Shown here in pieces: positions 1 through 64,000 of a DNA stretch of 64,000 nt. The stretch covers positions 1 to 64,000 of the forward strand of contig JAXLNO010002548.1 of NCBI GenBank assembly GCA_038087875.1, given 5' to 3'. Each line of letters opens with the position of its first letter. The stretch's first letter is position 1. Source of the stretch: Malacoraja senta (Eukaryota). A model generated the notes under the pieces. The model was not told the DNA's origin, ran no database searches, and was given only the letters and a program-made list of their open reading frames with translations. The translations under genes were made by a program, and so were the position numbers.

Positions 1-80
1 GAGGAGTTGAGTATAGGAGCAAAGAGGTCCTTCTGCAGTTGTACAGAGCCCTGGTGAGACCACACCTGAAGTATTGTGTG
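1..80 (+). mobile_element. CR1-type LINE ORF2 fragment
   Basis: Encodes ..YRALVRPHLKYCV, matching the CR1 copies at 41390-41420 and 42310-42350. Confidence 0.75.
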
Positions 81-125
81 CCCGCACACATGCACGCCCT
101 CCACGCGCGCGTGTGTGAACGGGCG

Positions 126-829
126 ATTCATCTCCAACAACACTGGTCCGGATGGGTCAGTGTCAAGAGCCCTAGCAGGTCTCACCTCTCTGACTATCGA
201 ATTGGCTGAGAACTCTGGAGTAGACAACTCCTGGACTGGGTTTCTAGAATCCTGGTTTGGGAAATGGAAGCACATCTTTACCTCAGCTCTAACATCAGTT
301 GTAGTCATGGTGGTGTTACTGTGTTTGTTCGGATGTTGTATCATTCCCTGCCTACGGGATTGGCTCAGCGATTGATAGAAACAGCCCTGACAAAGAACAG
401 CGCCGCCACCATGATGGCCTTCAGAACACAGTATAACCAACGAGAGGGGGATAGGGAGGCGAAGAAGCTGCTGCTAGCATTAGAAAAGGAGGATATAGTA
501 TAAAACAAAGGTTGCGTAGCAAAAAGAAAAGGGTGGATTGTGAGGAAAGAGTTAACAGACATAGTTGATTTAGACTAGGGATAGAAAAATGGCTTGGGGT
601 GTCAGCAGAAGCCAGACTGCTGGTAAAATAGAAAATAACGATATATAGAACAGAGAGAAATTCTAGATAAAAAGTAGCAAATTCAGCAGAAGATTTGAGA
701 AGTAAGTAGAAAGGGAGAAAGTACATAAGGTCAAACATATCTGTGCATGCCTAATGAACTTACATGAATATGTACACACACCCACTATGACAAGATGCCT
801 AATTTAAATGCACATGCGATGCATGATAT
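126..829 (+). mobile_element. Partial direct repeat of ERV env TM 3' end, PPT and truncated U3 (partial LTR 539-829)
   Basis: Near-identical to ~2657-3360 (offset ~2531). Purine tract AAAAAGAAAAGGGTGGA is followed by TGTGAG; homology stops before the TATA box. Confidence 0.9.
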
Positions 830-1134
830 AGAACTAAAAATTAAAGGATTGCTGGCCCAGAGCCCACCACTGGACTTCCCGATACACTCAGTCAAAGCTG
901 GAGACTGGGTATTAATAAAACGTGGAAAGAAGAAAAGCTGCAACCTAAGTGGACTGGACCCTACCTGGTGTTACTAATCACCGAGACGGCAGTACGAACA
1001 AAAGAGAAAGGGTGGACACACGCAAGTCGAGTTAAGGGTCCTGTGGAGGCCCCACCAGACAATATCAGCCCGTGGACTGTGCGCAAAGGAGAGGAACCAT
1101 TGACTTTAATATTTACCAAGAACCCGCGGGAAAA
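830..1134 (+). pseudogene. pol: ERV family A integrase C-terminal fragment
   Basis: Frameshifted ..VKAGDWVLIK / KLQPKWTGPYLVLLITETAVRTKEKGWTHASRVK, a typical retroviral IN C-terminal domain. Confidence 0.85.
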
Positions 1135-3035
1135 ATGAAGATTTCGTGTTGGTGGGTCGTGTGTTGGGTGGTTACCCAACTCGTGAGTAATATAACATGC
1201 ATAAAAATCACAATACCACAGAATAGAAGGTCCACCACCATCCCATTTAATGTATGTAAAGGAAAATGGTGGTGTGGCTATAGAATGTATGTATGCACCC
1301 ATCCCTGTAGAAATTGGCACGCGGTGTTCACTTCATCAAGAGATGGGTGGCATCAGCCCACCTATCAAACTGATAGGTGGAAAGTACATCAAAACCCGAA
1401 CGAGAAATTGCCAGGACGTATATATGTGAGCATACAGAGTGTTCAAATGCAGGAAAGTGGTAGGTATTGGATATGTGCAGATAAAACAGGGAAGGACACA
1501 TGTCTGAAGTTTGAGATAGAAGTGAAGCGGGATGGGGAGATGGTAAGATATGAGGATAGGGGAAAGGTGTTGAAGATAGATGACAGTCAGAATAGGGATC
1601 CCGGGGCAACACCAGCACCACCGGTAGTCAGCAAAGTCACCAGGGAGAATGAGTCTAAGGATCTGAATATAATGATAGTAGAAGGAGAAACAGGATTAAT
1701 GCAGTTTTATGAGAAGGGAATACCAACAGGGGAAAAAGGAGCCAACACCTGGCTTGCCTGGATGATGTACACAGCCAGAAGTATGCAATGAACCAATTGT
1801 TACACCTGCGCCGGAGCTAGGTCTCAGCTGGTCCCAGTACCATTTCCCCTGAATTGGAATAGAACACCTAGGGCTATGTCATGTATACTACAGCTATTCA
1901 CGAATCCCCTCTTACCAAAGAATGTGATATGCCAGAATTATCATTACCTATTTCCGACCAGCAACAACAATACGAAGGGCCGAAGGTAAGATCCTCGACC
2001 TCCTCCATTTACCAGTCCTCTTGGGGAGGAGGGGTTTGAGTGCTATACAAGAAATAACCCAGAGGGACAGGACATGGGGAAGGTGCTCAACTGCAATCAG
2101 ACGTATAACATAACGGCTGAGGAACAGGGACCACTGTTCAATAGCTCCTGGCTGAAAAAGCAGATAGTCAGTAGAGCCGATGTCTGGTGGTGGTGCGGGG
2201 AGAATACCCTGTGGCCCCGGTTACCTGGACGTGAACCTGTACCCTCACACAACTGATGATGCCCTTCACCATAGCAGTAGAACATGCTGTAGAACTCAAT
2301 GAAGGAAGCCAACGACAAAAGAGAGGGGTGAAAGGATCATTCGACACACACATATATATAGATGCGATAGGGGTGACAAGAGGGGTACCCGATGAATTCA
2401 AAGCCAGAAACCAGATAGCTGCGGGCTTTGAGTCCATGATCTTCTGGTGGTCCACAATTAATAAAAATGTGGACTGGATCAACTACCTATACTACAATCA
2501 ACAACGCTTTATAAATTACACTCGAGATGCAGTTGAAGGATTAGCGGAACAACTGACAGCTACCAGCCAAATGGCCTGGCAAAATCGCATGGCCTTGGAC
2601 ATGCTACTGGCTGAGAAGGGAGGGGTATGTGTAATGTTTGGCGAACAATGTTGCACATTCATCCCCAACAACACTGCTCCGGATGGGTCAGTGTCAAGAG
2701 CCCTAAGCAGGTCTCACCTCTCTGACTATCGAATTGGCTGAGAACTTTGGAATAGACAACTCCTGGACTGGGTTTCTAGACTCCTGGTTTGGGAAATGGA
2801 AGTACATCTTTACCTCAGCTCTAACATCAGTTGTAGTCATGGTGGGGTTACTGTGTTTGTTCGGATGTTGTATCATTCCCTGCGTACGGGGATTGGCTCA
2901 GCGATTGATAGAAACAGCCCTGACAAAGAACAGCGCCGCCACCATGATGCTTTCAGAACACAGTATAACCAACGAGAGGGGGATAGGGAGGCAAAGAAGC
3001 TGCTGCTAGCATTAGAAAAGGAAGATATAGTATAA
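1135..3035 (+). pseudogene. env: ERV family A env (gamma/epsilon-type), disrupted by stops and frameshifts
   Basis: Signal peptide MKISCWWVVCWVVTQL; SU NTWLAWMMYTA..CYTC (CxxC); furin site RQKR (~2310); ISD WQNRMALDMLLAEKGGVC; CX6CC; hydrophobic anchor. Stop at 1789-1791 plus later lesions. Confidence 0.92.
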
Positions 3036-3071
3036 ATCAAAGGTTGCGTAGCAAAAAAGAAAAGGGTGGAT

Positions 3072-3627
3072 TGTGAGGAAAGAGTTAACAGACATAGTTG
3101 ATTTAGACTAGGGATAGAAAAATGGCTTGGGGTGTCAGCAGAAGCCAGACTGCTGGTAAAATAGAAAATAACGATATATAGAACAGAGAGAAATTCTAGA
3201 TAAAAAGTAGCAAATTCAGCAGAAGATTTGAGAAGTAAGTAGAAAGGGAGAAAGTACATAAGGTCAAACATATCTGTGCATGCCTAATGAACTTACATGA
3301 ATATGTACACACACCCACTATGACAAGATGTCTCATTTAAATGCACATGCGATGCATGATATGGGAGGTGTCTTTGACGTTGGGTGGACGTTCCAGGACG
3401 TTCTCGTGGGAATGTGGGCTTTATGTTATGATTGGAAGAAGCACAATGGGGAGGGATGAGGGTGTGACAATGATACCCATGAAATTTATAAAGATAGAAG
3501 TCATCCCGATCCTCGGTGTGCCTCCAGGGGACATCAGAGGAGGCACCTATTCTGCAGAATATGATTTAAATAAAAAGCTTCTTTGCCGACTTTGTCTCTA
3601 AAAGCGTTTGTGATTTTGCATCTCACA
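3072..3627 (+). mobile_element. 3' LTR, U3 type A
   Basis: TGTGAG...CTCACA inverted termini, PPT immediately upstream, TATAAA at 3487-3492, AATAAA at 3569-3574. Confidence 0.92.
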
Positions 3628-4557
3628 CTTATGTATGGCTTAATTGTATTCATGCATAGTATGATTTGGCTGAATACCACGCAAAGGGGTTTTCACTGTA
3701 TCTAGTTACCCGTGTCAATAATAAACCAACACGTTGTATCTATCGATTGCAACACCCAGTGTTTATTTTAAGCAGGTAGCAAGGTTGTATTAACATTTCC
3801 TTTTTGCCTTTGACTACGTGGTGAATGTAAAGATGGGTCATAATGCACTGTATCTTTACTACTGTTTATTGCTGCCCTAGCTGTCCGTGGTCTGTCACTG
3901 GAACCAGAGAGAGAGAGAACTGGGTGGGAAGGTTGTAATTATACCAGTGATGTGGGAGTGGTTAGTAGTGGTGAGGTCACTATGTTAAAGGTACATGCAC
4001 ATTTCATCTACAGTGAAGAGCCATCTTTTTTTCACCGCTGAAGACCTCCTGGCGCCAGTACAATATTCTGTCGGCGTGGGGCGATTCGGCATTTGCAATA
4101 CTGAGGATCAGGACATATTTCAAATCAGAATGGCGGTCAATTTGGATCTTGATCTGCAGGTGCTATTTTTACACGGTAGATTTCAAAGGGAGAACAGCAT
4201 TATTGCCCGCTTGGAAAGCGAAAGGGTGTTGATTCCACCGTCCAGAGGAAAATGATTATAATCTTCCATTCAGTGGCCAAAAGTAACACCAGTCCAAATT
4301 AGTCATTTTCCCTGCAGCTTCCAAGTTCACGCGAGTCCTACTGTCTGGTCAAAAAGACGGTGATTCAATTATTATTTGAACAGGGATTGATGGCGGAGGA
4401 GTTAGCTTGGTAATGTTATTGAATGTCAAGGCAGTTTACATCTTGCCTAATACTACACCTGCAAACAACTTTGCTGACATTCACACATTTCCTAAACATG
4501 GAACTCATATCTATACCAACATCTTTGATTTAAATCAGAAAATACAAACAAAATTCG

Positions 4558-4725
4558 CAGCAGTCGAACGGATGCCTCGCAGCGTCAGAGACCGGGTTTG
4601 ATCCCGACTACGGACGCTGTCTGTGTGAACGTCGTACGTGGGTTTTCTCCGGGCGCTGGTCTCCACCCACATTCCAAACTCGTGCAGGTTTATCGGTTAA
4701 TTGCCCTCTGTAAATTGCCCCTAGT
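4558..4725 (+). mobile_element. HE1-like tRNA-derived SINE, partial
   Basis: B-box-like GGTTTGATCCC and conserved central GTGGGTTTTCTCCGGG shared with other copies in the window. Confidence 0.7.
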
Positions 4726-4829
4726 AAGACTGCGTCGAAACGGGCTTTTGGGCACAGCATGCCCCATCTACATTAGTCCCAACTCCCCACGCTTGGCTCA
4801 TAACCCTCTAAACCTATCCTATGCATGTA

Positions 4830-5412
4830 CCTGTCCAATTGTATATTTATTGTTATGATAGTACCTGTCTCAACCTCCTCTGGCAGCTCGTTCATATACC
4901 CACCACTCTTTGTGTAAAAATGTTATCCCCAGGTTCCTATTAAATCTCCACACTCACCCACCTCTCACCGTAAATCTATATCCTCTGGTTCTCGAGTCCC
5001 CTATTGTGGGCAAAAAACTCAAGCGCATTTACCTGATTGATTGCTCACATAATTTTGTAAACCTCTTTCAGATCACCACATCCTTTGCACTCTAAGGAAT
5101 GAAATCCATAACCAGGGGCCACATTTCCAGAACCAGGGACCACAGTTTAAGAATAAGGAGTAAGCCATTTAGAACGGAGACGAGGAAACACCTTTTCTCA
5201 CAGAGAGTGGTGAGTCTGTGGAATTCTCTGCCTCAGAGGGCAGTGGATGCTTTCAAGAGAGAGCTAGATAGGGCTCTTAAAAATAGCGGAGTCAGGGGAT
5301 ATGGGGAGAAGGCAGGAACGGGGTACTGATTGGGGATGATCAGCCATGATCACATTGAATGGCGGTGCTGGCTCGAAGGATCGAATGGCCTACTCCTGCA
5401 CCTATTTTCTAT
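4830..5412. mobile_element. Two CR1 3'-end fragments (4830-5097 minus; 5100-5412 plus)
   Basis: HSLRIRSKPFRTETRKHLFSQRVVSLWNSLP motif and the CR1 3' UTR GATGATCAGCCATGATCA..AATGGCCTACTCCTGCACC. Confidence 0.8.
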
Positions 5413-6699
5413 TGAAATCAGAGCCTTCTCAACCTCACCCTCCCTGAACATAGACTCAGTGACTTGCAGAACAGTTCAGCATTGGAACAGGCCCTTGGGG
5501 CCACACCTTCTGTTCCAAACGTGATGCCAAGTTGAACTAATCTCCTCCACCAACACATGTTCCATATCCATCCTTTCCCTGCATATCTATGCCTTTCTAA
5601 AGACTTAAAATGCCACTATCAAGTCTCCTTGTAAATCTTCTCTGGACTCTTTCCAACTGGTGTGTTAAAAACAACGTGCATGAAGAATTCAGTGTGTCAG
5701 GCAGCATCTGTGGTGGGAATCGACTGACAACGTTTTGAAGTCACCAGTCTGAACAAGAGTTCCAGCCTGAAATGTCGTTGGTTCATTCCATCCCACAGAT
5801 GTTGCCTGACCCACTGTTCCTCCAACAGTTTTGATCAACGATCCAACATCTGCAGTTTCTAGTATCCCCAGAGATCTGTTAACTGTTACCATTCATTTGC
5901 CCTATTTTATTACATTTTGTATTACATTCTGTTAAATTATGTTGCAGTCTTGGAAATGTTTTCACCTCAGCTGCAAACCTGCATTCCTAGTGTACATTGC
6001 TACTTTAATCATGCTAAATTATGATCACTGCCATCAAAACACCTCATCACTACCACTACAATACTACTCCCATCTTGCTGCCAAGCAATACCCACCATTT
6101 TCTATACAGTCGCCTTAATACTATTTCTTAATTAATTTGAGAACCTCTGCACTCTGCTTCAGTGACAGATAATATTAAGTGTAAATTCACAACTATTTAT
6201 TGTTCTGGGGTGGGTTATTTTGCACCATATAAACAGGCCAAAATATTTCTCCTTCCGTATCCTAAGTTTATTTGATATACAATGATGAATACAAAACAAT
6301 GGATCATTTAAATGTTTACTGTGCTGATGGAGACCATTCATCCTATCAGGCCAATGCTACCTCTCTACTGGAGAAAATCACTTGTTCAACCCCAGCCCTT
6401 AGACTGTAGTTTTGCATGTTTTTGCTCACAATTAGTTTATCCAATTCTCTCTTTGTGATGAAACATAAATAGGATTCGGATCGATGAACGGAGAAAGAAA
6501 ATTTCAAGGGTACAAATGACTATCTTTATTACATCAAATTACAAGACAAAGCATTACAAAGCAACGAATCTCATGGCTTTCAGCTCAATGTGTTAAATGA
6601 TAGAAGCCGTGGCAAATACCATCAAGTCTCACAGTCTTCTGCCCATTAGAGACTCCTATTTATGATGGCTGGTATAGAGATCTTGCGGGCCCAGCCACT

Positions 6700-7100
6700 G
6701 TCCTTCAAAGGTTCTGCATTAAATCAAGCACCGAGCTATTCTTGCATGTCTCAGAGAAAAGAAAGGTTTAACTTCTCCTTTAGCTACACTAAATATCCTT
6801 GTAGGCTGCTCCATCATTTCCAGTTATTCGAAGTGAGCCCTCAATCATCTAATTGTTCCCCAAAGCCAGCCTACTTGCTTACCATAAAGTGCAGTTAGCA
6901 GAAAATGTCATCATAGGTGAAAACCCCGTTTACCTTTTCCAATGCACTAAGGGCATAATGGAGCCAATTACACAACATCTACGTGCCATACACTTGACAT
7001 TCCAAACGCACGTTGCATATAATTCCTTGTCCGCTCTCAAACCCTCCAGCAAAGTGAGCAGCCTCCCTATCCATTCTTCCCATCAAAGATTGATAATTTT
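6700..7100 (-). pseudogene. Ancient degenerate LTR-retrotransposon (Ty3/gypsy-like) RT fragment
   Basis: QRAFGMSS (~6990-7018) lies ~30 codons before GVFTYDDIF (~6903-6930), the expected PFG-to-YxDD spacing; heavily decayed. Confidence 0.45.
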
Positions 7101-7527
7101 CCAGAGCTCCAAGAACTTAATATGTGATTCACCACCCTCTGACTCTAGAGATTCCTCCTTATCCCTTTCTAAAGATACATCATGTTATTTTGAGAAATGT
7201 GCTTGCCAAGACCATGGCATCTGCAGTTTTAGTCTCCTGATCTTAGGAAGATTGTTCTTGTTATGGAGGGAGTGCTGTGAAGGTTGATCAGATTTCAGGA
7301 ATGGGAGGACTAATGTATGAAGGGCGATTTGGGCGATTAGTTTTACATTGTGATTAGGACCATTCAAAATCAACTACAACATTCTTATGGGTCTGTGCAG
7401 ATTCAAGAGAGTCAAGAGTGTTTTATTGTCATATGTCCCAGATAGTACAATGAAATTCTTACTCACTGCAGCACAATGGAATATGTAAACATAGTACATG
7501 GTAAACAATATGAAAAACAAGAAAGAG

Positions 7528-7657
7528 NNNNNNNNNNNNNNNNNNNNNNNNNNNNNNNNNNNNNNNNNNNNNNNNNNNNNNNNNNNNNNNNNNNNNNNNN
7601 NNNNNNNNNNNNNNNNNNNNNNNNNNNNNNNNNNNNNNNNNNNNNNNNNNNNNNNNN
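7528..7657. other. Assembly gap (130 N)
   Basis: Run of N. Confidence 1.
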
Positions 7658-10150
7658 GGAAATCCGGTCAGTTCAGGACCCAGTGGTCACAATCTGATGA
7701 TCAGGCTTCAAGTTGAGATGAAGAGCGATTACTTCTCCCACAGAATGATGAACGTGTGGTATTTTATACCACTGGAAGCAGTTGAACACAGATCATTAAA
7801 TTTATACAAGGAGTTATATGTTATTTGTATGGTCAAAGGATCAGAGAAATAAAAGGATCAAGGTATACATTTTAGGTCACAATTGATCACATGGAATAAT
7901 AGTTGAGGCTCAAATGCCTGAATTCCAATTACTTTTATATTCTGCATTTCAACATTTTTGTATTTATCGTGGCCACATTTCCTCTGCATCGAAGAACATG
8001 ATAACTGGGATGCTTAAAAGGAACCGAGACCCTAGTGCCAATGCCTTTTTGCAGATGAATACATTGGTTTGGTGTTCACAAAGCGAGGACAAATCAGAAG
8101 TAATTTTCTGAACACGCCATCCATTTCTATTTCAATGTGCTTACCCAATAATACTATATTAATCTATATTAAAAAATGTTTGGATAAAATAAACAAAACA
8201 CGGTCATCGAATGTCCCTGGGTAAGTCATCCACCACCTGCCCTCCACCCCTTTGAGAAGTGGCTGAAGGGTGATATTAAAATACATAAAGCTTTTAAATG
8301 AATCACTATGGTGAAAACATTTCCACCATAAAATCCAGCAGGGAATTCTACAGAGAATGCTCCCTCTCCTCCCACCCAATACAGGTGAGAATGAGGATCC
8401 AGATCAATGAATTGCATTTAGGGTAAGGCTGGGCAAACACAAAAGAGAAAAGAACAGTCGGTTTTACATTGGAAAATCCAGCATAGACTTGCCAACCATG
8501 TTGCAGATAGCATAAGGTGGGAAGAGGCTCATGTGGACCATATGCACCAGTATTGGCAGGATAGGCAGAGTGGCCTGTTCCTACACACTTGTCTCCTCTA
8601 CAACCTTGTATTACTTTGACTGCCAATTCATTTTTGATCATTTTGTTCCCATTCATTCTTTAAAAAATACAAAATCAACTTTGACGTAAGATAACTGTGA
8701 TTGATGCTGTTGCAAATAAATGGAGGCAATACATTTTCTTAACAACAATTTAATTTTGCGCCTTGCATATTATATCTTTCATATTATATCTTGCATATTC
8801 CATATATCTTGCCTTTACTTCGCAACATGAAGCCACTATAAAACAGGATGCAATCCAATGTGTTTACTTGGATTTCATGCCAATCTATTTCAAAAAATCT
8901 TATACGCAATGGTCTATTCATCAAACACATTCTACAGGCAACTATTATTAGGTGAAATCACCTTGATCACTGAACTTGATCACTGTGCCACTAGTCACCG
9001 TGGACAATTTTATATTCATATGGATGATAAATTCTTTGCATTAGATTAGAAATGTACAAAGTACAAAAAATCAAGACTTTTGACATCATCAAATATACAA
9101 GCGTTATGTAACAACATTTATTTGTGCTGTGTCTCAGACTAAATGCAGTGTTAAAACAAAATATATTCTATCCAATAATGACTGTAGCTAATGGAATCTG
9201 CAACCAAAAACAGAAGACTGAAAGCATTCAATGGCTCAAGCAAAATTATTGGGACAAATGGTTGATGTCACAAATAGGGTCAAGAACCTGCACCAGGCCT
9301 GTGAGGGAAGAGGATGAATTGCCAATATATAGCAATCAGGGAGGGATAGGACAGAGGCTGGTAGATCAAACGTAGAACCAGGTGGGGAGAGGATAATGGG
9401 TAGATGGAAACAGGTAGGAGAGGAGGAGGAAGAGGTGAACAACAGGAGAATAAACTGTTCAAATGAGACAGAGGTTCACTTGCACCTCTTTCAACTTTCT
9501 ATACTGCATTCATTGCTCACACTGTGGAGAAACTAGCTTAGATGTCAACCATTTTGTAGAGCACATCCCTTTGAAGTAAAGATCATCCTGAGATCTGTTA
9601 TATGGTATTTTAATACCCCTTCCCACTCTCACACTGACCCATCTGTCGTTAACCTTGGGCACAGAAAGTTAAGTAAAATATCTGATAATCCACCTGGGTA
9701 ACTTTATGTGAATATAAAGTTTTCACATTTCAGCTTATCCATACCACTGGTGTTCATTTGTTCTCCCACAACCACCCATACACAAACTTTGCTCCACCTG
9801 CCCATCATCCCCTCCCCAGCTGATTACACCTGCCACTTACCAGCCTCTGCCCCATTCCTCCTTCAAACTGTTAGAATCTTCCCATCCTCTCCTTCAATTC
9901 TAATGCAGTGCCTTGACTTGAAATGTTGGTATATGTCATTTGCCTCCACAGATGCTGTTTGACCAAGTACTTCCACTGGCCTTTCTTTAGTCTAAAATTC
10001 TTGTTGGAAATAACCACAAAGTCTTACTCTATCTATAATTGAAACCATTTAATTGGTGCTTAGAGAGCTTTCTAAACTCATGAGGGCGATTGACCAGGAT
10101 TTATTTTACCCAGTGTAGGGTAATCAAGAACCAGCAAAAACAGGTTTAAG

Positions 10151-10792
10151 CAGTGTTCAATGCTAATTTTTTAGGTGTCGGAGCTGTCAAACAGGGGCAT
10201 TTCAGATTTTGCTGGGGGGGGGGCAAGCTAGTCTCCCTAGGGGGTCAAACAAGATTATAGCCTATTACTACATCCCAGTGTATAGCTAGTACATTAAAAC
10301 ATATAATACTTAATTTAATTAGGACAAAATATTGCACGGTTGCACTCACTGATTCTCATGAAATATAATTATGAAGCAAGTAAAGAAAAAGACGGTTATC
10401 ATGTATTTTAACAGAGGTGCCGGCAAGACACTGACTCGCCCTGACTATCCTGCAGCTCTGGGCCTTCAGACACACACTCACACACACACACTCTCACCCT
10501 CACACCCATTCACCTACACACCCACCCACTCACCCACCCACCAGAGTTCCAGGCTCAGCTCCAGGCCCACAACCACAAACTATGCACACATCACATGGTC
10601 TGACTCTGCTGCATCATAGTGTTCCCCCCTCCTACAGGGAACCTCAGTAGTGATGGATCTTCCCTTTACCCCTCTTTTAATCACGGTACCACGACCACAC
10701 ATCCGCTAGTTAAAATTCCACGCTGTTTATTTTTTCTTTAACAGAGGTGCCGGATCGGTGCTCAGGTGAGCTCCGGCAGCACTGCACCCCTG
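10151..10792. mobile_element. Non-autonomous hAT-like DNA transposon inserted in a CR1 3' end
   Basis: Exact 8-bp TSD GGTTTAAG (10143-10150 and 10793-10800); CAG...CTG termini; repeated subterminal TTAACAGAGGTGCCGG; CR1 sequence resumes across the TSD. Confidence 0.75.
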
Positions 10793-11939
10793 GGTTTAAG
10801 GTGAGGAGGAAGATTTAGTAGGAACCTGAGAGGCAACCTTTTCTACTAAGAGGTTACTGGGTGTATGGAATGAGCTGCCAGCGAAGGTAGAATAACAACA
10901 TTGAAAAGACACTTGGACAGGTACATGGATAGAACATGTTGAGAGGAAAGTGGGCCAAACGCTGGCAAATGCGACTAACTTAGATGTAGCATCTTGTTCA
11001 GCTAGGAGCATTAGGCTGAAGTACCTACTTCCATGCTATATGGCTCTATGACTCTTTGTTAGATGAACATAAACATGGCAAATGGAGTTTAATAATGGAA
11101 AATATGTGCTCACACACTCTGGTAAGAGCAATTCAAAGGAAGCTTTTATCTAAATGGAGTGAGATTGCAAATGAGTGGAGTACAAGAGATTCAAGTGCTT
11201 AAATGCAAAACAAAAAGCCAGCAGGTAGATGCAGCACACAACTCAGAAGGTGATTAGCATTCAAAGGTAGGTTACTATTGTAATTATGGTACATGATGTT
11301 GCTAAGGACCTATCAGGAGCACTGTGCACAGCTTGGTCCTCAAATTTAAGAAAGGATATATTAATATTGGATATCAGCTAGAAGAGATTTCTGGAATAAG
11401 CAAGTGTTGCCTAACCATGAATGGCTGAAATCACTGGTTCTGTGTCCCTTGGAGATGACAAGAAACAGAGTTAACCTTATGAATGTATCAAAGAGGCATG
11501 ATGTGGTGGTGAATTGATGGATAATGCGTGGATATATTCTAAAAGAACAGGGAATTGTGTCTTATGTGGAATAAGCACAGTAAAGGAGTTGAGGCCTCAG
11601 TCATATCAGCTGTTATCAACATATATTGCTAGATAGCTCTAATTTGTACAAATGCAGGGCAGTCTATTGAGAATTTCTGTCATGTTTGATAAACTTAATT
11701 TAACTCTTTCCATTTATTTCAGTTCCTGCATTTTAATCACATCCATGAAATCTTCTACTCAGCGATTGGTTAGCAGTGCACGTTCTGCTTTGGTTGGATA
11801 TTTTGATAATCTGAGGGGGGAAATTAAATATTAGACAACAAAGAAATGGCATAGCAGAGAACAGAACTCAGAAAGATGCAACTAGTTTATTCGCTTTAAC
11901 TGTTGATTCATCCCACATAACATCTTCCTTCCAGATATA

Positions 11940-12190
11940 AAGCCACAGCGCCAGACACCTGGGTTTGATCCTGACCACGGGTGATGTCTGTACGGAATTT
12001 GTACCTTCTCCCTGTGACTGCATAGGTTTTCTCCAGGTGCTCCAGTTTCCTCCCACATTCCAAAGGCAGATGTGCAGGTTTGTAGGTTAATTGACTTGTG
12101 TCCCTAGCTTATGTGGGTGATCGTTGGTTGGTGCGGACTCAGTGGGCCAAAGTGTCTGTTTCAATGCTCTCTCTCTAAACGAAACAAAAA
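11940..12190 (+). mobile_element. HE1-like SINE
   Basis: tRNA-like head remnant, conserved core and CTAAAC-type tail. Confidence 0.7.
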
Positions 12191-13149
12191 ACTCAATACT
12201 CCTTCAAATAGTTTCGTTCACACAAGTTCTATGTTATCTAACTTTCGCTTCCACACTAGGATCAAATTACAGAGACCAATTAACCCATAAAACCTGGCAT
12301 CTTTAGTATGTGTGTGAAAACTGGAGGACAGTGGAAACCCATGCGGTCATAGGGAATACATGCAAACTTCACACAGCCGACAACCGAGGTTAGGATTGAA
12401 CTGATGTGTATGACGCATTGAGGCAGCAACTCTATCAGCAGCGCCACTCTGCCTCAGGTTGCATCATGTTCAGCACAAACATTGTTGGACAAAGGACCTG
12501 TTCCTCTATTACAGGGGCATTCCCATTCACCGTAAAATTCAGCGAACTCAGCACCATTGGGTCACTGGAAATATTCCCTCCCTGACCATCAGATCCCTCC
12601 AGATCAGTCGGACAGACACCAGTTAGGCAGCATCTGCCTGCAAATGATTCATGTCCCTCAAACCCCTGCATCTCCATGCACCATGAAGGTGCACTCCAGA
12701 CGCCACCATCCCTGGCAGTGCTTTCCAGGCACACACCACATAGTATGTAATAAAAACTTGCCCTTTTTTAAAAACTGCAGCTTCTACCCTGCACTGAATA
12801 TAATGCAATAATTTAAATGCTATAGTAGGCATTTAGTTTATTGGGATAATTTTAGTCAATTGGGAGGTGTGATTGCAAATCTTGTACAATATCATAAACC
12901 AAGTAAAATGTGACAAAGTCAAAATGGCCAGGCACAAAGAACAGAATAATCATGAACATCAATAACATGTCAATAACTAGACTCTCTTAGTGGCAGCATG
13001 CTGTAAGGTTGCAAACTCGTTTGCTCCCTTAACTTTTATCTTCCACTGACCACTCTTTCAATGTTACTGGTGACTATTTGACTTCAAGACACCGTCTAAC
13101 TGTTCATAAAGTGTTGATAACACTTTTACACGCCTTAATCGTGAAAAGG

Positions 13150-13990
13150 ATGGAGACAAGAAGGAAAGGATGATCCCCAAAGAAGGAACTGGGGAAAGCC
13201 ATAACCACAGCTGCAGCTTCTGATTCCAGCATCATAGAAGCAATATCGAAAATGAACGATGAATTGAAAAATGAGCTGAAAAATGAAATGAAAACAAGAT
13301 TTGGCAGTTTGGAAGAAATGGTGAAAGAAGTTTCGACCAAATTGAAGGAAGTCCAAGGAAAACTGTCTTTGTTACAAGATGAACTTCGTGAACAAAAGGA
13401 TCAAATTGATATCTTGCGCACCCTGGGACAGGAGAGAGATTTGAAGATTGAAAAATTGGAACGGAGAATGAATGAAAACACTCGAGCACTTCAGCAATAC
13501 AAGTCTAAAAATATGGACCTAGAAAACAGAAGCCGTGGTTTGAATTGAGGAATTGTTGGTTTGCCGGAAGGCCAAGAAGGAAATAACATTATAAAATATG
13601 CTTCTAAAATGATAAAGGAAACATTCAACATTGAGCACAATGAAAACCTTCCGTTCATGGATAAGGCACACAGGATTGGGAAGAGATCTGGTAATAAACC
13701 GAGACACTTGATCATTCGGTTTCATTTTTTTCAAATGAAGGAGAATATTCTCCTGGCAGCAAAAAAGTTTGGTGTGGTTGAATATGAAGGATGTAAGTTG
13801 CGGTTTGTCCCTGATTATAGTTATGAGCTTTTGGAAATAAGAAAGACTTTTTATAATGTAATGTCTGATTTGTATAAGAAAAACTGCGCCCAGCTTTATT
13901 ATCACCAGCTAGATTGCGTATTCGGCTTTTCAATGGTAACTTTCGATTTTTTAACAGTCCTCAAGACGCCTCCAGCTTTCTGAAGAGCTA
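13150..13990 (+). pseudogene. L1 ORF1 (coiled coil plus RRM/CTD), disrupted
   Basis: Heptads ELKNELKNEMK..; LENRSR..N*GIVGLPEGQEG; KAHRIG..PRHLIIRF; KLRFVPDYS. In-frame stops present. Confidence 0.88.
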
Positions 13991-14600
13991 CGACGAGGAA
14001 GGGGAGTAATTGATAGCTGATTAAGTTATAATTGGAGATTTACTGTTCCTATTTTGACAACATTTCGTTTGGTAATGATTAAGAATTTAACTGGACGAGT
14101 TGTTTTTCTTTTATATATATTCTTTTAAGAATTTCTTTGTTAATTCGTGTTCCCCTGTCGTTAGACAAACTAAGAGAACGCAGTTCTTGTTTTACATATT
14201 TTGACCTTGGATAATAATAAGCAGCATTCCATGCCAGTCTGTATTTTTTTCTTCTTCTCTCTCAAAGAGATAATAACGAATGTGTTATGACGTAGTGGTT
14301 AAACATTATTCTTTTTATGCTGAGCGCTGTTACTGGGAGAGATGGGATTGGGGAGGGGATTAGGTAGTTTGCTGACTGTCTTTTGGTCAGTTTGGGGTTC
14401 TACAGGGGTGGGAGGGGGGAGGGGGGAGGGGTCTTTTGTTCCCTATTTAGTGATCTCCATTTGTGCAAATTCTGAACTACAAAATTGGCTGAAATGTCGT
14501 CACTTCTGGCTCCGCCCTAGATTTTTCTTCTTCCAGTATTATGAACTTTTAGGCTTCAAGAAATTAACCCATTACATCCCACATGATTTTTACAAGCAAT

Positions 14601-17600
14601 ATGGATAAAGTTACTAATTTCCTTTCATGGAATGTGAATGGCTTGAACCATCCCATTCAGAGGACATTTAAAAAAAAGTTCTTCACAGACTAAATGCTCA
14701 GATAATTTTGTTCAGGAAACTCATGCAAGGCAAGATGACAAGTCACGATTTTTCAAGTTTTGGAGAGGACAGCAGTTTCATTCAAATTCACAGGCTAAGG
14801 TGAAAGGAGTCTCTATTTTTATTGACCCCTCAATTCCGTCTGTTCACTATGAAACAATTTTCTGATCCATATGGCAGATTCTTGGTGATTACCGGTGTCC
14901 TTTATAGGCAAAAAGTCACTATGCACCAAATATTGATCACCCTGAGTTTTTTAAACAGTTAATTGCATCCTTTCCTAATTTAAATGAACACTTTTTAATA
15001 ATGGGTGGAGACTTCAATTGCTGTTTGATAGGTCTACATCTGATCATGTGCTTCCAAATAAATCAGCTAATTTTATTAATTCTTTTTTACTTGACTCGGG
15101 AATGTTAGAAATTTGGAGATTCTTACACGCAAATGACAACGAATTTCCATTTTTCTCTCATGTATATCATAGTTATTCTAGGATCGACTATTTTATACTA
15201 GATTCTCGGCTAGTTCCATCGGTCATTGCATGTGAGTATGATACAATTGCTATTTCTGATCATGCACCAGTGAAACTATTGATCAAACTACCTGATTCCA
15301 AGTTTAGTGCTAAACAATGGCGATTTAATGCTACTTTGCTTCAAGACTTAAACTTTATTAAGTTTATGAAAGATCAGATTGCTTTTTACTTCTTGACAAA
15401 CTCTAATGAGGAGATATCCAATGGTATAGTTTGGGATGCTTTTAAGGCATATATTCGTGGACAAATTATTTCATACTCCGCGGGATTAAAAAAAAAAAAA
15501 ACACAAAAAGAAATACGCACATTGGCTGACGAGATTAAAGAAATTGATACAAAATATTCAAAAGCTCCTAGTTTAGAGCTCTATAAGAATAGAGTTGAAC
15601 TTCAATTGAGATATGATTTGTTATTAGTATCACCGATTGAGAACCAGTTACTTAAAACCAAAAGTAAATTTTATATAAATGGCGAAAAATCTGGTAAATG
15701 ACTTGCTAATCAATTGAAAGCAGTGTCGGCCAAGCGTCAGATTACTAAAGTGAGTAAATGGGATGGTACAGTAACTGTAGACCATGACAAAATTAATAAA
15801 TCCTTTCAGGAATTTTATACCTCCCTATACCAATCAGATTTTCCTACTGATTCCAATATAATGCATGAGGTTTTAAAGAAACTGAACTTACCACATTTAC
15901 CATACAATGAGTCTCTGTTGTTAGATGAACCCATCACAGAAGAAGAAATACAGAAAGCAATTTTTTCAATGAATTCTGGTAAAGCTCCAGGTTTAGATGG
16001 GTTTACAGTAGAATTTTTAAAGTATTTCTCAAATTTATTGTCTCCATGGCTATGCAAGGTATTTAAAGAAGCCTTTTTAAGGAATAGATTACCACAATCT
16101 TTTTATGAAGCTTCTATTTCTTTAATTAAAAAAAAAGATAAAGACCCTACTGAAGTGACATCATATAGACCTATATCAATGTTAAATGTAGATTTTAAAA
16201 TTCTTTCCAAAATATTACCTATGAGATTGGAAAAGATTTTACCGCAAATTATCTCTGAAGATCAGACAGGTTTTATTAAAAATCGTTACACATTCTTTAA
16301 TGTTAGGAGATTAATAAATATTGTATATACAGCGTCTAATAAAACCCCAGAATATGTCATCTCACTTGATGCCGAGAAGGCTATCGATAGAGTAGAATGG
16401 AATACTTATTCAATATACTTGAAAAAGTTAAGAAATTTATCTCTTGGATCAAACTGCTATATCTTATACCTCAGGCTTCTGAATTTACTAATAATCAGAG
16501 ATCCCCTTTTTTTCAGGCTCTTTCAAGGTACTAGACAGGGCTGTCCCTTAAGTCCTTTACTATTTGATATTGCTTTGGAAACTTTAGCCACTGCTATTAG
16601 GGAATCCCCTAATATTTTTGGTATTGTCCGCGGGAATAAGACACATAAGCTATCTCTTTATGCAGATGATCTGTTATTATTTATTTCTAACCCTGAGAAA
16701 TCTATTCCGGCAATAGTAGCATTACTTAATCAATTCAGTAGTTTTTCTGGTTATAAACTAAATCTTAGTAAAGGTGAGCTTTCCCATTAAATAATTTTGT
16801 TTCGAGTTATGGACAGTTTCCATTTAGATTGACTACCGAAAGTTTTACTTATTTAGGTATTAAGATCACCAAGAAACACAAGGATTTATTTAAAGCTAAT
16901 TTTATTCCTTTAATTGACCATATTAAACATCAGTTCACTAAATGGTCACCAATGTCCTTATCCTTAATTGGCCGAATCAATGCTATTAAAATGTCCATTT
17001 TACCTAAATTTCTGTATTTATTTCAGACGATACCAATTTTTATTGCCAAATCTTTCTTTGATATTATAGACTCTAAAATTTCTTCATATATATGGCAGAA
17101 TAAAAATCCCAGACTAGGTAAAAAATACCTACAGAAATCAAAAAAGTTGGTGGTTTGGCATTGCCGAACCTTAGACTCTACTATTGGGCAGTCAATGTTC
17201 GTTATTTAACATTTTGGACAAAAGATTTAGAAGATACCCAATGCCCTGGATGGATAAACCTAGAACGTGATTCCTTACAAGGGCTATAATTGGCTTTTAT
17301 TCTAGGGACCTTGTTACCTTTTACAATTACGAGATTGAATAAATATATGACGAACCCAATAATAAGACATACGTTCCGAATACGGTTTCAATTTCGTAAG
17401 TTTTTTGGACTATCTGATTTTATCCAAATTTCTCTTCCAACCATCTAGTACTGATCAAGTTTTTTTGTTATGGAAGAGGAAAGGATTAGTAGCTTTTCGT
17501 GATTTGTTTTTGGAGGGTTGTTTTATGTCTTTCGAACAACTCTCCAATAAATATAACTTACCTAATTCACACTTTTTTAGATATTTACAAATTAGACAGA

Positions 17601-18337
17601 AGGAACTACCCCTTTTTCCGCTACCACATCAACCCGAAATTTTGGATTTTTTTTTACAGTTGAACCCTTATCAGAAAGGATTAATAGCGACTATTCATGA
17701 GTTGACTTTAAAATTACAAATAGATACATTTGATAAAATTAAGAATGACTGGGAAAGAGAACTCCAAATTTCTTTATCTATAGAGAAATGGGAGAGGATC
17801 CTTCAATTAGTTAATACTTCCTCAATGTGTGCAAGACACGATTTGATACAATTCGAGGTGGTCCACAGAGCTCATATGTCAAAAGATAAGTTAGCTCATT
17901 TTTATGGTCATATAAATCCTACCTGTGACAGATGTAACTCTGAAGTGGCATCACTGACCCATATGTTTTGGTCCTGCCCTCTTTTGGAAAAATATTGGAA
18001 ATAAATTGTTGATACTATTTCGGTAGTCTTAGGTATAGATTTACAACCTCATCCTATTACTGCAATTTTTGGGTTACCAATGCTAGATTCTATTCATTTG
18101 TCCCACTCCGCCCAACGGTTGATTGCTTTTACCACATTAATTGCCAGAAGATTTATTTTCTTTAAATGGAAAGATTCCAACCCTCCGACCACACTCCAGT
18201 GGTATTCTGAAACGATATCATGTTTAAACTTAGAAAAAAAATCAGAAGTGACATTGTTGAACCCTTGGTTAAATTTGATAAGACTTGGGGGAAATTTATT
18301 GAACGCTCTCATACAACATAAATTGATCCCTCTTTAA
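14601..18337 (+). pseudogene. L1 ORF2 (APE endonuclease, RT, C-terminal Cys motif), frameshifted
   Basis: MDKVTNFLSWNVNGLNHP; YSRIDYF; ISDHAPV; KAPGLDGF; SYRPISMLNVDFK; GTRQGCPLSP; LYADD; CDRC..HMFWSC. Confidence 0.93.
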
Positions 18338-18804
18338 CCGTTATAAAAAATATTTTACCTTCATAGGGTGGAACGAACTTGACGACAAACAAACTTAAAT
18401 TGTTGAATTTCTCAGTTCAGATTCGGTTTTGCTGTTTTGTTTTATTTATTTATTTTATTTTTATTCTTATTTTATTATTATCAATTAAAAAAAAAAAATT
18501 TAGTTTAGGGGGGTTTAGTTTTTTCTTTTTCTTTTTGTCTTTTTATCTTTGCTTTTTTTTTAACATTTATGTTTCCTTTTAAAGATTGAACTATATTTAC
18601 ATAGAGACCGGGAGGTCTATATTCATTGTGTATTTTGACACTGGTCTCATATTAGGTTATACCTGTTATTAATGTGTTTAATCCTGATCCCTATGTATCA
18701 ATACCATTGTTATGTTTATCATTATTCTTTTTGCTCTGTTTTTTATGTTTTATTTTTGTTTTTGTTTTTTGGAAAAAAAACAATAAAAAGATTTTAAAAG
18801 AAAG

Positions 18805-19320
18805 GTACTGAATAAAAAAGTTGGGATGTTCTGCTACAGTTGTACAAGATGTTGGTGAGGCCACATGTGGAGTATTGTGTTAAGTTTTGGTCACTCCACT
18901 ATCGAAAGGATGTCATTAACAGGGCCTGTGATTCAGGGAGAGGCAGAGAATGCTTGGACTTTAGTCCTTGGCACGCAAGAGGCTGAGGGGTGATCTTATA
19001 GAAGTTTATAAAATCAAGGAGCATAGATAGATTGAATGCACAGAATCTTTTAACCAGCCTTATGTAATCAAGAACCAGAGGACTTAGGTTTAAGGTGAGA
19101 AGGAAACGAGTTACTCGGAACCAGAGGAAGTGGAAATATGGAAGAACATTCCAGGGGAAGTAGTTGAGGCAGGTATTAAAAAACATTTTAGAACACACTT
19201 GGACAGGTACATACTGTAGATAGGAAAGGTTCAGTGAGATATGGGTAGTTTAAACATGGCATCTTGGTTGACATGGCCAAGTTGAGGCAATGGGCCCATT
19301 TCCATGCCGTATGACTCTAT
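18805..19320 (+). mobile_element. CR1 3' fragment
   Basis: LYKMLVRPHVEYCV and a CR1 3'-terminal region. Confidence 0.7.
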
Positions 19321-21264
19321 GGCTCCGTGGGCCTGAAAAGCCAATTCTTTTCCGTTTCACTGCTAAATGATAGTTAATCACCCTCACTAATAGTGACCAC
19401 AATTGCAGACCCATGACCATGACTGGTTTACAGTGATAATAAGCTAACCATTGCCTCAGTTCAAATATGCATGTCGTTGATGTTCAATGACTAAATTGTT
19501 GCTGCATTCTTAGTTTTGGCAAGGTGAGAAATGGCTTGGTTTTGATCTGGGTGCTGGAGCTGTTAGACATCTTGATACCATGAAAGCAGAACCTCCGTTT
19601 CAGGAAATATACTTGCTGAATGGTGTCTCAGACCAGCAATGCCGGGGAACATTGTATTTTGAAGAGGAAATATTAGACAACCAAGGCCAAGTGCTCGAGA
19701 AAGCAGCACGTCTGTTATTTCAATGAAAACTCTGCTCTTCATCCATCTTGTCATTTTGATCACCCAGTTTATTTTATAATATTGTACAACATATGCAATC
19801 AATTCTCAGTTTATGACATTTACAGCTGGCGTGAAGATGCATCATTCAATACCTTCTGTCTTCCAATTTAGTTTATTTAATAGAAAGATTGAAACATAAA
19901 AAATAGGTGCAGGAATAGGCTATTCGGCCCTTTGAGCCAGCACCGCCATTCAATACAATCATGGATGATCATCCAAAATTAATACTCCGATCTGGCTTTT
20001 TCCCCATATCCCTTGACTCCCTTAGCCCTAAGAGCTAAATCTAACTCTCTCTTGAAAACAGTGATACAGTGTGTAAACAGGCCATTTGTGCCACCAAATC
20101 CATACTGACCAGCAATCACCCTTTCATAATAGATTTCCCATGCACCCCTACACTATCAGGGTGACTTACCGAGGATGATTACCTGCACACCTGCTCATCT
20201 TTGGGATATGGGAGGAAACCGGAGCTCCCTGAGGAAGCCCACATAGTCACAAGAGAATGTGCAAACTCCACGTAGACAGTACCCGAGGTCCAGATTGAAC
20301 CTGGGTCTCTGGCGTTGTGAGGCAGCAGTTCTACCAGCTACACTACCATGCTGCATTACGTACAAACTCTAAATCCTACACTGACTTTCCCTTCCACTTG
20401 TTATATTCAACACAATAACTCCTTTACACAGGAGGAAAGTGAACTGCAATTCATCACCAGAATATATCTTACAACAGTATGATCACAGGCAAGAAACCAG
20501 TGATATAGATGACTGAATTTACACTAAAACCCTGATCATCCAGCTCTCTTGGGATTTGGGAAATGGTAGATTTTAAGGACTGCTGCATGTTACTCCAAAC
20601 ATACTTTAATTCAACTAATTTAAGCACTTGTTGAGCAAGTCAGTGGTTGAGGTGCATCTGTACACTACTATCAGACTTAAGCTGAGGAATACCCATTGTA
20701 ATTTGCCTGAAGAGTCTCGAACCAGATTGTCACCTATCCATGGTCTCCTGGGATGTTGCCTGACCTGCTGAGTTACTCTAGCACTGTCCCTCACAGTCTT
20801 TCCCAATCTTGTAAATCAAAAATAGTCAGCATCTTTCTACATCATAAAGAGTCATGGAAATATGCAGCATACAAACATGGCCTTTGTCCCACTGACCTGC
20901 ACCAACCATTCATGTACACTAATCCTACATTTGTCCCACATTCTCATCAGCTCTCCCCACATTGTATCATGCACAATCTAGGGGACAACTAACCTACCAA
21001 ACAATGTTTTGGGGATGTGGGAGGAAACCAGAGCACCTGGGGAAACCCACATGGTCACAGGAACAACATGCAAACTCTACAGATACAACAGCCGATGTTG
21101 GTATTTAATTCAGGTCTCTGGCTCTGTGCTGTCCTGTTTCACATTGTAGTCCACCTGTCATGTTGTTGCTCATTCATTCGGCTTTCCACCTTGAACCATT
21201 TCTCCCACTACTCACATTCCCACTTAATTTGGAGTTTTCCAGCAACAGCGGCCTTGGTGGCAGC

Positions 21265-21558
21265 TACTGTGTGCAGCGGTAGAGTTGCTGCCTTACAGTG
21301 CTTGCAGCACCGGAGACCCGGGTTCGATCCCGACTACTGATGCTGTCTGTACAAAGTTTGTACGTTCTCCCCGTGACCGCGTGGGTTTTCTCCGAGATCT
21401 AAGGTTTCCTCCCACACTCCAAAGACGTACAGGTTTGTAGGTTAATTGGCTTGGTGTGCGTGTATAGGATAGTGTTAATGTGCGGGGATCGCTGGTCAGC
21501 GCAAACTCGGTGGGCCGAAGGGCCTGTTTCGTTACTGTATCTCTAAATTAAACTAAAC
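21265..21558 (+). mobile_element. HE1-like SINE, near full length
   Basis: A-box GCAGCGGTAGAG, B-box GGTTCGATCCC, conserved core, (CTAAA)n tail. Confidence 0.85.
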
Positions 21559-21634
21559 AAAACTAGTAAACGATAAACTGCAACCAATCTGCCTCATAGC
21601 TGACTTGGATCATGAACAGTGCGAGCCCCCAACA

Positions 21635-21945
21635 GAGCAGCACAGTGTCACAACTCGTAGAGCTGCTGCCTCACAGCGACACAGACCCGGGTTCAATTTT
21701 GACCTTGAGTGCCATCTATGTGGAGTTTGCACGTTCTCCGTGTAACCGCATTGGATCCCTCCAGGGGCTCCGGTTTCCTCACACATCCTAAGATGTGTCA
21801 GTTTATAGTTTAATTGGCCATTTTAAATTGCCCCTAGTGGGTGGGTGACTGGATGAGAAGGTGCAATGAGATAGAATTCATGAGAACAGGTGAACAGGAG
21901 GTTGGCATGGACTCGGTGGGCCGAAAGGACTGCCCCCATGCTGTA
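21635..21945 (+). mobile_element. HE1-like SINE, older copy
   Basis: Same architecture, more diverged. Confidence 0.75.
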
Positions 21946-22202
21946 CTTTTTAATGACTCAATGATATCTCTAGGATTTGGTGCAGTGAATCCATAATGTT
22001 TAACTTTTTTTTTTACACTGAATTCACAATTTTCAAATATCTGATCATCAGAAACATTTAACAACAGCACAAAGGCTAGTTGACAGTGGTGACTGTCGAG
22101 GCATTTCATGTGTAGCTGCTGCCTTATCCTACTTGAGATCGATCATTTCTTCAAGCCCAATACTTTTACTAGCAACAGTGCATCACAATTTTTCCATCTT
22201 AC

Positions 22203-22310
22203 CTCTCCTCTTTTTTCTCCACCAAACAATTACTGCCAAGACAATAGCCAGCAATATCAGCACACACACGGCAATAAGGCCTATGTGCCTGTCTTTCTTC
22301 CTATTTCCTT
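22203..22310 (-). CDS. MHC class I-like heavy chain: connecting peptide, transmembrane and stop-transfer exon
   Basis: Acceptor TATTTTTCAG, donor GTAAGA, 108 nt, phase 1/1, in frame with the alpha3 exon. Translates (E)GNRKKDRHIGLIAVCVLILLAIVLAVIVWWRKKRR. Confidence 0.85.
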
Positions 22311-24987
22311 CTGAAAAATAAGAATGCATAATTTTACATATCATTTGTTAAGCTGTGCAGCTAAATAGATGGGCACTGTCTGAAGACTTCAGGGTGAAGA
22401 AGGGTCTCGACCCAAAATGCCACCTATTCCTTTGCTCCAGAGATGTTACCTGACCCGCTGAGTTACTCCAGCATTTTGTGTCTATCTTTGGCACTTTTCA
22501 AGGTATATAATAAATATGTTGTTTTGAATCACGGAGATCTGCAACATGGCAAAGGGGCAATATCTGTTCTGTACAACTCTATGATCTATGGCACCATCAC
22601 AGCCACAACTTAATTCATGAAAGAAGGTGAATTGAAAGCAGAAAGCTTTAACCCTATATAAACTAACATCTGTTTTGGGAAAAATGCTGGATTCCTTTCA
22701 GTAATGGCAGAACATTTAAGTAATAACAAAACAATAAAGTGCATTAACAGGGCATTAACAGGAAAATTGTAGAAAGAAAGAGATGCAGATACTGATTTAC
22801 ACAAAAGCTTTAGTTTAGTTTATTGTCACGAGTACTGAGGTACAGTGAAAAGCTTTTGTTTCATGCTAACCAGTCAGTGGAAAGAATATACATGATAGAC
22901 ACAAAATGCTGGAGTAACTCAGCGGAATAGGCAACATATCTGGCGAACATGGACTCAGTCAGAAGGATCGTGACCCGAAACATCACCTATTCCTTTTCTC
23001 CAGAGATGCCGCCTGACCAGCTGAGTTATTCCAGCAATTTGTGTCCATCTTCAGTGTAAACCAGCATTTGCAGTTTCTCCCTACACATGGACAGGTGACA
23101 TTTCGTTTACGGACCCTTCTTCAAACTTTGTTTGAGAAATTGATTAGAATTCTTTGAAAATGCAACAGGAACCCATAGACAATGTATATTTGAGCAGCAG
23201 TAGTTTGCAGGTGTGCACAGCCTAAAATTCAAAAACAAAATGATGGAAAAGCAGAATAGGTAACAAAATTGGAATGAGAAAGAAAAGAAATACAATATAT
23301 TGTAGAGATCCAAGCGTTGTGAACAAATCAATGTTTTTTTTAAAAGAAATACAGTTTTGGCACACTCGTGTTTAGTAAGGACTTGAGCAAAGTTCCTGCC
23401 GTTGTTATCGGGCACACCAGTTGACTGGCGACTGATTCATCACCAACTCCCACCAAAACCCTGTCATGTGATAGTCCCAGCTCCCCTGACGAGGGTTCGA
23501 GCAATAAGTGGCCTGACCACCAGATGTCGCCAGAATATCTGGATTTTCATAAGATATCTGATCAAGTGATGCAAAGGCACATGGCTTATGACATTGGGGG
23601 TAATAATTAGCATGAATGGAAAAACAATTAAGAGCAAGCAGAGTCTTAAAGGAGTGTTCAGGTTGGGAAACTGCAACTGCAGGATGGGAATCAATGCAAG
23701 AAAGTGAACTACTTATCGTTAGTATTAAGAGCAGATGAAGGGACTGATGGCGCTGTAGCCTAGATTGCTGATAATACATAGATAGGTTGAAAATTAAGTT
23801 CTGGAGTATGTCAACAGTCTTCAGAGTGAAACATCAGATTCCTTATTTGTGCATTGTTCGAGGGAATCTTCAAAAGTGAACATTTGTGTAGGTTAGTGCA
23901 GCATACCTGGAATCAAACTAGTACGATCGCTGTTTGTCAGGCAGTTATATTTTTCGTTGCTGAATCTGTAACTTGCGTCAGGGAACTTACTTCATTAGGT
24001 TTAGTTTTATTAATGTCAGATGTTTCAAGATACAGTGCAAAGGTTTGTTTTGTATGCTATCCAAATAAATTAGATAATACTATAGATAAATAAAAAACTC
24101 AAAAACAATAGATAGAGCAAAGAGGAGGATACAGAGTACAGAATATAGTTCTCAGCATTGTAACACATCAGTTCCATGGACAATGTTCAATGTTCAATGA
24201 GGTTGAGGTGAATCGGGCATTAAACCTACATTATGGAAGGACCCTTCCGAAGCCTGTTAACAGGTGGAAAGGGGGTGTTCCTGAGTCTGGCAGTGCTTAT
24301 TTTCAACTTTCAGTACCTATTGCCTGATGGGAGCAGGAAGGAGGAATGTGAGAAAGGTGGGATAAGTCTCGTTTTCCAAGGGTACCTGGTGTAGATTGGG
24401 TCAATACTGGGAAGTCTGGGCTGTGTGATGATCTTTAACTCTTTATATATTCTTGCAGTCTTGGGCAGTGCAGTTCCCAAATCAAGATGTGATGCAACCC
24501 AACAACATGCTTTCTCTAGCGGCATCTATAGATGTTTGCTGGAGTCACCAGAGACATGATGAATATCCTCAGTCTCCTGAGGAAGTAGAGGTGTTGGTGT
24601 GCCTCCTTGGCTATGTGGCCAGTCCATGACCGAATATTGGATATATTCATGCCAAGGAACACGAAGCTCTCAATCATTTCCACTTCAGACTATTGATTCA
24701 GATTGGGGCATGTACTCCCCCAGTGCCTTGCTGTTAATCACATCATGAGGAAAGATTCATTTTATATTTAAACATACCTTTCATGGATATCAGTTCCACC
24801 ACTGAGAATCCCAAATACTCCTTCCTTGTATATTAGTTATTTATTTACTTACTTTTAATATATTTTCTGTTGACAAAGTCTTCTGCTCATGTGGAGAGTG
24901 GGTACTGATTACGTGATTACTTAGAGCAACACCACTAAACAAAGAAAGTTTAAGCATCTTGGAATGTGGGATGTACTACATGGGATG

Positions 24988-26031
24988 TAGCAATGTCACA
25001 AAATTTTGAGATTTTAAAAATCAAGTCTGCAATTTATCCCATCAGATAAAGCATAAAAAGAAGTTTAATTTGACACCTAATCCACTTTCATATCTTCTGT
25101 GTTAAAAAAGTTTGGCCATTTTCATACTCGGAAATTAGCATCTTGTTCCCTATTGCTTTTCCATTGACTTAAAACAAAAGCTGTGATCAAGGACAGTCAA
25201 AAGCCCATAACTTTCTTAAAAATTAAGAGAACTTAATGACATTTTCAGTTATTATAGATTGAAGCATTCTGAAACAAATATGAAACAATCTTACTTGGAT
25301 GACCTGAAATTAAAGCATATAATTAGTTAGTTACCCAATTGTAGCTAATTACAAAATTCAATTACTAGATCTAAATATCTGTCCATTTCTTAAGAAAAAG
25401 TTAACATTTTTAAAAAGCCTAAGTGTCCAAATAACATTCACACAAGAATTCACAATATAACATTATTTTTAAATCTCATTGTCATTAATTTATAGGCCAA
25501 ATGGAAGGAATTTAGTGTTTAATTCCTGTAAATTAATGGCCATTTAAATCATCTTGCGAGTGGGATTTTGTGGAACGCGCTGGTTTGGAACGCTGCGGTT
25601 GCACTGAATTAAATCCCAATATCGGCAGGAAAAATACTGCCGGTTGGTATACTTAAATAATCACATTTTCGCAACTTGAAATTTTTATTAAAGGCATCCT
25701 AAGAAGCAAGTTTATATGAAAAAATAAATGGTGTACCTTGCCTTGTCCCGTGCGTGAAATCCGTCCCCGTTGACTGCGTTTACGGCATTTGAAGATGATT
25801 TTAATTTTACTCCACCAATTAAATTATAAAGCGCTAATATTAATAAACTTAATAAAACGGCAGTCAAAGCGATTTTTCTTCATCAACTATTTAGCCTGTT
25901 CAAGATCGTTTAGAACAGGCTGCCGAAATATTGCATTTTAAACCCGCCCCCCTCTCAAAGGCGCCAAAGTCGCGCACACGGGCAGTGACAGAACTGCAGC
26001 GCCGCTGAAGGTAAGTTTTGTAACATACCTA
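24988..26031. mobile_element. Putative non-autonomous DNA transposon in the alpha3-TM intron
   Basis: Imperfect 18-bp TIRs (TAGCAATGTCACAAAATT vs revcomp TAGGTATGTTACAAAACT, 14/18). GATGTAG is directly repeated at both ends. No ORF. Confidence 0.55.
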
Positions 26032-26106
26032 GATGTAGTCACAATGATTAAAATGGAAACAACAGAAGATAATGATTATCTATGAAAGAATATTTAACGT
26101 TCTTAC

Positions 26107-26373
26107 CCCAGATGATGATCTTCCCACCGGGCAGGCTGCTGTGATTGACATGACAGGAATACTGTTTCCCATCATATGGATCATACTCAAGGACAGACCT
26201 TAGATGATATGTTCCATCGTTGTTGGGTATGACCCCAGAAGATTTCGTCTCAGAGACATGTTGACCATTCTGCAACCAGCTGACATTGATGGCCGGTGGG
26301 TAAAATCCAAACACAGTGCAGTACAGGACTGAATGATCATCAGGGCAGGCAGCGAGAGTGACCTCAGGGGAAA
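26107..26373 (-). CDS. MHC class I-like heavy chain alpha3 (Ig C1-set) exon
   Basis: Acceptor TTGTAG, donor GTAAGA, 267 nt, phase 1/1, open. Translates SPEVTLAACPDDHSVLYCTVFGFYPPAINVSWLQNGQHVSETKSSGVIPNNDGTYHLRSVLEYDPYDGKQYSCHVNHSSLPGGKIIIW. The short A-B loop and PNNDGTY (no class II beta Trp) favour class I. Confidence 0.9.
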
Positions 26374-27226
26374 CTACAAGGCAGTAAGATGGTTATTTTC
26401 ATCTTCAGTAAAACTTGCACAGTCACCCACCACAAAATATTCTTCAGTCTACTACAACAACCAAGTTACTGTCCACATCTGCCCCATTTTGCCTCTTTCG
26501 GCACCATCAACAAAACACGTGGTTTAAAAGGGATTGTATGCTCCCTGTTAAGACAGTACACAAGAACGTTTGAAAGTATGCACCATTAAATTCAGGAACA
26601 GCTTCTTCCCCACTGTTATTGGACTACTGAATGATTCTCATGTAAGATAAGATGTTGTCCTGATCTTCCAACCAATCTCACTGTGATCCTTGCAACTCTT
26701 TTTGATCTGCACTTTCTCTGTAACTGTAATGCTATGATATTGTAACCCGATATTCTGCACTCTGAGTAGTTTTCTCTTTGCATTGTTCTACTTGTGGATG
26801 GCTTGATTGCACATGTGTAGTATGATCTGATTGGATAACACACAGAAAAAACTTTTGACTATATCACAGTTCACGTGACAATAATAAACTAATACCAACG
26901 GCAAATCTTTTCACTAGGGCATATTATTGACAATAATAAATAATTGACAAGTTACAAAATGAGGGCCAATTGGGGAGGGGACAAGCTTAAAATTGGCCGT
27001 ATTTTCACTCCTCTTCAATAAGAGATAAAAGAGACCAGTCATTTGTTTACATAATCTCTTTTTGCAGAGTGTGGTCATTCTCTGGCGCCAGAGATTTGTG
27101 AAGACAAAATCATTGGAAGTATTTAATATGGCGGTAGTTAAACTTTTGAAAGATTGGAGAATTGAGTGCAATGAGGAACTGGCACCGAACCGGAGTTGAT
27201 GCCTGAGGAACGTCAGCCATGGTCAT

Positions 27227-27770
27227 TGTGAGATACAAAAATCACAAACGCTTTTAGAGACAAAGTCAGCAAAGAAGCTTTTAATTCAAAATCATATTCT
27301 GCAGAATAGGTGCCTCTCCTCTGATGTCCCCTGGAGGCACACCGAGGATCGGGATGACTTCTATCTTTATACATTTAATGGGTATCATTGTCACACCCTC
27401 ATCCCTCCCCATTGTGCTTCTTCCAATCATAACATAAAGCCCACATTCCCACGAGAACGTCCTGGAACGTCCACCCGACGTCAAAGACACCTCCCATATC
27501 ATGCATCGCATGTGCATTTAAATGAGACATCTTGTCATAGTGGGTGTGTGTACATATTCATGTAAGTTCATTGCCCATGCGCACAGAGTGTTTCTTCTGA
27601 CCTTTACCCTAGTTCTATCCTGGACGGTCTCCTTATCTTCTCTGTTCTCATCCTTGAAAAAGTCACCATCTGTACTTGTCCTTCACTCCCCCTATCCTCC
27701 CTACTATACTCCCTACTATACAAAGGGTTCTTGTCTAAATCAACTTATACCTATTAACCCCTTTCTCACA
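27227..27770 (-). repeat. 3' LTR (U3 type B)
   Basis: Inverted termini; degenerate PPT at 27771-27785; R/U5 homologous to the 3072-3627 LTR. Confidence 0.9.
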
Positions 27771-27819
27771 ATCCACACTTTTACTATTGTTACTGCAATC
27801 TTTGATTTAGACTATCTGC

Positions 27820-28720
27820 CCCTTCTCTAATGCTAGCAGCAGAATCTTCGCCTCTCTCTATCTTCCTCTCATTCGATAGACAGGGAGGTGAGACCTGCTA
27901 GGGCTCTCGATACTGACCCATCAGGAGCAATGTTGTTGGGGATGAAGGTGCAACATTGTTCCCCAAACATTACACACACCCCTCCCTTCTCAGCCAGTAG
28001 CATGTCTAAGGCCATGCGATTTTGCCAGGCCATTAGGCTGGTATCTGTCAGTTGTTCCGCTAATCCTTCAACCGCATCTCGAGTGTAATTTATAAAGCGT
28101 TGTTGATTGTAGTATAGGTAGTTGATCCAGTCCACATTTTTATTAAGTGTGGACCACCAGAAGAGTATGGACTCAAAGCCCGCAGCTATCTGGTTTCTGG
28201 CTTTGAATTCATCGGGTACCCCTCTTGGCACCCCTATCGCATCTATATATATGTGTGTGTCGAAGGGTCTGTCCTTCGGCCCTTTGTATTGTTGTTGCTA
28301 GCCGGGAGTAGGTAATGATAACTCTGGCAGGTCGCATCCTTTGGTAGGATGGGATTCGTGAATAGCTGTAGTATACATGACATAGCCCCAGGTGTCCTAT
28401 CCCAATTCAAGGGAAATGGTTCTGGAACCAGCTGAGGCTTAGCTCCGGCACAGGCGTAGCAATTGGTGTGTTGCATACTCCTGGCCGTGTACATCATCCA
28501 GGCAAGCCAGGTGTTGGCTCCCTTCCCTCCTGTAGGTATTCCCTCCTCATATAATTGCCTTAATTCTGTTTCTCCTGCTACTATCATTATCTTCAAATCC
28601 TTAGGCTCATTCTCCCTGTTCTATCTGCACATCCTTCCACTTTCCTGCATTTGAACACTCTGTATGCTTACATAGTTGGGTAACCACCCAACACACGACC
28701 CACCAACACGAAATCTTCAT
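27820..28720 (-). pseudogene. env: Family A env with multiple internal deletions
   Basis: Retains the signal peptide, the SU CYAC block and the TM ectodomain with ISD and CX6CC. Lacks most of the Ig-like domain, the furin site and the membrane anchor present in the 1135-3035 copy. Confidence 0.88.
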
Positions 28721-29105
28721 TTTTCCCGCGGGTTCTTGTTAAATATTAAAGTCAATGGTTCCTCTCCTTTGCGCACAGTCCACGGGCTGATATTGTTTGG
28801 TGGGGCCTCCACAGGACCCTTAAATCGGCTTGCGTGTGTCCACCCTTTTTCTTTTGTTCGTACTGCTGTCTCGGTGATTAGTAACACCAGGTAGGGTCCA
28901 GTCCACTTAGGTTGCAGCTTTTCTTCCTTCCATGATGTTACAAGATCCCAGTCCCTCGCTTTCACAGAATGGATTGGAAAGTCGAGATGGGGACTCTGTG
29001 CCAGCAGCCCCTTGGTTCTTAATTCTGTAAGAGAACGAGATACTGCCAGTAAATAGTTCCTTAGGAATACATCATTCCCTTGTATTTGTTGGGACCCCTT
29101 CTATC
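28717..29105 (-). pseudogene. pol: Family A integrase C-terminal fragment
   Basis: KEEKLQPKWTGPYLVLLITETAVRTKEKGWTHASRFK, as at 830-1134. Confidence 0.85.
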
Positions 29106-30067
29106 GTTCCTAAATAATAAAGACCTAACTTGTTCAACCTTTCTCTGTGTCTTAGTTGCTGAAACCCAGTCAACATTCTAATTGATCTCCTCTGTACTCT
29201 CTCTATTTTGTTGACATCCTTCCTATAATTATGCCTACCAAAATTATACACCATACTCCACAATTGACCTCACCAATACCTTGTACAATTTAACATTACA
29301 ACCCAACTTCTATACACAATGCTCTGATTTATAAAGGCCAACACACCAAAATCTTTCTTTACCATCCTATCTTCATGAAATTCCACCTTCAGGGAACCAT
29401 GCACAGTTATTCCTAGATCCCTCTATTCAACTTCATTCCTCAATTCACAATCATTTACCATGTACATTCAATTTTGATTTGTCCTGCCAAGATGTATCAC
29501 CTCACACTTATCAACATTAAACCTATCTGTCATGTTTCAACCCATTCTTCCAAATGACCTAAATCTCTCTGTACACTTTTTAAAATCTACTTCATTATTC
29601 ACAACACCACCTATCTTATTATCATCTACATACTTATTAATCTATTTTACCACACCAACATCCAGATTATTGATTCACATGACAAACAACAGTGGACCCA
29701 ACACACATCCCCGAGGTACCCCTCTAGTCACTGACCTCCAACCTGACAAACATCCATCCACCATTGCTCTCTGACATCTCCCATACAGCCACTTTTTAAT
29801 CCATCTTGCTATTCCTTACTAACCCTTCTTAACCAACCTTATTTCCTTATTGAACCTTGTCAAAGGTCTTACTGAAGTTCATCTAGACAACATCCATCAC
29901 TTTACCCTCATCAATTTCCCTAATAACCTTTTCAAAAAATTCAAGATTAGTCAAACATCACAATCACAAATCCATGCTAATTCTTCCTAATCCTACCCTA
30001 TTTATCCAAATTCTTATATTGTCTTAAGTATGCTTTCCATTATTTTGCCCACCACTGATGTCAAACA
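29105..30067 (-). mobile_element. Tail-less CR1 RT fragment inside the provirus
   Basis: Homologous to 40580-41560 (SLTSVVGK through IERVQRR..); lacks the CR1 3' tail. Confidence 0.85.
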
Positions 30068-31950
30068 ACGTTCTTGTTCAAACTCTACTCTTTTCTCACA
30101 TCTCTTGTCCTCCTGTTCACTTACCTCAGGGCTATTATCTATTCGTACCTGCGGGACAGCCCTCAGGTATTATTGAAATGGTACCAGGTATATCAACCTT
30201 CTACCTGAACATCGGTCGGTAGTTTAGAAAACTCATACATACACCTTGTCTTCAGGTTTAAAGGGTCCTTCCTCCTGGTCCACCTCCAACAGCTTTTACT
30301 TTTCCTGTTCATAAATAGACTTGTATATCATAATTAACTGTTTCATATACTTTTTAAATTCTATCTTTAACTGTTCCAAACTCGGTCTCTTGTAGGGACC
30401 TCTCCATTGTGCCACCTGCTCGGTTAGTTTGCATGCAACATCTCTTCAGTGCCAATGGCAGGTCATCGATCCCATTCAACTTTGTAATTAAACAAATCTT
30501 ATTTATATTAACCTTCAATGTTCCATTTATTCTTTCCACCATGCCTGTGACTGCAGGTGTTACATACCCAAATGTGTATTTTACTCTAAGGGTCTCTATC
30601 GCCAACTTAGCTACTCCCTAAATGAAAACAATCCGTTGTCAAAGCTGATTTCTGTACGTCTACCAAACCTCTTAATTACCTTATTCATCATAAACGACAC
30701 TACAGGGCTTATACCTAATCTAGTCTGAACTATATCCTGCCTTTTCCCGAGGTTATCATACTCTGTCCTACATTCTGAAGTATTTTTTTTAATTCTCTCT
30801 CTCTCTCTCTTACATCGCTTGTTACTTATGGAACAATACCAACAAATCCTCCTTTAAATCCCTTTCTCTCTTGGGGACCCCAGTCCTGTTAGGGCTTATA
30901 TCCAGATTAATTTCACTCCTGATAGGACTTTTTGAGGAAACGTACCCCAAAGACATTCATTATTGGCATGTAATTCTCTGGCCCTGCTTGGTTCCGTCAT
31001 AGGACTCACTTAGGTCCATTGTTTATTGACAACACCTCCTCCTGCTGGTTTGCAAATCTTTTTCCTATCTTTGCGATATTTCTCGACCGCAGAGACCAAC
31101 TGTTCGCTGAATCTGCTTGACTTTAAGAAGAATGACATCCACCACAGTAGTTCATAATATAATGTTCATCAATCAACTCTCCACCTTTTCAGCTGGTTTT
31201 CCAGATAGGCTATTTGCCTTTCCTTCTGTATCTCCCCTTGTTCCTTGGGGTTCCTCTTAAGTGGGTAACATTGTCTGAGGGTCTGCCATACCCTCTGCCT
31301 GACTGTGTCAAACAGTATGCCATTGCTTGTTACATTGTTCGCATCAGTTTATACCATCCATCTTCAGTAGTTCTGTCACTTTAGTGGTTCCTATCACTTT
31401 TACCAACAGTGCCTTCAAATCTTCCATGATCAATAATCGTCCCACGTTCTCCTCCTCCAAAGCCCTAATCCATTTCCTCCCCCATCAGGGATATAGGGTG
31501 AGGTATTTTTTAGCCCTTTCAGTTTATGGGTGCCCCAAGTGATAATCCGTGTCTGTCCTTCTCTTTTCTCTTTAAAACAGTCTCATCACTTTATCCCAAT
31601 GCTTCCAACTTTAATCCTTTCTGGTATGCCTTCTTTCTAATTCTAAACTCAATTTCTTGCTTCTCAAATATTCTAGCCTCCTTGCAAAAATCTTCCACTG
31701 ACTCCTCCTGCTTTATTGCTTTCACGCCTGTCGTTTTTCTACTTCTGTTATCTTCTAACTGCCTCTCTCTCCTTTCTTTCTAAACTTGAATGTTTACCAA
31801 TTAACTTATTTCCAATTATTTCAATCCATATTCACCACTATTTTAAATGTCCAATTCCTAGCACTAGTAACAATTTTCCAAATTATCTTTACTGACTAGA
31901 AATCTAAAAGAACATCAGAAAAACCAAAAGCTGGTTTCACAACTTCCCCT
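30068..31950 (-). pseudogene. pol: Decayed gag, RT and integrase remnants, including a second, different IN C-terminus
   Basis: GMVERINGTLK..KIC..TKLN..LPLAL (30354-30605); ..FDNG (~30640); PTDVQVEG*YTWYHFN (~30165-30215); charged gag-like stretch at 31500-31800. Confidence 0.65.
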
Positions 31951-32811
31951 TCTTACAAGGATACAAACATTAATCGTTATCTTACAGCTGTTCGGCGCCT
32001 TTCACCATGCCCTGATTTATTTAAAGGAACATACACCTACCTACAGTGAACATTTTTGATTTTAATAAAACGTACTTACTTACTCTTACAATGTGGTCTA
32101 CAAATACAATAAACAAAATAATTATCACATATATAAACTTCCTCTTTCATTCCAAACCAGTTTTTACACACAAATCACATTCGTTCCATTCTTACTTCAA
32201 ATAAATGCAACATCTTTTACATGTATTAAAACTCAAAATAACAGAATCAAATCATTTTTGTCTTCTCCAATTCCCTGGGTATTTCTCTGCCCTCAGAGGC
32301 TCAATCATTTTGTCCTCCAATTCCCTGGGTATTTCCCTGCCCCCAGAGGCTCAGCATTCGCCCCAACGGACTATCAGGCAGAATGCTGGTGTCGGGCTTA
32401 CCGCCCTTCCCCTCCCTGGTGGGCTTTCCGTTCTCATGGCCCATCCTCCCGATCGGAATTTCCCCCCCGATCTATTTTCCCGCCATTTTCCTGCCTTGCC
32501 CGTACAGACCCCTGAATTCTTCAGGGCGGTATCCACAAGGTCTTATCCCAATCGCCCGAGTAGTACTTAATAGTCAGTTTTCTTACCCGGGTCCTGTACA
32601 CAAGAATCACTCGATTTGGCTCCTTCGCGAATTTCCCCCGATCTTCCTCCCGATCGGATTTCCAACTACTCCCACTTCTTTGCTGAGTCTCTGTTCAGGG
32701 ATACCACTCGCCCAAACCGCTGACGGCAATCTAGGGGTCTGGGACCGTTAAAATCAACGGGGTGCACCGTCCCTTCTTCTGTATACCGTCGTCAGCCAGC
32801 AAGAGTGGGGG

Positions 32812-32829
32812 TCCCGAGACGAGCCCCCA
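32812..32829 (-). promoter_or_regulatory. Primer-binding site, tRNA-Pro type
   Basis: Minus strand TGGGGGCTCGTCTCGGGA versus canonical TGGGGGCTCGTCCGGGAT, adjacent to the 5' LTR. Confidence 0.85.
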
Positions 32830-32834
32830 AAAAT

Positions 32835-33362
32835 TGTGAGATTCAAAATCACAAACGCTTTTAGAGACAAAGTCGGCAAAGAAGCTTTTTATTCAAATCA
32901 TATTCTGTAGAATAGGTGCCTCTCCTCTGATGTCCCCTAGAGGCACACCGAGGATCGGGATGTCTTCTATCTTTATACATTTCATGGGTATCATTGTCAC
33001 ACCCTCATCCCTCCCCATTGTGCTTCTTCCAATCATAACATAAAGCCCACATTCCCACGAGAACGTCCTGGAACGTCCACCCGACGTCAAAGACACCTCC
33101 CATATCATGCATCGCATGTGCATTTAAATGAGACATCTTGTCATAGTGGGTGTGTGTACATATTCATGTAAGTTCATTGCCCATGCGCACAGAGTGTTTC
33201 TCCTGACCCTTACCCCTGTTCTTGGCTGGGCTGTTGCTATCTTCTCTGTTCTCATCCTTGAAAAAGTCACCATCTGTACTCGTCCTTCACTCCCCCTATC
33301 CTCCCTACTATACAAAGGGTTCTTGTCTAAATCAACTTATACCTATTAACCCCTTTCTCACA
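32835..33362 (-). repeat. 5' LTR (U3 type B)
   Basis: Homologous to 27227-27770, with substitutions, a 12-bp indel and one divergent patch. Confidence 0.9.
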
Positions 33363-33440
33363 GCTGATCATCCAACTCAGTATCCTGTACCTGCCTTCTC
33401 TCCGTACCCCCTGATCCCTTCTGTGGCAGAGAGTTCCATC

Positions 33441-33687
33441 GGCCATCTTTATGAGGGGTTGATGGCGGCCATCGTGGTGAGGTCAGCGCCACTGATTGGT
33501 CGGATGTCGGTGGCCATCTTGGTGAGGGCAGGTGAGATCGCCACCGCTGATTGGTCGGATGCCGGCGGCCATCTTTGTGAGGGGTTGATGGCGGCCATCC
33601 TGGTGAGGGCATGTGAGGTCGGCGCCGATGATTGGTCGGATGCCGGCGGCCATCTTGTTAAGGTCCCGCCGTTCAAGACGCCATCTT
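33441..33687. repeat. CpG-rich degenerate tandem repeat of CCAAT and YY1-like motifs
   Basis: ATTGG at 33495, 33550 and 33631, each followed 18 bp later by GCCATCTT; further GCCATCTT and GATGGCGGCCATC copies. Confidence 0.75.
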
Positions 33688-33834
33688 GAGAAGGTACCAA
33701 AGGCCCACACACTTGTGTCCATTGTCCCCTCTAAACCTGTCTTGTCCACTCACCTGTCCAAGGGTCTTAGTTTACAACTCTTCACCCACCAGTGCTCATT
33801 TGACTTACTTTGGCTGGGAAAGTACATCTGGGAC

Positions 33835-34592
33835 CCGTAAACACTCAGCATAGGAGCACCGCAAGGCTGCGTACTTTCTCCTCTCCTCTACGCTCTCTAC
33901 ACCAACGACTTCACCTCTGTCAGTCAAGCTTCTCAAGTTTGCGGACAACACAACCCTGATTGGACTGATCCAGGATGGGGAGGAATCGGCCTACAGACAT
34001 CAAGTGTCACAGCTGGCGTCCTGGTGCCGTAGCAACAACCTGGAGCTCAATTCTCTTAAGACAGTGGAATTGATTGTAGACTTTAGGAGAGCTCCCCCTC
34101 CCCTCACCCCACTCACCATCAACAACACCACAGTCACATCTGTGGAATCTTTTAAGTTCCTGGGAACCATCATCTCCAAGGACCATAAGTGGGGGGCTAC
34201 CATGGACTCCACAGTCAAACAGGCACAACAGATGATGTACTTCCTGCGGCAGCTGAGGAAACACAATCTGCCACAGGCAATGATGGTCCAATTCTACACG
34301 ACCATCGTAGAGTCTGTTCTCGCCATCCCCATCATGGTCTGGTTTGGCTCAGTCACCAAGCACGACACCTGGAGGCTGCAGCGAATCGTCCGATCAGCAG
34401 AGAAGGTTATTGGCTGCAACCTTCCCTCCATTGATGAACTGTACACTGCAAGGGCCAGGAAGCGAGCGGGTAAGATCATCTCTGACCCCTCTCACCCTGG
34501 CCACAAACTATTTAAATCACTACCCTCTGGAAGGCGTCTCCGGACTGTCACAGCAGTTTTTTATTCACGAGTAGTTGCTCTACTCAACAACC
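33835..34592 (+). mobile_element. Rex1/Babar-like LINE RT 3' fragment
   Basis: KFADNTTLIGLIQDGEESAYRHQVSQLASWCRSNNLELNSLKTVELIVDFRR..AQQMMYFLRQL..LPSGRRLR. Confidence 0.85.
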
Positions 34593-34741
34593 AAAATTGT
34601 TGTAATTGTTATATGGTTATATGGTTATAACAGCGGCGCCTAGCATTTATATATGCCTGAAGTAATTGAACTCCGCAATTGAATCTACAATGTTGGACAC
34701 GTTCTTCTTCCTAACTTGTCTAATCTGATGTGCAACTATTT

Positions 34742-35038
34742 GGGCGGCACGGTGGCGCAGCGATGGAGTTGCTGCCTTACAGCGCCAGAGACCCTGGGTC
34801 AATCCTGACCGGGGATGCTGCCTGTACTTTCTTCCTGTGACAGCGTGGGTTTTCTCCGGGTGCTCCGGTTTCCTCCCACACGCCACAGACCTGCAGGTTT
34901 TCAAGGTTAATTGGCTTTGGAAAATTTGTAAATTGTCCCTAGTGCGCAGGGTAGTGCTAGCGTACGGGGTGATCGCTGGTCGGTGTGGTCTCGGTGGGCC
35001 GAAAGGCCAGTTTCCACTCTATATCGCTAAAGTTTAAA
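34742..35038 (+). mobile_element. HE1-like SINE, full length
   Basis: GGCGGCACGGTGGCGCAGCG head, B-box, core and tail. Confidence 0.85.
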
Positions 35039-35585
35039 TCAGCTTGTCTTAACTCATCTCATTCCCTTCCCCACCAAACCCTTTGTTAAACATAAAGATT
35101 GATCAACTGAGGTTTAAAACATAGAACAGTACAACACAGGAACCGCCCCTTCGGCCTACAATGCCTGTGCTAAACGTGACACCACTGCCAACTCTTATCT
35201 GTCTGCACATTATCATTATCCCTCCATTCCCTGCCTATCCAAAAACCTGTTAAATGCCACTGTTGTATCTGCCTCCACCACCCCTGGCAACACACTCAAG
35301 ATGCACTCTAACCTCTTATAACTTGCTCCACACATCTTTAAACTTTGCCCCACTCTCGTTAAAGCTATGCCCTCTAGTATTCCATCTCTGTCCTGGAGAA
35401 AAGGGGCGGGCACGGTGGCGCAGCGGTAGAGTTCTTTGCTTACACTGCTTGCAGTGCCAGAGACCCGGGTTCGATCCTGACTACGGGTGCTGTCAGTACA
35501 GATTTGTACATTTTCCCCTTGACCTGCGTGGGTTTTTTTTCCGAGATCTTCAGTTTTCTCCCACAATCCAAAGACATGTAGGTTT

Positions 35586-37352
35586 CAGATTCAGAATCAA
35601 TCTTTATTGTCATTGTGCAGTGTAGAGTACAGAGACAGCGAAATGCAGTTAGCATCTCACCCAGAAGAGTGAACATAGAATAATGGAACAACAGAGATGT
35701 TGACCCCCAGAAACCTGAAGCTGGACCTCCGTCCCGTTAATGTGGATGGGGGTGTGCGTGCCGCCCCTAGACCTTCTGTAGTCCACAATGAGCTCCTTGG
35801 TCTTCTTGTAGTTACAGGCCAGGTTGTTGTCAGCGCACCATGCTGCTAGGAGCTGGACCTCCTCCCTATAGGCCGACTCATCGTTGTTGCTGATGAGGCA
35901 ATCACTGTTGTATCATCTGCATACTTGATGATGGTGTTAGTACCATGTACAGGTGTGCAGTCATAAGTGAAGAGGGAGTAGGATGGTGCAAATCCCACAA
36001 CCTCATTCTCAACGTGGGAAAAACTAAGGAGATGGTGGTTGACTTCAGGAGGGCGGGAAAACAACACCATACACCTCTGCACATCGATGGAGCTGATGTG
36101 GAAAGGGTCAACAGCGTGAAGTTTCTAGGACTCCACCTGTCAGATGACCTGACGTCCACGACCAACACCACAGCACTGGTCAAGAGAGCCCAGCAGCGAC
36201 TACACCCTCTCCGAAGACTACGTAAAGCAGGTCTCCCCACTACACACCTACGAACTTTTTATAGGAGGACAATCGAGAGCACATTAACCTCCGGCATCAC
36301 TTCCTGGTTCGGGAGCTGCAAGGCGTACGAACGGCACCAACTAGACAGGATTGTGAAGACCGCCAGCAGGATTATTGGTGCTCCACTCCCTTTCCTGCTG
36401 GACATATACAGGAAGAGATGTATCAGCAGAGCCATCTCCATCATCAAAGACCCCTACCACCCATCGCATCACATATTCTCCATCCTGCCATCTGGGAAGA
36501 GGTACCGGAGCATTAGGTGCAAAACCAGCAGGATGCTCCTCAGCTTCTTCCCGCAGGTTATAAGACTGATAAACGGACTTTGTCCCCTGCCAAAGTATCG
36601 TGCACCAACCACGAACCTGGACACACTGCAGCAGAGCCACTGTCATGCCGCTGCCGATCGGAACGCCTGTTGATGTTTAGTAGAGTACAGTGTTAATTTG
36701 TTCATGATATATGTATTTTTACTTCTATTTATTTTTCACTGCACACTGAAATGAACACTGGTTGATGAACGTTTTTTTGTTTCCTCTGGGTATGCGAATA
36801 CTCAGGAAAGGACAATAAAGATATACAATACAATAGTAGAGGAGGGGGCTCAGCACACAGCCCTGTGGAACGCCGGTGTTCAGGGTGAGGGTTGAAGAGG
36901 TGTGGTTATCTGACCTAACAGACTGGGGTCTGTTGGTTAGAAAGTCCAGTATCCAGTTGCAGAGAGAGGGGTCGATGCCCAGGTCGCTGAGTTTGGTCAT
37001 CAGTTTTGAGGGGATAATTATGTTAAATGCTGAGATGAACAGCATTCTCACGTAGGTGTCTCTGTTGTCGAGGTGGGAGAGGGCGGAGTGAAGTGCCGTT
37101 GAGATGGCATCCTCCGTACACCTGTTCTTGCGGTAGGCGAACTGATAGGGATCCAGTGTGGGAGGTAGGCAGCCTTTGAGGTGTGCCAGGACCAGCCTCT
37201 CGAAGCACTTAGTGATGATGGGAGTAAGTGCAACTGGGCAGAAGTCGTTGAGGCTCGCCGCAGTGGAGTGTTTTGGCACCGGCACGAGGGAGGTGGTTTT
37301 AAGGCACGTGGGGACAACTGCTTGGGCATGTGACAGGTTGAAAATGTCAGTC
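35586..37352 (-). mobile_element. Rex1/Babar-like LINE fragment (minus), interrupted
   Basis: [35 protein letters not shown]|SLFTYDC..KYADDTT; 3' tail at 35586-35690. Confidence 0.85.
35982..36834 (+). mobile_element. 5'-truncated Rex1/Babar-like LINE nested antisense in the previous element
   Basis: WCKSHNLILNVGKTKEMVVDFRR..; AATAAA plus (TACAA)n tail; 5-bp TSD AGTAG (35977-35981 and 36835-36839). Confidence 0.85.
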
Positions 37353-37629
37353 TAGAGAGTAGGTTAATTTGGTATAAATGTAAATTGTCCCTAGTGTGCG
37401 TGGGGTAGTTTAATGCACGGGTATCGCTGGTTGACGTGGACGCGGTGGGCTGAAGGGCCTGATTCTGTGCTGTATCTCTAAACTAAACTAAAAAAGTTCT
37501 GACTGTCTGATTAAAGATATGAACACATGGGCTCACTGGTCTGCGGGCTATAGAAAGAATCTTGTACTTTGCTGACTTTCACAAGCAATGTTAAACTGAG
37601 ACCAACGAAGTAACGGCAATAGTTTGTTT

Positions 37630-37915
37630 TAGAGAGATGGCGTGAAAACAGGCCCTTCCTCCCACCGAGCCCACGCCAACCAACGATCACCTGTACACTA
37701 GTCCTATATCCTTCACACTAGGGGCAATTTACAGACGTCAATTAACCTACACACTGGCACATCTCTAGAATGTGGGAGGAAACCAGAGCACCGGAAGGAA
37801 TCCCACGTGGGTCACAGGGAGAACGTACAAACTACACGCACACGTAGACAGGATCGAACCCGGGTCTCTGGCACCGTAAGGCAGCAACTCTTAGTCTATC
37901 GCTGCGTCACCATGC
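37630..37915 (-). mobile_element. HE1-like SINE
   Basis: Reverse complement of the SINE head, core and tail. Confidence 0.75.
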
Positions 37916-38329
37916 TGATCAATTCACTTGATGCTAAGGAAGTTGTATGTCAGCCCTCTGCAAACTTTAAAACCCAATGAGATGTTCCTTCTCCATTTGG
38001 TACATCAAGTCCTCTCCGTCATTCAATCATATCTGGATTGGCATGGCTTAGAACATCAGAAAAACCCTCTGCCACAGGGACTACAAAGGGAAAATGTACG
38101 CCAGTAATCCCTCCGTGTGCGTTATATATGTCTGTTAAGGTGTTCAGATTTGTCAAATATTGAATTGCATTCCAACAATGGAGTCTTTAGGTTTATAGAG
38201 TTAAGCGTGAAACTGATAAAGCAGAAGTATTTTCGTGCCAGGAACAAACTACACACTCTTTGACTATAGACAACTCTCATTTGGCAAATGGCAAAAATAT
38301 TCTACTGTTTTTAAAGTATTTTTCCCCAA

Positions 38330-38610
38330 CATGGCAGTGTGGCTCAGCGGTAGAGTTGCTGCGTCACTGCGCCGGAGACCCAGGTGCAGTCTGTACAGAG
38401 TTTGTATGTTCCCCTCGTGACCAGCGTGGGTTTTCTACGGATGCTCCGGTTTCCTCCCACACTCCAAAGACGTGCAGGTTTGTAGGTTAATTGGCTTTGG
38501 TGAAAAGTCCCCAGTGTGTAGGATAGTGAGGGTGTAGAGGTGAATACTGGTCGGCGTGGACTCGGTGGGCCAAAGGGCCCGTTGCCACACTGTATCTCGA
38601 AATGAAAACA
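38330..38610 (+). mobile_element. HE1-like SINE
   Basis: Head, core and tail present. Confidence 0.8.
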
Positions 38611-38749
38611 CTTGAGATTTAATATTGTTTGTGCTGGAGTAACTCAGCGGGTTGAGCAGCATCTCTGGAGAACATGAGTGGGTGACGTTTTGGTTCAGGA
38701 CCCGTCTTGAGGACCAGACGTCAACGAGTGCTGGACTCACCATGACGTA

Positions 38750-39270
38750 GAAACATAGAAAATAGGTGCAGGAGTAGGCCATTCGGCCCTTCGAGCCAGC
38801 ACCGCCTTACAATAGGATTTTGGCTGATCATCCAAAATCAATACCCCATTCCTGCTATCTCCCCATATCCCTTGATTCTCTTAGCCCAAAGAGCCACATC
38901 CAACACTCACTTGAAAACATCCAGTGAATTGACCTCCACTGCCTTCTGTGGCAGAGAATTCTACAGATTTTCTGCGTGAAAATGTTTTCCCTCTTCTGAG
39001 TCCTAAATGGCCTAACCCGTTATTCTTAAACTGTGACCCCTGGTTCTGGACTCCCCGAACATCGGGAACATTGTTCCTGCATCTAGCCTTAACTCCTTTA
39101 AGAATGTTATATGTTTTCATAAGATACCCTCTCATCCTTCTCATTTCCAGCGAATTCAAGCCCAGTCTACCCATTCTTTCATCAAACGTAAGTCTCGCCA
39201 CCCCGGATATTGACCTGGTGAACTTACGCTGCACTCCCTCAATAGTAAGAATGTCCTTCTGCAAATTAGG
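38750..39270 (-). mobile_element. CR1 3' fragment
   Basis: IEGVQRKFTRSISG..RMRGYLMKTYNILKG and a CR1 3' UTR. Confidence 0.8.
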
Positions 39271-40339
39271 AAAGGTACAGGAGTGTGAAAACGCACACCT
39301 CCAGATTCAGGGACAGTTTCTTCCCAGCTGTTACCAGGCAACTAAAGCATCCTACCACAACCAGAGAGCAGTTCTGAACTACTATCTACCTAATTGGTGA
39401 CCCTCGGACTATCCTTGCTGGCTTTACCTTGCACTAAACGTTATTCCTTTACCATGTATCTATACATTGCAAATGGCTCGATTGTAATCATGCAATGTAT
39501 TTCTGCTAACTGTTTTAACATGCGACAAAAAGCATTTCTCCGTACACGTGACAATAAAATCAATTGAACTGAGTTCCTTGTATCTAACACTTGAGTCCAG
39601 TTGGTTATAACCACTGTGACCTGTGGTCATATGGTGAAGTGGTTTATTCCCTTCTGGGCCGGCCTTCCATTCATAAGATCGCAAGTTTGTAAACCATCAT
39701 AATCAGAGGTGACCTCATAATGTGCCTGGCCGGCGACATCACAATGAACTGCATCCGTAACCATGAGAGACGGACGGGCTCCATTCCATCCATCAACTTG
39801 AAGTGGGTTCACAGTTTGCGAGATATTGAACAGATCAGAGCTTTAAAATTCACTCTATGTATTTAGAAACAAAGGAACCTGTATCAAAAATGCCGGTGGA
39901 GAGTGCCAAGCAGGATGATAAAAGGAGATCTAAGGTAGATTTGAATCCATTAATAGACCAAGATAAAAGGTGGAGTGACTCAGCGAGTCTTATTCTTAAA
40001 CTGTGACCCCCTGGTTCTGGACTCCCTACATTGGGAACATAGGGACGTAGGGCTCTACTGCCACCTCTGAGCTTTTCTTTATGGGAGAGAATCCTATCCA
40101 TCCAGTGACAATCCTGTCTCCAGTCTTCAACATCCCCCCCCCCCGCCTCTCCCCCTACCCACCCTTCTACCCTCTCTGGACCTTTTTATATCCACTGTTG
40201 GTGCAACAAATGCCTTGGCTTCTCTACTCCACTGGCCCACTCAAACCGGAAGGGTCCTGACCTGAAACGACAAATGTTAGGGAGCATCTCTGGAGAACAT
40301 CTCTGGAGAAGGATATTGAATTATGTGAGGTAAGGGAAA

Positions 40340-41958
40340 CAAGTAGAAAAGCTATGGAAACTATGAGATTAAAAGAAGAGGAAGTACTGACACTTTAAAA
40401 AATATATAAAAGTGGATAAGTCTTGAGGGAAGTTAGTGTAGAAATAGCAGGGGCTATGACAGAAATATTTCAAATGCCATTAGAAACGGGAATAGTGCCG
40501 GAGGATGGCGTACTGCGCATGTTGTTCCATTGTATTAAAAGGGTTCTAAGAGTAAACCTAGCAATAATAGACCTGTTAGTTTGACGTCAGTGGTGGGCAA
40601 ATTAATGGAAAGGTTACTTAGAGATAATATATATAAGCATCTGGATCAACAGGATCTGATTAGGAACAGTCAACATGGATTTGTGCCTGGAAGGTCATCT
40701 TTGACTAATCTTGAATTTTTTGAAAAAGTTACTGGGGAAATTGATGAGGGTAAAGCAGTGGATGTTGTCTATATGGACTTCAGTAAGGCCTTTGACAAGG
40801 TTCCTCATGGAGGGTTGGTTAAGAAAGTTCAATGGTTGGGTATTAATGGTGGAGTAGCAAGATGGATTCAACAGTGGCTGAATGGGAGATGCCAGAGAGT
40901 AATGGTGGATGGCTGTTTGTCAGGTTGGAGGCCGGTGACTAGTGGGGTGCCTCGGGGATCTGGGTTGGGTCCACTGTTGTTTGTCATGTACATTAATGAT
41001 CTGGATGGTGGTGTGGTAAATTGGATTAGTAAGTATGCAGATGATACTAAGATAGGTGGTGTTGCGGATAGTGAAGTCGATTTTCAAAGTCTACAGAGAT
41101 ATTTAGGCCATTTGGAAGAGTCGGCTGAAAGATAGCAGATGGAGTTTAATGCAGATAAATGTGAGGTGCTACATCTTGGCAGGACAAATCAAAATAGGAC
41201 GTACATGGTAAATGGTAGCGAATTGAGCAATGCAGTTGAACAGAGGGATCTAGGAATAACTGTGCATAGTTCCCTGAAGGTGGAATCTCATGTAAATAGG
41301 GTGGGAAAGAAAGCTTTTGGTGTGCTGGCCTTCATAAATCAGAGCATTGAGTATAGAAGCTGGAATGGAATGTTAAAATTGTACAAGGCATTGGTGAGGC
41401 CAATTCTGGAGTATGGTGTACAATTTTGGTCGGCTAATTATAGGGAGGATGTCAACAAAATAGAGGGAGTACAGAGGAGGTTTACTAGAATGTTGCCTGA
41501 GTTTCAACAACTAAGTTACAGAGAAAGGTCGAACAAGTTAGGTCTTTATTCTTTGGAACGCAGAACGTTAAGGGGGACTTGATAGAGGTCTTTAAATGAT
41601 GAGAGGGATAGACAGAGTTGACGTGGATAAGCTTTTCCCATTGAGAGTAGGGAAGATTCAAACAAGAGGACATGACTTGAGAATTAAGGAACAGAAGATT
41701 AGGGGTAACATGAGGGGGAACTCCTTTACTCAGAGAGTGGTAGCTGTGCGGAATGAGCTTCCAGTGGAAGTGGTGGAGGCAGGTTCGATTTTATCACTTA
41801 AAAATAAATTGGATAGGTATATGGATGGGAAAGGAATGGAGGGTCATGGTCTGAGTGCAGGTAGATGGGACTAGGGGAAAATAAGTGTTCGGCACGGACT
41901 AGAAGGGCCGAGATGGCATGTTTCCGTGCTGTAATTGTTATATGGTTATATGGTTATA
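40340..41958 (+). mobile_element. CR1 LINE 3' portion with RT
   Basis: NSQHGFVPGRS; VDVVYMDFSKAFDKVPH; GVPRGSGLGPLLF; KYADDTK; (GTTATATG)n tail. Confidence 0.92.
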
Positions 41959-42139
41959 ACATGGATAGATGACATTTCACGGAGTGCTGGAGTAACTCAG
42001 CGGGTCAGGCAGCATCTGTGGAGAACATGGGTAGGTGACGTTTCACAGATTGCTGGAGTAACTCAGCGGGTCAGGCAGCATCTGTGTAGAACATGGATAG
42101 GTGACGTTTCACAGGACAATGAAGCTAGTTGGAGAATGG

Positions 42140-42886
42140 TGGCTGATTAGGAAAAGGGGAGATGCAACGAGACCTGGGTGTCATGGCACACCAGTCATTG
42201 AAAGTAGGAATGCAGGTGCAGCAGGCAGTGAAGAAAGCAAATGGTATGTTAGCATTCATAGCAAAATGATTTGAGTATAAGAGCTGGGAGGTTCTATTGC
42301 AGTTGTACAGGGTATTGGTGAGACCACACCTGGAGTATTGCATACAGTTTTGGTCTCCTAATCTTAGGAAATACATTCTTGCCATAGAGGGTGTACAGAG
42401 AAGGTTCAGCAGACTGATTCCTGGGATGGCAGGACTTTCATATGAAGAAAGACTGGATAGACTCGGCTTATACAGGCTAGCATTCAGAAGATTAAGGTGG
42501 AATCTTATAGAAACTTACAAAATTCTTAAGGGGTTGGACAGGCTAGATGCAGGAAGATTATTCCCGATATTGGGGAAGTACAGAACTAGGGGGTCACAGT
42601 TTAAGGATAAGAGGGAGGTCTTTTAGGACCGAGATGAGAAAATCATTTTTTACACAGAGAGTGGTGAATCTGTGGAATTCTCTGCCACAGAAGGTAGTTG
42701 AGGCCAGTTCATTGGCTATATTTAAGAGGGAGTTAGATGTGGCCCTTGTGGCTAAAGGGATCAGGCGGTATGGAGAGAAGGCAGGGATGGGATACTGAGT
42801 TGGATGATCAGCCATGATCATATCAAATGGCCATACAGGCTCGAAATGCCGAATGGCCTACTCCTGCACCTATTTTCTATGTTTCT
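42140..42886 (+). mobile_element. CR1 3' fragment, second subfamily
   Basis: LYRVLVRPHLEYCIQFWSP..FFTQRVVNLWNSLP and a 3' UTR. Confidence 0.88.
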
Positions 42887-43276
42887 AACTAGGGTTGGGG
42901 ATGGGTGGAGAGAGAGGGAAGGCAAGGGTTACTTGAAGTTGGAGAAATCAATATTCATATCGCTGAGTTGTAATCTGCCTGTCCTGCTGAGTTACTCCAG
43001 CATTTTGTGTCTATCTTCAGTGTAAACCTGCATCTGCTGTTCCTGCACATTTTGTCTTGCCCACATTGACCAAGATGCCCCATCTACACTAGTTCCTCCT
43101 GCCTGCATTTGTTCCATATCTCTCCATACCTATCCTATCCATGTACCTGTCAAGAGTGTTTTATTGTCATAAGTCACAAACTGAACTATTAAATGCTGAC
43201 TTACGATAGGATAGAACTTTATCTATCCAAGGAGGGAAATTGTTCTGCCAACAGTCATACAATACAAGATAAAGAC

Positions 43277-43630
43277 GGTCATGGTGGCGCAGCGGTAGTG
43301 TTGCTGCCTTACAGCAAATGCACGCCGGAGACCCAGGTTCGATCCCGATTACGGGTGCTGTCTATACGGAGTTTGTACGTTCTCCCCATGACCTGCGTGG
43401 GTTTTCTCTGAGATCTTCGGTTTTCTCCCACACACCAAAGATGTACAGGATTGTAGGTTAATTGGCTTTGGTAACATTGTAAATGTCCCTAGTGTGTGGA
43501 GTAGTGCTAGTGTACGGGATGATCGCTGGTTAGTGTTAATGTGCGGGGATCGCTGGTTGCCACGGACCCGGTGGGCCGAAGGGCCTGTTTCTGCGCTGTA
43601 TCTCTAAACTAAACTAAACTAAACTAAACA
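43277..43630 (+). mobile_element. HE1-like SINE, full length, with internal duplication
   Basis: A and B boxes, core, long (CTAAA)n tail. Confidence 0.85.
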
Positions 43631-44056
43631 TGAAACATGAAATTAAAGTAATGAGTGGAAAGGATTGCGGATGTGCAAAGATTGGGGAGGGGGAGGGGGT
43701 TAGTCAGTCTACCCCATGACAGAAGGGGGTGGAGTTGTACAGTTTGATAGCCATAGGGGAGCAGGATCTCCTGTGGCGTTCTGTGCTGCATCTTGGTGGA
43801 ACCAGTCTGTTGCTGAAGGTGTTCCTCAGTGTGTCATGGAGTGGGTTACGTAGCAGCACAACAGTAGTGTAACATATTGCACTGTAAAACCCTTATTATA
43901 CAGCAAAAAAAGTTCCGTGTATATTAGAGAAACACAATTAATCCAAATAGTCCTGTCCAAGTATCTTCTAAATGCCATTGTACCAGCCTCCACTACCTCC
44001 TCTGGCAGCTTGTTCCATATACCCATCTCCTGGGAGAAGGGAGTGAGTTAATTATG

Positions 44057-44186
44057 GTAGACAAAAATGCTGGAGAAACTCAGCAGGTGAGGCGGCGTCT
44101 AGATGCATGCTGCCTCATCCGCTGAGTTTCTCCAGCATTTTTGTCAACCTTCGATTTTTCCAGCATGTGCAGTTCTTTCTTAAACA
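44057..44186. mobile_element. 130-bp Penelope-derived fold-back mini-element
   Basis: Long inverted arms at 44060-44145; 11-bp direct repeat AGTTAATTATG on both sides; sequence matches the PLE terminus at 51370-51430. Confidence 0.7.
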
Positions 44187-44799
44187 AGTTAATTATGATA
44201 GTGCTTTAGGAATGTTGGATTCAGCCGAGTCTTAAACGATGCCTCTGCAGAATAATCTATTCCGTTTTGAACTAATCATGCTTTTTTTGTTGATGGGGTG
44301 AGAAAACGTGAATCTTTGAGGCTGGGCAAATATCCATGGTTCAGGCAAACTTGTTTAAATTGGACAAATTGCATTTTCACTTCAAATGAAATAAATTGGC
44401 TTGTTTAACCGTTGCTTATTCTTCCACGTGAACCCGTTTACAGCATCTGCAGACTCCTTTTAATTTAAAATTCACTTGAAGACCCAACTTTTTGCATCTT
44501 TGAACCATGAATTGGAGACCCAAATATCTCTGTCGAATTGGTTATCAAAATTACCATGTGCTCCCCCGGAATGATGCCAGCTCTTGGGAACATTTTCATT
44601 ATGATTCTTCACATTTCCTTCCAATTCGATTTTTATAAAAAGTTTCAGCTGGTGAACTTTAAACAGCCCTTTTATTTTAAATATCCTTCGCAGACTTGGT
44701 GCGCTGAAGGGCCTGTTTCCACTCTGCATCTCTAAATGTAAAACTAAACTCATGCGCACGGCTTGTTGTAGGAATTACAGAGACATGGCTGCAAGAGGG

Positions 44800-45360
44800 C
44801 TGGTGATGGGAACTGAATATTCAAGGATATATCTCCTATAGAATAGACAGACAGGTGGGCAGAGGGACTGGGGTAGCTCTGTTGGTGAGGAATGAAATTC
44901 AGTCCCTTGCAAGGGGTGACATTGAAACAGGAGATGTGGAGTCAGTATGGATAGAACTAAGGAAGTGTAAGGGTAAAAAGACCCTAATGGGACATCCATT
45001 TGGGGATACCAATGGTGTTAGACAAGGGGGAATTTTGTCCCCAGACCTTTTTAATCTATATATTGATGATCTGTCTGAACAATTGAAGGCCTGTAACACT
45101 GGGTGCGTGATTGGTAATATTTTACTGAACCATATTATGTATGCAGATGATCTTGTGATCTTTAGTCCATCTAGCGCTGGTCTCCAGCAGCTCCATACTA
45201 TATGTTCTGTGTATGGTGTGGAACATGACATTAAATATAATGCTAGTAAGAATGCTGTTATGATCTGTACAACCAAAGAGGATAAATGTCTAACATTTCC
45301 TGATTTTAAATTATCTGACAATAATCCTAGTGTCTGTAATAAGGTAAAATATTTACACTG
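44800..45360 (+). mobile_element. Fused LINE fragments: CR1 endonuclease piece (to ~44990) plus RT core of another non-LTR family
   Basis: GVALLVRNEI..VESVWIELRKCKGKKTLMG, then GVRQGGILSPDLFNLYIDDLS..HIMYADDLV. Confidence 0.75.
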
Positions 45361-45399
45361 ATTTACAGTATGCTTTCGGAGTCGTTCACCATTATGGGC

Positions 45400-46845
45400 A
45401 ATTGTGGAAAAATCGAGGCTTCCTGACCTCATCAGGAACAGTTATTTCACACCAGAAGTTAGTTTCCAACCTTTTACAGGCAATCCAATTGCCCAGTCAG
45501 CTTGCAGTTATTATAGTTCGTGCCCACACATCAGGCCAGAGCCCTATAGATATCGGCAATCGCCTTGCGGATGGTGCCGCTAAAAAAAGCTTCTTGGACT
45601 AACCAGGTTGTTGTGCCCCGAATGATGAGGCAGACTAAAAATTCCAGTAAGAATCAGTCTCCCCCGGAAAAAGGAATGCCAACCATCCAGGAAGTACTTC
45701 AAATACAGGAGGATGCTCCTGCACAGGTAAAACAGCTGTGGCAGGACCAGGGCTGTGTGTTTGATCCTGTCACTAGCTTATGGGTTACGCCTGCAGGCCA
45801 GACTTGCATGTCTGATGAACTTGTGTTATGGATTATTGAATGTGTACACTTTGCAACTCATTGTGGTGCCAAGGCCGGAAATGATATGCTTTTAGACACC
45901 TGGTGGCATCCAAAACTTCTGGACTTGGCCCAGCGTGTCAGCCAGCAATGTCTGATTTGCCAGCAGCATAATCCAGGTAAAGGCTTGCCCTGTGAACCAG
46001 GTAAGATCCCTTTACCAGCAGGTCCATTTGAGACCTTGCAAATGGACTACATTGAGTTGAAAAGGTGTCAGTGTTATAAGTATGTTCTTGTAATTGTCGA
46101 TGTTTTCAGTAAATGGATTGATGCATACCTGACCACTGACAATAAGGCGTCTACCATTGTAAAAATATTGTTACGCGAAATCATACCGCGATTCGTTGTT
46201 CCTGCGCGTTTAAGTTCCGATAAAGGTCCTCATTTTATTGCTGCAGTAAACAAAGAAATGTGCCAACAATTACAGATACATCAACAGCTCCATTGTGCAT
46301 ATAGACCTCAGGCCGCCGGATTCGTGGAACGGGCAAATCAGACTTTGTAAACCAAATTAGCTAAATTAGTGGCACAGACTGGCTTAACATGGTTTAAACT
46401 GCTTCCTGTAGCTCTTTTTCAGATACAGACCACTCCTTCTGGTACGGCACGACTGACGCCTGCGGAAATAATATATGGTCGACCTTTACGGATGCCATGG
46501 AATGACCAGGCGGTCCATTTCCATGCCCCCGCAGCGGTCCATTTCTACCAGATGACTGAGGAAATGACATCCTATGTATTAACTTTAACCCGTGCTTTGC
46601 GAACTTCTCATTCACAGGTCAGGGCTGCAAATGGTGAGGCGCCAGCACTCAAAGTTCCATTTAATATTGAGACATGTTGCTATGTGCTGGTCGGGAACTG
46701 GAAGCGTAAGCACTTGGACTCATGTTAGGATGGTCCCTTCCAGGTCCTCCTCACCACTCCAACCGCTGCCAAGGTCGAGGGTCGTGCTGCATGGGTTCAT
46801 CTGCACCACTGCAAACTGATTGGGGAGCCCAATCATAAGGGGTGA
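45400..46845 (+). pseudogene. pol: ERV family B pol 3' end (RNase H C-terminus plus integrase)
   Basis: GNRLADGAAKK; HHCC zinc finger (HFATH..CLIC); LQMDY, SSDKG, VERANQTL (DDE); [18 protein letters not shown]. Stop at 46348-46350. Confidence 0.9.
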
Positions 46846-47121
46846 GAAGAGTCATTTTATTTTCAACTCAGAGTTTTTAGTTTTTACATTGCTGCTTTGC
46901 TTGGGAGTTGTATCATTATAAGTTTAGTTGTATCATTATACGTTTAGTTGTAGCATTATAAGTTTAGTTTTGAATCCTTATTTTGCTATATGGTTAAGAA
47001 TATGTGACTGATAACTGGACTGACTGACTGAAGGATGGTTAACTTGAGTGAATAGTTGATTAAGTCAATTAAGTAAGAAATGAACTTTTTGTAACCCTTT
47101 GCATTTTCCAGATATATTCAA

Positions 47122-49015
47122 ATGAGGCGATTTTTCCTGCCATGCAACCTAATGCTTCTGCAGACAGGGGGAAATAAAGGAGAGATTCGACGATGTGTCC
47201 CAGGACACGCATATAGGATATTTCACCTCTGCAAAGGAGATGTTGTACAATGTAGAGGCCCAGAAGTCCTCGTAAGACGGAACATAAATAAATTAACTAC
47301 TGCCATGGCAAAATGCAACAGACTAACTGAAGCCTCTACCTAATTGATCAGTCACTCTGCGAGTTTCCATGTGGGTACCGGATATGCAGGGTTGACTTAT
47401 CTTGCAGGAGGAACCCCGGGGAGGACCGAACTCTAAATAAACACTTGTATGATGGACTATGTTATCAAGTAGCATTACAGGTCCACCCGGGGCTCCAAAG
47501 GACAGAACCTGAACAACAAATACGGGAAAAGGGAGAATTTGAAGAAAAAGTCACTAACGTATTTATACGGACCCATAATGAATTATTTGGTAAAGGGCAA
47601 GTTGTGTGTTACCCCGCTATGAAATCTGTTATTAGCCTATTTACAGTATCTCCTGAGTGGGGAAGGATTTAACGATTAGTAAAGTGTCAAGATGAGATGC
47701 CAGTTCCGGTCAAAGCTGTCACCATCTATTATGACGAGTTCTTAGCCCCACCAGCTAACTGTTTGCCATTACCTGGCGACAATAAGCATTCATACCCAAG
47801 CTGTCAAAACTCTTCGGGTACCAGAGTAGAACCACTAATGCCGTGTAACTTTACCCCTAACACCGACAATAGACAATACGGATGATGCTTCACTAACCAG
47901 GGATACGGGTGCATAGTTGTTGACGTCCCTTCCAACATTACGTGCATAGTACGAACCCCACGACAACCTAGTTGCAACAGCACATCTAAGGGCATCCAAT
48001 GCACCATTCCCAAATGATGCGTCCCAGTCTCTGCAGGGTTTCAACTGCTTTGTGGGTGGGCCAATGGAACCCATCTAACTGTAGGATTCTATCACTTGCC
48101 CATCCCAAGATACACCAATTGGATTTCAAGCAATTGGATGGACTGGGCAAAGGGTGGCAAGGTGATTAATACACGCATGGACTGTCATGGGTCCATATAC
48201 ACCGAGGAAGGGTATTACTTCTTTTTCAATGGCAAAGGGACCAATGTGCTAAAACCTCCTTTTCCAAAGAACGTAGCCATCGGGATCCTTGTCCCCACCA
48301 CCGTTCCCTGCCCAGAGAGTTGGTCCCTACAAAACCAAAGGACTCTGCGCAGGGCAATATCCGCCGAATTCTGTGCCAATTGGAGAAACCCAACTACAAT
48401 GGGAACATCTAGGTGGGATGCTGCGGGATGGGGAGTACTAAGCCTGCTTACTTTCAGAGGTGTAGGGGGAGGGTTGGCAGCAAAACATCGAAACTATATG
48501 ATTTGTGGACTAACCATTTTGGCAAATGCCACTATATGATTTGTGGGCAAACCATTTTGGGAAATGCCACTACTGGCGCCTTGGAGGCAATAAAAACCCA
48601 ACTATCAGAAATGCATCTGTTCTCTTTACAGAATAGATATGCCTTAGATTATCTGTTGGCCCGTGAGGGAGGGACGTGTGCTATTGTAAAAGATAAATAT
48701 ATGATGGGAGTTCAGGATAGAACTAGTAATATCACCAAACATCAAGAGGACATTACTACCCTGCTTGATGGAATGAAGGAGGGTGTTGGATGGGGAAACT
48801 GGGGTTTTGGGGGATTATATAATTGGATCATCAGCATGGCCATAAATGCAGCAATAGTGATCATGTGTTTGTTAGTGGGAATTGCTATTGTTAAATGTAT
48901 CATCACCAGACTAATGACAGCCTTGGGTAATGTGGAAACTGGTGGGCAGGTCTTATTGCAGCACCTAGAAGAAGACATTACGATGTTGGAGTCTGATGGA
49001 AGTAGAGACGTGTGA
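47122..49015 (+). pseudogene. env: ERV family B env, frameshifted
   Basis: Splice acceptor at 47095-47111 before the ATG; basic cleavage site RTLRR; LQNRYALDYLLAREGGTC ISD; hydrophobic anchor WIISMAINAAIVIMCLLVGIAIV. Confidence 0.82.
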
Positions 49016-49050
49016 ACCAGCAGGTAGAGAAGGAAATGTTGGAGGAGGAG

Positions 49051-50570
49051 TGTAATAGACTGAATAATGTGGAGAAGGAGGAATGCTATTAAGTCCAGAA
49101 TAATTGAGCACCATAAGGGCTAGGGTTGGAAGCACAGCAGAGAAGTAGGGAACAGCATTGGTGTCAACAAGCCAGCCTGCTGACCTACGTGGTCCAGGTT
49201 TTGGGGGCTATAAAGCATCTCGAGGTTAGGTATAAACGTGGATGACTAATAAGCCAATGCTGATGAATCTCTGCCTTGTGTTATTATCCTATTAGTGGTC
49301 ATAGAATGACCAGTGTGAGGAATGAGGAAATATTATACAAATAGAACGGCTTGGATAGAGACTTTTATATAAGCTAGGTGAATTGCAAAAGAAAAGCTTA
49401 AAGTTTCCCTGAACTGAAATAAAGTGCAAACTGACACATACACACAGGCAAAGATGAATCAAAACATGGAGGCCTGAACCTGCTTAGCTTAGGTTATTGT
49501 TTGGGGGCAATTATAGCACTGGAGGAAATTGTATTTGATATGGCTTTGTGTTGAAGAATGGGAAGCTGAATAAGGGGCCTCTTCTTAGGCCATCTGCTCT
49601 GTCTCTATGGCACATTTTTGAGCTCTGAATGTGACATAAACGTGAAGAGTTATGGCTTGTTATGCTAGGTTTGAGACAGAATTCAAGGCTGAGAGATGAT
49701 AGACTGCAGTTAGCCTTGGCTGTGTAAAATTATAATGAGTGTGATAAGGAATAAGATGTAAGTGAAGGAATAGTTGCTTTGAGAAATAATTAGATTGAGG
49801 GAGTTGTTTATAGAAGGTTGAAGCAGATGGAATTCTGACGTAATGGTCTGGGTTGTACCTTGTACCTTGTGTTCTGTCTGTTACATGAGATTGGAAATCC
49901 TGCTTCCCGATAACAGGAAAGGTACCAAACTCATATTAACTAAATTGACAGATTTACGACCCATGTATCTTTGGATGGGAGATGGAAATGTGCGTTTTGA
50001 ACTTAGAAACTGTAATTCAGCAAACTTATATAGTTAATGTTTTAAAGACATTGGTAATGGTATTTCAAAATGTGTAAAATTATAGTAACACCAATTATGC
50101 AATGTATTGTCTTAGTAGAAAGGTACACTTTAGACTTAGAGAAATTGTTTAGATTTATAGAAATATCTTTTCTCTTGGTATAGAAAGTGTGTATGACTTG
50201 AGTGATCATTGTATGTATCTTATATTTTGAAGAGGGGTCTTTGATAAAAGCCTACAGGGGTTTTGCTGTGTTGAAATAAAATAATTCTAAAACAGTTATA
50301 GAGTTATACCATAGACAAACAAAGATTGTAAAAAGACGTCAGGAAAGGGGATATCCTGTGACTGATGTTGTAAATCACCAAAAGGACTCAGATGATTGGT
50401 TACCAGTTGTCCTACCCTCTGTATTTGAAATGTCTAAATACCTATATAAAGCAATGAGTTTGTATCAAAAACACAAATACTTTGGAGCTGCCCCGGAGCT
50501 TCTAGCTCTGTGTTGGAAGGTTCAAAGAATTGTCTCAGTACTGAATAAAGAATCAATTCCAACAGCTACA
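49051..50570 (+). repeat. Putative ~1.5 kb 3' LTR of family B
   Basis: Begins TGTA directly after the PPT; TATATAAA at ~50443; AATAAA at ~50543; ends TACA. The right boundary is inferred. Confidence 0.6.
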
Positions 50571-50726
50571 AGCATTTGAGTCAAGTTTTCTTGACTTTAG
50601 ATTGACAAAATAACTCAGTTTAACATTCTCACTGTCTCTGACTACATTTTATCTCTGTCATCACTCTGAAGAAGGGTCTCAACATGAAACGTCACCCATT
50701 CCTTCTCGCCAGAGATGCTGCCCGTC

Positions 50727-51437
50727 AATTCCCTTGTCAATTCTTCCCTTCCCTCCCATACCACCCCCTCCCCTGGTACTTTCCCTTGCAACCGCAAGAG
50801 ATGCAACACTTGTCCCTTCACCTCCCCCCTCGACTCCATTCAAGGACCCAAGCAGTCGTTCCAGGTGCGACAGAGGTTCACCTGCATCTCCTCCAACCTC
50901 ATCTATTGCATCCGCTGCTCTAGATGCCAGCTGATCTACATCGGTGAGACCAAGCGGAGGCTTGGCGATCGTTTCGCCGAACACCTCCGGTCGGTCCGCA
51001 ATAACCAACCTGAGCTCCCGCTGGCTCAGCACTTCAACTCCCCCTCCCATTCCGTATCTGACCTCTCTGTCCTGGGTCTCCTCCATGGCCACAGCAAGCA
51101 ACACCGTAAATTGGAGGAAATGCACCTCATATTCCGCTTGGGCAGTCTACATCCTGGGGGCTTGAACATTGAATTCTCCCAATTCTGCTAGCCCTTGTTG
51201 TCCCCTCCCCTTCATCAGCCCTCTGGTTGTCTCCTCCCCTCCCCCAGCCCTCGGGCTCCTCCTCCGCCTTTTTCCTTTTTTCCTTTCTTCCCCCCACCCC
51301 CTATCAGTCTGAAGAAGGGTTTCGGCCCGAAACGTTGCCTATTTCCTTCGCTCCATAGATGCTGCTGCACCCGCTCAGTTTCTCCAGCATTTTTGTGTAC
51401 CTTCGATTTTCCAGCATCTGCAGTTCCTTTTTTAACA
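50727..51437 (+). mobile_element. Penelope-like element 3' fragment with GIY-YIG endonuclease
   Basis: PCNRKRCNTC..NLIYCIRCSRCQLIYIGETKRRLGDRFAEH..HFN..EMHLIFRL..GLN, followed by a pLTR-type terminus. Confidence 0.92.
51302..51342 (+). ncRNA. Minimal type I hammerhead ribozyme motif in the Penelope terminal repeat
   Basis: CTGAAGA (51309-51315), extra A, helix II GGGT-TTCG-GCCC, GAAAC, GTT cleavage triplet; palindromic AACGTT helix III; weak helix I. Confidence 0.6.
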
Positions 51438-51516
51438 ACATGCTGCCCGTCTCGCTGAGTTACTCCAGCATTTTGTTTCTTATCTTTGATTTAAATTACA
51501 TTTTGACAGGTCTGGA

Positions 51517-54500
51517 AAGGTTGAGAGGGACATGGGCCAAATTCAGGCAGGTGGGACTAGAGTTTGTACGTTCTCTCTGTGACTGTGTGTGTTTTCTCCG
51601 GGTGCTCCGATTTCCTCCCACATTACAAAGATGTGCAGGTGTGTAGATTAATTCTGAAAATTGCCCCCAGTGAGTAGGGTAGACCTAGTGAACAGGTTAT
51701 CGCTGGTCGGCGCATACTAAAAAAATGAAAACATAGCCATGAGGAACTGTAGATGCCTGCGTACTTTTTTAAAAAGATGCAAAGTGCTGGAGTAACTCAG
51801 CGGGGTGCAAGTGTCCCACAAAATGTTTTACGACGAGACTGTTCTAACTTTATGAAAACAAAATGTTCTCCCAGAATAGTGCCTGGATTAGAGTGCTTCA
51901 GCTACGGGGATAGGTACAGTGTAAAGCTTTTGTTGTTGTGTGCTAACCAGTTAGTGGAAGGACAATACAGGATTACAATCAACCCATCCACAGTGTACAG
52001 ATATAGGATTAAGGGAATATCGATTAGTGCAAGGTAAAGTCTGATTAAAGATAGTCTGAGGGATAGTTTAAGAATAAGGGGTAATTTATTTTGAACGGAG
52101 ATGAGGAAAACCATTTCACACAGAGTGTTGAGAGTCTGTGAAATTCTCTGCCGCAGATGGTGGTGGAAGCCGATTCTCTGAATGCTTTCAAGAGAGAGCT
52201 GGACAGAGCTCTTAAAGATAGCGGCGTCAAGGGATGTAGGGAGAAGGCAGGAACAGGGTATTAATTGAGGATGATTGGCATGATCACGGTGAATAGCGGT
52301 GCTGGCTCGAGGGGCAGAATGGCCTACTCCTGCACCTATTGTCTATTGTCTTCAATGAATAATAATGAATGAATAAAAATGTTATTAGCCAAGTAGGTCC
52401 ACATCCAAGGCATTTACATTGGTGCTTTGCTCGCAGGTAACAACAAGATATTCTGTAGACAATAAAAAATAAAATATTATAATTCAAACATGTGAAAATA
52501 AAGTACCGGAGTAAAAAGAGGCCACGGTCTTTTGGCTGTTGAATAGAGTTACTGCTCGTGGGAAAAAGCTGTTTTATGTCTGACTGTAGCAGCTTTGATA
52601 GTCCGGAGTCGCCTCCCAGAAAGAAGTGATTCAAAGAGTTTGTCGCCGGAGGTGAGCGGCAGAAAACATCTGCCAATGCAGTAGATGGTAGGTGGGGTCT
52701 GCTCTCTAGTTGGTGATTGGATGGTTAGAACGTAGGGCAGTACAGCACAGGAACGGGCCCTTCGGCCCACAATGTTTGTGCCGAACATGACGCCAGGTTA
52801 AACTCTCATCTGCCTGTACATGATCCATATCCCTCTCTCCCCTCCACTTCCACATGCCCACCTAAAAGCTTCTTAAACATCCGTCATATCTGCCTCCACC
52901 ACCTCCCCAGGTCAGGCACATGAGGCCCCCACCACTGCCCCGCGCATCCCCATTAAACTTTCCCCTTCTCTCCTTACAGCGATACCAACTAGTCTTGGAC
53001 ATTTCCAGCCTGGCGTAAAAAGATTCTGAGAGTCGACCCTAACTGTCCCTAAGCTCGCCCTGTAGCTGAAGCTCTCGAATCCAGGCGACATTCTGGTAAA
53101 ACATTTTGTTTACAAAAAGTTAGAAAGTTTTCCTCATGGAACGTTTTGTGCTGCGCACGATTGGTCTAACGCGTTCTAATGAGGGGTGGACGCACGGAAC
53201 TGCAGATGCTCGTTTACATAAAAAGATAAAGTGCTGGAGTAATTCCGCAGTCGCCGGGGGGCCTGGTCTGGAGAAAGGCAGGTTTGTGATCCTGTGTGGA
53301 GGAGAATATTGAAATGCTCGGACAAAACCTGGCACCTCTGAATATATTGTGATATCAGAAAACTACTAAAAGCCCCTGAAAATCAAGGATCTAAGGCGGA
53401 TTTTTAAAATCTAAGATTTTTTATTTTCAAATGTTGGCAGGTATGACACAATACACCAACCACGGTCTGGTCAAAGTTTTATAAATTTGCAACCTGCCTT
53501 TTAAAGTTCACATACAAGTTGGCGCAACAGTGGAGTTACTGCCTCACAGCGCCAGAGACCCGGGTACTGTGTGTGCAGAGTTTGTACCTTCTCCCCGTGA
53601 GTTTTATCAGAGATCTTCCGTTTCCTCCCACACTCCGAAGTCGGGCAGGTTATTGTGTAAATTGGCTTGGTAGAAGTTTAAATTGTCCCTCGTGTGTGTC
53701 TGTTAGTGTTACTGTGCGGGAAACGTCTGTGGGTACAGACTCGCTACAGTTGAGGCCACAGTTATTTGGCTATATTTAAGAGGGTGTTAGATGTGGCCCT
53801 TGTGGCTAAAGGGAACAGGGGGTGTGGAGAGAAGGCAGGGCTGGGATACTGAGTTGGATGATCAGCCATGATCATATTGAATGGCGGTGCAGGCTCGAAC
53901 GGCCGAATGGCCTACTCCTGCACCTATTGTCTATGTTTCTATCATTGGCGTCTCCCTACCCTCGGTACAAGAACTTTCCCAGAGCCGCTGCCTGAAAAAA
54001 GCACTGAGCATTGCAAAGGACAAACTGCACCCCCTCCACACACATCTGGATCTCCTGCCATCATGCAAGAGATACCGTAGCATCAAAGCCCGGACTACCA
54101 GACTGCTAAACAGCTTCCTTCCACAGGCTGTGAGGCTGCTAAACTGTCACTCCACCTGATTCTGCGGCTTTTTTTGCTCTGACAATTTAATAGCTCTGGC
54201 ACTGGCCACTCAAATCAGCTGCCCTGGACATTTTAAGGACTGTTTTTACTGTATTTTAATGTTGCTGTTTTACCGGCTTTTAATTATTTATACTATTTCA
54301 ACAGGGACTGGATTGTTTTTAATGTAATTGTGTGTGAAATGTTTATGTGCAATGCTCCGGTATTCCCTGGGAAACGTCTTCTCATTTTGCACTGTATAAT
54401 TGTTGCTTTGCAAGATGACAATAAAGGTTGATTGATTGATTGCCTGCGAGATGCGTTGCGGCCAATCACCGACCAGCTTCCCTTTACTGAAGCAGAAGAT

Positions 54501-54948
54501 GGCTGCAGCCAAAATCACCTTTTCTCTGCTGTTTGCACACAGTGCTCGGCAAAGAGACATTTCAGGTAACATTTTTTGCAAACCTTTATTGAAGCTGTAT
54601 GAAGTCATTTATTTCATGAATTATTTATAACCATGCGGCCATATAACAATTACAGCACGGAAACCCTTCTAGTCCGTGCCGAACACTTAATCTCCCCTAG
54701 TCCCATCTACCTGCACTCAGGCCATAACCCTCCATTCCTTTCCCGTCCATATAGGGATGTTTCACGGCAGTCGGGTCATGACCCCATGACCCCTACTGTT
54801 GCTACGCTATGCCAAATGGATTACACGCGATGTACTGTAGGCAAGCACTTACCATTGTTTCCAGCGTAGCGGGCCGGTTAAAACCCGCCGAAATGGTCAA
54901 TTCTTGCGCTGTAAATAATTATGGAAATCGGGATAAGCGTGAGAGACA
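51517..54948 (+). repeat. Tandem segmental duplication, copy 1
   Basis: Near-identical to 54987-58418 (offset ~3470); mostly SINE, CR1 and Rex fragments with short unique spacers. Confidence 0.97.
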
Positions 54949-54986
54949 GTTAGCCAACTTCAGAATTCAAAAAGTGAGGAGAAATG

Positions 54987-57900
54987 AAGGTTGAGAGGGA
55001 CATGGGCCAAATTCAGGCAGGTGGGACTAGAGTTTGTACGTTCTCTCTGTGACTGTGTGTTTTCTCCGGGTGCTCCGATTTCCTCCCACATTCCAAAGAT
55101 GTGCAGGTGTGTAGATTAATTCTGAAAATTGCCCCCAGTGAGTAGGGTAGACCTAGTGAACAGGTTATCGCTGGTCGGCGCGTACTAAAAAAATGAAAAC
55201 ATAGCCATGAGGAACTGTAGATGCCTGCGTACTTTTTTAAAAAAGATGCAAAGTGCTGGAGTAACTCAGCGGGGTGCAAGTGTCCCAGCCTGACGTTTGA
55301 ACCACAAAATGTTTTACGACGAGACTGTTCTAACTTTATGAAAACAAAATGTTCTCCCAGAATACTGCCTGGATTAGAGGGCTTCAGCTACAGGGAGAGG
55401 TACAGTGTAAAGCTTTTTTTGTTGTGTGCTAACCAGTTAGTGGAAGGACAATACAGGATTACAATCAACCCATCCACAGTGTACAGATATAGGATTAAGG
55501 GAATATCGATTAGTGCAAGGTAAAGTCTGATTAAAGATAGTCTGAGGGATAGTTTAAGAATAAGGGGTAATTTATTTTGAACGGAGATGAGGAAAACCAT
55601 TTCACACAGAGTGTTGAGAGTCTGTGAAATTCTCTGCCGCAGATGGTGGTGGAAGCCGATTCTCTGAATGCTTTCAAGAGAGAGCTGGACAGAGCTCTTA
55701 AAGATAGCGGCGTCAAGGGATATAGGGAGAAGGCAGGAACAGGGTATTAATTGTGGATGATTGGCATGATCACGGTGAATAGGGGCAGAATGGCCTACTC
55801 CTGCACCTATTGTCTATTGTCTTCAATGAATAATAATGAATGAATAAAAATGTTATTAACCAAGTAGGTCCACATCCAAGGCATTTACATTGGTGCTTTG
55901 CTCGCAGGTAACAACATGATATTCTGTAGACAATAAAAAATAAAATATTATAATTCAAACATGTGAAAATAAAGTACCGGAGTAAAAAGAGGCTACGGTC
56001 TTTTGGCTGTTGAATAGAGTTACTGCTCGTGGGAAACAGCTGTTTTATGTCTGACTGTAGCAGCTTTGATAGTCCGGAGTCGCCTCCCAGAAAGAAGTGA
56101 TTCAAAGAGTTTGTCGCCGGAGGTGAGCGGCAGAAAACATCTGCCAATGCAGTAGATGGTAGGTGGGGTCTGCTCTCTAGTTGGTGATTGGATGGTTAGA
56201 ACGTAGGGCAGTACAGCACAGGAACGGGCCCTTCGGCCCACAATGTTTGTGCCGAACATGACGCCAGAAACTCTCATCTGCCTGTACATGATCAATATCT
56301 CTCTCTCCCCTCCACTTCCACATGCCCACCTAAAAGCTTCTTAAACATCCGTCATATCTGCCTCCACCACCTCCCCAGGTCAGGCACATGAGGCCCCCAC
56401 CACTGCCCCGCGCATCCCCATTAAACTTCCCCCCTCTCTCCTTACAGCGATACCAACTAGTCTTGGACATTTCCAGCCTGGTGTAAAAAGATTCTGAGAG
56501 TCGACCCTAACTGTCCCTAAGCTCGCCCTGTAGCTGAAGCTCTCGAATCCAGGCGACATTCTGGTAAAACCTTTTGTTTACAAAATGTTAGAACGTTTTC
56601 CTCATGGAACGTTTTGTGCTGCACACGATCGGTCTAACGCGTTCTAATGAGGGGTGGACGCACGGAACTGCAGATGCTCCGTTTACATAAAAAGGCAAAG
56701 TGCTGGAGTAACTCGGCAGTCGCCGGGGGGACCTAGTCTGGAGAAAGGCAGGTTTGTGATCCTGTGTTGAGGAGAATATTGAAATACTTGGACAAAACCT
56801 GGCACCTCTGAATATATTGTGATATCAGAAAACTACTAAAAGCCCCTGAAAATCAAGGATCTAAGGCGGATTTTTAAAATCTAAGATTTTTTATTTTCAA
56901 ATGTTAGCAGGTATGACACAATACACCAACCACGGTCTGGTCAAAGTTTTATAAATTTGCAACCTGCCTTTTAAAGTTCACATACAAGTTGGCGCAACAG
57001 TGGAGTTACTGCCTCACAGCGCCAGAGACCCGGGTACTGTGTGTGCAGAGTTTGTACCTTCTCCCCGTGAGTTTTATCAGAGATCTTCCGTTTCCTCCCA
57101 CACTCCGAAGTCGGGCAGGTTATTGTGTAAATTGGCTTGGTAGAAGTTTAAATTGTCCCTCGTGTGTGTCTGTTAGTGTTACTGTGCGGGAAACGTCTGT
57201 GGGTACAGACTCGCTACAGTTGAGGCCACAGTTATTTGGCTATATTTAAGAGGGAGTTAGATGTGGCCCTTGTGGCTAAAGGGAACAGGGGGTGTGGAGA
57301 GAAGGCAGGGCTGGGATACTGAGTTGGATGATCAGCCATGATCATATTGAATGGCGGTGCAGGCTCGAACGGCCGAATGGCCTACTCCTGCACCTATTGT
57401 CTATGTTTCTATCATTGGCGTCTCCCTACCCTCGGTACAAGAACTTTCCCAGAGCCGCTGCCTGAAAAAAGCACTGAGCATTGCAAAGGACAAACTGCAC
57501 CCCCTCCACACACATCTGGATCTCCTGCCATCATGCAAGAGATACCGTAGCATCAAAGCCCGGACTACCAGACTGCTAAACAGCTTCCTTCCACAGGCTG
57601 TGAGGCTGCTAAAGTGTCACTCCACCTGATTCTGCGGCTTTTTTAGCTCTGACAATTTAATAACTCTGGCACTGGCCACTCAAATCAGCTGCCCTGGACA
57701 TTTTAAGGACTGTTTTTACTGTATTTTAATGTTGCTGTTTTACCGGCTTTTAATTATTTATACTATGTCAACAGGGACTGGATTGTTTTTACTGTTATTG
57801 TGTGTGAAATGTTTATGTGCGATGCTCCGGTATTCCCTGGGAAACGTCTTCTCATTTTGCACTGTACAATTGTTGCTTTGCAAGATGACAATAAAGGTTG

Positions 57901-58418
57901 ATTGATTGATTGCCTGCGAGATGCGTTGCGGCCAATCACCGACCAGCTTCCCTTTACTGAAGCAGAAGATGGCTGCAGCCAAAATCACCTTTTCTCTGCT
58001 GTTTGCACACAGTGCTCGGCAAAGAGACATTTCAGGTAACATTTTTTGCAAACCTTTATTGAAGCTGTATGAAGTCATTTATTTCATGAATTATTTATAA
58101 CCATGCGGCCATATAACAATTACAGCACGGAAACCCTTCTAGTCCGTGCCGAACACTTAATCTCCCCTAGTCCCATCTACCTGCACTCAGGCCATAACCC
58201 TCCATTCCTTTCCCGTCCATATAGGGATGTTTCACGGCAGTCGGGTCACGACCCCATGACCCCTACTGTTGCTACGCTATGCCAAATGGATTACACGCGA
58301 TGTACTGTAGGCAAGCACTTACCATTGTTTCCAGCGTAGCGGGCCGGTTAAAACCCGCCGAAATGGTCAATTTTTGCGCTGTAAATAATTATGGAAATCG
58401 GGATAAGCGTGAGAGACA
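54987..58418 (+). repeat. Tandem segmental duplication, copy 2
   Basis: See copy 1; scattered substitutions and small indels. Confidence 0.97.
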
Positions 58419-58479
58419 TTTAGATGATGCAAACATCCACTGTAGCATACATCACTGTGGTGGTAGGCACAAAATTTGG

Positions 58480-59170
58480 CCAGGCCTCCTCCATTCCCCC
58501 CCGTGGACAGGACCAGAGTCCAGAGTCAGTCCAGGATCGGCTCTTCCTCACCGGAGACCGCGGCTTTAAGATGGTGTAGGCCGCAGGCCGGCGGTCGAGA
58601 TTTAAAGACTCCGCCGCAGCCAGAAGTACCGTAGACTGCAGGGCCGGCGGTCGAAGCTCCCCTCCAGGGGTGATGGTAAGTCCATGCCGGACCCGCGGTA
58701 GAAGTTGGCCGCGGGTCGGCAGTGATGGCTTCTTCTTCCCCCGGGACCCCACGAGGGATCCCGGGCTGTAGACGCCGCGCCAGCTGGAGCTCTGCAGACC
58801 GCGACTTCAGGCTGCCGGCAGCCCCGGGACAGCGAAACGGAGCGCTCCTCTCCAGCGAGCCCCAGCGAGGGCTCACCCGCTCCACAACGAGAGTCCACGC
58901 TGCGCCCGCCGCTGAAGCCCCGGGCGTGTCTCCGGGAAAGGCCGCGCCAATCCTTGATGTTAGGCCACGGGGGAGCCGACCTGGAAAAAGTCGCCTCTCC
59001 ATGAAGGAGGCGACCGAAGCGGTTTCCCCCTTACCCCCCCACACCACCACCCACACTAAACACACGAAGGAACATTAAATACATACTTTAAAACATACTA
59101 AAACATAAAAAAAGGTTGAAAAAACTGACGCGCTGCTGACATGGCTGCTGCCAGAGCAGCGCCCCCTACC
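58480..59170. other. GC/CpG-rich non-coding segment, probably a LINE 5' region
   Basis: Very high CpG density, no recognisable protein in the overlapping ORFs, abuts a Rex fragment. Confidence 0.4.
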
Positions 59171-59171
59171 G

Positions 59172-59508
59172 CTATATCTGCTTTCGATGGTACAGCGGTA
59201 AAAGTTGGACAGGATCTGGGGGTACAGGTGCACTTTCTTAAGCCTCCTCAGAAAGTAAAGGCGCTGTTGCGCCTTTTTGATCAATTTGGTGGTATTGAGG
59301 GACCACAACAGATCCTCTGAGATGTGTACCCCGAGGCATTTGTAGTTGGAGACGCGCTCGACCTCAGTCCCGTTTATGTGGATGGGGGTATGTCTGCCAC
59401 CTCTGGTCTTCCTGAAGTCAACGATAATTTCCTTTGTCTGCTTGGAGTTGAGGACGAGGTTATTGTTGGTACACCAGGCTGCCAGGTTCTGGACCTCCTA
59501 AAAAGATG
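59172..59508 (-). mobile_element. Rex1/Babar-like LINE fragment
   Basis: NTTKLIKKAQQRLYFLRRLKK..SNFYRCTIES. Confidence 0.8.
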
Positions 59509-59574
59509 ATTTTTAATCTGACGCAAACATTATCAACACAAATGGTGTGTGAATCCTGAGCTGGATAGAAAGAG

Positions 59575-61584
59575 GAAGGGTGTTTGCCCTTCGAAAGAAA
59601 CTGTGTGAGACTGAATCTCAGTGTGTCGCCGTGCTTGGAGCTTTGTCACTCAGTCTCTGTACTCGTTCACCATCAGTCTCTTCTCACAAGGTAGGTGACC
59701 TCACTGCAGTCTCACTTCATGTCAAAGAGTGGTTTAACAGGTATCCACAAACTGAACAATGTTGGATGTCCTGGAAACTGTGTCTCTCTCTCTCTGTGTT
59801 TCTCAACTTGAATGTCTACCATAAAACAACAAATCATAAAAGCTGGTCGTGTTTCATCAATTAACTTATTTCCAATTATTTCAATCCATATTCGCCATTA
59901 CTTTAAATGTCCAATTCCTAGCACTAGTAACAATTCTCCAAATTAAATTTACTGATAAGTAATCTAAAAGAACATCTAGAAACCATTAAAAGAAAATCAA
60001 AAGCTGATTTTTTCAACTTCCCTTTTTCAGGTTACGAGGATACAAAGAGTTAATTTTACAGCTTGTTCGTAATCTCCGATGGTTTGCAGTATTTTTAACT
60101 ACAGTGGAAATTCTTGCCCCCGCCACGGGGGTGGGGGGGGGCGGGTTCAATTTTACAACTTGCTCATTCCAACCTTTCATCTTACAACCATTCGTTCCAA
60201 ACCGGTTTTTACATACAAATCACATTCGTTCCGTTCTTACTTCAAATAGATTATTCAATTTATATTTTCTCCCTGTCCTGCACTCTTGTCCCCGGCCTTT
60301 GCCGTCTTCTTATCTGCTACTTTCGAGAGTAACTCCCTCATCATCCTGTCTCTCTCTGTTCCTTATTTGTTGTTTTTCTACTGCCTGCAACATAATCTTT
60401 ACTACTTGTTTTTCCCTTCTGTGAAAAGGAATTGATCTAACTGTTCTTGTCAGACCTAAAGGATCTTCAAGGAGGCTATTTAACAATTCCCCTTCCCCCT
60501 CAGGGTCCTCTCCTAGGTACCTCCCTCAGCGGTCTAATTTCTACCGATCTTCTTATCTTCCCCTTCCGACCTTTTGACTCCCCATCCTGGTGGTTGGGTG
60601 ATCTTCGTCCACCCCGGCCCCTGTCTTCTCTCTTCCCTGGGTATTTTGCCCCCCTGCGGCTCTGCATTTGCCCCAACGGACTATACCTTATCATTGTTGT
60701 CTACTCCAACCCCTGGGTATTTCCTGCCCCCCAGTGGTTCAGCATTTGCCCCAACGGACTATTGGGCAGAATGCGGGGATTTGGCCTACAGGCTTTTCCC
60801 CTCCCTTTTCAGTTTGCCTTGCCGGTACAGACCCCTGAATCCTTCAGGGCGTTAAGCACAAGGTCTTTTCAATCGCCCAGGAAGTACTTTATTAGTCATT
60901 ATTCCTACCTGGGTTCTGAGCACAGAAATTGCTCGATTGACTTTTCGCGATCTCCAACTAATCTCCAACCACTTTCACTTCTTTGCCGAGTCTCTGTTTG
61001 GTCCGGGCATCACTCGCTCAAACCTTCTGACGGTAATCAAGGAGTCTGAGACCGCTGAACTCAGCGGGGTGCACCTTCTCTTCGTCCGTGTACTCCCGTC
61101 AGCTGTCCAGAGTAATTAAATCCCGGAACCGAGCCCCCAAATTGTGAGATTCAAAATCACGAACGCTCTAGAGACAAAGTCATGCAAATAAGTTTTTATT
61201 AAGATAATATTCTGCAGAATAGGTGCCTCTCCTCTGCTGTCCCCTAGAGGCACAACGAAGATGGAGATGCTTTCTATCTTTATACATTTCATTTCACTAT
61301 TGTCACACCCTCATCTCTCCACATTGAGCTTCTTATAATCATAACATAAAGCCCACATTCCCACGAGAACGTCCTGGAACGTCCACCCAACGTCAAAGAC
61401 TCCTAAGGCTTCTGCTGAAGTTTCTATCTGTTTGCTTCTTTTTTATCTAGAATTTCTCTCTGTTCTGTATATTGTTACTTTATTCTACCAGCAGTCTGGC
61501 TTCTACTGACACCTTATTTCTTTCTAAGTTATACTTTTCAGAGTTCTAGTATAAATCAACCATCCCTATTAACCCTTTTCTCAC
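59575..61584 (-). mobile_element. ERV remnant: 5' LTR (61143-61584, U3 type A, internally deleted), PBS-Pro (61120-61139), leader and gag stub
   Basis: TGTGAG..CTCACA; minus-strand TGGGGGCTCGGTTCCGGGAT; leader homologous to 31760-32830. Confidence 0.85.
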
Positions 61585-62000
61585 AATTTCCACCTCTGTG
61601 CCCTCATTTCCTCTCAATTCCTCCCTCCCTCCGAACGGGGCGTTCTCCCGGGGAAGAACCCGGGGTCAGCAGGGCTCCAGGGGTGAGATTAAGGAAGGAT
61701 GGAAGATTGACCAACTATGGAGGTTGACAACAAAATGGCCACCATCAGGTTAAGTGGCTTCTCCAGCATGTCTGCCTCCGTGCCCCTTCCTTCCTCCCTC
61801 CCTCCCTCCCAACGGGGCGCTCTCCCAGGGAAGAACCCGGGGTCAGCTGGGCTCCAGGGGTGAGATTAAGGAGGGATTGAAGATTGGCCAACTATGGAGG
61901 TTGACAACAAAATGCCCGCCGGGAAAAGAGGAGCGAGAGAGAGAGATGGAGAGAGAGAGAGGGAGATGGAGAGAGGGAGAGAGAGCGAGAGGGTGGGAAG

Positions 62001-62516
62001 TGTCAGGCGCAAATAGTGAAAGAACACTCACGATGCTTAGAGAATGTAGAGAAACAAGTTTATTTATTAGCAAGTCTGCAGAGTTGGGTGTCTCCCCTGT
62101 CAAGACACACCGAGAGATGGAGTTCATCTCTCTCTTATTCACATCATTTTACATTTGTTACATTTACTCCTCCCCTTCGGGCTCTTGTCAAATCAGAGCA
62201 CTGAGGTGCACACTCTACAGGTACCGCCCCTGGTGCCTCCCAGATCATACATCGCATGTACATTTAAATGAGACATCTTGTCATGATGGGCGTGTTTGCA
62301 ATATTCATTTATGTCATTACGCAAGCGCATAGAGAGTTGTTCATGACCCTTACCCTAGTTCTATCCCGGACGGACTCCTTATCTCCTTTGTTCTCATCCT
62401 TGAAAAAGTCACCATCTGTACTCGTTCTTCACTCCCCCTATCCTCCCTACTATACTCCCTACTATACAAAGGGTTCTTGTCTAAATCAACTTATACCTAT
62501 TAACCCCTTCCTCACA
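62001..62516 (-). mobile_element. Chimeric solo LTR with 4-bp TSD
   Basis: TG..CA ends, GAAG duplicated at 61997-62000 and 62517-62520. 62250-62516 matches U3 type B, whereas 62001-62250 does not match the family A R/U5. Confidence 0.85.
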
Positions 62517-62739
62517 GAAGGAACGAGGGGAGGGGAGAAGGGAGAGGGGTTGGTGAATAGGCAATCCCCAGACACGCACGCATACACCCCCCCTCCCTCT
62601 CTCTACCCCTTCTATCTCTCTCTCTCCCACGTTCACCATCTATTCTCCACTAATTTCCCCAAAGAGTCATGTTCCCCCCATCCCCATCTCTCTCTTCCCC
62701 CTTCTAACCCACCCCCCTCCCCCCCCACCCTTCACCACC

Positions 62740-63020
62740 GCCATTTTAGCTACTGGCAGCCAGAAGTCAATGAGTGTGAAGCCGGGGGTGGCCATTTTGG
62801 ATGCTGGCATTTCCCTGTGGTGCTGCAGGTGGCCATCTTCTCTACAGGCAGTCTGCCATTTCAGTCCATTGGGAGTGAAGCCCTGGGCGTCCATCTTAGC
62901 TACTGGCAGTCTTCCATTGAAGTCAATGGTAGCGATGCCCAGGGAGGCGGCCATCTTTGGTCAAGGCACTTCCATTGAAGTCAAAGGGACGTGAAGTTCT
63001 GGGCGGCCATCGTAGTTACT
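62740..63020. repeat. Degenerate ~50-59 bp tandem array with YY1-like cores
   Basis: About seven (G)CCAT(C/T)TT-like motifs; TAGCTACTGGCAG and CCATTGAAGTCAA recur. Confidence 0.7.
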
Positions 63021-63169
63021 GGCAGCCTTCGTTTTTTTTCTTTGTCTCGTTCCCTCTTTCTTTCTCTCCCCTTCTCTGGCTTCCTCTTCTCCTTCTTTTC
63101 TCTCTCTCTTTTCCCTCTCTTTGCTGATGAGTGTGAGTGTGTACACGTGGATGAAAGGGAGATGAAATG

Positions 63170-63360
63170 GTGAAGAGAGGGGGAGAGAGAAAGGGCGAGA
63201 GAGATGGAGGGGATAGAGGGGGGGAGGGAGGGAGTGTGTGTGAGAGAAAGAGAGTGTGTGTGCATGAGAGAGAGTGTGTGTGTGTGTGAGAGAGAGGGAG
63301 CGTGTGTGTGTGAGAAAGAGAGTGTGTGTATGAGAGAGAGAGAGGGAGCGTGTGTGTGAG
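63170..63360. repeat. Compound (GA)n/(GT)n simple repeat
   Basis: Direct inspection. Confidence 0.9.
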
Positions 63361-63652
63361 CAGGGCTCTCGCTTAACTTATTTTCCCTGTTGCCAGCCGG
63401 GCAGCCTTGGCAGCTTTTTAGGTTGCCAAATGACAGTTTAGGTGGTCATTCAAGATGGCTTGCATGACGCGTGCGATAAGATGGCTTGCATGACGCGTGG
63501 TCAGGTTCGAACACGGGTCTCTGGCGCTGTAAGGCAGCAACTCTACCATTGCGCCACAAAGTGCTGGAATAAGTCAGCTCCATAGATCTCAGCTTCACTT
63601 TTACCTTCCACAGGGTCCACACGCTCAATCAAAGCTCCTCCAATTACCTGAC

Positions 63653-64000
63653 CTCCACACAGGATCACAAACCTGCCTTTCTCCAGACCAGGCCCCCCGG
63701 CGACTGCGGAGTTACTCCAGCACTTTGCCTTTTTATGTAAACGAGCATCTGCAGTTCCGTGCGTCCACCCCCTCATTAGAACGCGTTAGACCAATCGTGC
63801 GCAGCACAAAACGTTCCATGAGGAAAACGTTCTAACTTTTTGTAAACAAAATGTTTTCCCAGAATGTCGCCTGGATTCGAGAGCTTCAGCTACAGGGCGA
63901 GCTTAGGGACAGTTAGGGTCGACTCTCAGAATCTTTTTACGCCAGGCTGGAAATGTCCAAGACTAGTTGGTATCGCTGTAAGGAGAGAGGGGGGAAAGTT
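63653..64000 (-). repeat. Inverted third copy of part of the duplicated block (matches ~52956-53301 and ~56425-56771), continuing beyond the window
   Basis: Reverse complement is colinear and near-identical, including the non-transposon spacer. Confidence 0.92.

Follow-up and report, generated by a model that had tools for sequence, protein, structure and literature searches.

A compact domain of predicted IgV fold at the N-terminus of Env in a Malacoraja senta endogenous retrovirus, a probable member of the RBD-C family

Receptor-binding domains of the RBD-C family

The core of the EnvP(b)1 receptor-binding domain (RBD) resembles a V-type Ig fold (McCarthy 2020, PMC7683403; PDB 6W5Y), and an IgV topology has been assigned to the RBDs of MLV and EnvP(b)1, in a comparison that also took in FeLV (IgStrand 2025, PMC12051499). 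Classes of RBD-C, the transfer of RBDs and the capture of a SIRP-like domain are described by Hötzel 2024 (bioRxiv 10.1101/2024.03.17.585361), where the descent of RBD-C from a vertebrate IgV gene is given as not known, structure and sequence being too divergent, and the donor as unidentified. The same text defines a tetrad of residues (Tyr119, Trp144, Trp154 and Asp217 in MLV) around the Cys121-Cys141 pair, which packs in three dimensions with a hydrogen bond between Tyr and Asp and is no general feature of IgV domains. None of the terms CD300, pIgR, polymeric, CMRF or TREM occurs in the main text of that preprint (its supplementary Env list, which may hold similar fish Envs, lies outside this statement), and a literature search, with subscription journals outside its coverage, found no paper tying RBD-C to CD300/pIgR. 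The accessible text of the Chen 2021 preprint on anamniote Env names neither V-set nor RBD. The entry mechanism of MLV and FeLV has been reviewed by Hogan and Johnson 2023 (PMC9967133), and related work includes Hötzel 2021, Bai 2021, PMC10072453 and PMC13709493.

The domain considered here belongs to the Env of an endogenous retrovirus (ERV) found in a stretch of 64,000 nucleotides of Malacoraja senta DNA (contig JAXLNO010002548.1, positions 1 to 64,000; hereafter, the window). Like the RBDs of EnvP(b)1 and ZFERV, which are RBD-C of the Pb(1) type, it lies at the N-terminus of SU ahead of a linker and CXXC, and it shares with them an IgV topology (in its case predicted) lacking the canonical B-F disulfide, the Tyr/Trp/Asp tetrad residues and a Cys pair between strands C and C'. 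Where the Env body of the window family can be aligned with primate EnvP(b), the two are 41-45% identical. In contrast, the window domain has 109 aa, as compared to about 140-160 in the EnvP(b)1/ZFERV type, and a C-C' loop of 3 residues, as compared to about 8-29 in the Pb(1) type; it shows no disulfide-closed loop before strand E and carries an extra, putative F-G Cys pair, and among the matches listed its model fits host V domains ahead of 6W5Y. An IgV-like RBD with no discernible VRA or VRB is also known in the Fc type of RBD-C, from which the window domain differs, as compared by the description in Hötzel 2024, in the presence of the tetrad. The SIRP-like RBD-C of Env-Dbi offers a precedent for the capture of a host IgV domain as a retroviral RBD. 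As described in the same preprint, Env-Dbi is a recent mammalian capture with the canonical B-F disulfide in an alpha-like Env without CXXC, whereas in the window family the host link is old and faint and the Env is of gamma type, with CXXC. On the host side, the domain shares with CD300lf (1ZOX), CD300a (2Q87) and pIgR (1XED/5F1S) the predicted fold (Z 10.2-10.6, rmsd about 2.6), a Tyr-x-Cys on strand C with a partner Cys to which it would be bonded, a D/E-x-G-x-Y on strand F and an Asp in the FG loop, but it lacks their canonical B-F disulfide, C-strand Trp and V-set match, and is encoded in an intronless env frame.

The locus and the predicted fold of the domain

The copy in the window is only a fragment of a provirus, and its env is disrupted downstream of the domain (Table 1). 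Provirus parts other than the 3' end of integrase, env and the 3' LTR are missing at this locus. Within an open frame (1036-1791), the Met at the Env start is followed by a hydrophobic leader, the domain and a Pro-containing linker. A first-pass annotation had quoted a series of motifs directly after the signal peptide, and all of them are in frame within the domain, the leader being a by-eye reading. It had also described a Pro-rich linker followed by an ordinary fish-ERV SU/TM, a description supported by the CXXC, the furin site, the immunosuppressive domain, the CX6CC and the TLV_coat match; these gamma-type Env marks are present, disrupted in the window and intact in natural copies.

The upstream duplicate is a direct one and abuts the integrase 3' end, so that truncated proviral parts stand in tandem. 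The same ERV family has left further pieces on the minus strand of the window at 27.2-29.0 kb, 32.8-33.2 kb and 61.1-62.3 kb, as LTR fragments and an internally deleted copy without most of the Ig-like domain. A second, different ERV occupies positions 45550-49015; it has an integrase (rve E 6e-18), and its TM matches TLV_coat (E 1.7e-6) but shows no clear CX6CC.

Table 1. Features of the provirus fragment, in positions of the window
Feature	Position	Strand	Remarks
Upstream duplicate covering the 3' end of env and some of the LTR	126..829	+	97.5% to 2657-3362
3' end of pol (integrase C-terminal domain)	830..1138	+	MLVIN_C E 4.3e-6; 91% to other copies
Env start and putative signal peptide	1135..1200	+	22-residue hydrophobic leader, by-eye reading
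Compact, putative receptor-binding domain of Env, predicted IgV fold, very probable RBD-C type	1201..1527	+	109 aa, open frame
C-C' motif Tyr30-x-Cys32, Cys36-x-x-Trp39	1288..1317	+	Tetrad residues a and b and conserved RBD-C Cys pair, by alignment
F strand and FG loop	1459..1503	+	Gly-x-Tyr; Ile at the canonical Cys place; Cys92/Cys101 (putative pair); Gly97-x-Asp99 (tetrad residue d)
Linker with proline-rich stretch	1528..1668 (boundaries approximate)	+	pN/pS 0.60 among copies
SU C-domain, broken	1669..2324	+	Compared with natural open copy; stops 1789-1791 and 1987-1989, frameshift near 2235; CXXC 1798-1809; furin site 2313-2324
TM, broken by frameshifts	2325..3035	+	TLV_coat E 2e-9; immunosuppressive domain and CX6CC 2628-2654
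3' LTR	3072..3627	+	Matches both terminal repeats of copy L037

At least 150 matches to the domain, 73-100% identical, occur in the genome (G000; 150 scored out of 374 candidates), and open frames of at least 650 codons hold, by our own count, 14 of the 150. The first-pass annotation had proposed to look for intact env copies carrying the domain, and such copies exist elsewhere in this genome, a single open frame running from the leader through the domain and SU to TM; one natural locus has Gag p30, RT, RNase H and integrase in addition. Because natural copies keep these four parts in a single frame, the domain belongs to Env, as opposed to being a stray exon of the host. Insertion of a host exon after integration was likewise ruled out, as the domain is in frame with Env in many copies. 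A word-based search with the domain gave two matches among five candidates, both of them copies of the same family. Four sequencing runs out of 17, perhaps of RNA, were covered and contain related contigs at about 92-95%.

Across 53 copies, pN/pS was 0.49 for the domain, 0.36 for the SU C-domain and 0.26 for TM, values that come from 1378 non-independent pairs and from copies that are no random sample; the copies were picked by their likeness to the domain, which biases the set towards intact domains. The six cysteines of the domain are nearly fixed among them, the tetrad residues and the Cys pair are retained in 52-53 of the 53, and the Tyr30/Cys32/Cys36/Trp39 motif is invariant in the alignment of compact domains. 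The pN/pS values show a trend towards purifying selection and, together with the near-fixed cysteines, fit a folded, used and fairly variable domain.

The env frame stops 131-230 codons from its start, past the domain, in 18 of the 53 copies and at several common points. Such truncated copies (among L001-L037 and L154-L173) could in principle yield a secreted domain, or may be the product of simple decay. FeLIX is an example of such a secreted domain.

An IgV fold is predicted for the domain, in agreement with the fold proposed by the first-pass annotation. In the ESM Atlas, V-set was the first match (0.91, with 183 of 256 features in common), and AlphaFold2, given 22 near-identical copies as input, produced a best model of nine strands with a pLDDT of 82.3, the other four of the five models reaching 41-52 only. 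The top Foldseek rows for this model were TIM-3, CD300lf, pIgR and Fc-mu-R, whereas 6W5Y (best 50), 1LCS and 1AOL were absent among the matches listed, which is no evidence of a difference. With VIA the model gave Z 10.9, rmsd 2.8 and 98 aligned residues, Z values running from 10.9 to 10.2 for TIM-2, CD300lf, NKp44, TREM2, CD300a and pIgR. Antibody VH, TIM, TREM2 and CD300 are tied at Z 10.5-11.1, so that the fold does not single out a donor. A viral fold library returned Ig proteins of large DNA viruses only, with no retroviral RBD among the best 50 matches listed. The proposed Pfam check gave no V-set match to the domain at E ≤ 10, and phmmer of the domain against PDB sequences found nothing significant. 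As had been noted, the B- and F-strand Cys are displaced: judged by sequence, the canonical B-F disulfide is absent, with Ile at the F-strand place in 52 of the 53 copies and a Cys one residue later, and the putative disulfides would be Cys32-Cys36, Cys19-Cys25 and Cys92-Cys101.

Relationship to other viral receptor-binding domains

The window domain very probably belongs to RBD-C. A natural open copy used as query found 531 relatives, the best 120 being gamma-type Envs of sharks, teleosts, frogs and birds plus primate EnvP(b), whose N-terminal domains have a common skeleton. A profile of 25 ordinary RBDs (out of 34 motif-cut domains, nine being omitted for wrong ends or compact type; no compact member is included) scored the window domain at 19.5 bits (P 3e-8), with none of 500 shuffles as high, and a held-out profile of 32 other RBDs scored it at 18.0 bits and its reversed sequence at -2.2. 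Profiles of host exons gave 8.2-9.5 bits for the CD300-like class (1-3 of 500 shuffles), 5.3 for antigen receptors and -0.2 for TIM. In profile-profile comparisons, the domain matched ordinary RBDs with a probability of 94% (E 9e-8 over 99 columns; a score of 45, the best of 60 column shuffles being 24) and host CD300-like exons with 4-5%. Ordinary RBDs lead in turn to the known structures, as 18 non-primate members used as a profile match the RBDs of EnvP(b)1 (6W5Y, E 4e-28) and FeLV (1LCS, E 1e-6), and the model of one ordinary domain (P0032) aligns with 6W5Y at Z 17.0 and rmsd 3.5 over 141 residues, its host matches TREM2, CD300a and CD33 being tied. The homology link of the compact domains to 6W5Y runs via these ordinary-RBD profiles, the direct comparison (without P0014 and P0105) giving E 0.46.

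Other traits point in the same direction. By sequence, the tetrad would consist of Tyr30, Trp39, Trp50 (tentative) and Asp99, with Cys32/Cys36 as the Cys pair. The domain is an independent N-terminal SU domain ahead of a proline-rich linker and a central CXXC, which is the receptor-binding position that the first-pass annotation had assigned to it. Its B-strand Cys is shifted, its C-strand Trp and canonical F Cys are lost and it has Cys-x-x-Trp, as in viral RBDs, and the marks of host V domains (V-set profile match, canonical B-F cysteines, C-strand Trp) are absent. Expanded variable regions VRA, VRB and VRC are absent too (109 aa, C-C' spacing of 3), and the domain is therefore a variant filed under neither the Type-C nor the Pb(1) subtype.

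Two domain trees place it in a starred group with ordinary RBDs (96/83 in the first, 96/81 in the second), and an AU test rejects forcing it together with host CD300a (p 0.013, teleost host members being outside the sample); the phylogeny against host domains that had been proposed thus leaves it among env domains. These trees are built on 94-107 columns, in which long viral branches may attract, and on hosts from one genome (37 and 25 of 81 V exons); 17 of 64 rows were dropped from the second for long branches or near-duplication. The window domain is a compact, loop-less, tetrad-bearing RBD-C, not a private capture by this ERV lineage.

Possible host origin and role of the domain

By sequence profile, CD300/pIgR is the nearest host family, as the first-pass annotation had stated. 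On C5 of the genome, at about 0.67-1.77 Mb (L083-L131), CD300/pIgR-like V exons form a large cluster; in the PDB they are matched best by pIgR and CD300 (identity checked for L103), and they are of two kinds, with C-C' cysteines (27 sampled) and without them (15 sampled). The annotation had read the C-x3-C pair as a CD300-type mark; the paired Cys with Tyr-x-Cys does agree with this, but not the spacing, which is 5-7 residues in 27/27 of the genome's own CD300-like exons and 3 in the window domain. Tyr-x-Cys on strand C occurs in 25/25 and 31/32 RBDs, in 27/42 host cluster exons and in 0/39 other V exons. The FG-loop Asp is found in 21/27 of the Tyr-x-Cys cluster exons, 4/15 of the other cluster exons and 4/4 TIM-like exons; for RBDs, the G-x-D count is circular in the 25-RBD set, where it was a selection rule, and is 17/32 in the held-out set. 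The CD300a class was defined after the sequences were seen, and all 27 of its members are paralogues from a single cluster.

On host V exons, the 25-RBD profile gave a median of 9.7 bits for the CD300-like class as compared to 4 or less for other V classes, a lead that is almost gone with the held-out profile (medians of 6.5 bits for CD300, 6.2 for TIM and 5.3 for PreB-like). The ordinary-RBD profile matched the CD300-like profile with a probability of 89% over 53 columns in strands D-G, as compared to 0.4-3% for TIM, antigen receptors and butyrophilin-like exons, and among 177,635 PDB sequences CD300LF/CLM-1 made up five of the six non-viral rows of the 18-RBD profile (best E 0.15). Six compact or host-like env domains together match first pIgR (E 2e-13, its repeated domains being added up) and CD300lf (1e-6), whereas without P0014 and P0105 the PDB matches are not significant (scFv first at 0.043, CD300LF E 0.065, 6W5Y E 0.46). 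The domain is about 18% identical to CD300lf, no close host exon appeared among the 150 scored domain matches in the genome, and a word-based search with an env-domain query (A2) gave six matches, all env, and no host proteins. The CD300 signal is modest, and a donor of RBD-C of the CD300/pIgR type is somewhat favoured.

Two other host-like env domains bear on this point. In that of P0105, the cysteines on strands B and F are at their canonical places and the C-strand Trp is present. That of P0014 still has its F Cys and exceeds the Pfam V-set cut-off (E 5.6e-7; P0105/P0126 give 0.004 and 0.008), but its B-strand Cys is shifted as in RBD-C. The canonical F Cys is lost in the window family, and long loops are added in Pb(1)-type domains. 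In the ESM Atlas the P0105 domain scored 0.75, an uninformative value. P0014 and P0105/P0126 are gamma-type Envs in separate parts of the TM tree (58 rows, drawn from P0005 and 120 matches). The second domain tree, built with a mixture model, unites the 22 env domains on one side (98/92), where P0105 comes first, then P0014, then the compact and last the elaborated forms, joined among CD300/TIM-like exons and apart from antigen receptors; the first domain tree has the same order, with a weakly supported base. An AU test does not reject P0105 inside host CD300 (p 0.20). P0014 and P0105 were also considered as separate captures, which was not accepted as proven, since one tree groups both with all env domains and the AU test does not decide. 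The mismatch between TM tree and domain trees fits the RBD transfers described in Hötzel 2024. What is new here, the compact form plus two more host-like env domains, suggests a graded series towards CD300/pIgR.

Some side observations were made in these searches. When the genome was searched with the P0014 domain, the 12 candidates included weak host V exons only and no env resembling P0014, and a scan of viral contigs with P0014 gave one locus, an env with an ordinary RBD. The Env of P0234 has a V-set domain (E 1.5e-4) that looks different, possibly a separate capture, and that precedes a long Thr-rich stalk; in the Env of P0159, the V-set match is weak and partial (E 0.0018). Seven loci (L053, L054, L058, L064-L066 and L082) are immunoglobulin light-chain exons with V and J joined in the genome; germline-joined light-chain V-J is a trait of cartilaginous fish.

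The first-pass annotation had proposed that the window ERV lineage itself captured a host CD300/pIgR domain, apart from ordinary retroviral RBDs, and this now seems very improbable. The Foldseek rows headed by TIM-3, CD300lf and pIgR with 6W5Y outside the best 50, the host-like F-G stretch and the SIRP-like precedent (Hötzel 2024) would agree with it. However, viral RBD profiles score the domain above host exons and grouping with host CD300a is rejected, results by which a private recent capture was ruled out; the domain shares the viral traits listed above, and the genome search gave no close host exon. Alignment with ordinary RBDs of fish, frogs, birds and primates, better than with host CD300 exons, goes against capture by this lineage, yet an IgV fold is predicted and an affinity to CD300 is kept. 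Any capture, if real, would be ancient and common to EnvP(b)1 and FeLV, and not an event of the window ERV lineage.

A different reading, unlikely but less so, is that the variable loops were lost late from an EnvP(b)-like ancestor, the host likeness being partly convergence and the donor not narrower than CD300/TREM/TIM/Siglec V domains. The TM tree puts the window family beside the EnvP(b) group (support 83 only) and AU tests do not reject the domain held with that group (p 0.06 and 0.13), which leaves room for secondary loop loss; a loop-less Fc type is already described (Hötzel 2024), V families are tied in structure scores and the CD300 lead is weak on the held-out profile. Nevertheless, compact forms fall outside the starred group of elaborated RBDs in both domain trees (97/92 and 96/93), short C-x3-C loops occur in envs of separate parts of the TM tree (P0023, P0027, P0014 and P0105), and Tyr-x-Cys plus the FG-loop Asp are common with CD300-like exons in either direction of change. 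With regard to function, it is rather improbable that a CD300-like ligand (IgM, phosphatidylserine or another lipid) was retained and that the domain, which truncated copies might secrete, serves as an immune decoy or a general aid to attachment instead of binding an entry receptor. CD300a binds PS/PE and CD300f ceramide and sphingomyelin (PMC12570474), newly acquired RBDs have been proposed to start as generic attachment aids (Hötzel 2024), and in the 18 truncated copies no more than about 100 codons separate the domain from the end of the frame. Against these points, the identity to CD300lf is low, a pN/pS near 0.5 equally fits a variable receptor-facing domain, and the truncation points vary among copies and look like decay spread by duplication.

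The preferred explanation, which taken as a whole appears reasonably likely, is that of an RBD-C member of predicted IgV fold without long variable loops, with a likely role in attachment and a likely origin in an old capture of CD300/pIgR type. The attachment role, based on analogy, is probable. By comparison with MLV and FeLV (PMC9967133; Hötzel 2024), the domain would sit at the tip of SU on the proline-rich linker as its tether and bind a receptor on the cell surface; this would set off isomerisation of the SU-TM disulfide by CXXC and then fusion driven by TM. As for its origin, a single ancient capture of a CD300/pIgR-type V exon would have given rise to RBD-C, which would later have spread between env lineages by recombination, and the least changed descendants of that capture would include the window family as well as the P0014 and P0105 env domains. 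Whether the compact state was retained and not regained is evenly balanced. Slightly more doubtful, the window family, P0014 and P0105 may preserve intermediate steps (a B-strand Cys that shifts, a B-F disulfide that disappears, variable loops that grow), which would put a name to the donor left open by Hötzel 2024 and make the tetrad Tyr and Asp inherited CD300 residues.

As a single-lineage curiosity the finding would not be new, because IgV-like RBDs and one host IgV capture are already published. The question stated by Hötzel, that of a host origin of RBD-C, is now directly testable, with CD300/pIgR as a named candidate and compact fish env domains that narrow the gap. If the proposal is true, an immune receptor of the host was turned into the module for attachment in a group of viruses that extends from fish to leukaemia viruses and to a human co-opted Env.

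Follow-up and report, generated by a model that had tools for sequence, protein, structure and literature searches.

A probable pseudogene fragment of the MHC class Ib gene UGA, one of about 100 copies in a skate genome

The window, a 64,000-nucleotide stretch from the skate Malacoraja senta, carries the alpha3, transmembrane (TM) and cytoplasmic tail exons of the nonclassical MHC class I (MHC-Ib) gene UGA. By far the most probable explanation is that the 5' half of this copy was lost at the long terminal repeat (LTR) of an endogenous retrovirus (ERV), leaving what is likely a pseudogene fragment, and that the copy is one of approximately 100, likely the outcome of recent tandem segmental duplications involving a ~100-kb unit with two class Ib genes.

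Exons in the window

The alpha3 exon (26107..26373, minus strand, 267 nt) encodes an immunoglobulin C1 domain, with a Pfam C1-set match at an E-value of 2.9e-20. The exon for the connecting peptide, TM segment and stop-transfer sequence (22203..22310, minus strand, 108 nt) encodes W-EGNRKKDRH, a TM segment with one Gly, and then RKKRR. Both exons are open and phase 1/1, with AG/GT splice sites (AG/...G/GTAAGA in the latter), and sequence and Pfam match confirm the C1 domain and TM that the sequence-only reading had assigned to them. Both occur in the same order, at 89% identity, in annotated skate class I proteins; thus, the pair is not a chance association. The window alpha3 displays the P57/G61 pattern (IPNNDGTY) that is given as a criterion for class I alpha3 domains in PMC8713811, and W61 (LMSDGDWTY) is seen instead in a class II beta2 exon from this genome.

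The tail lies on its own exon (11770..11810, minus strand), which contains a YxxPhi motif and is found as the same exon in other copies. It begins AG/AT TAT CAA, reads YQNIQPKQNVHC followed by a stop codon, and is in frame with the alpha3 and TM exons, giving the joined C-terminus ...WWRKKRR-DYQNIQPKQNVHC and stop. Polyadenylation-type hexamers are located just 3' of it (ATTAAA at 11737 and AATAAA at 11718). The earlier reading had proposed either a separate tail exon or read-through from the TM exon; the former is correct and the latter is not, although the read-through peptide GKMEKL and its stop are present in the sequence.

In relatives, three full-length spliced proteins (P0023-25, on contigs of 1.4-3.5 kb) read W/EGN and RR/DYQNI at the exon boundaries. 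The predicted junction from 26107 to 22310 also found agreement in a presumed-RNA run of a relative, in which a contig ends at 26107 with eight loose nucleotides identical to the start of the TM exon; this read support amounts to one 8-nt overhang in one contig of one relative. Coverage in that run is limited to the exon.

In line with the decayed ERV and LINE surroundings that had been noted, remnants of ERV env and pol, LINEs and SINEs surround the exons. ERV remnants (env, integrase and LTR copies) occupy window positions 1-3600, 27227-33400, 45550-49012 and 60000-62975. A fragmented, nearly full-length LINE (13174-18334, plus strand; ORF1 and ORF2 pieces) resides in the TM-tail intron and is common to a complete UGA copy on contig C3642. 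Positions 51359-57902 hold a direct duplication of ~3.5 kb, with identical ORF translations at 53447/56917, 53881/57351 and 51753/55221.

Assignment to UGA

The window exons belong to MHC-Ib UGA. Among solved structures, the best match of the window alpha3 is chain A of PDB entry 9CH4 (116 bits, versus ~65 for single alpha3 domains of MR1 or class I), entitled "Crystal structure of shark nonclassical MHC CLASS I, UGA." The nearest proteins are class I chains of the skates Rhinoraja, Leucoraja and Amblyraja (89-91% identity), and alpha3 identity to skate UGA is 86-89%. In Verissimo 2023 (PMC10751288, supplementary file 10), the sequences that these skate proteins match are Lerinacea_UGA and Gcirratum_UGA. 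A 24-row alpha3 tree places the window inside the skate UGA clade (100/99), itself nested in batoid UGA (100/98). Long branches make the deep positions of its UDA and class II rows unreliable, and published UAA, UBA, UCA, UFA and UHA sequences were compared by eye, outside the tree. The PDB matches and the tree agree with the earlier identification of a class I heavy chain of a nonclassical lineage, rather than class II, beta2m or the W category. However, the lineage had been called possibly uncharacterised, and 9CH4, the letters of supplementary file 10 and the tree identify it as UGA. The open-access literature yielded no primary paper dealing with UGA/9CH4 or with the number of UGA copies in skates.

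Class II and the W category are ruled out in that the orthologues are three-domain proteins, the TM has one Gly, and the neighboring gene is a three-domain class I gene. In HLA numbering, Y123, T143 and Y159 are classical peptide-anchor positions. Classical class Ia (UAA) is ruled out by the changes Y123>A, T143>F and Y159>L in the alignment of PMC10751288 and by the near invariance of the copies. Six of nine classical peptide-anchor positions are kept in UGA.

Truncation at an ERV LTR

Positions 4729..27226 (minus strand) are collinear with the complete copy on C3642 at 94-96% identity, introns included, and represent the duplicated 3' half of the gene. Gene homology stops where the CA end of an ERV LTR (27227..27770, minus strand) abuts the alpha2-alpha3 intron. 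An env remnant follows the LTR (27872-28620), and further copies of the LTR are present at 3266-3627, 32835-33362, 61143-61404 and 62236-62516. Collinearity with C3642 never resumes beyond 27226, and the 72.8 kb upstream on the 99,156-bp contig contain no match to leader, alpha1 or alpha2. These three exons are present in other copies (for example, C3642 and C4261), and nearly all complete copies have alpha2 at a distance of 6-10 kb on the 5' side of alpha3.

The same break is found in 7 of 101 copies (the window copy and those on six sibling contigs), none of which has an alpha1 or alpha2 match in the 73-246 kb upstream. In the 10-20 kb of upstream sequence examined, identity between the window contig and its six siblings is 97-99.7%, and these siblings have 89-246 kb upstream free of alpha1 and alpha2 matches; the siblings of the window copy are 98.9-99.6% identical. 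The window alpha3 exon contains no Met. The window's three-copy clade is distinguished by two non-synonymous changes of its own (R>C and D>N), and the truncated subfamily as a whole has three synonymous and two non-synonymous changes, too few to show relaxation.

The window copy is likely a pseudogene fragment that most likely makes no product. Its clean exons had been taken to indicate a recently functional or still active locus, but with leader, alpha1 and alpha2 missing it is probably inactive. The clean exons reflect young duplication (as indicated by the sibling identities) together with older purifying selection on the family, rather than a present function of this copy; its youth is the main cause of their clean appearance.

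Amplification of UGA

After filtering, 113 alpha3 loci were recovered on 103 contigs, 97 of them full and open (the best 150 of 354 candidates were scored). The corresponding tallies are 54 alpha2 loci, 31 open (124 of 124 candidates scored), and 80 alpha1 loci, 62 full and open (142 of 142 candidates scored). Probes for TM, tail and leader exons returned 116, 118 and 75 candidates, with 40 scored for each. Rows left out of the tally (37 of 150 for alpha3, 51 of 105 for alpha2 and 47 of 127 for alpha1) are either the second half of a match that had been split or matches to other lineages at 39-45% identity. The 101 near-full alpha3 copies represent 62 distinct exon sequences; 90 have an AG acceptor and 97 are open.

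When 100 copies were compared over 1.1 kb, single-linkage clustering at 100, 99.5, 99 and 98% identity yielded 86, 57, 42 and 22 clusters, with a median pairwise identity of 96.4%. Thirty pairs are identical over this length, and one cluster at 99.5% or higher has 30 members; haplotigs may be among these pairs and in this cluster, for which the other explanation is a very recent burst. A repeat segment of ~1.06 kb in the alpha3-TM intron (24976..26031) occurs in 29 of the 101 copies and is thus a marker that copies are distinct loci. BLAST identities of copies to the window are ~95% in the intron versus 97.5% in the exon; an intron pi of 0.082 was set aside as inflated by non-homologous inserts. 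Within C3642, the unit of UGA plus its sister gene repeats with a period of ~102.5 kb.

The window contig and nearly all other UGA contigs are small, unlinked contigs; the 78 contigs of known length total 16.9 Mb (median, 148 kb). Of 46 loci with alpha3 only, 25 have less than 35 kb upstream. Because many contigs are too short for the ~60-kb gene, intact copies are undercounted. Word depths over the exon in one read run reach hundreds to thousands and do not represent a copy number.

Contig C9 carries two UGA copies, one with full layout at 40.6 Mb, and class II beta2 at 39.4 Mb. The other copy, at C9:245,794, is a sibling of the truncated window copy. It lies 0.25 Mb from one end of this contig, which is 42 Mb long and bears the MHC, and 40 Mb separate it from the full-layout copy, in which alpha2 has a 1-bp deletion. 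Off the MHC chromosome, a lone frameshifted UGA alpha1 is present as an MHC-Ib fragment on a 90.8-Mb contig (C3:84,288,907-84,289,155). UDA-like alpha3 and alpha1 exons occur on an unplaced 503-kb contig (C2694:286-297 kb).

UGA is described as single- or low-copy in the review PMC12562908, and other elasmobranchs have one to three UGA protein clusters per species; in Rhinoraja, a single chromosome of 41.5 Mb bears 10 annotated UGA proteins. The expansion appears to be skate-associated and variable among skates. The copy number given here comes from the assembly, and the new element is most likely a 50- to 100-fold amplification, mostly decayed, of the UGA-plus-sister unit. No paper on such an amplification was found in the open-access literature.

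A sister gene adjacent to UGA

A compact second class I gene is located ~30 kb upstream of the UGA leader on the same strand (C3642:109.5-113.3 kb, and ~47 other loci). Among its 47 full alpha3 copies, 31 contain stops, and the domain ends in VPQ instead of W. This gene resembles UGA in its groove motifs and in its best PDB match, which is again 9CH4. However, it is only 33-39% identical to UGA, forms a separate clade (99/99) and has no Tyr motif near the TM. Orthologues, named "MR1-like" by NCBI, are found in Leucoraja, Pristis, Mustelus, Hypanus and Mobula, and in Leucoraja the two genes share a 127-kb scaffold. Comparison by eye with the 26 class I queries of PMC10751288 (supplementary file 10) revealed no counterpart. 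The gene represents an apparently unnamed sister lineage of UGA, possibly named in the literature, that is conserved in sharks and rays and would predate their split.

In Leucoraja, NCBI annotates three isoforms (P0015, P0016 and P0018) in which UGA is joined to a GPR139-like GPCR encoded downstream. The window contig and C3642 at 95-220 kb contain no GPR139-like gene.

Decay and past selection

Among 101 alpha3 copies, 11 have lost the acceptor and 4 are not open; TM exons are damaged in 13 of 63. Indels were found in all five short alpha1 exons and all six broken alpha2 exons that were checked. Ten loci have open alpha1, alpha2 and alpha3 in order, and six of these (C2656, C2386, C4261, C4500, C5103 and C1653) also have intact splice sites and an intact TM exon on one contig. 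The tail is open in the four of the six whose fetched stretch includes it, and the leader, scored with GC donors as not intact, is verified for C4261 only.

Alpha1 accompanies a broken alpha2 at fifteen loci, and at eleven others alpha1 and alpha3 occur without alpha2, with a 5.8-kb deletion in the two examined. The youngest cluster has 30 copies, of which 23 could be classified; all but one of these have no usable alpha2 (11 of deletion type and 11 frameshifted or partial). Alpha3 in this cluster is mostly open, and alpha1 is open in all 19 members that hold it. At C342:114,684-133,293, a leader and an alpha3 exon are 18 kb apart, with no alpha1 or alpha2 match in between.

Family-wide, pN/pS is 0.51 for alpha3 (31 synonymous and 53 non-synonymous changes; p 0.0026), suggesting that many lineages were under selection until recently. 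The values are 0.36 for alpha1 (16 open copies only) and 0.66 for alpha2 (30 open copies only, not significant), and the groove domains are nearly invariant among copies. These patterns point to past purifying selection, with no sign of groove diversification.

Tail motif and predicted function

The UGA tail (RR-DYQNIQ) resembles the tails of human CD1b (RRRSYQNIP) and pig CD1d (RRRVYQNIQ) given in Table 2 of PMC5002277. YQNI comprises the same four core residues as in human CD1b, and the YxxPhi motif is kept in most elasmobranch UGA orthologues. In addition, lipid binding of UFA/UGA is cited as a personal communication in the review PMC12562908. By sequence, however, UGA is unlike CD1, and its best non-shark PDB matches are MR1 and classical class I, ranked above CD1. 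A genome search with Pfam MHC_I_3 (PF16497) gave 0 matches, and the controls likewise gave 0. An AF2 model of Amblyraja UGA has a pLDDT of 61, and its groove is too poor to inspect. By analogy, UGA may undergo endosomal recycling and be loaded with non-peptide ligands. It would then work like CD1, with no affinity to CD1 by sequence.

Origin of the window copy and alternative explanations

The identity as UGA, the break, the sibling copies and the inventory of copies with its lesions are observed, and from them we infer the following steps. A provirus in sense orientation would have inserted in the intron between alpha2 and alpha3 of one copy. Leader, alpha1 and alpha2 would have been lost either by recombination in the ERV cluster or at a duplication boundary inside it. 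The truncated unit would then have been copied to at least seven places. Three-domain class I heavy chains pair with beta2m. In a family that most likely evolves by birth and death, such a beta2m-associated chain would be the product of the intact minority, and most copies carry frameshifts, splice-site losses or exon deletions. The intact chain may recycle through endosomes via its YQNI tail and present lipid-like ligands in a CD1-like manner, a function taken from the review PMC12562908.

It is conceivable that the 5' half of the window copy is situated past the end of the contig, which is 72.8 kb upstream of alpha3. The window exons might then belong to an active, complete UGA gene whose 5' exons are separated by a giant ERV-filled intron, in keeping with three open exons, canonical splice sites and polyadenylation-type signals. 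This is highly improbable, because siblings with the same break extend up to 246 kb upstream without alpha1 or alpha2 matches, and the upstream part of the intron never resumes beyond the break. It is also very unlikely that a low-copy locus, inflated in the assembly by haplotigs or uncollapsed contigs, accounts for most of the ~100 copies. Although nearly all copies reside on small contigs and 30 pairs are identical over 1.1 kb, diploid duplication could at most halve the count, and a median identity of 96.4% with 42 clusters at 99% and 22 at 98% argues for many loci. So do subfamily-specific insertions, deletions and frameshifts, the presence of several copies per contig, and the 10 annotated proteins on the Rhinoraja chromosome.

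A further alternative is that the amplification is adaptive and that many copies, including alpha2-less or LTR-driven truncated ones, give functional products, such as two-domain alpha1-alpha3 chains. All exons are phase 1/1, so skipping of alpha2 keeps the frame; the youngest cluster has lost alpha2 by two lesion types with alpha1 open throughout; and human HLA-G2 is described as an alpha2-deleted isoform. However, open alpha1 and alpha3 exons are expected even without selection at identities of at least 99.5%, the near-invariant groove domains argue against diversification, and the window's own subfamily has neither leader nor Met. We consider this alternative unlikely. It is similarly doubtful that an ancient two-gene class Ib cassette (UGA and its elasmobranch-wide sister), amplified 50- to 100-fold in skates, has in its youngest burst twice lost alpha2 while keeping leader, alpha1, alpha3, TM and CD1b-type tail, and thereby come to encode genomically fixed, HLA-G2-like alpha1-alpha3 chains.

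Implications

The preferred reading, a truncated UGA copy within a mostly decayed amplification, can be compared with known systems. UGA of other elasmobranchs (nurse shark 9CH4 and Lerinacea_UGA) has the same alpha3, TM and tail, and a full-layout copy resides on the MHC chromosome here (C9). However, elasmobranch UGA is low-copy according to PMC12562908, whereas approximately 100 mostly broken copies are present here, and the window copy has no 5' half. Shark UBA/UEA and Xenopus XNC/uba likewise form multicopy nonclassical class I clusters with pseudogenes, but these are another lineage with diversified genes, in contrast to the near-identical young copies of a two-gene ~100-kb unit.

The window itself is probably an ordinary pseudogene fragment, and its interest for comparative immunology lies in the context. 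Cartilaginous fish have two candidate counterparts of CD1, one of which is UGA, and here UGA appears ampliconic over more than 100 contigs. Thorny skate was left out of an MHC reconstruction on account of unplaced MHC scaffolds, and amplification of this kind would help explain why a skate MHC proved too fragmented for reconstruction. The copies would also offer a live birth-and-death series, with ERV-bounded truncations, of a gene that carries the trafficking motif YQNI, as in CD1b.
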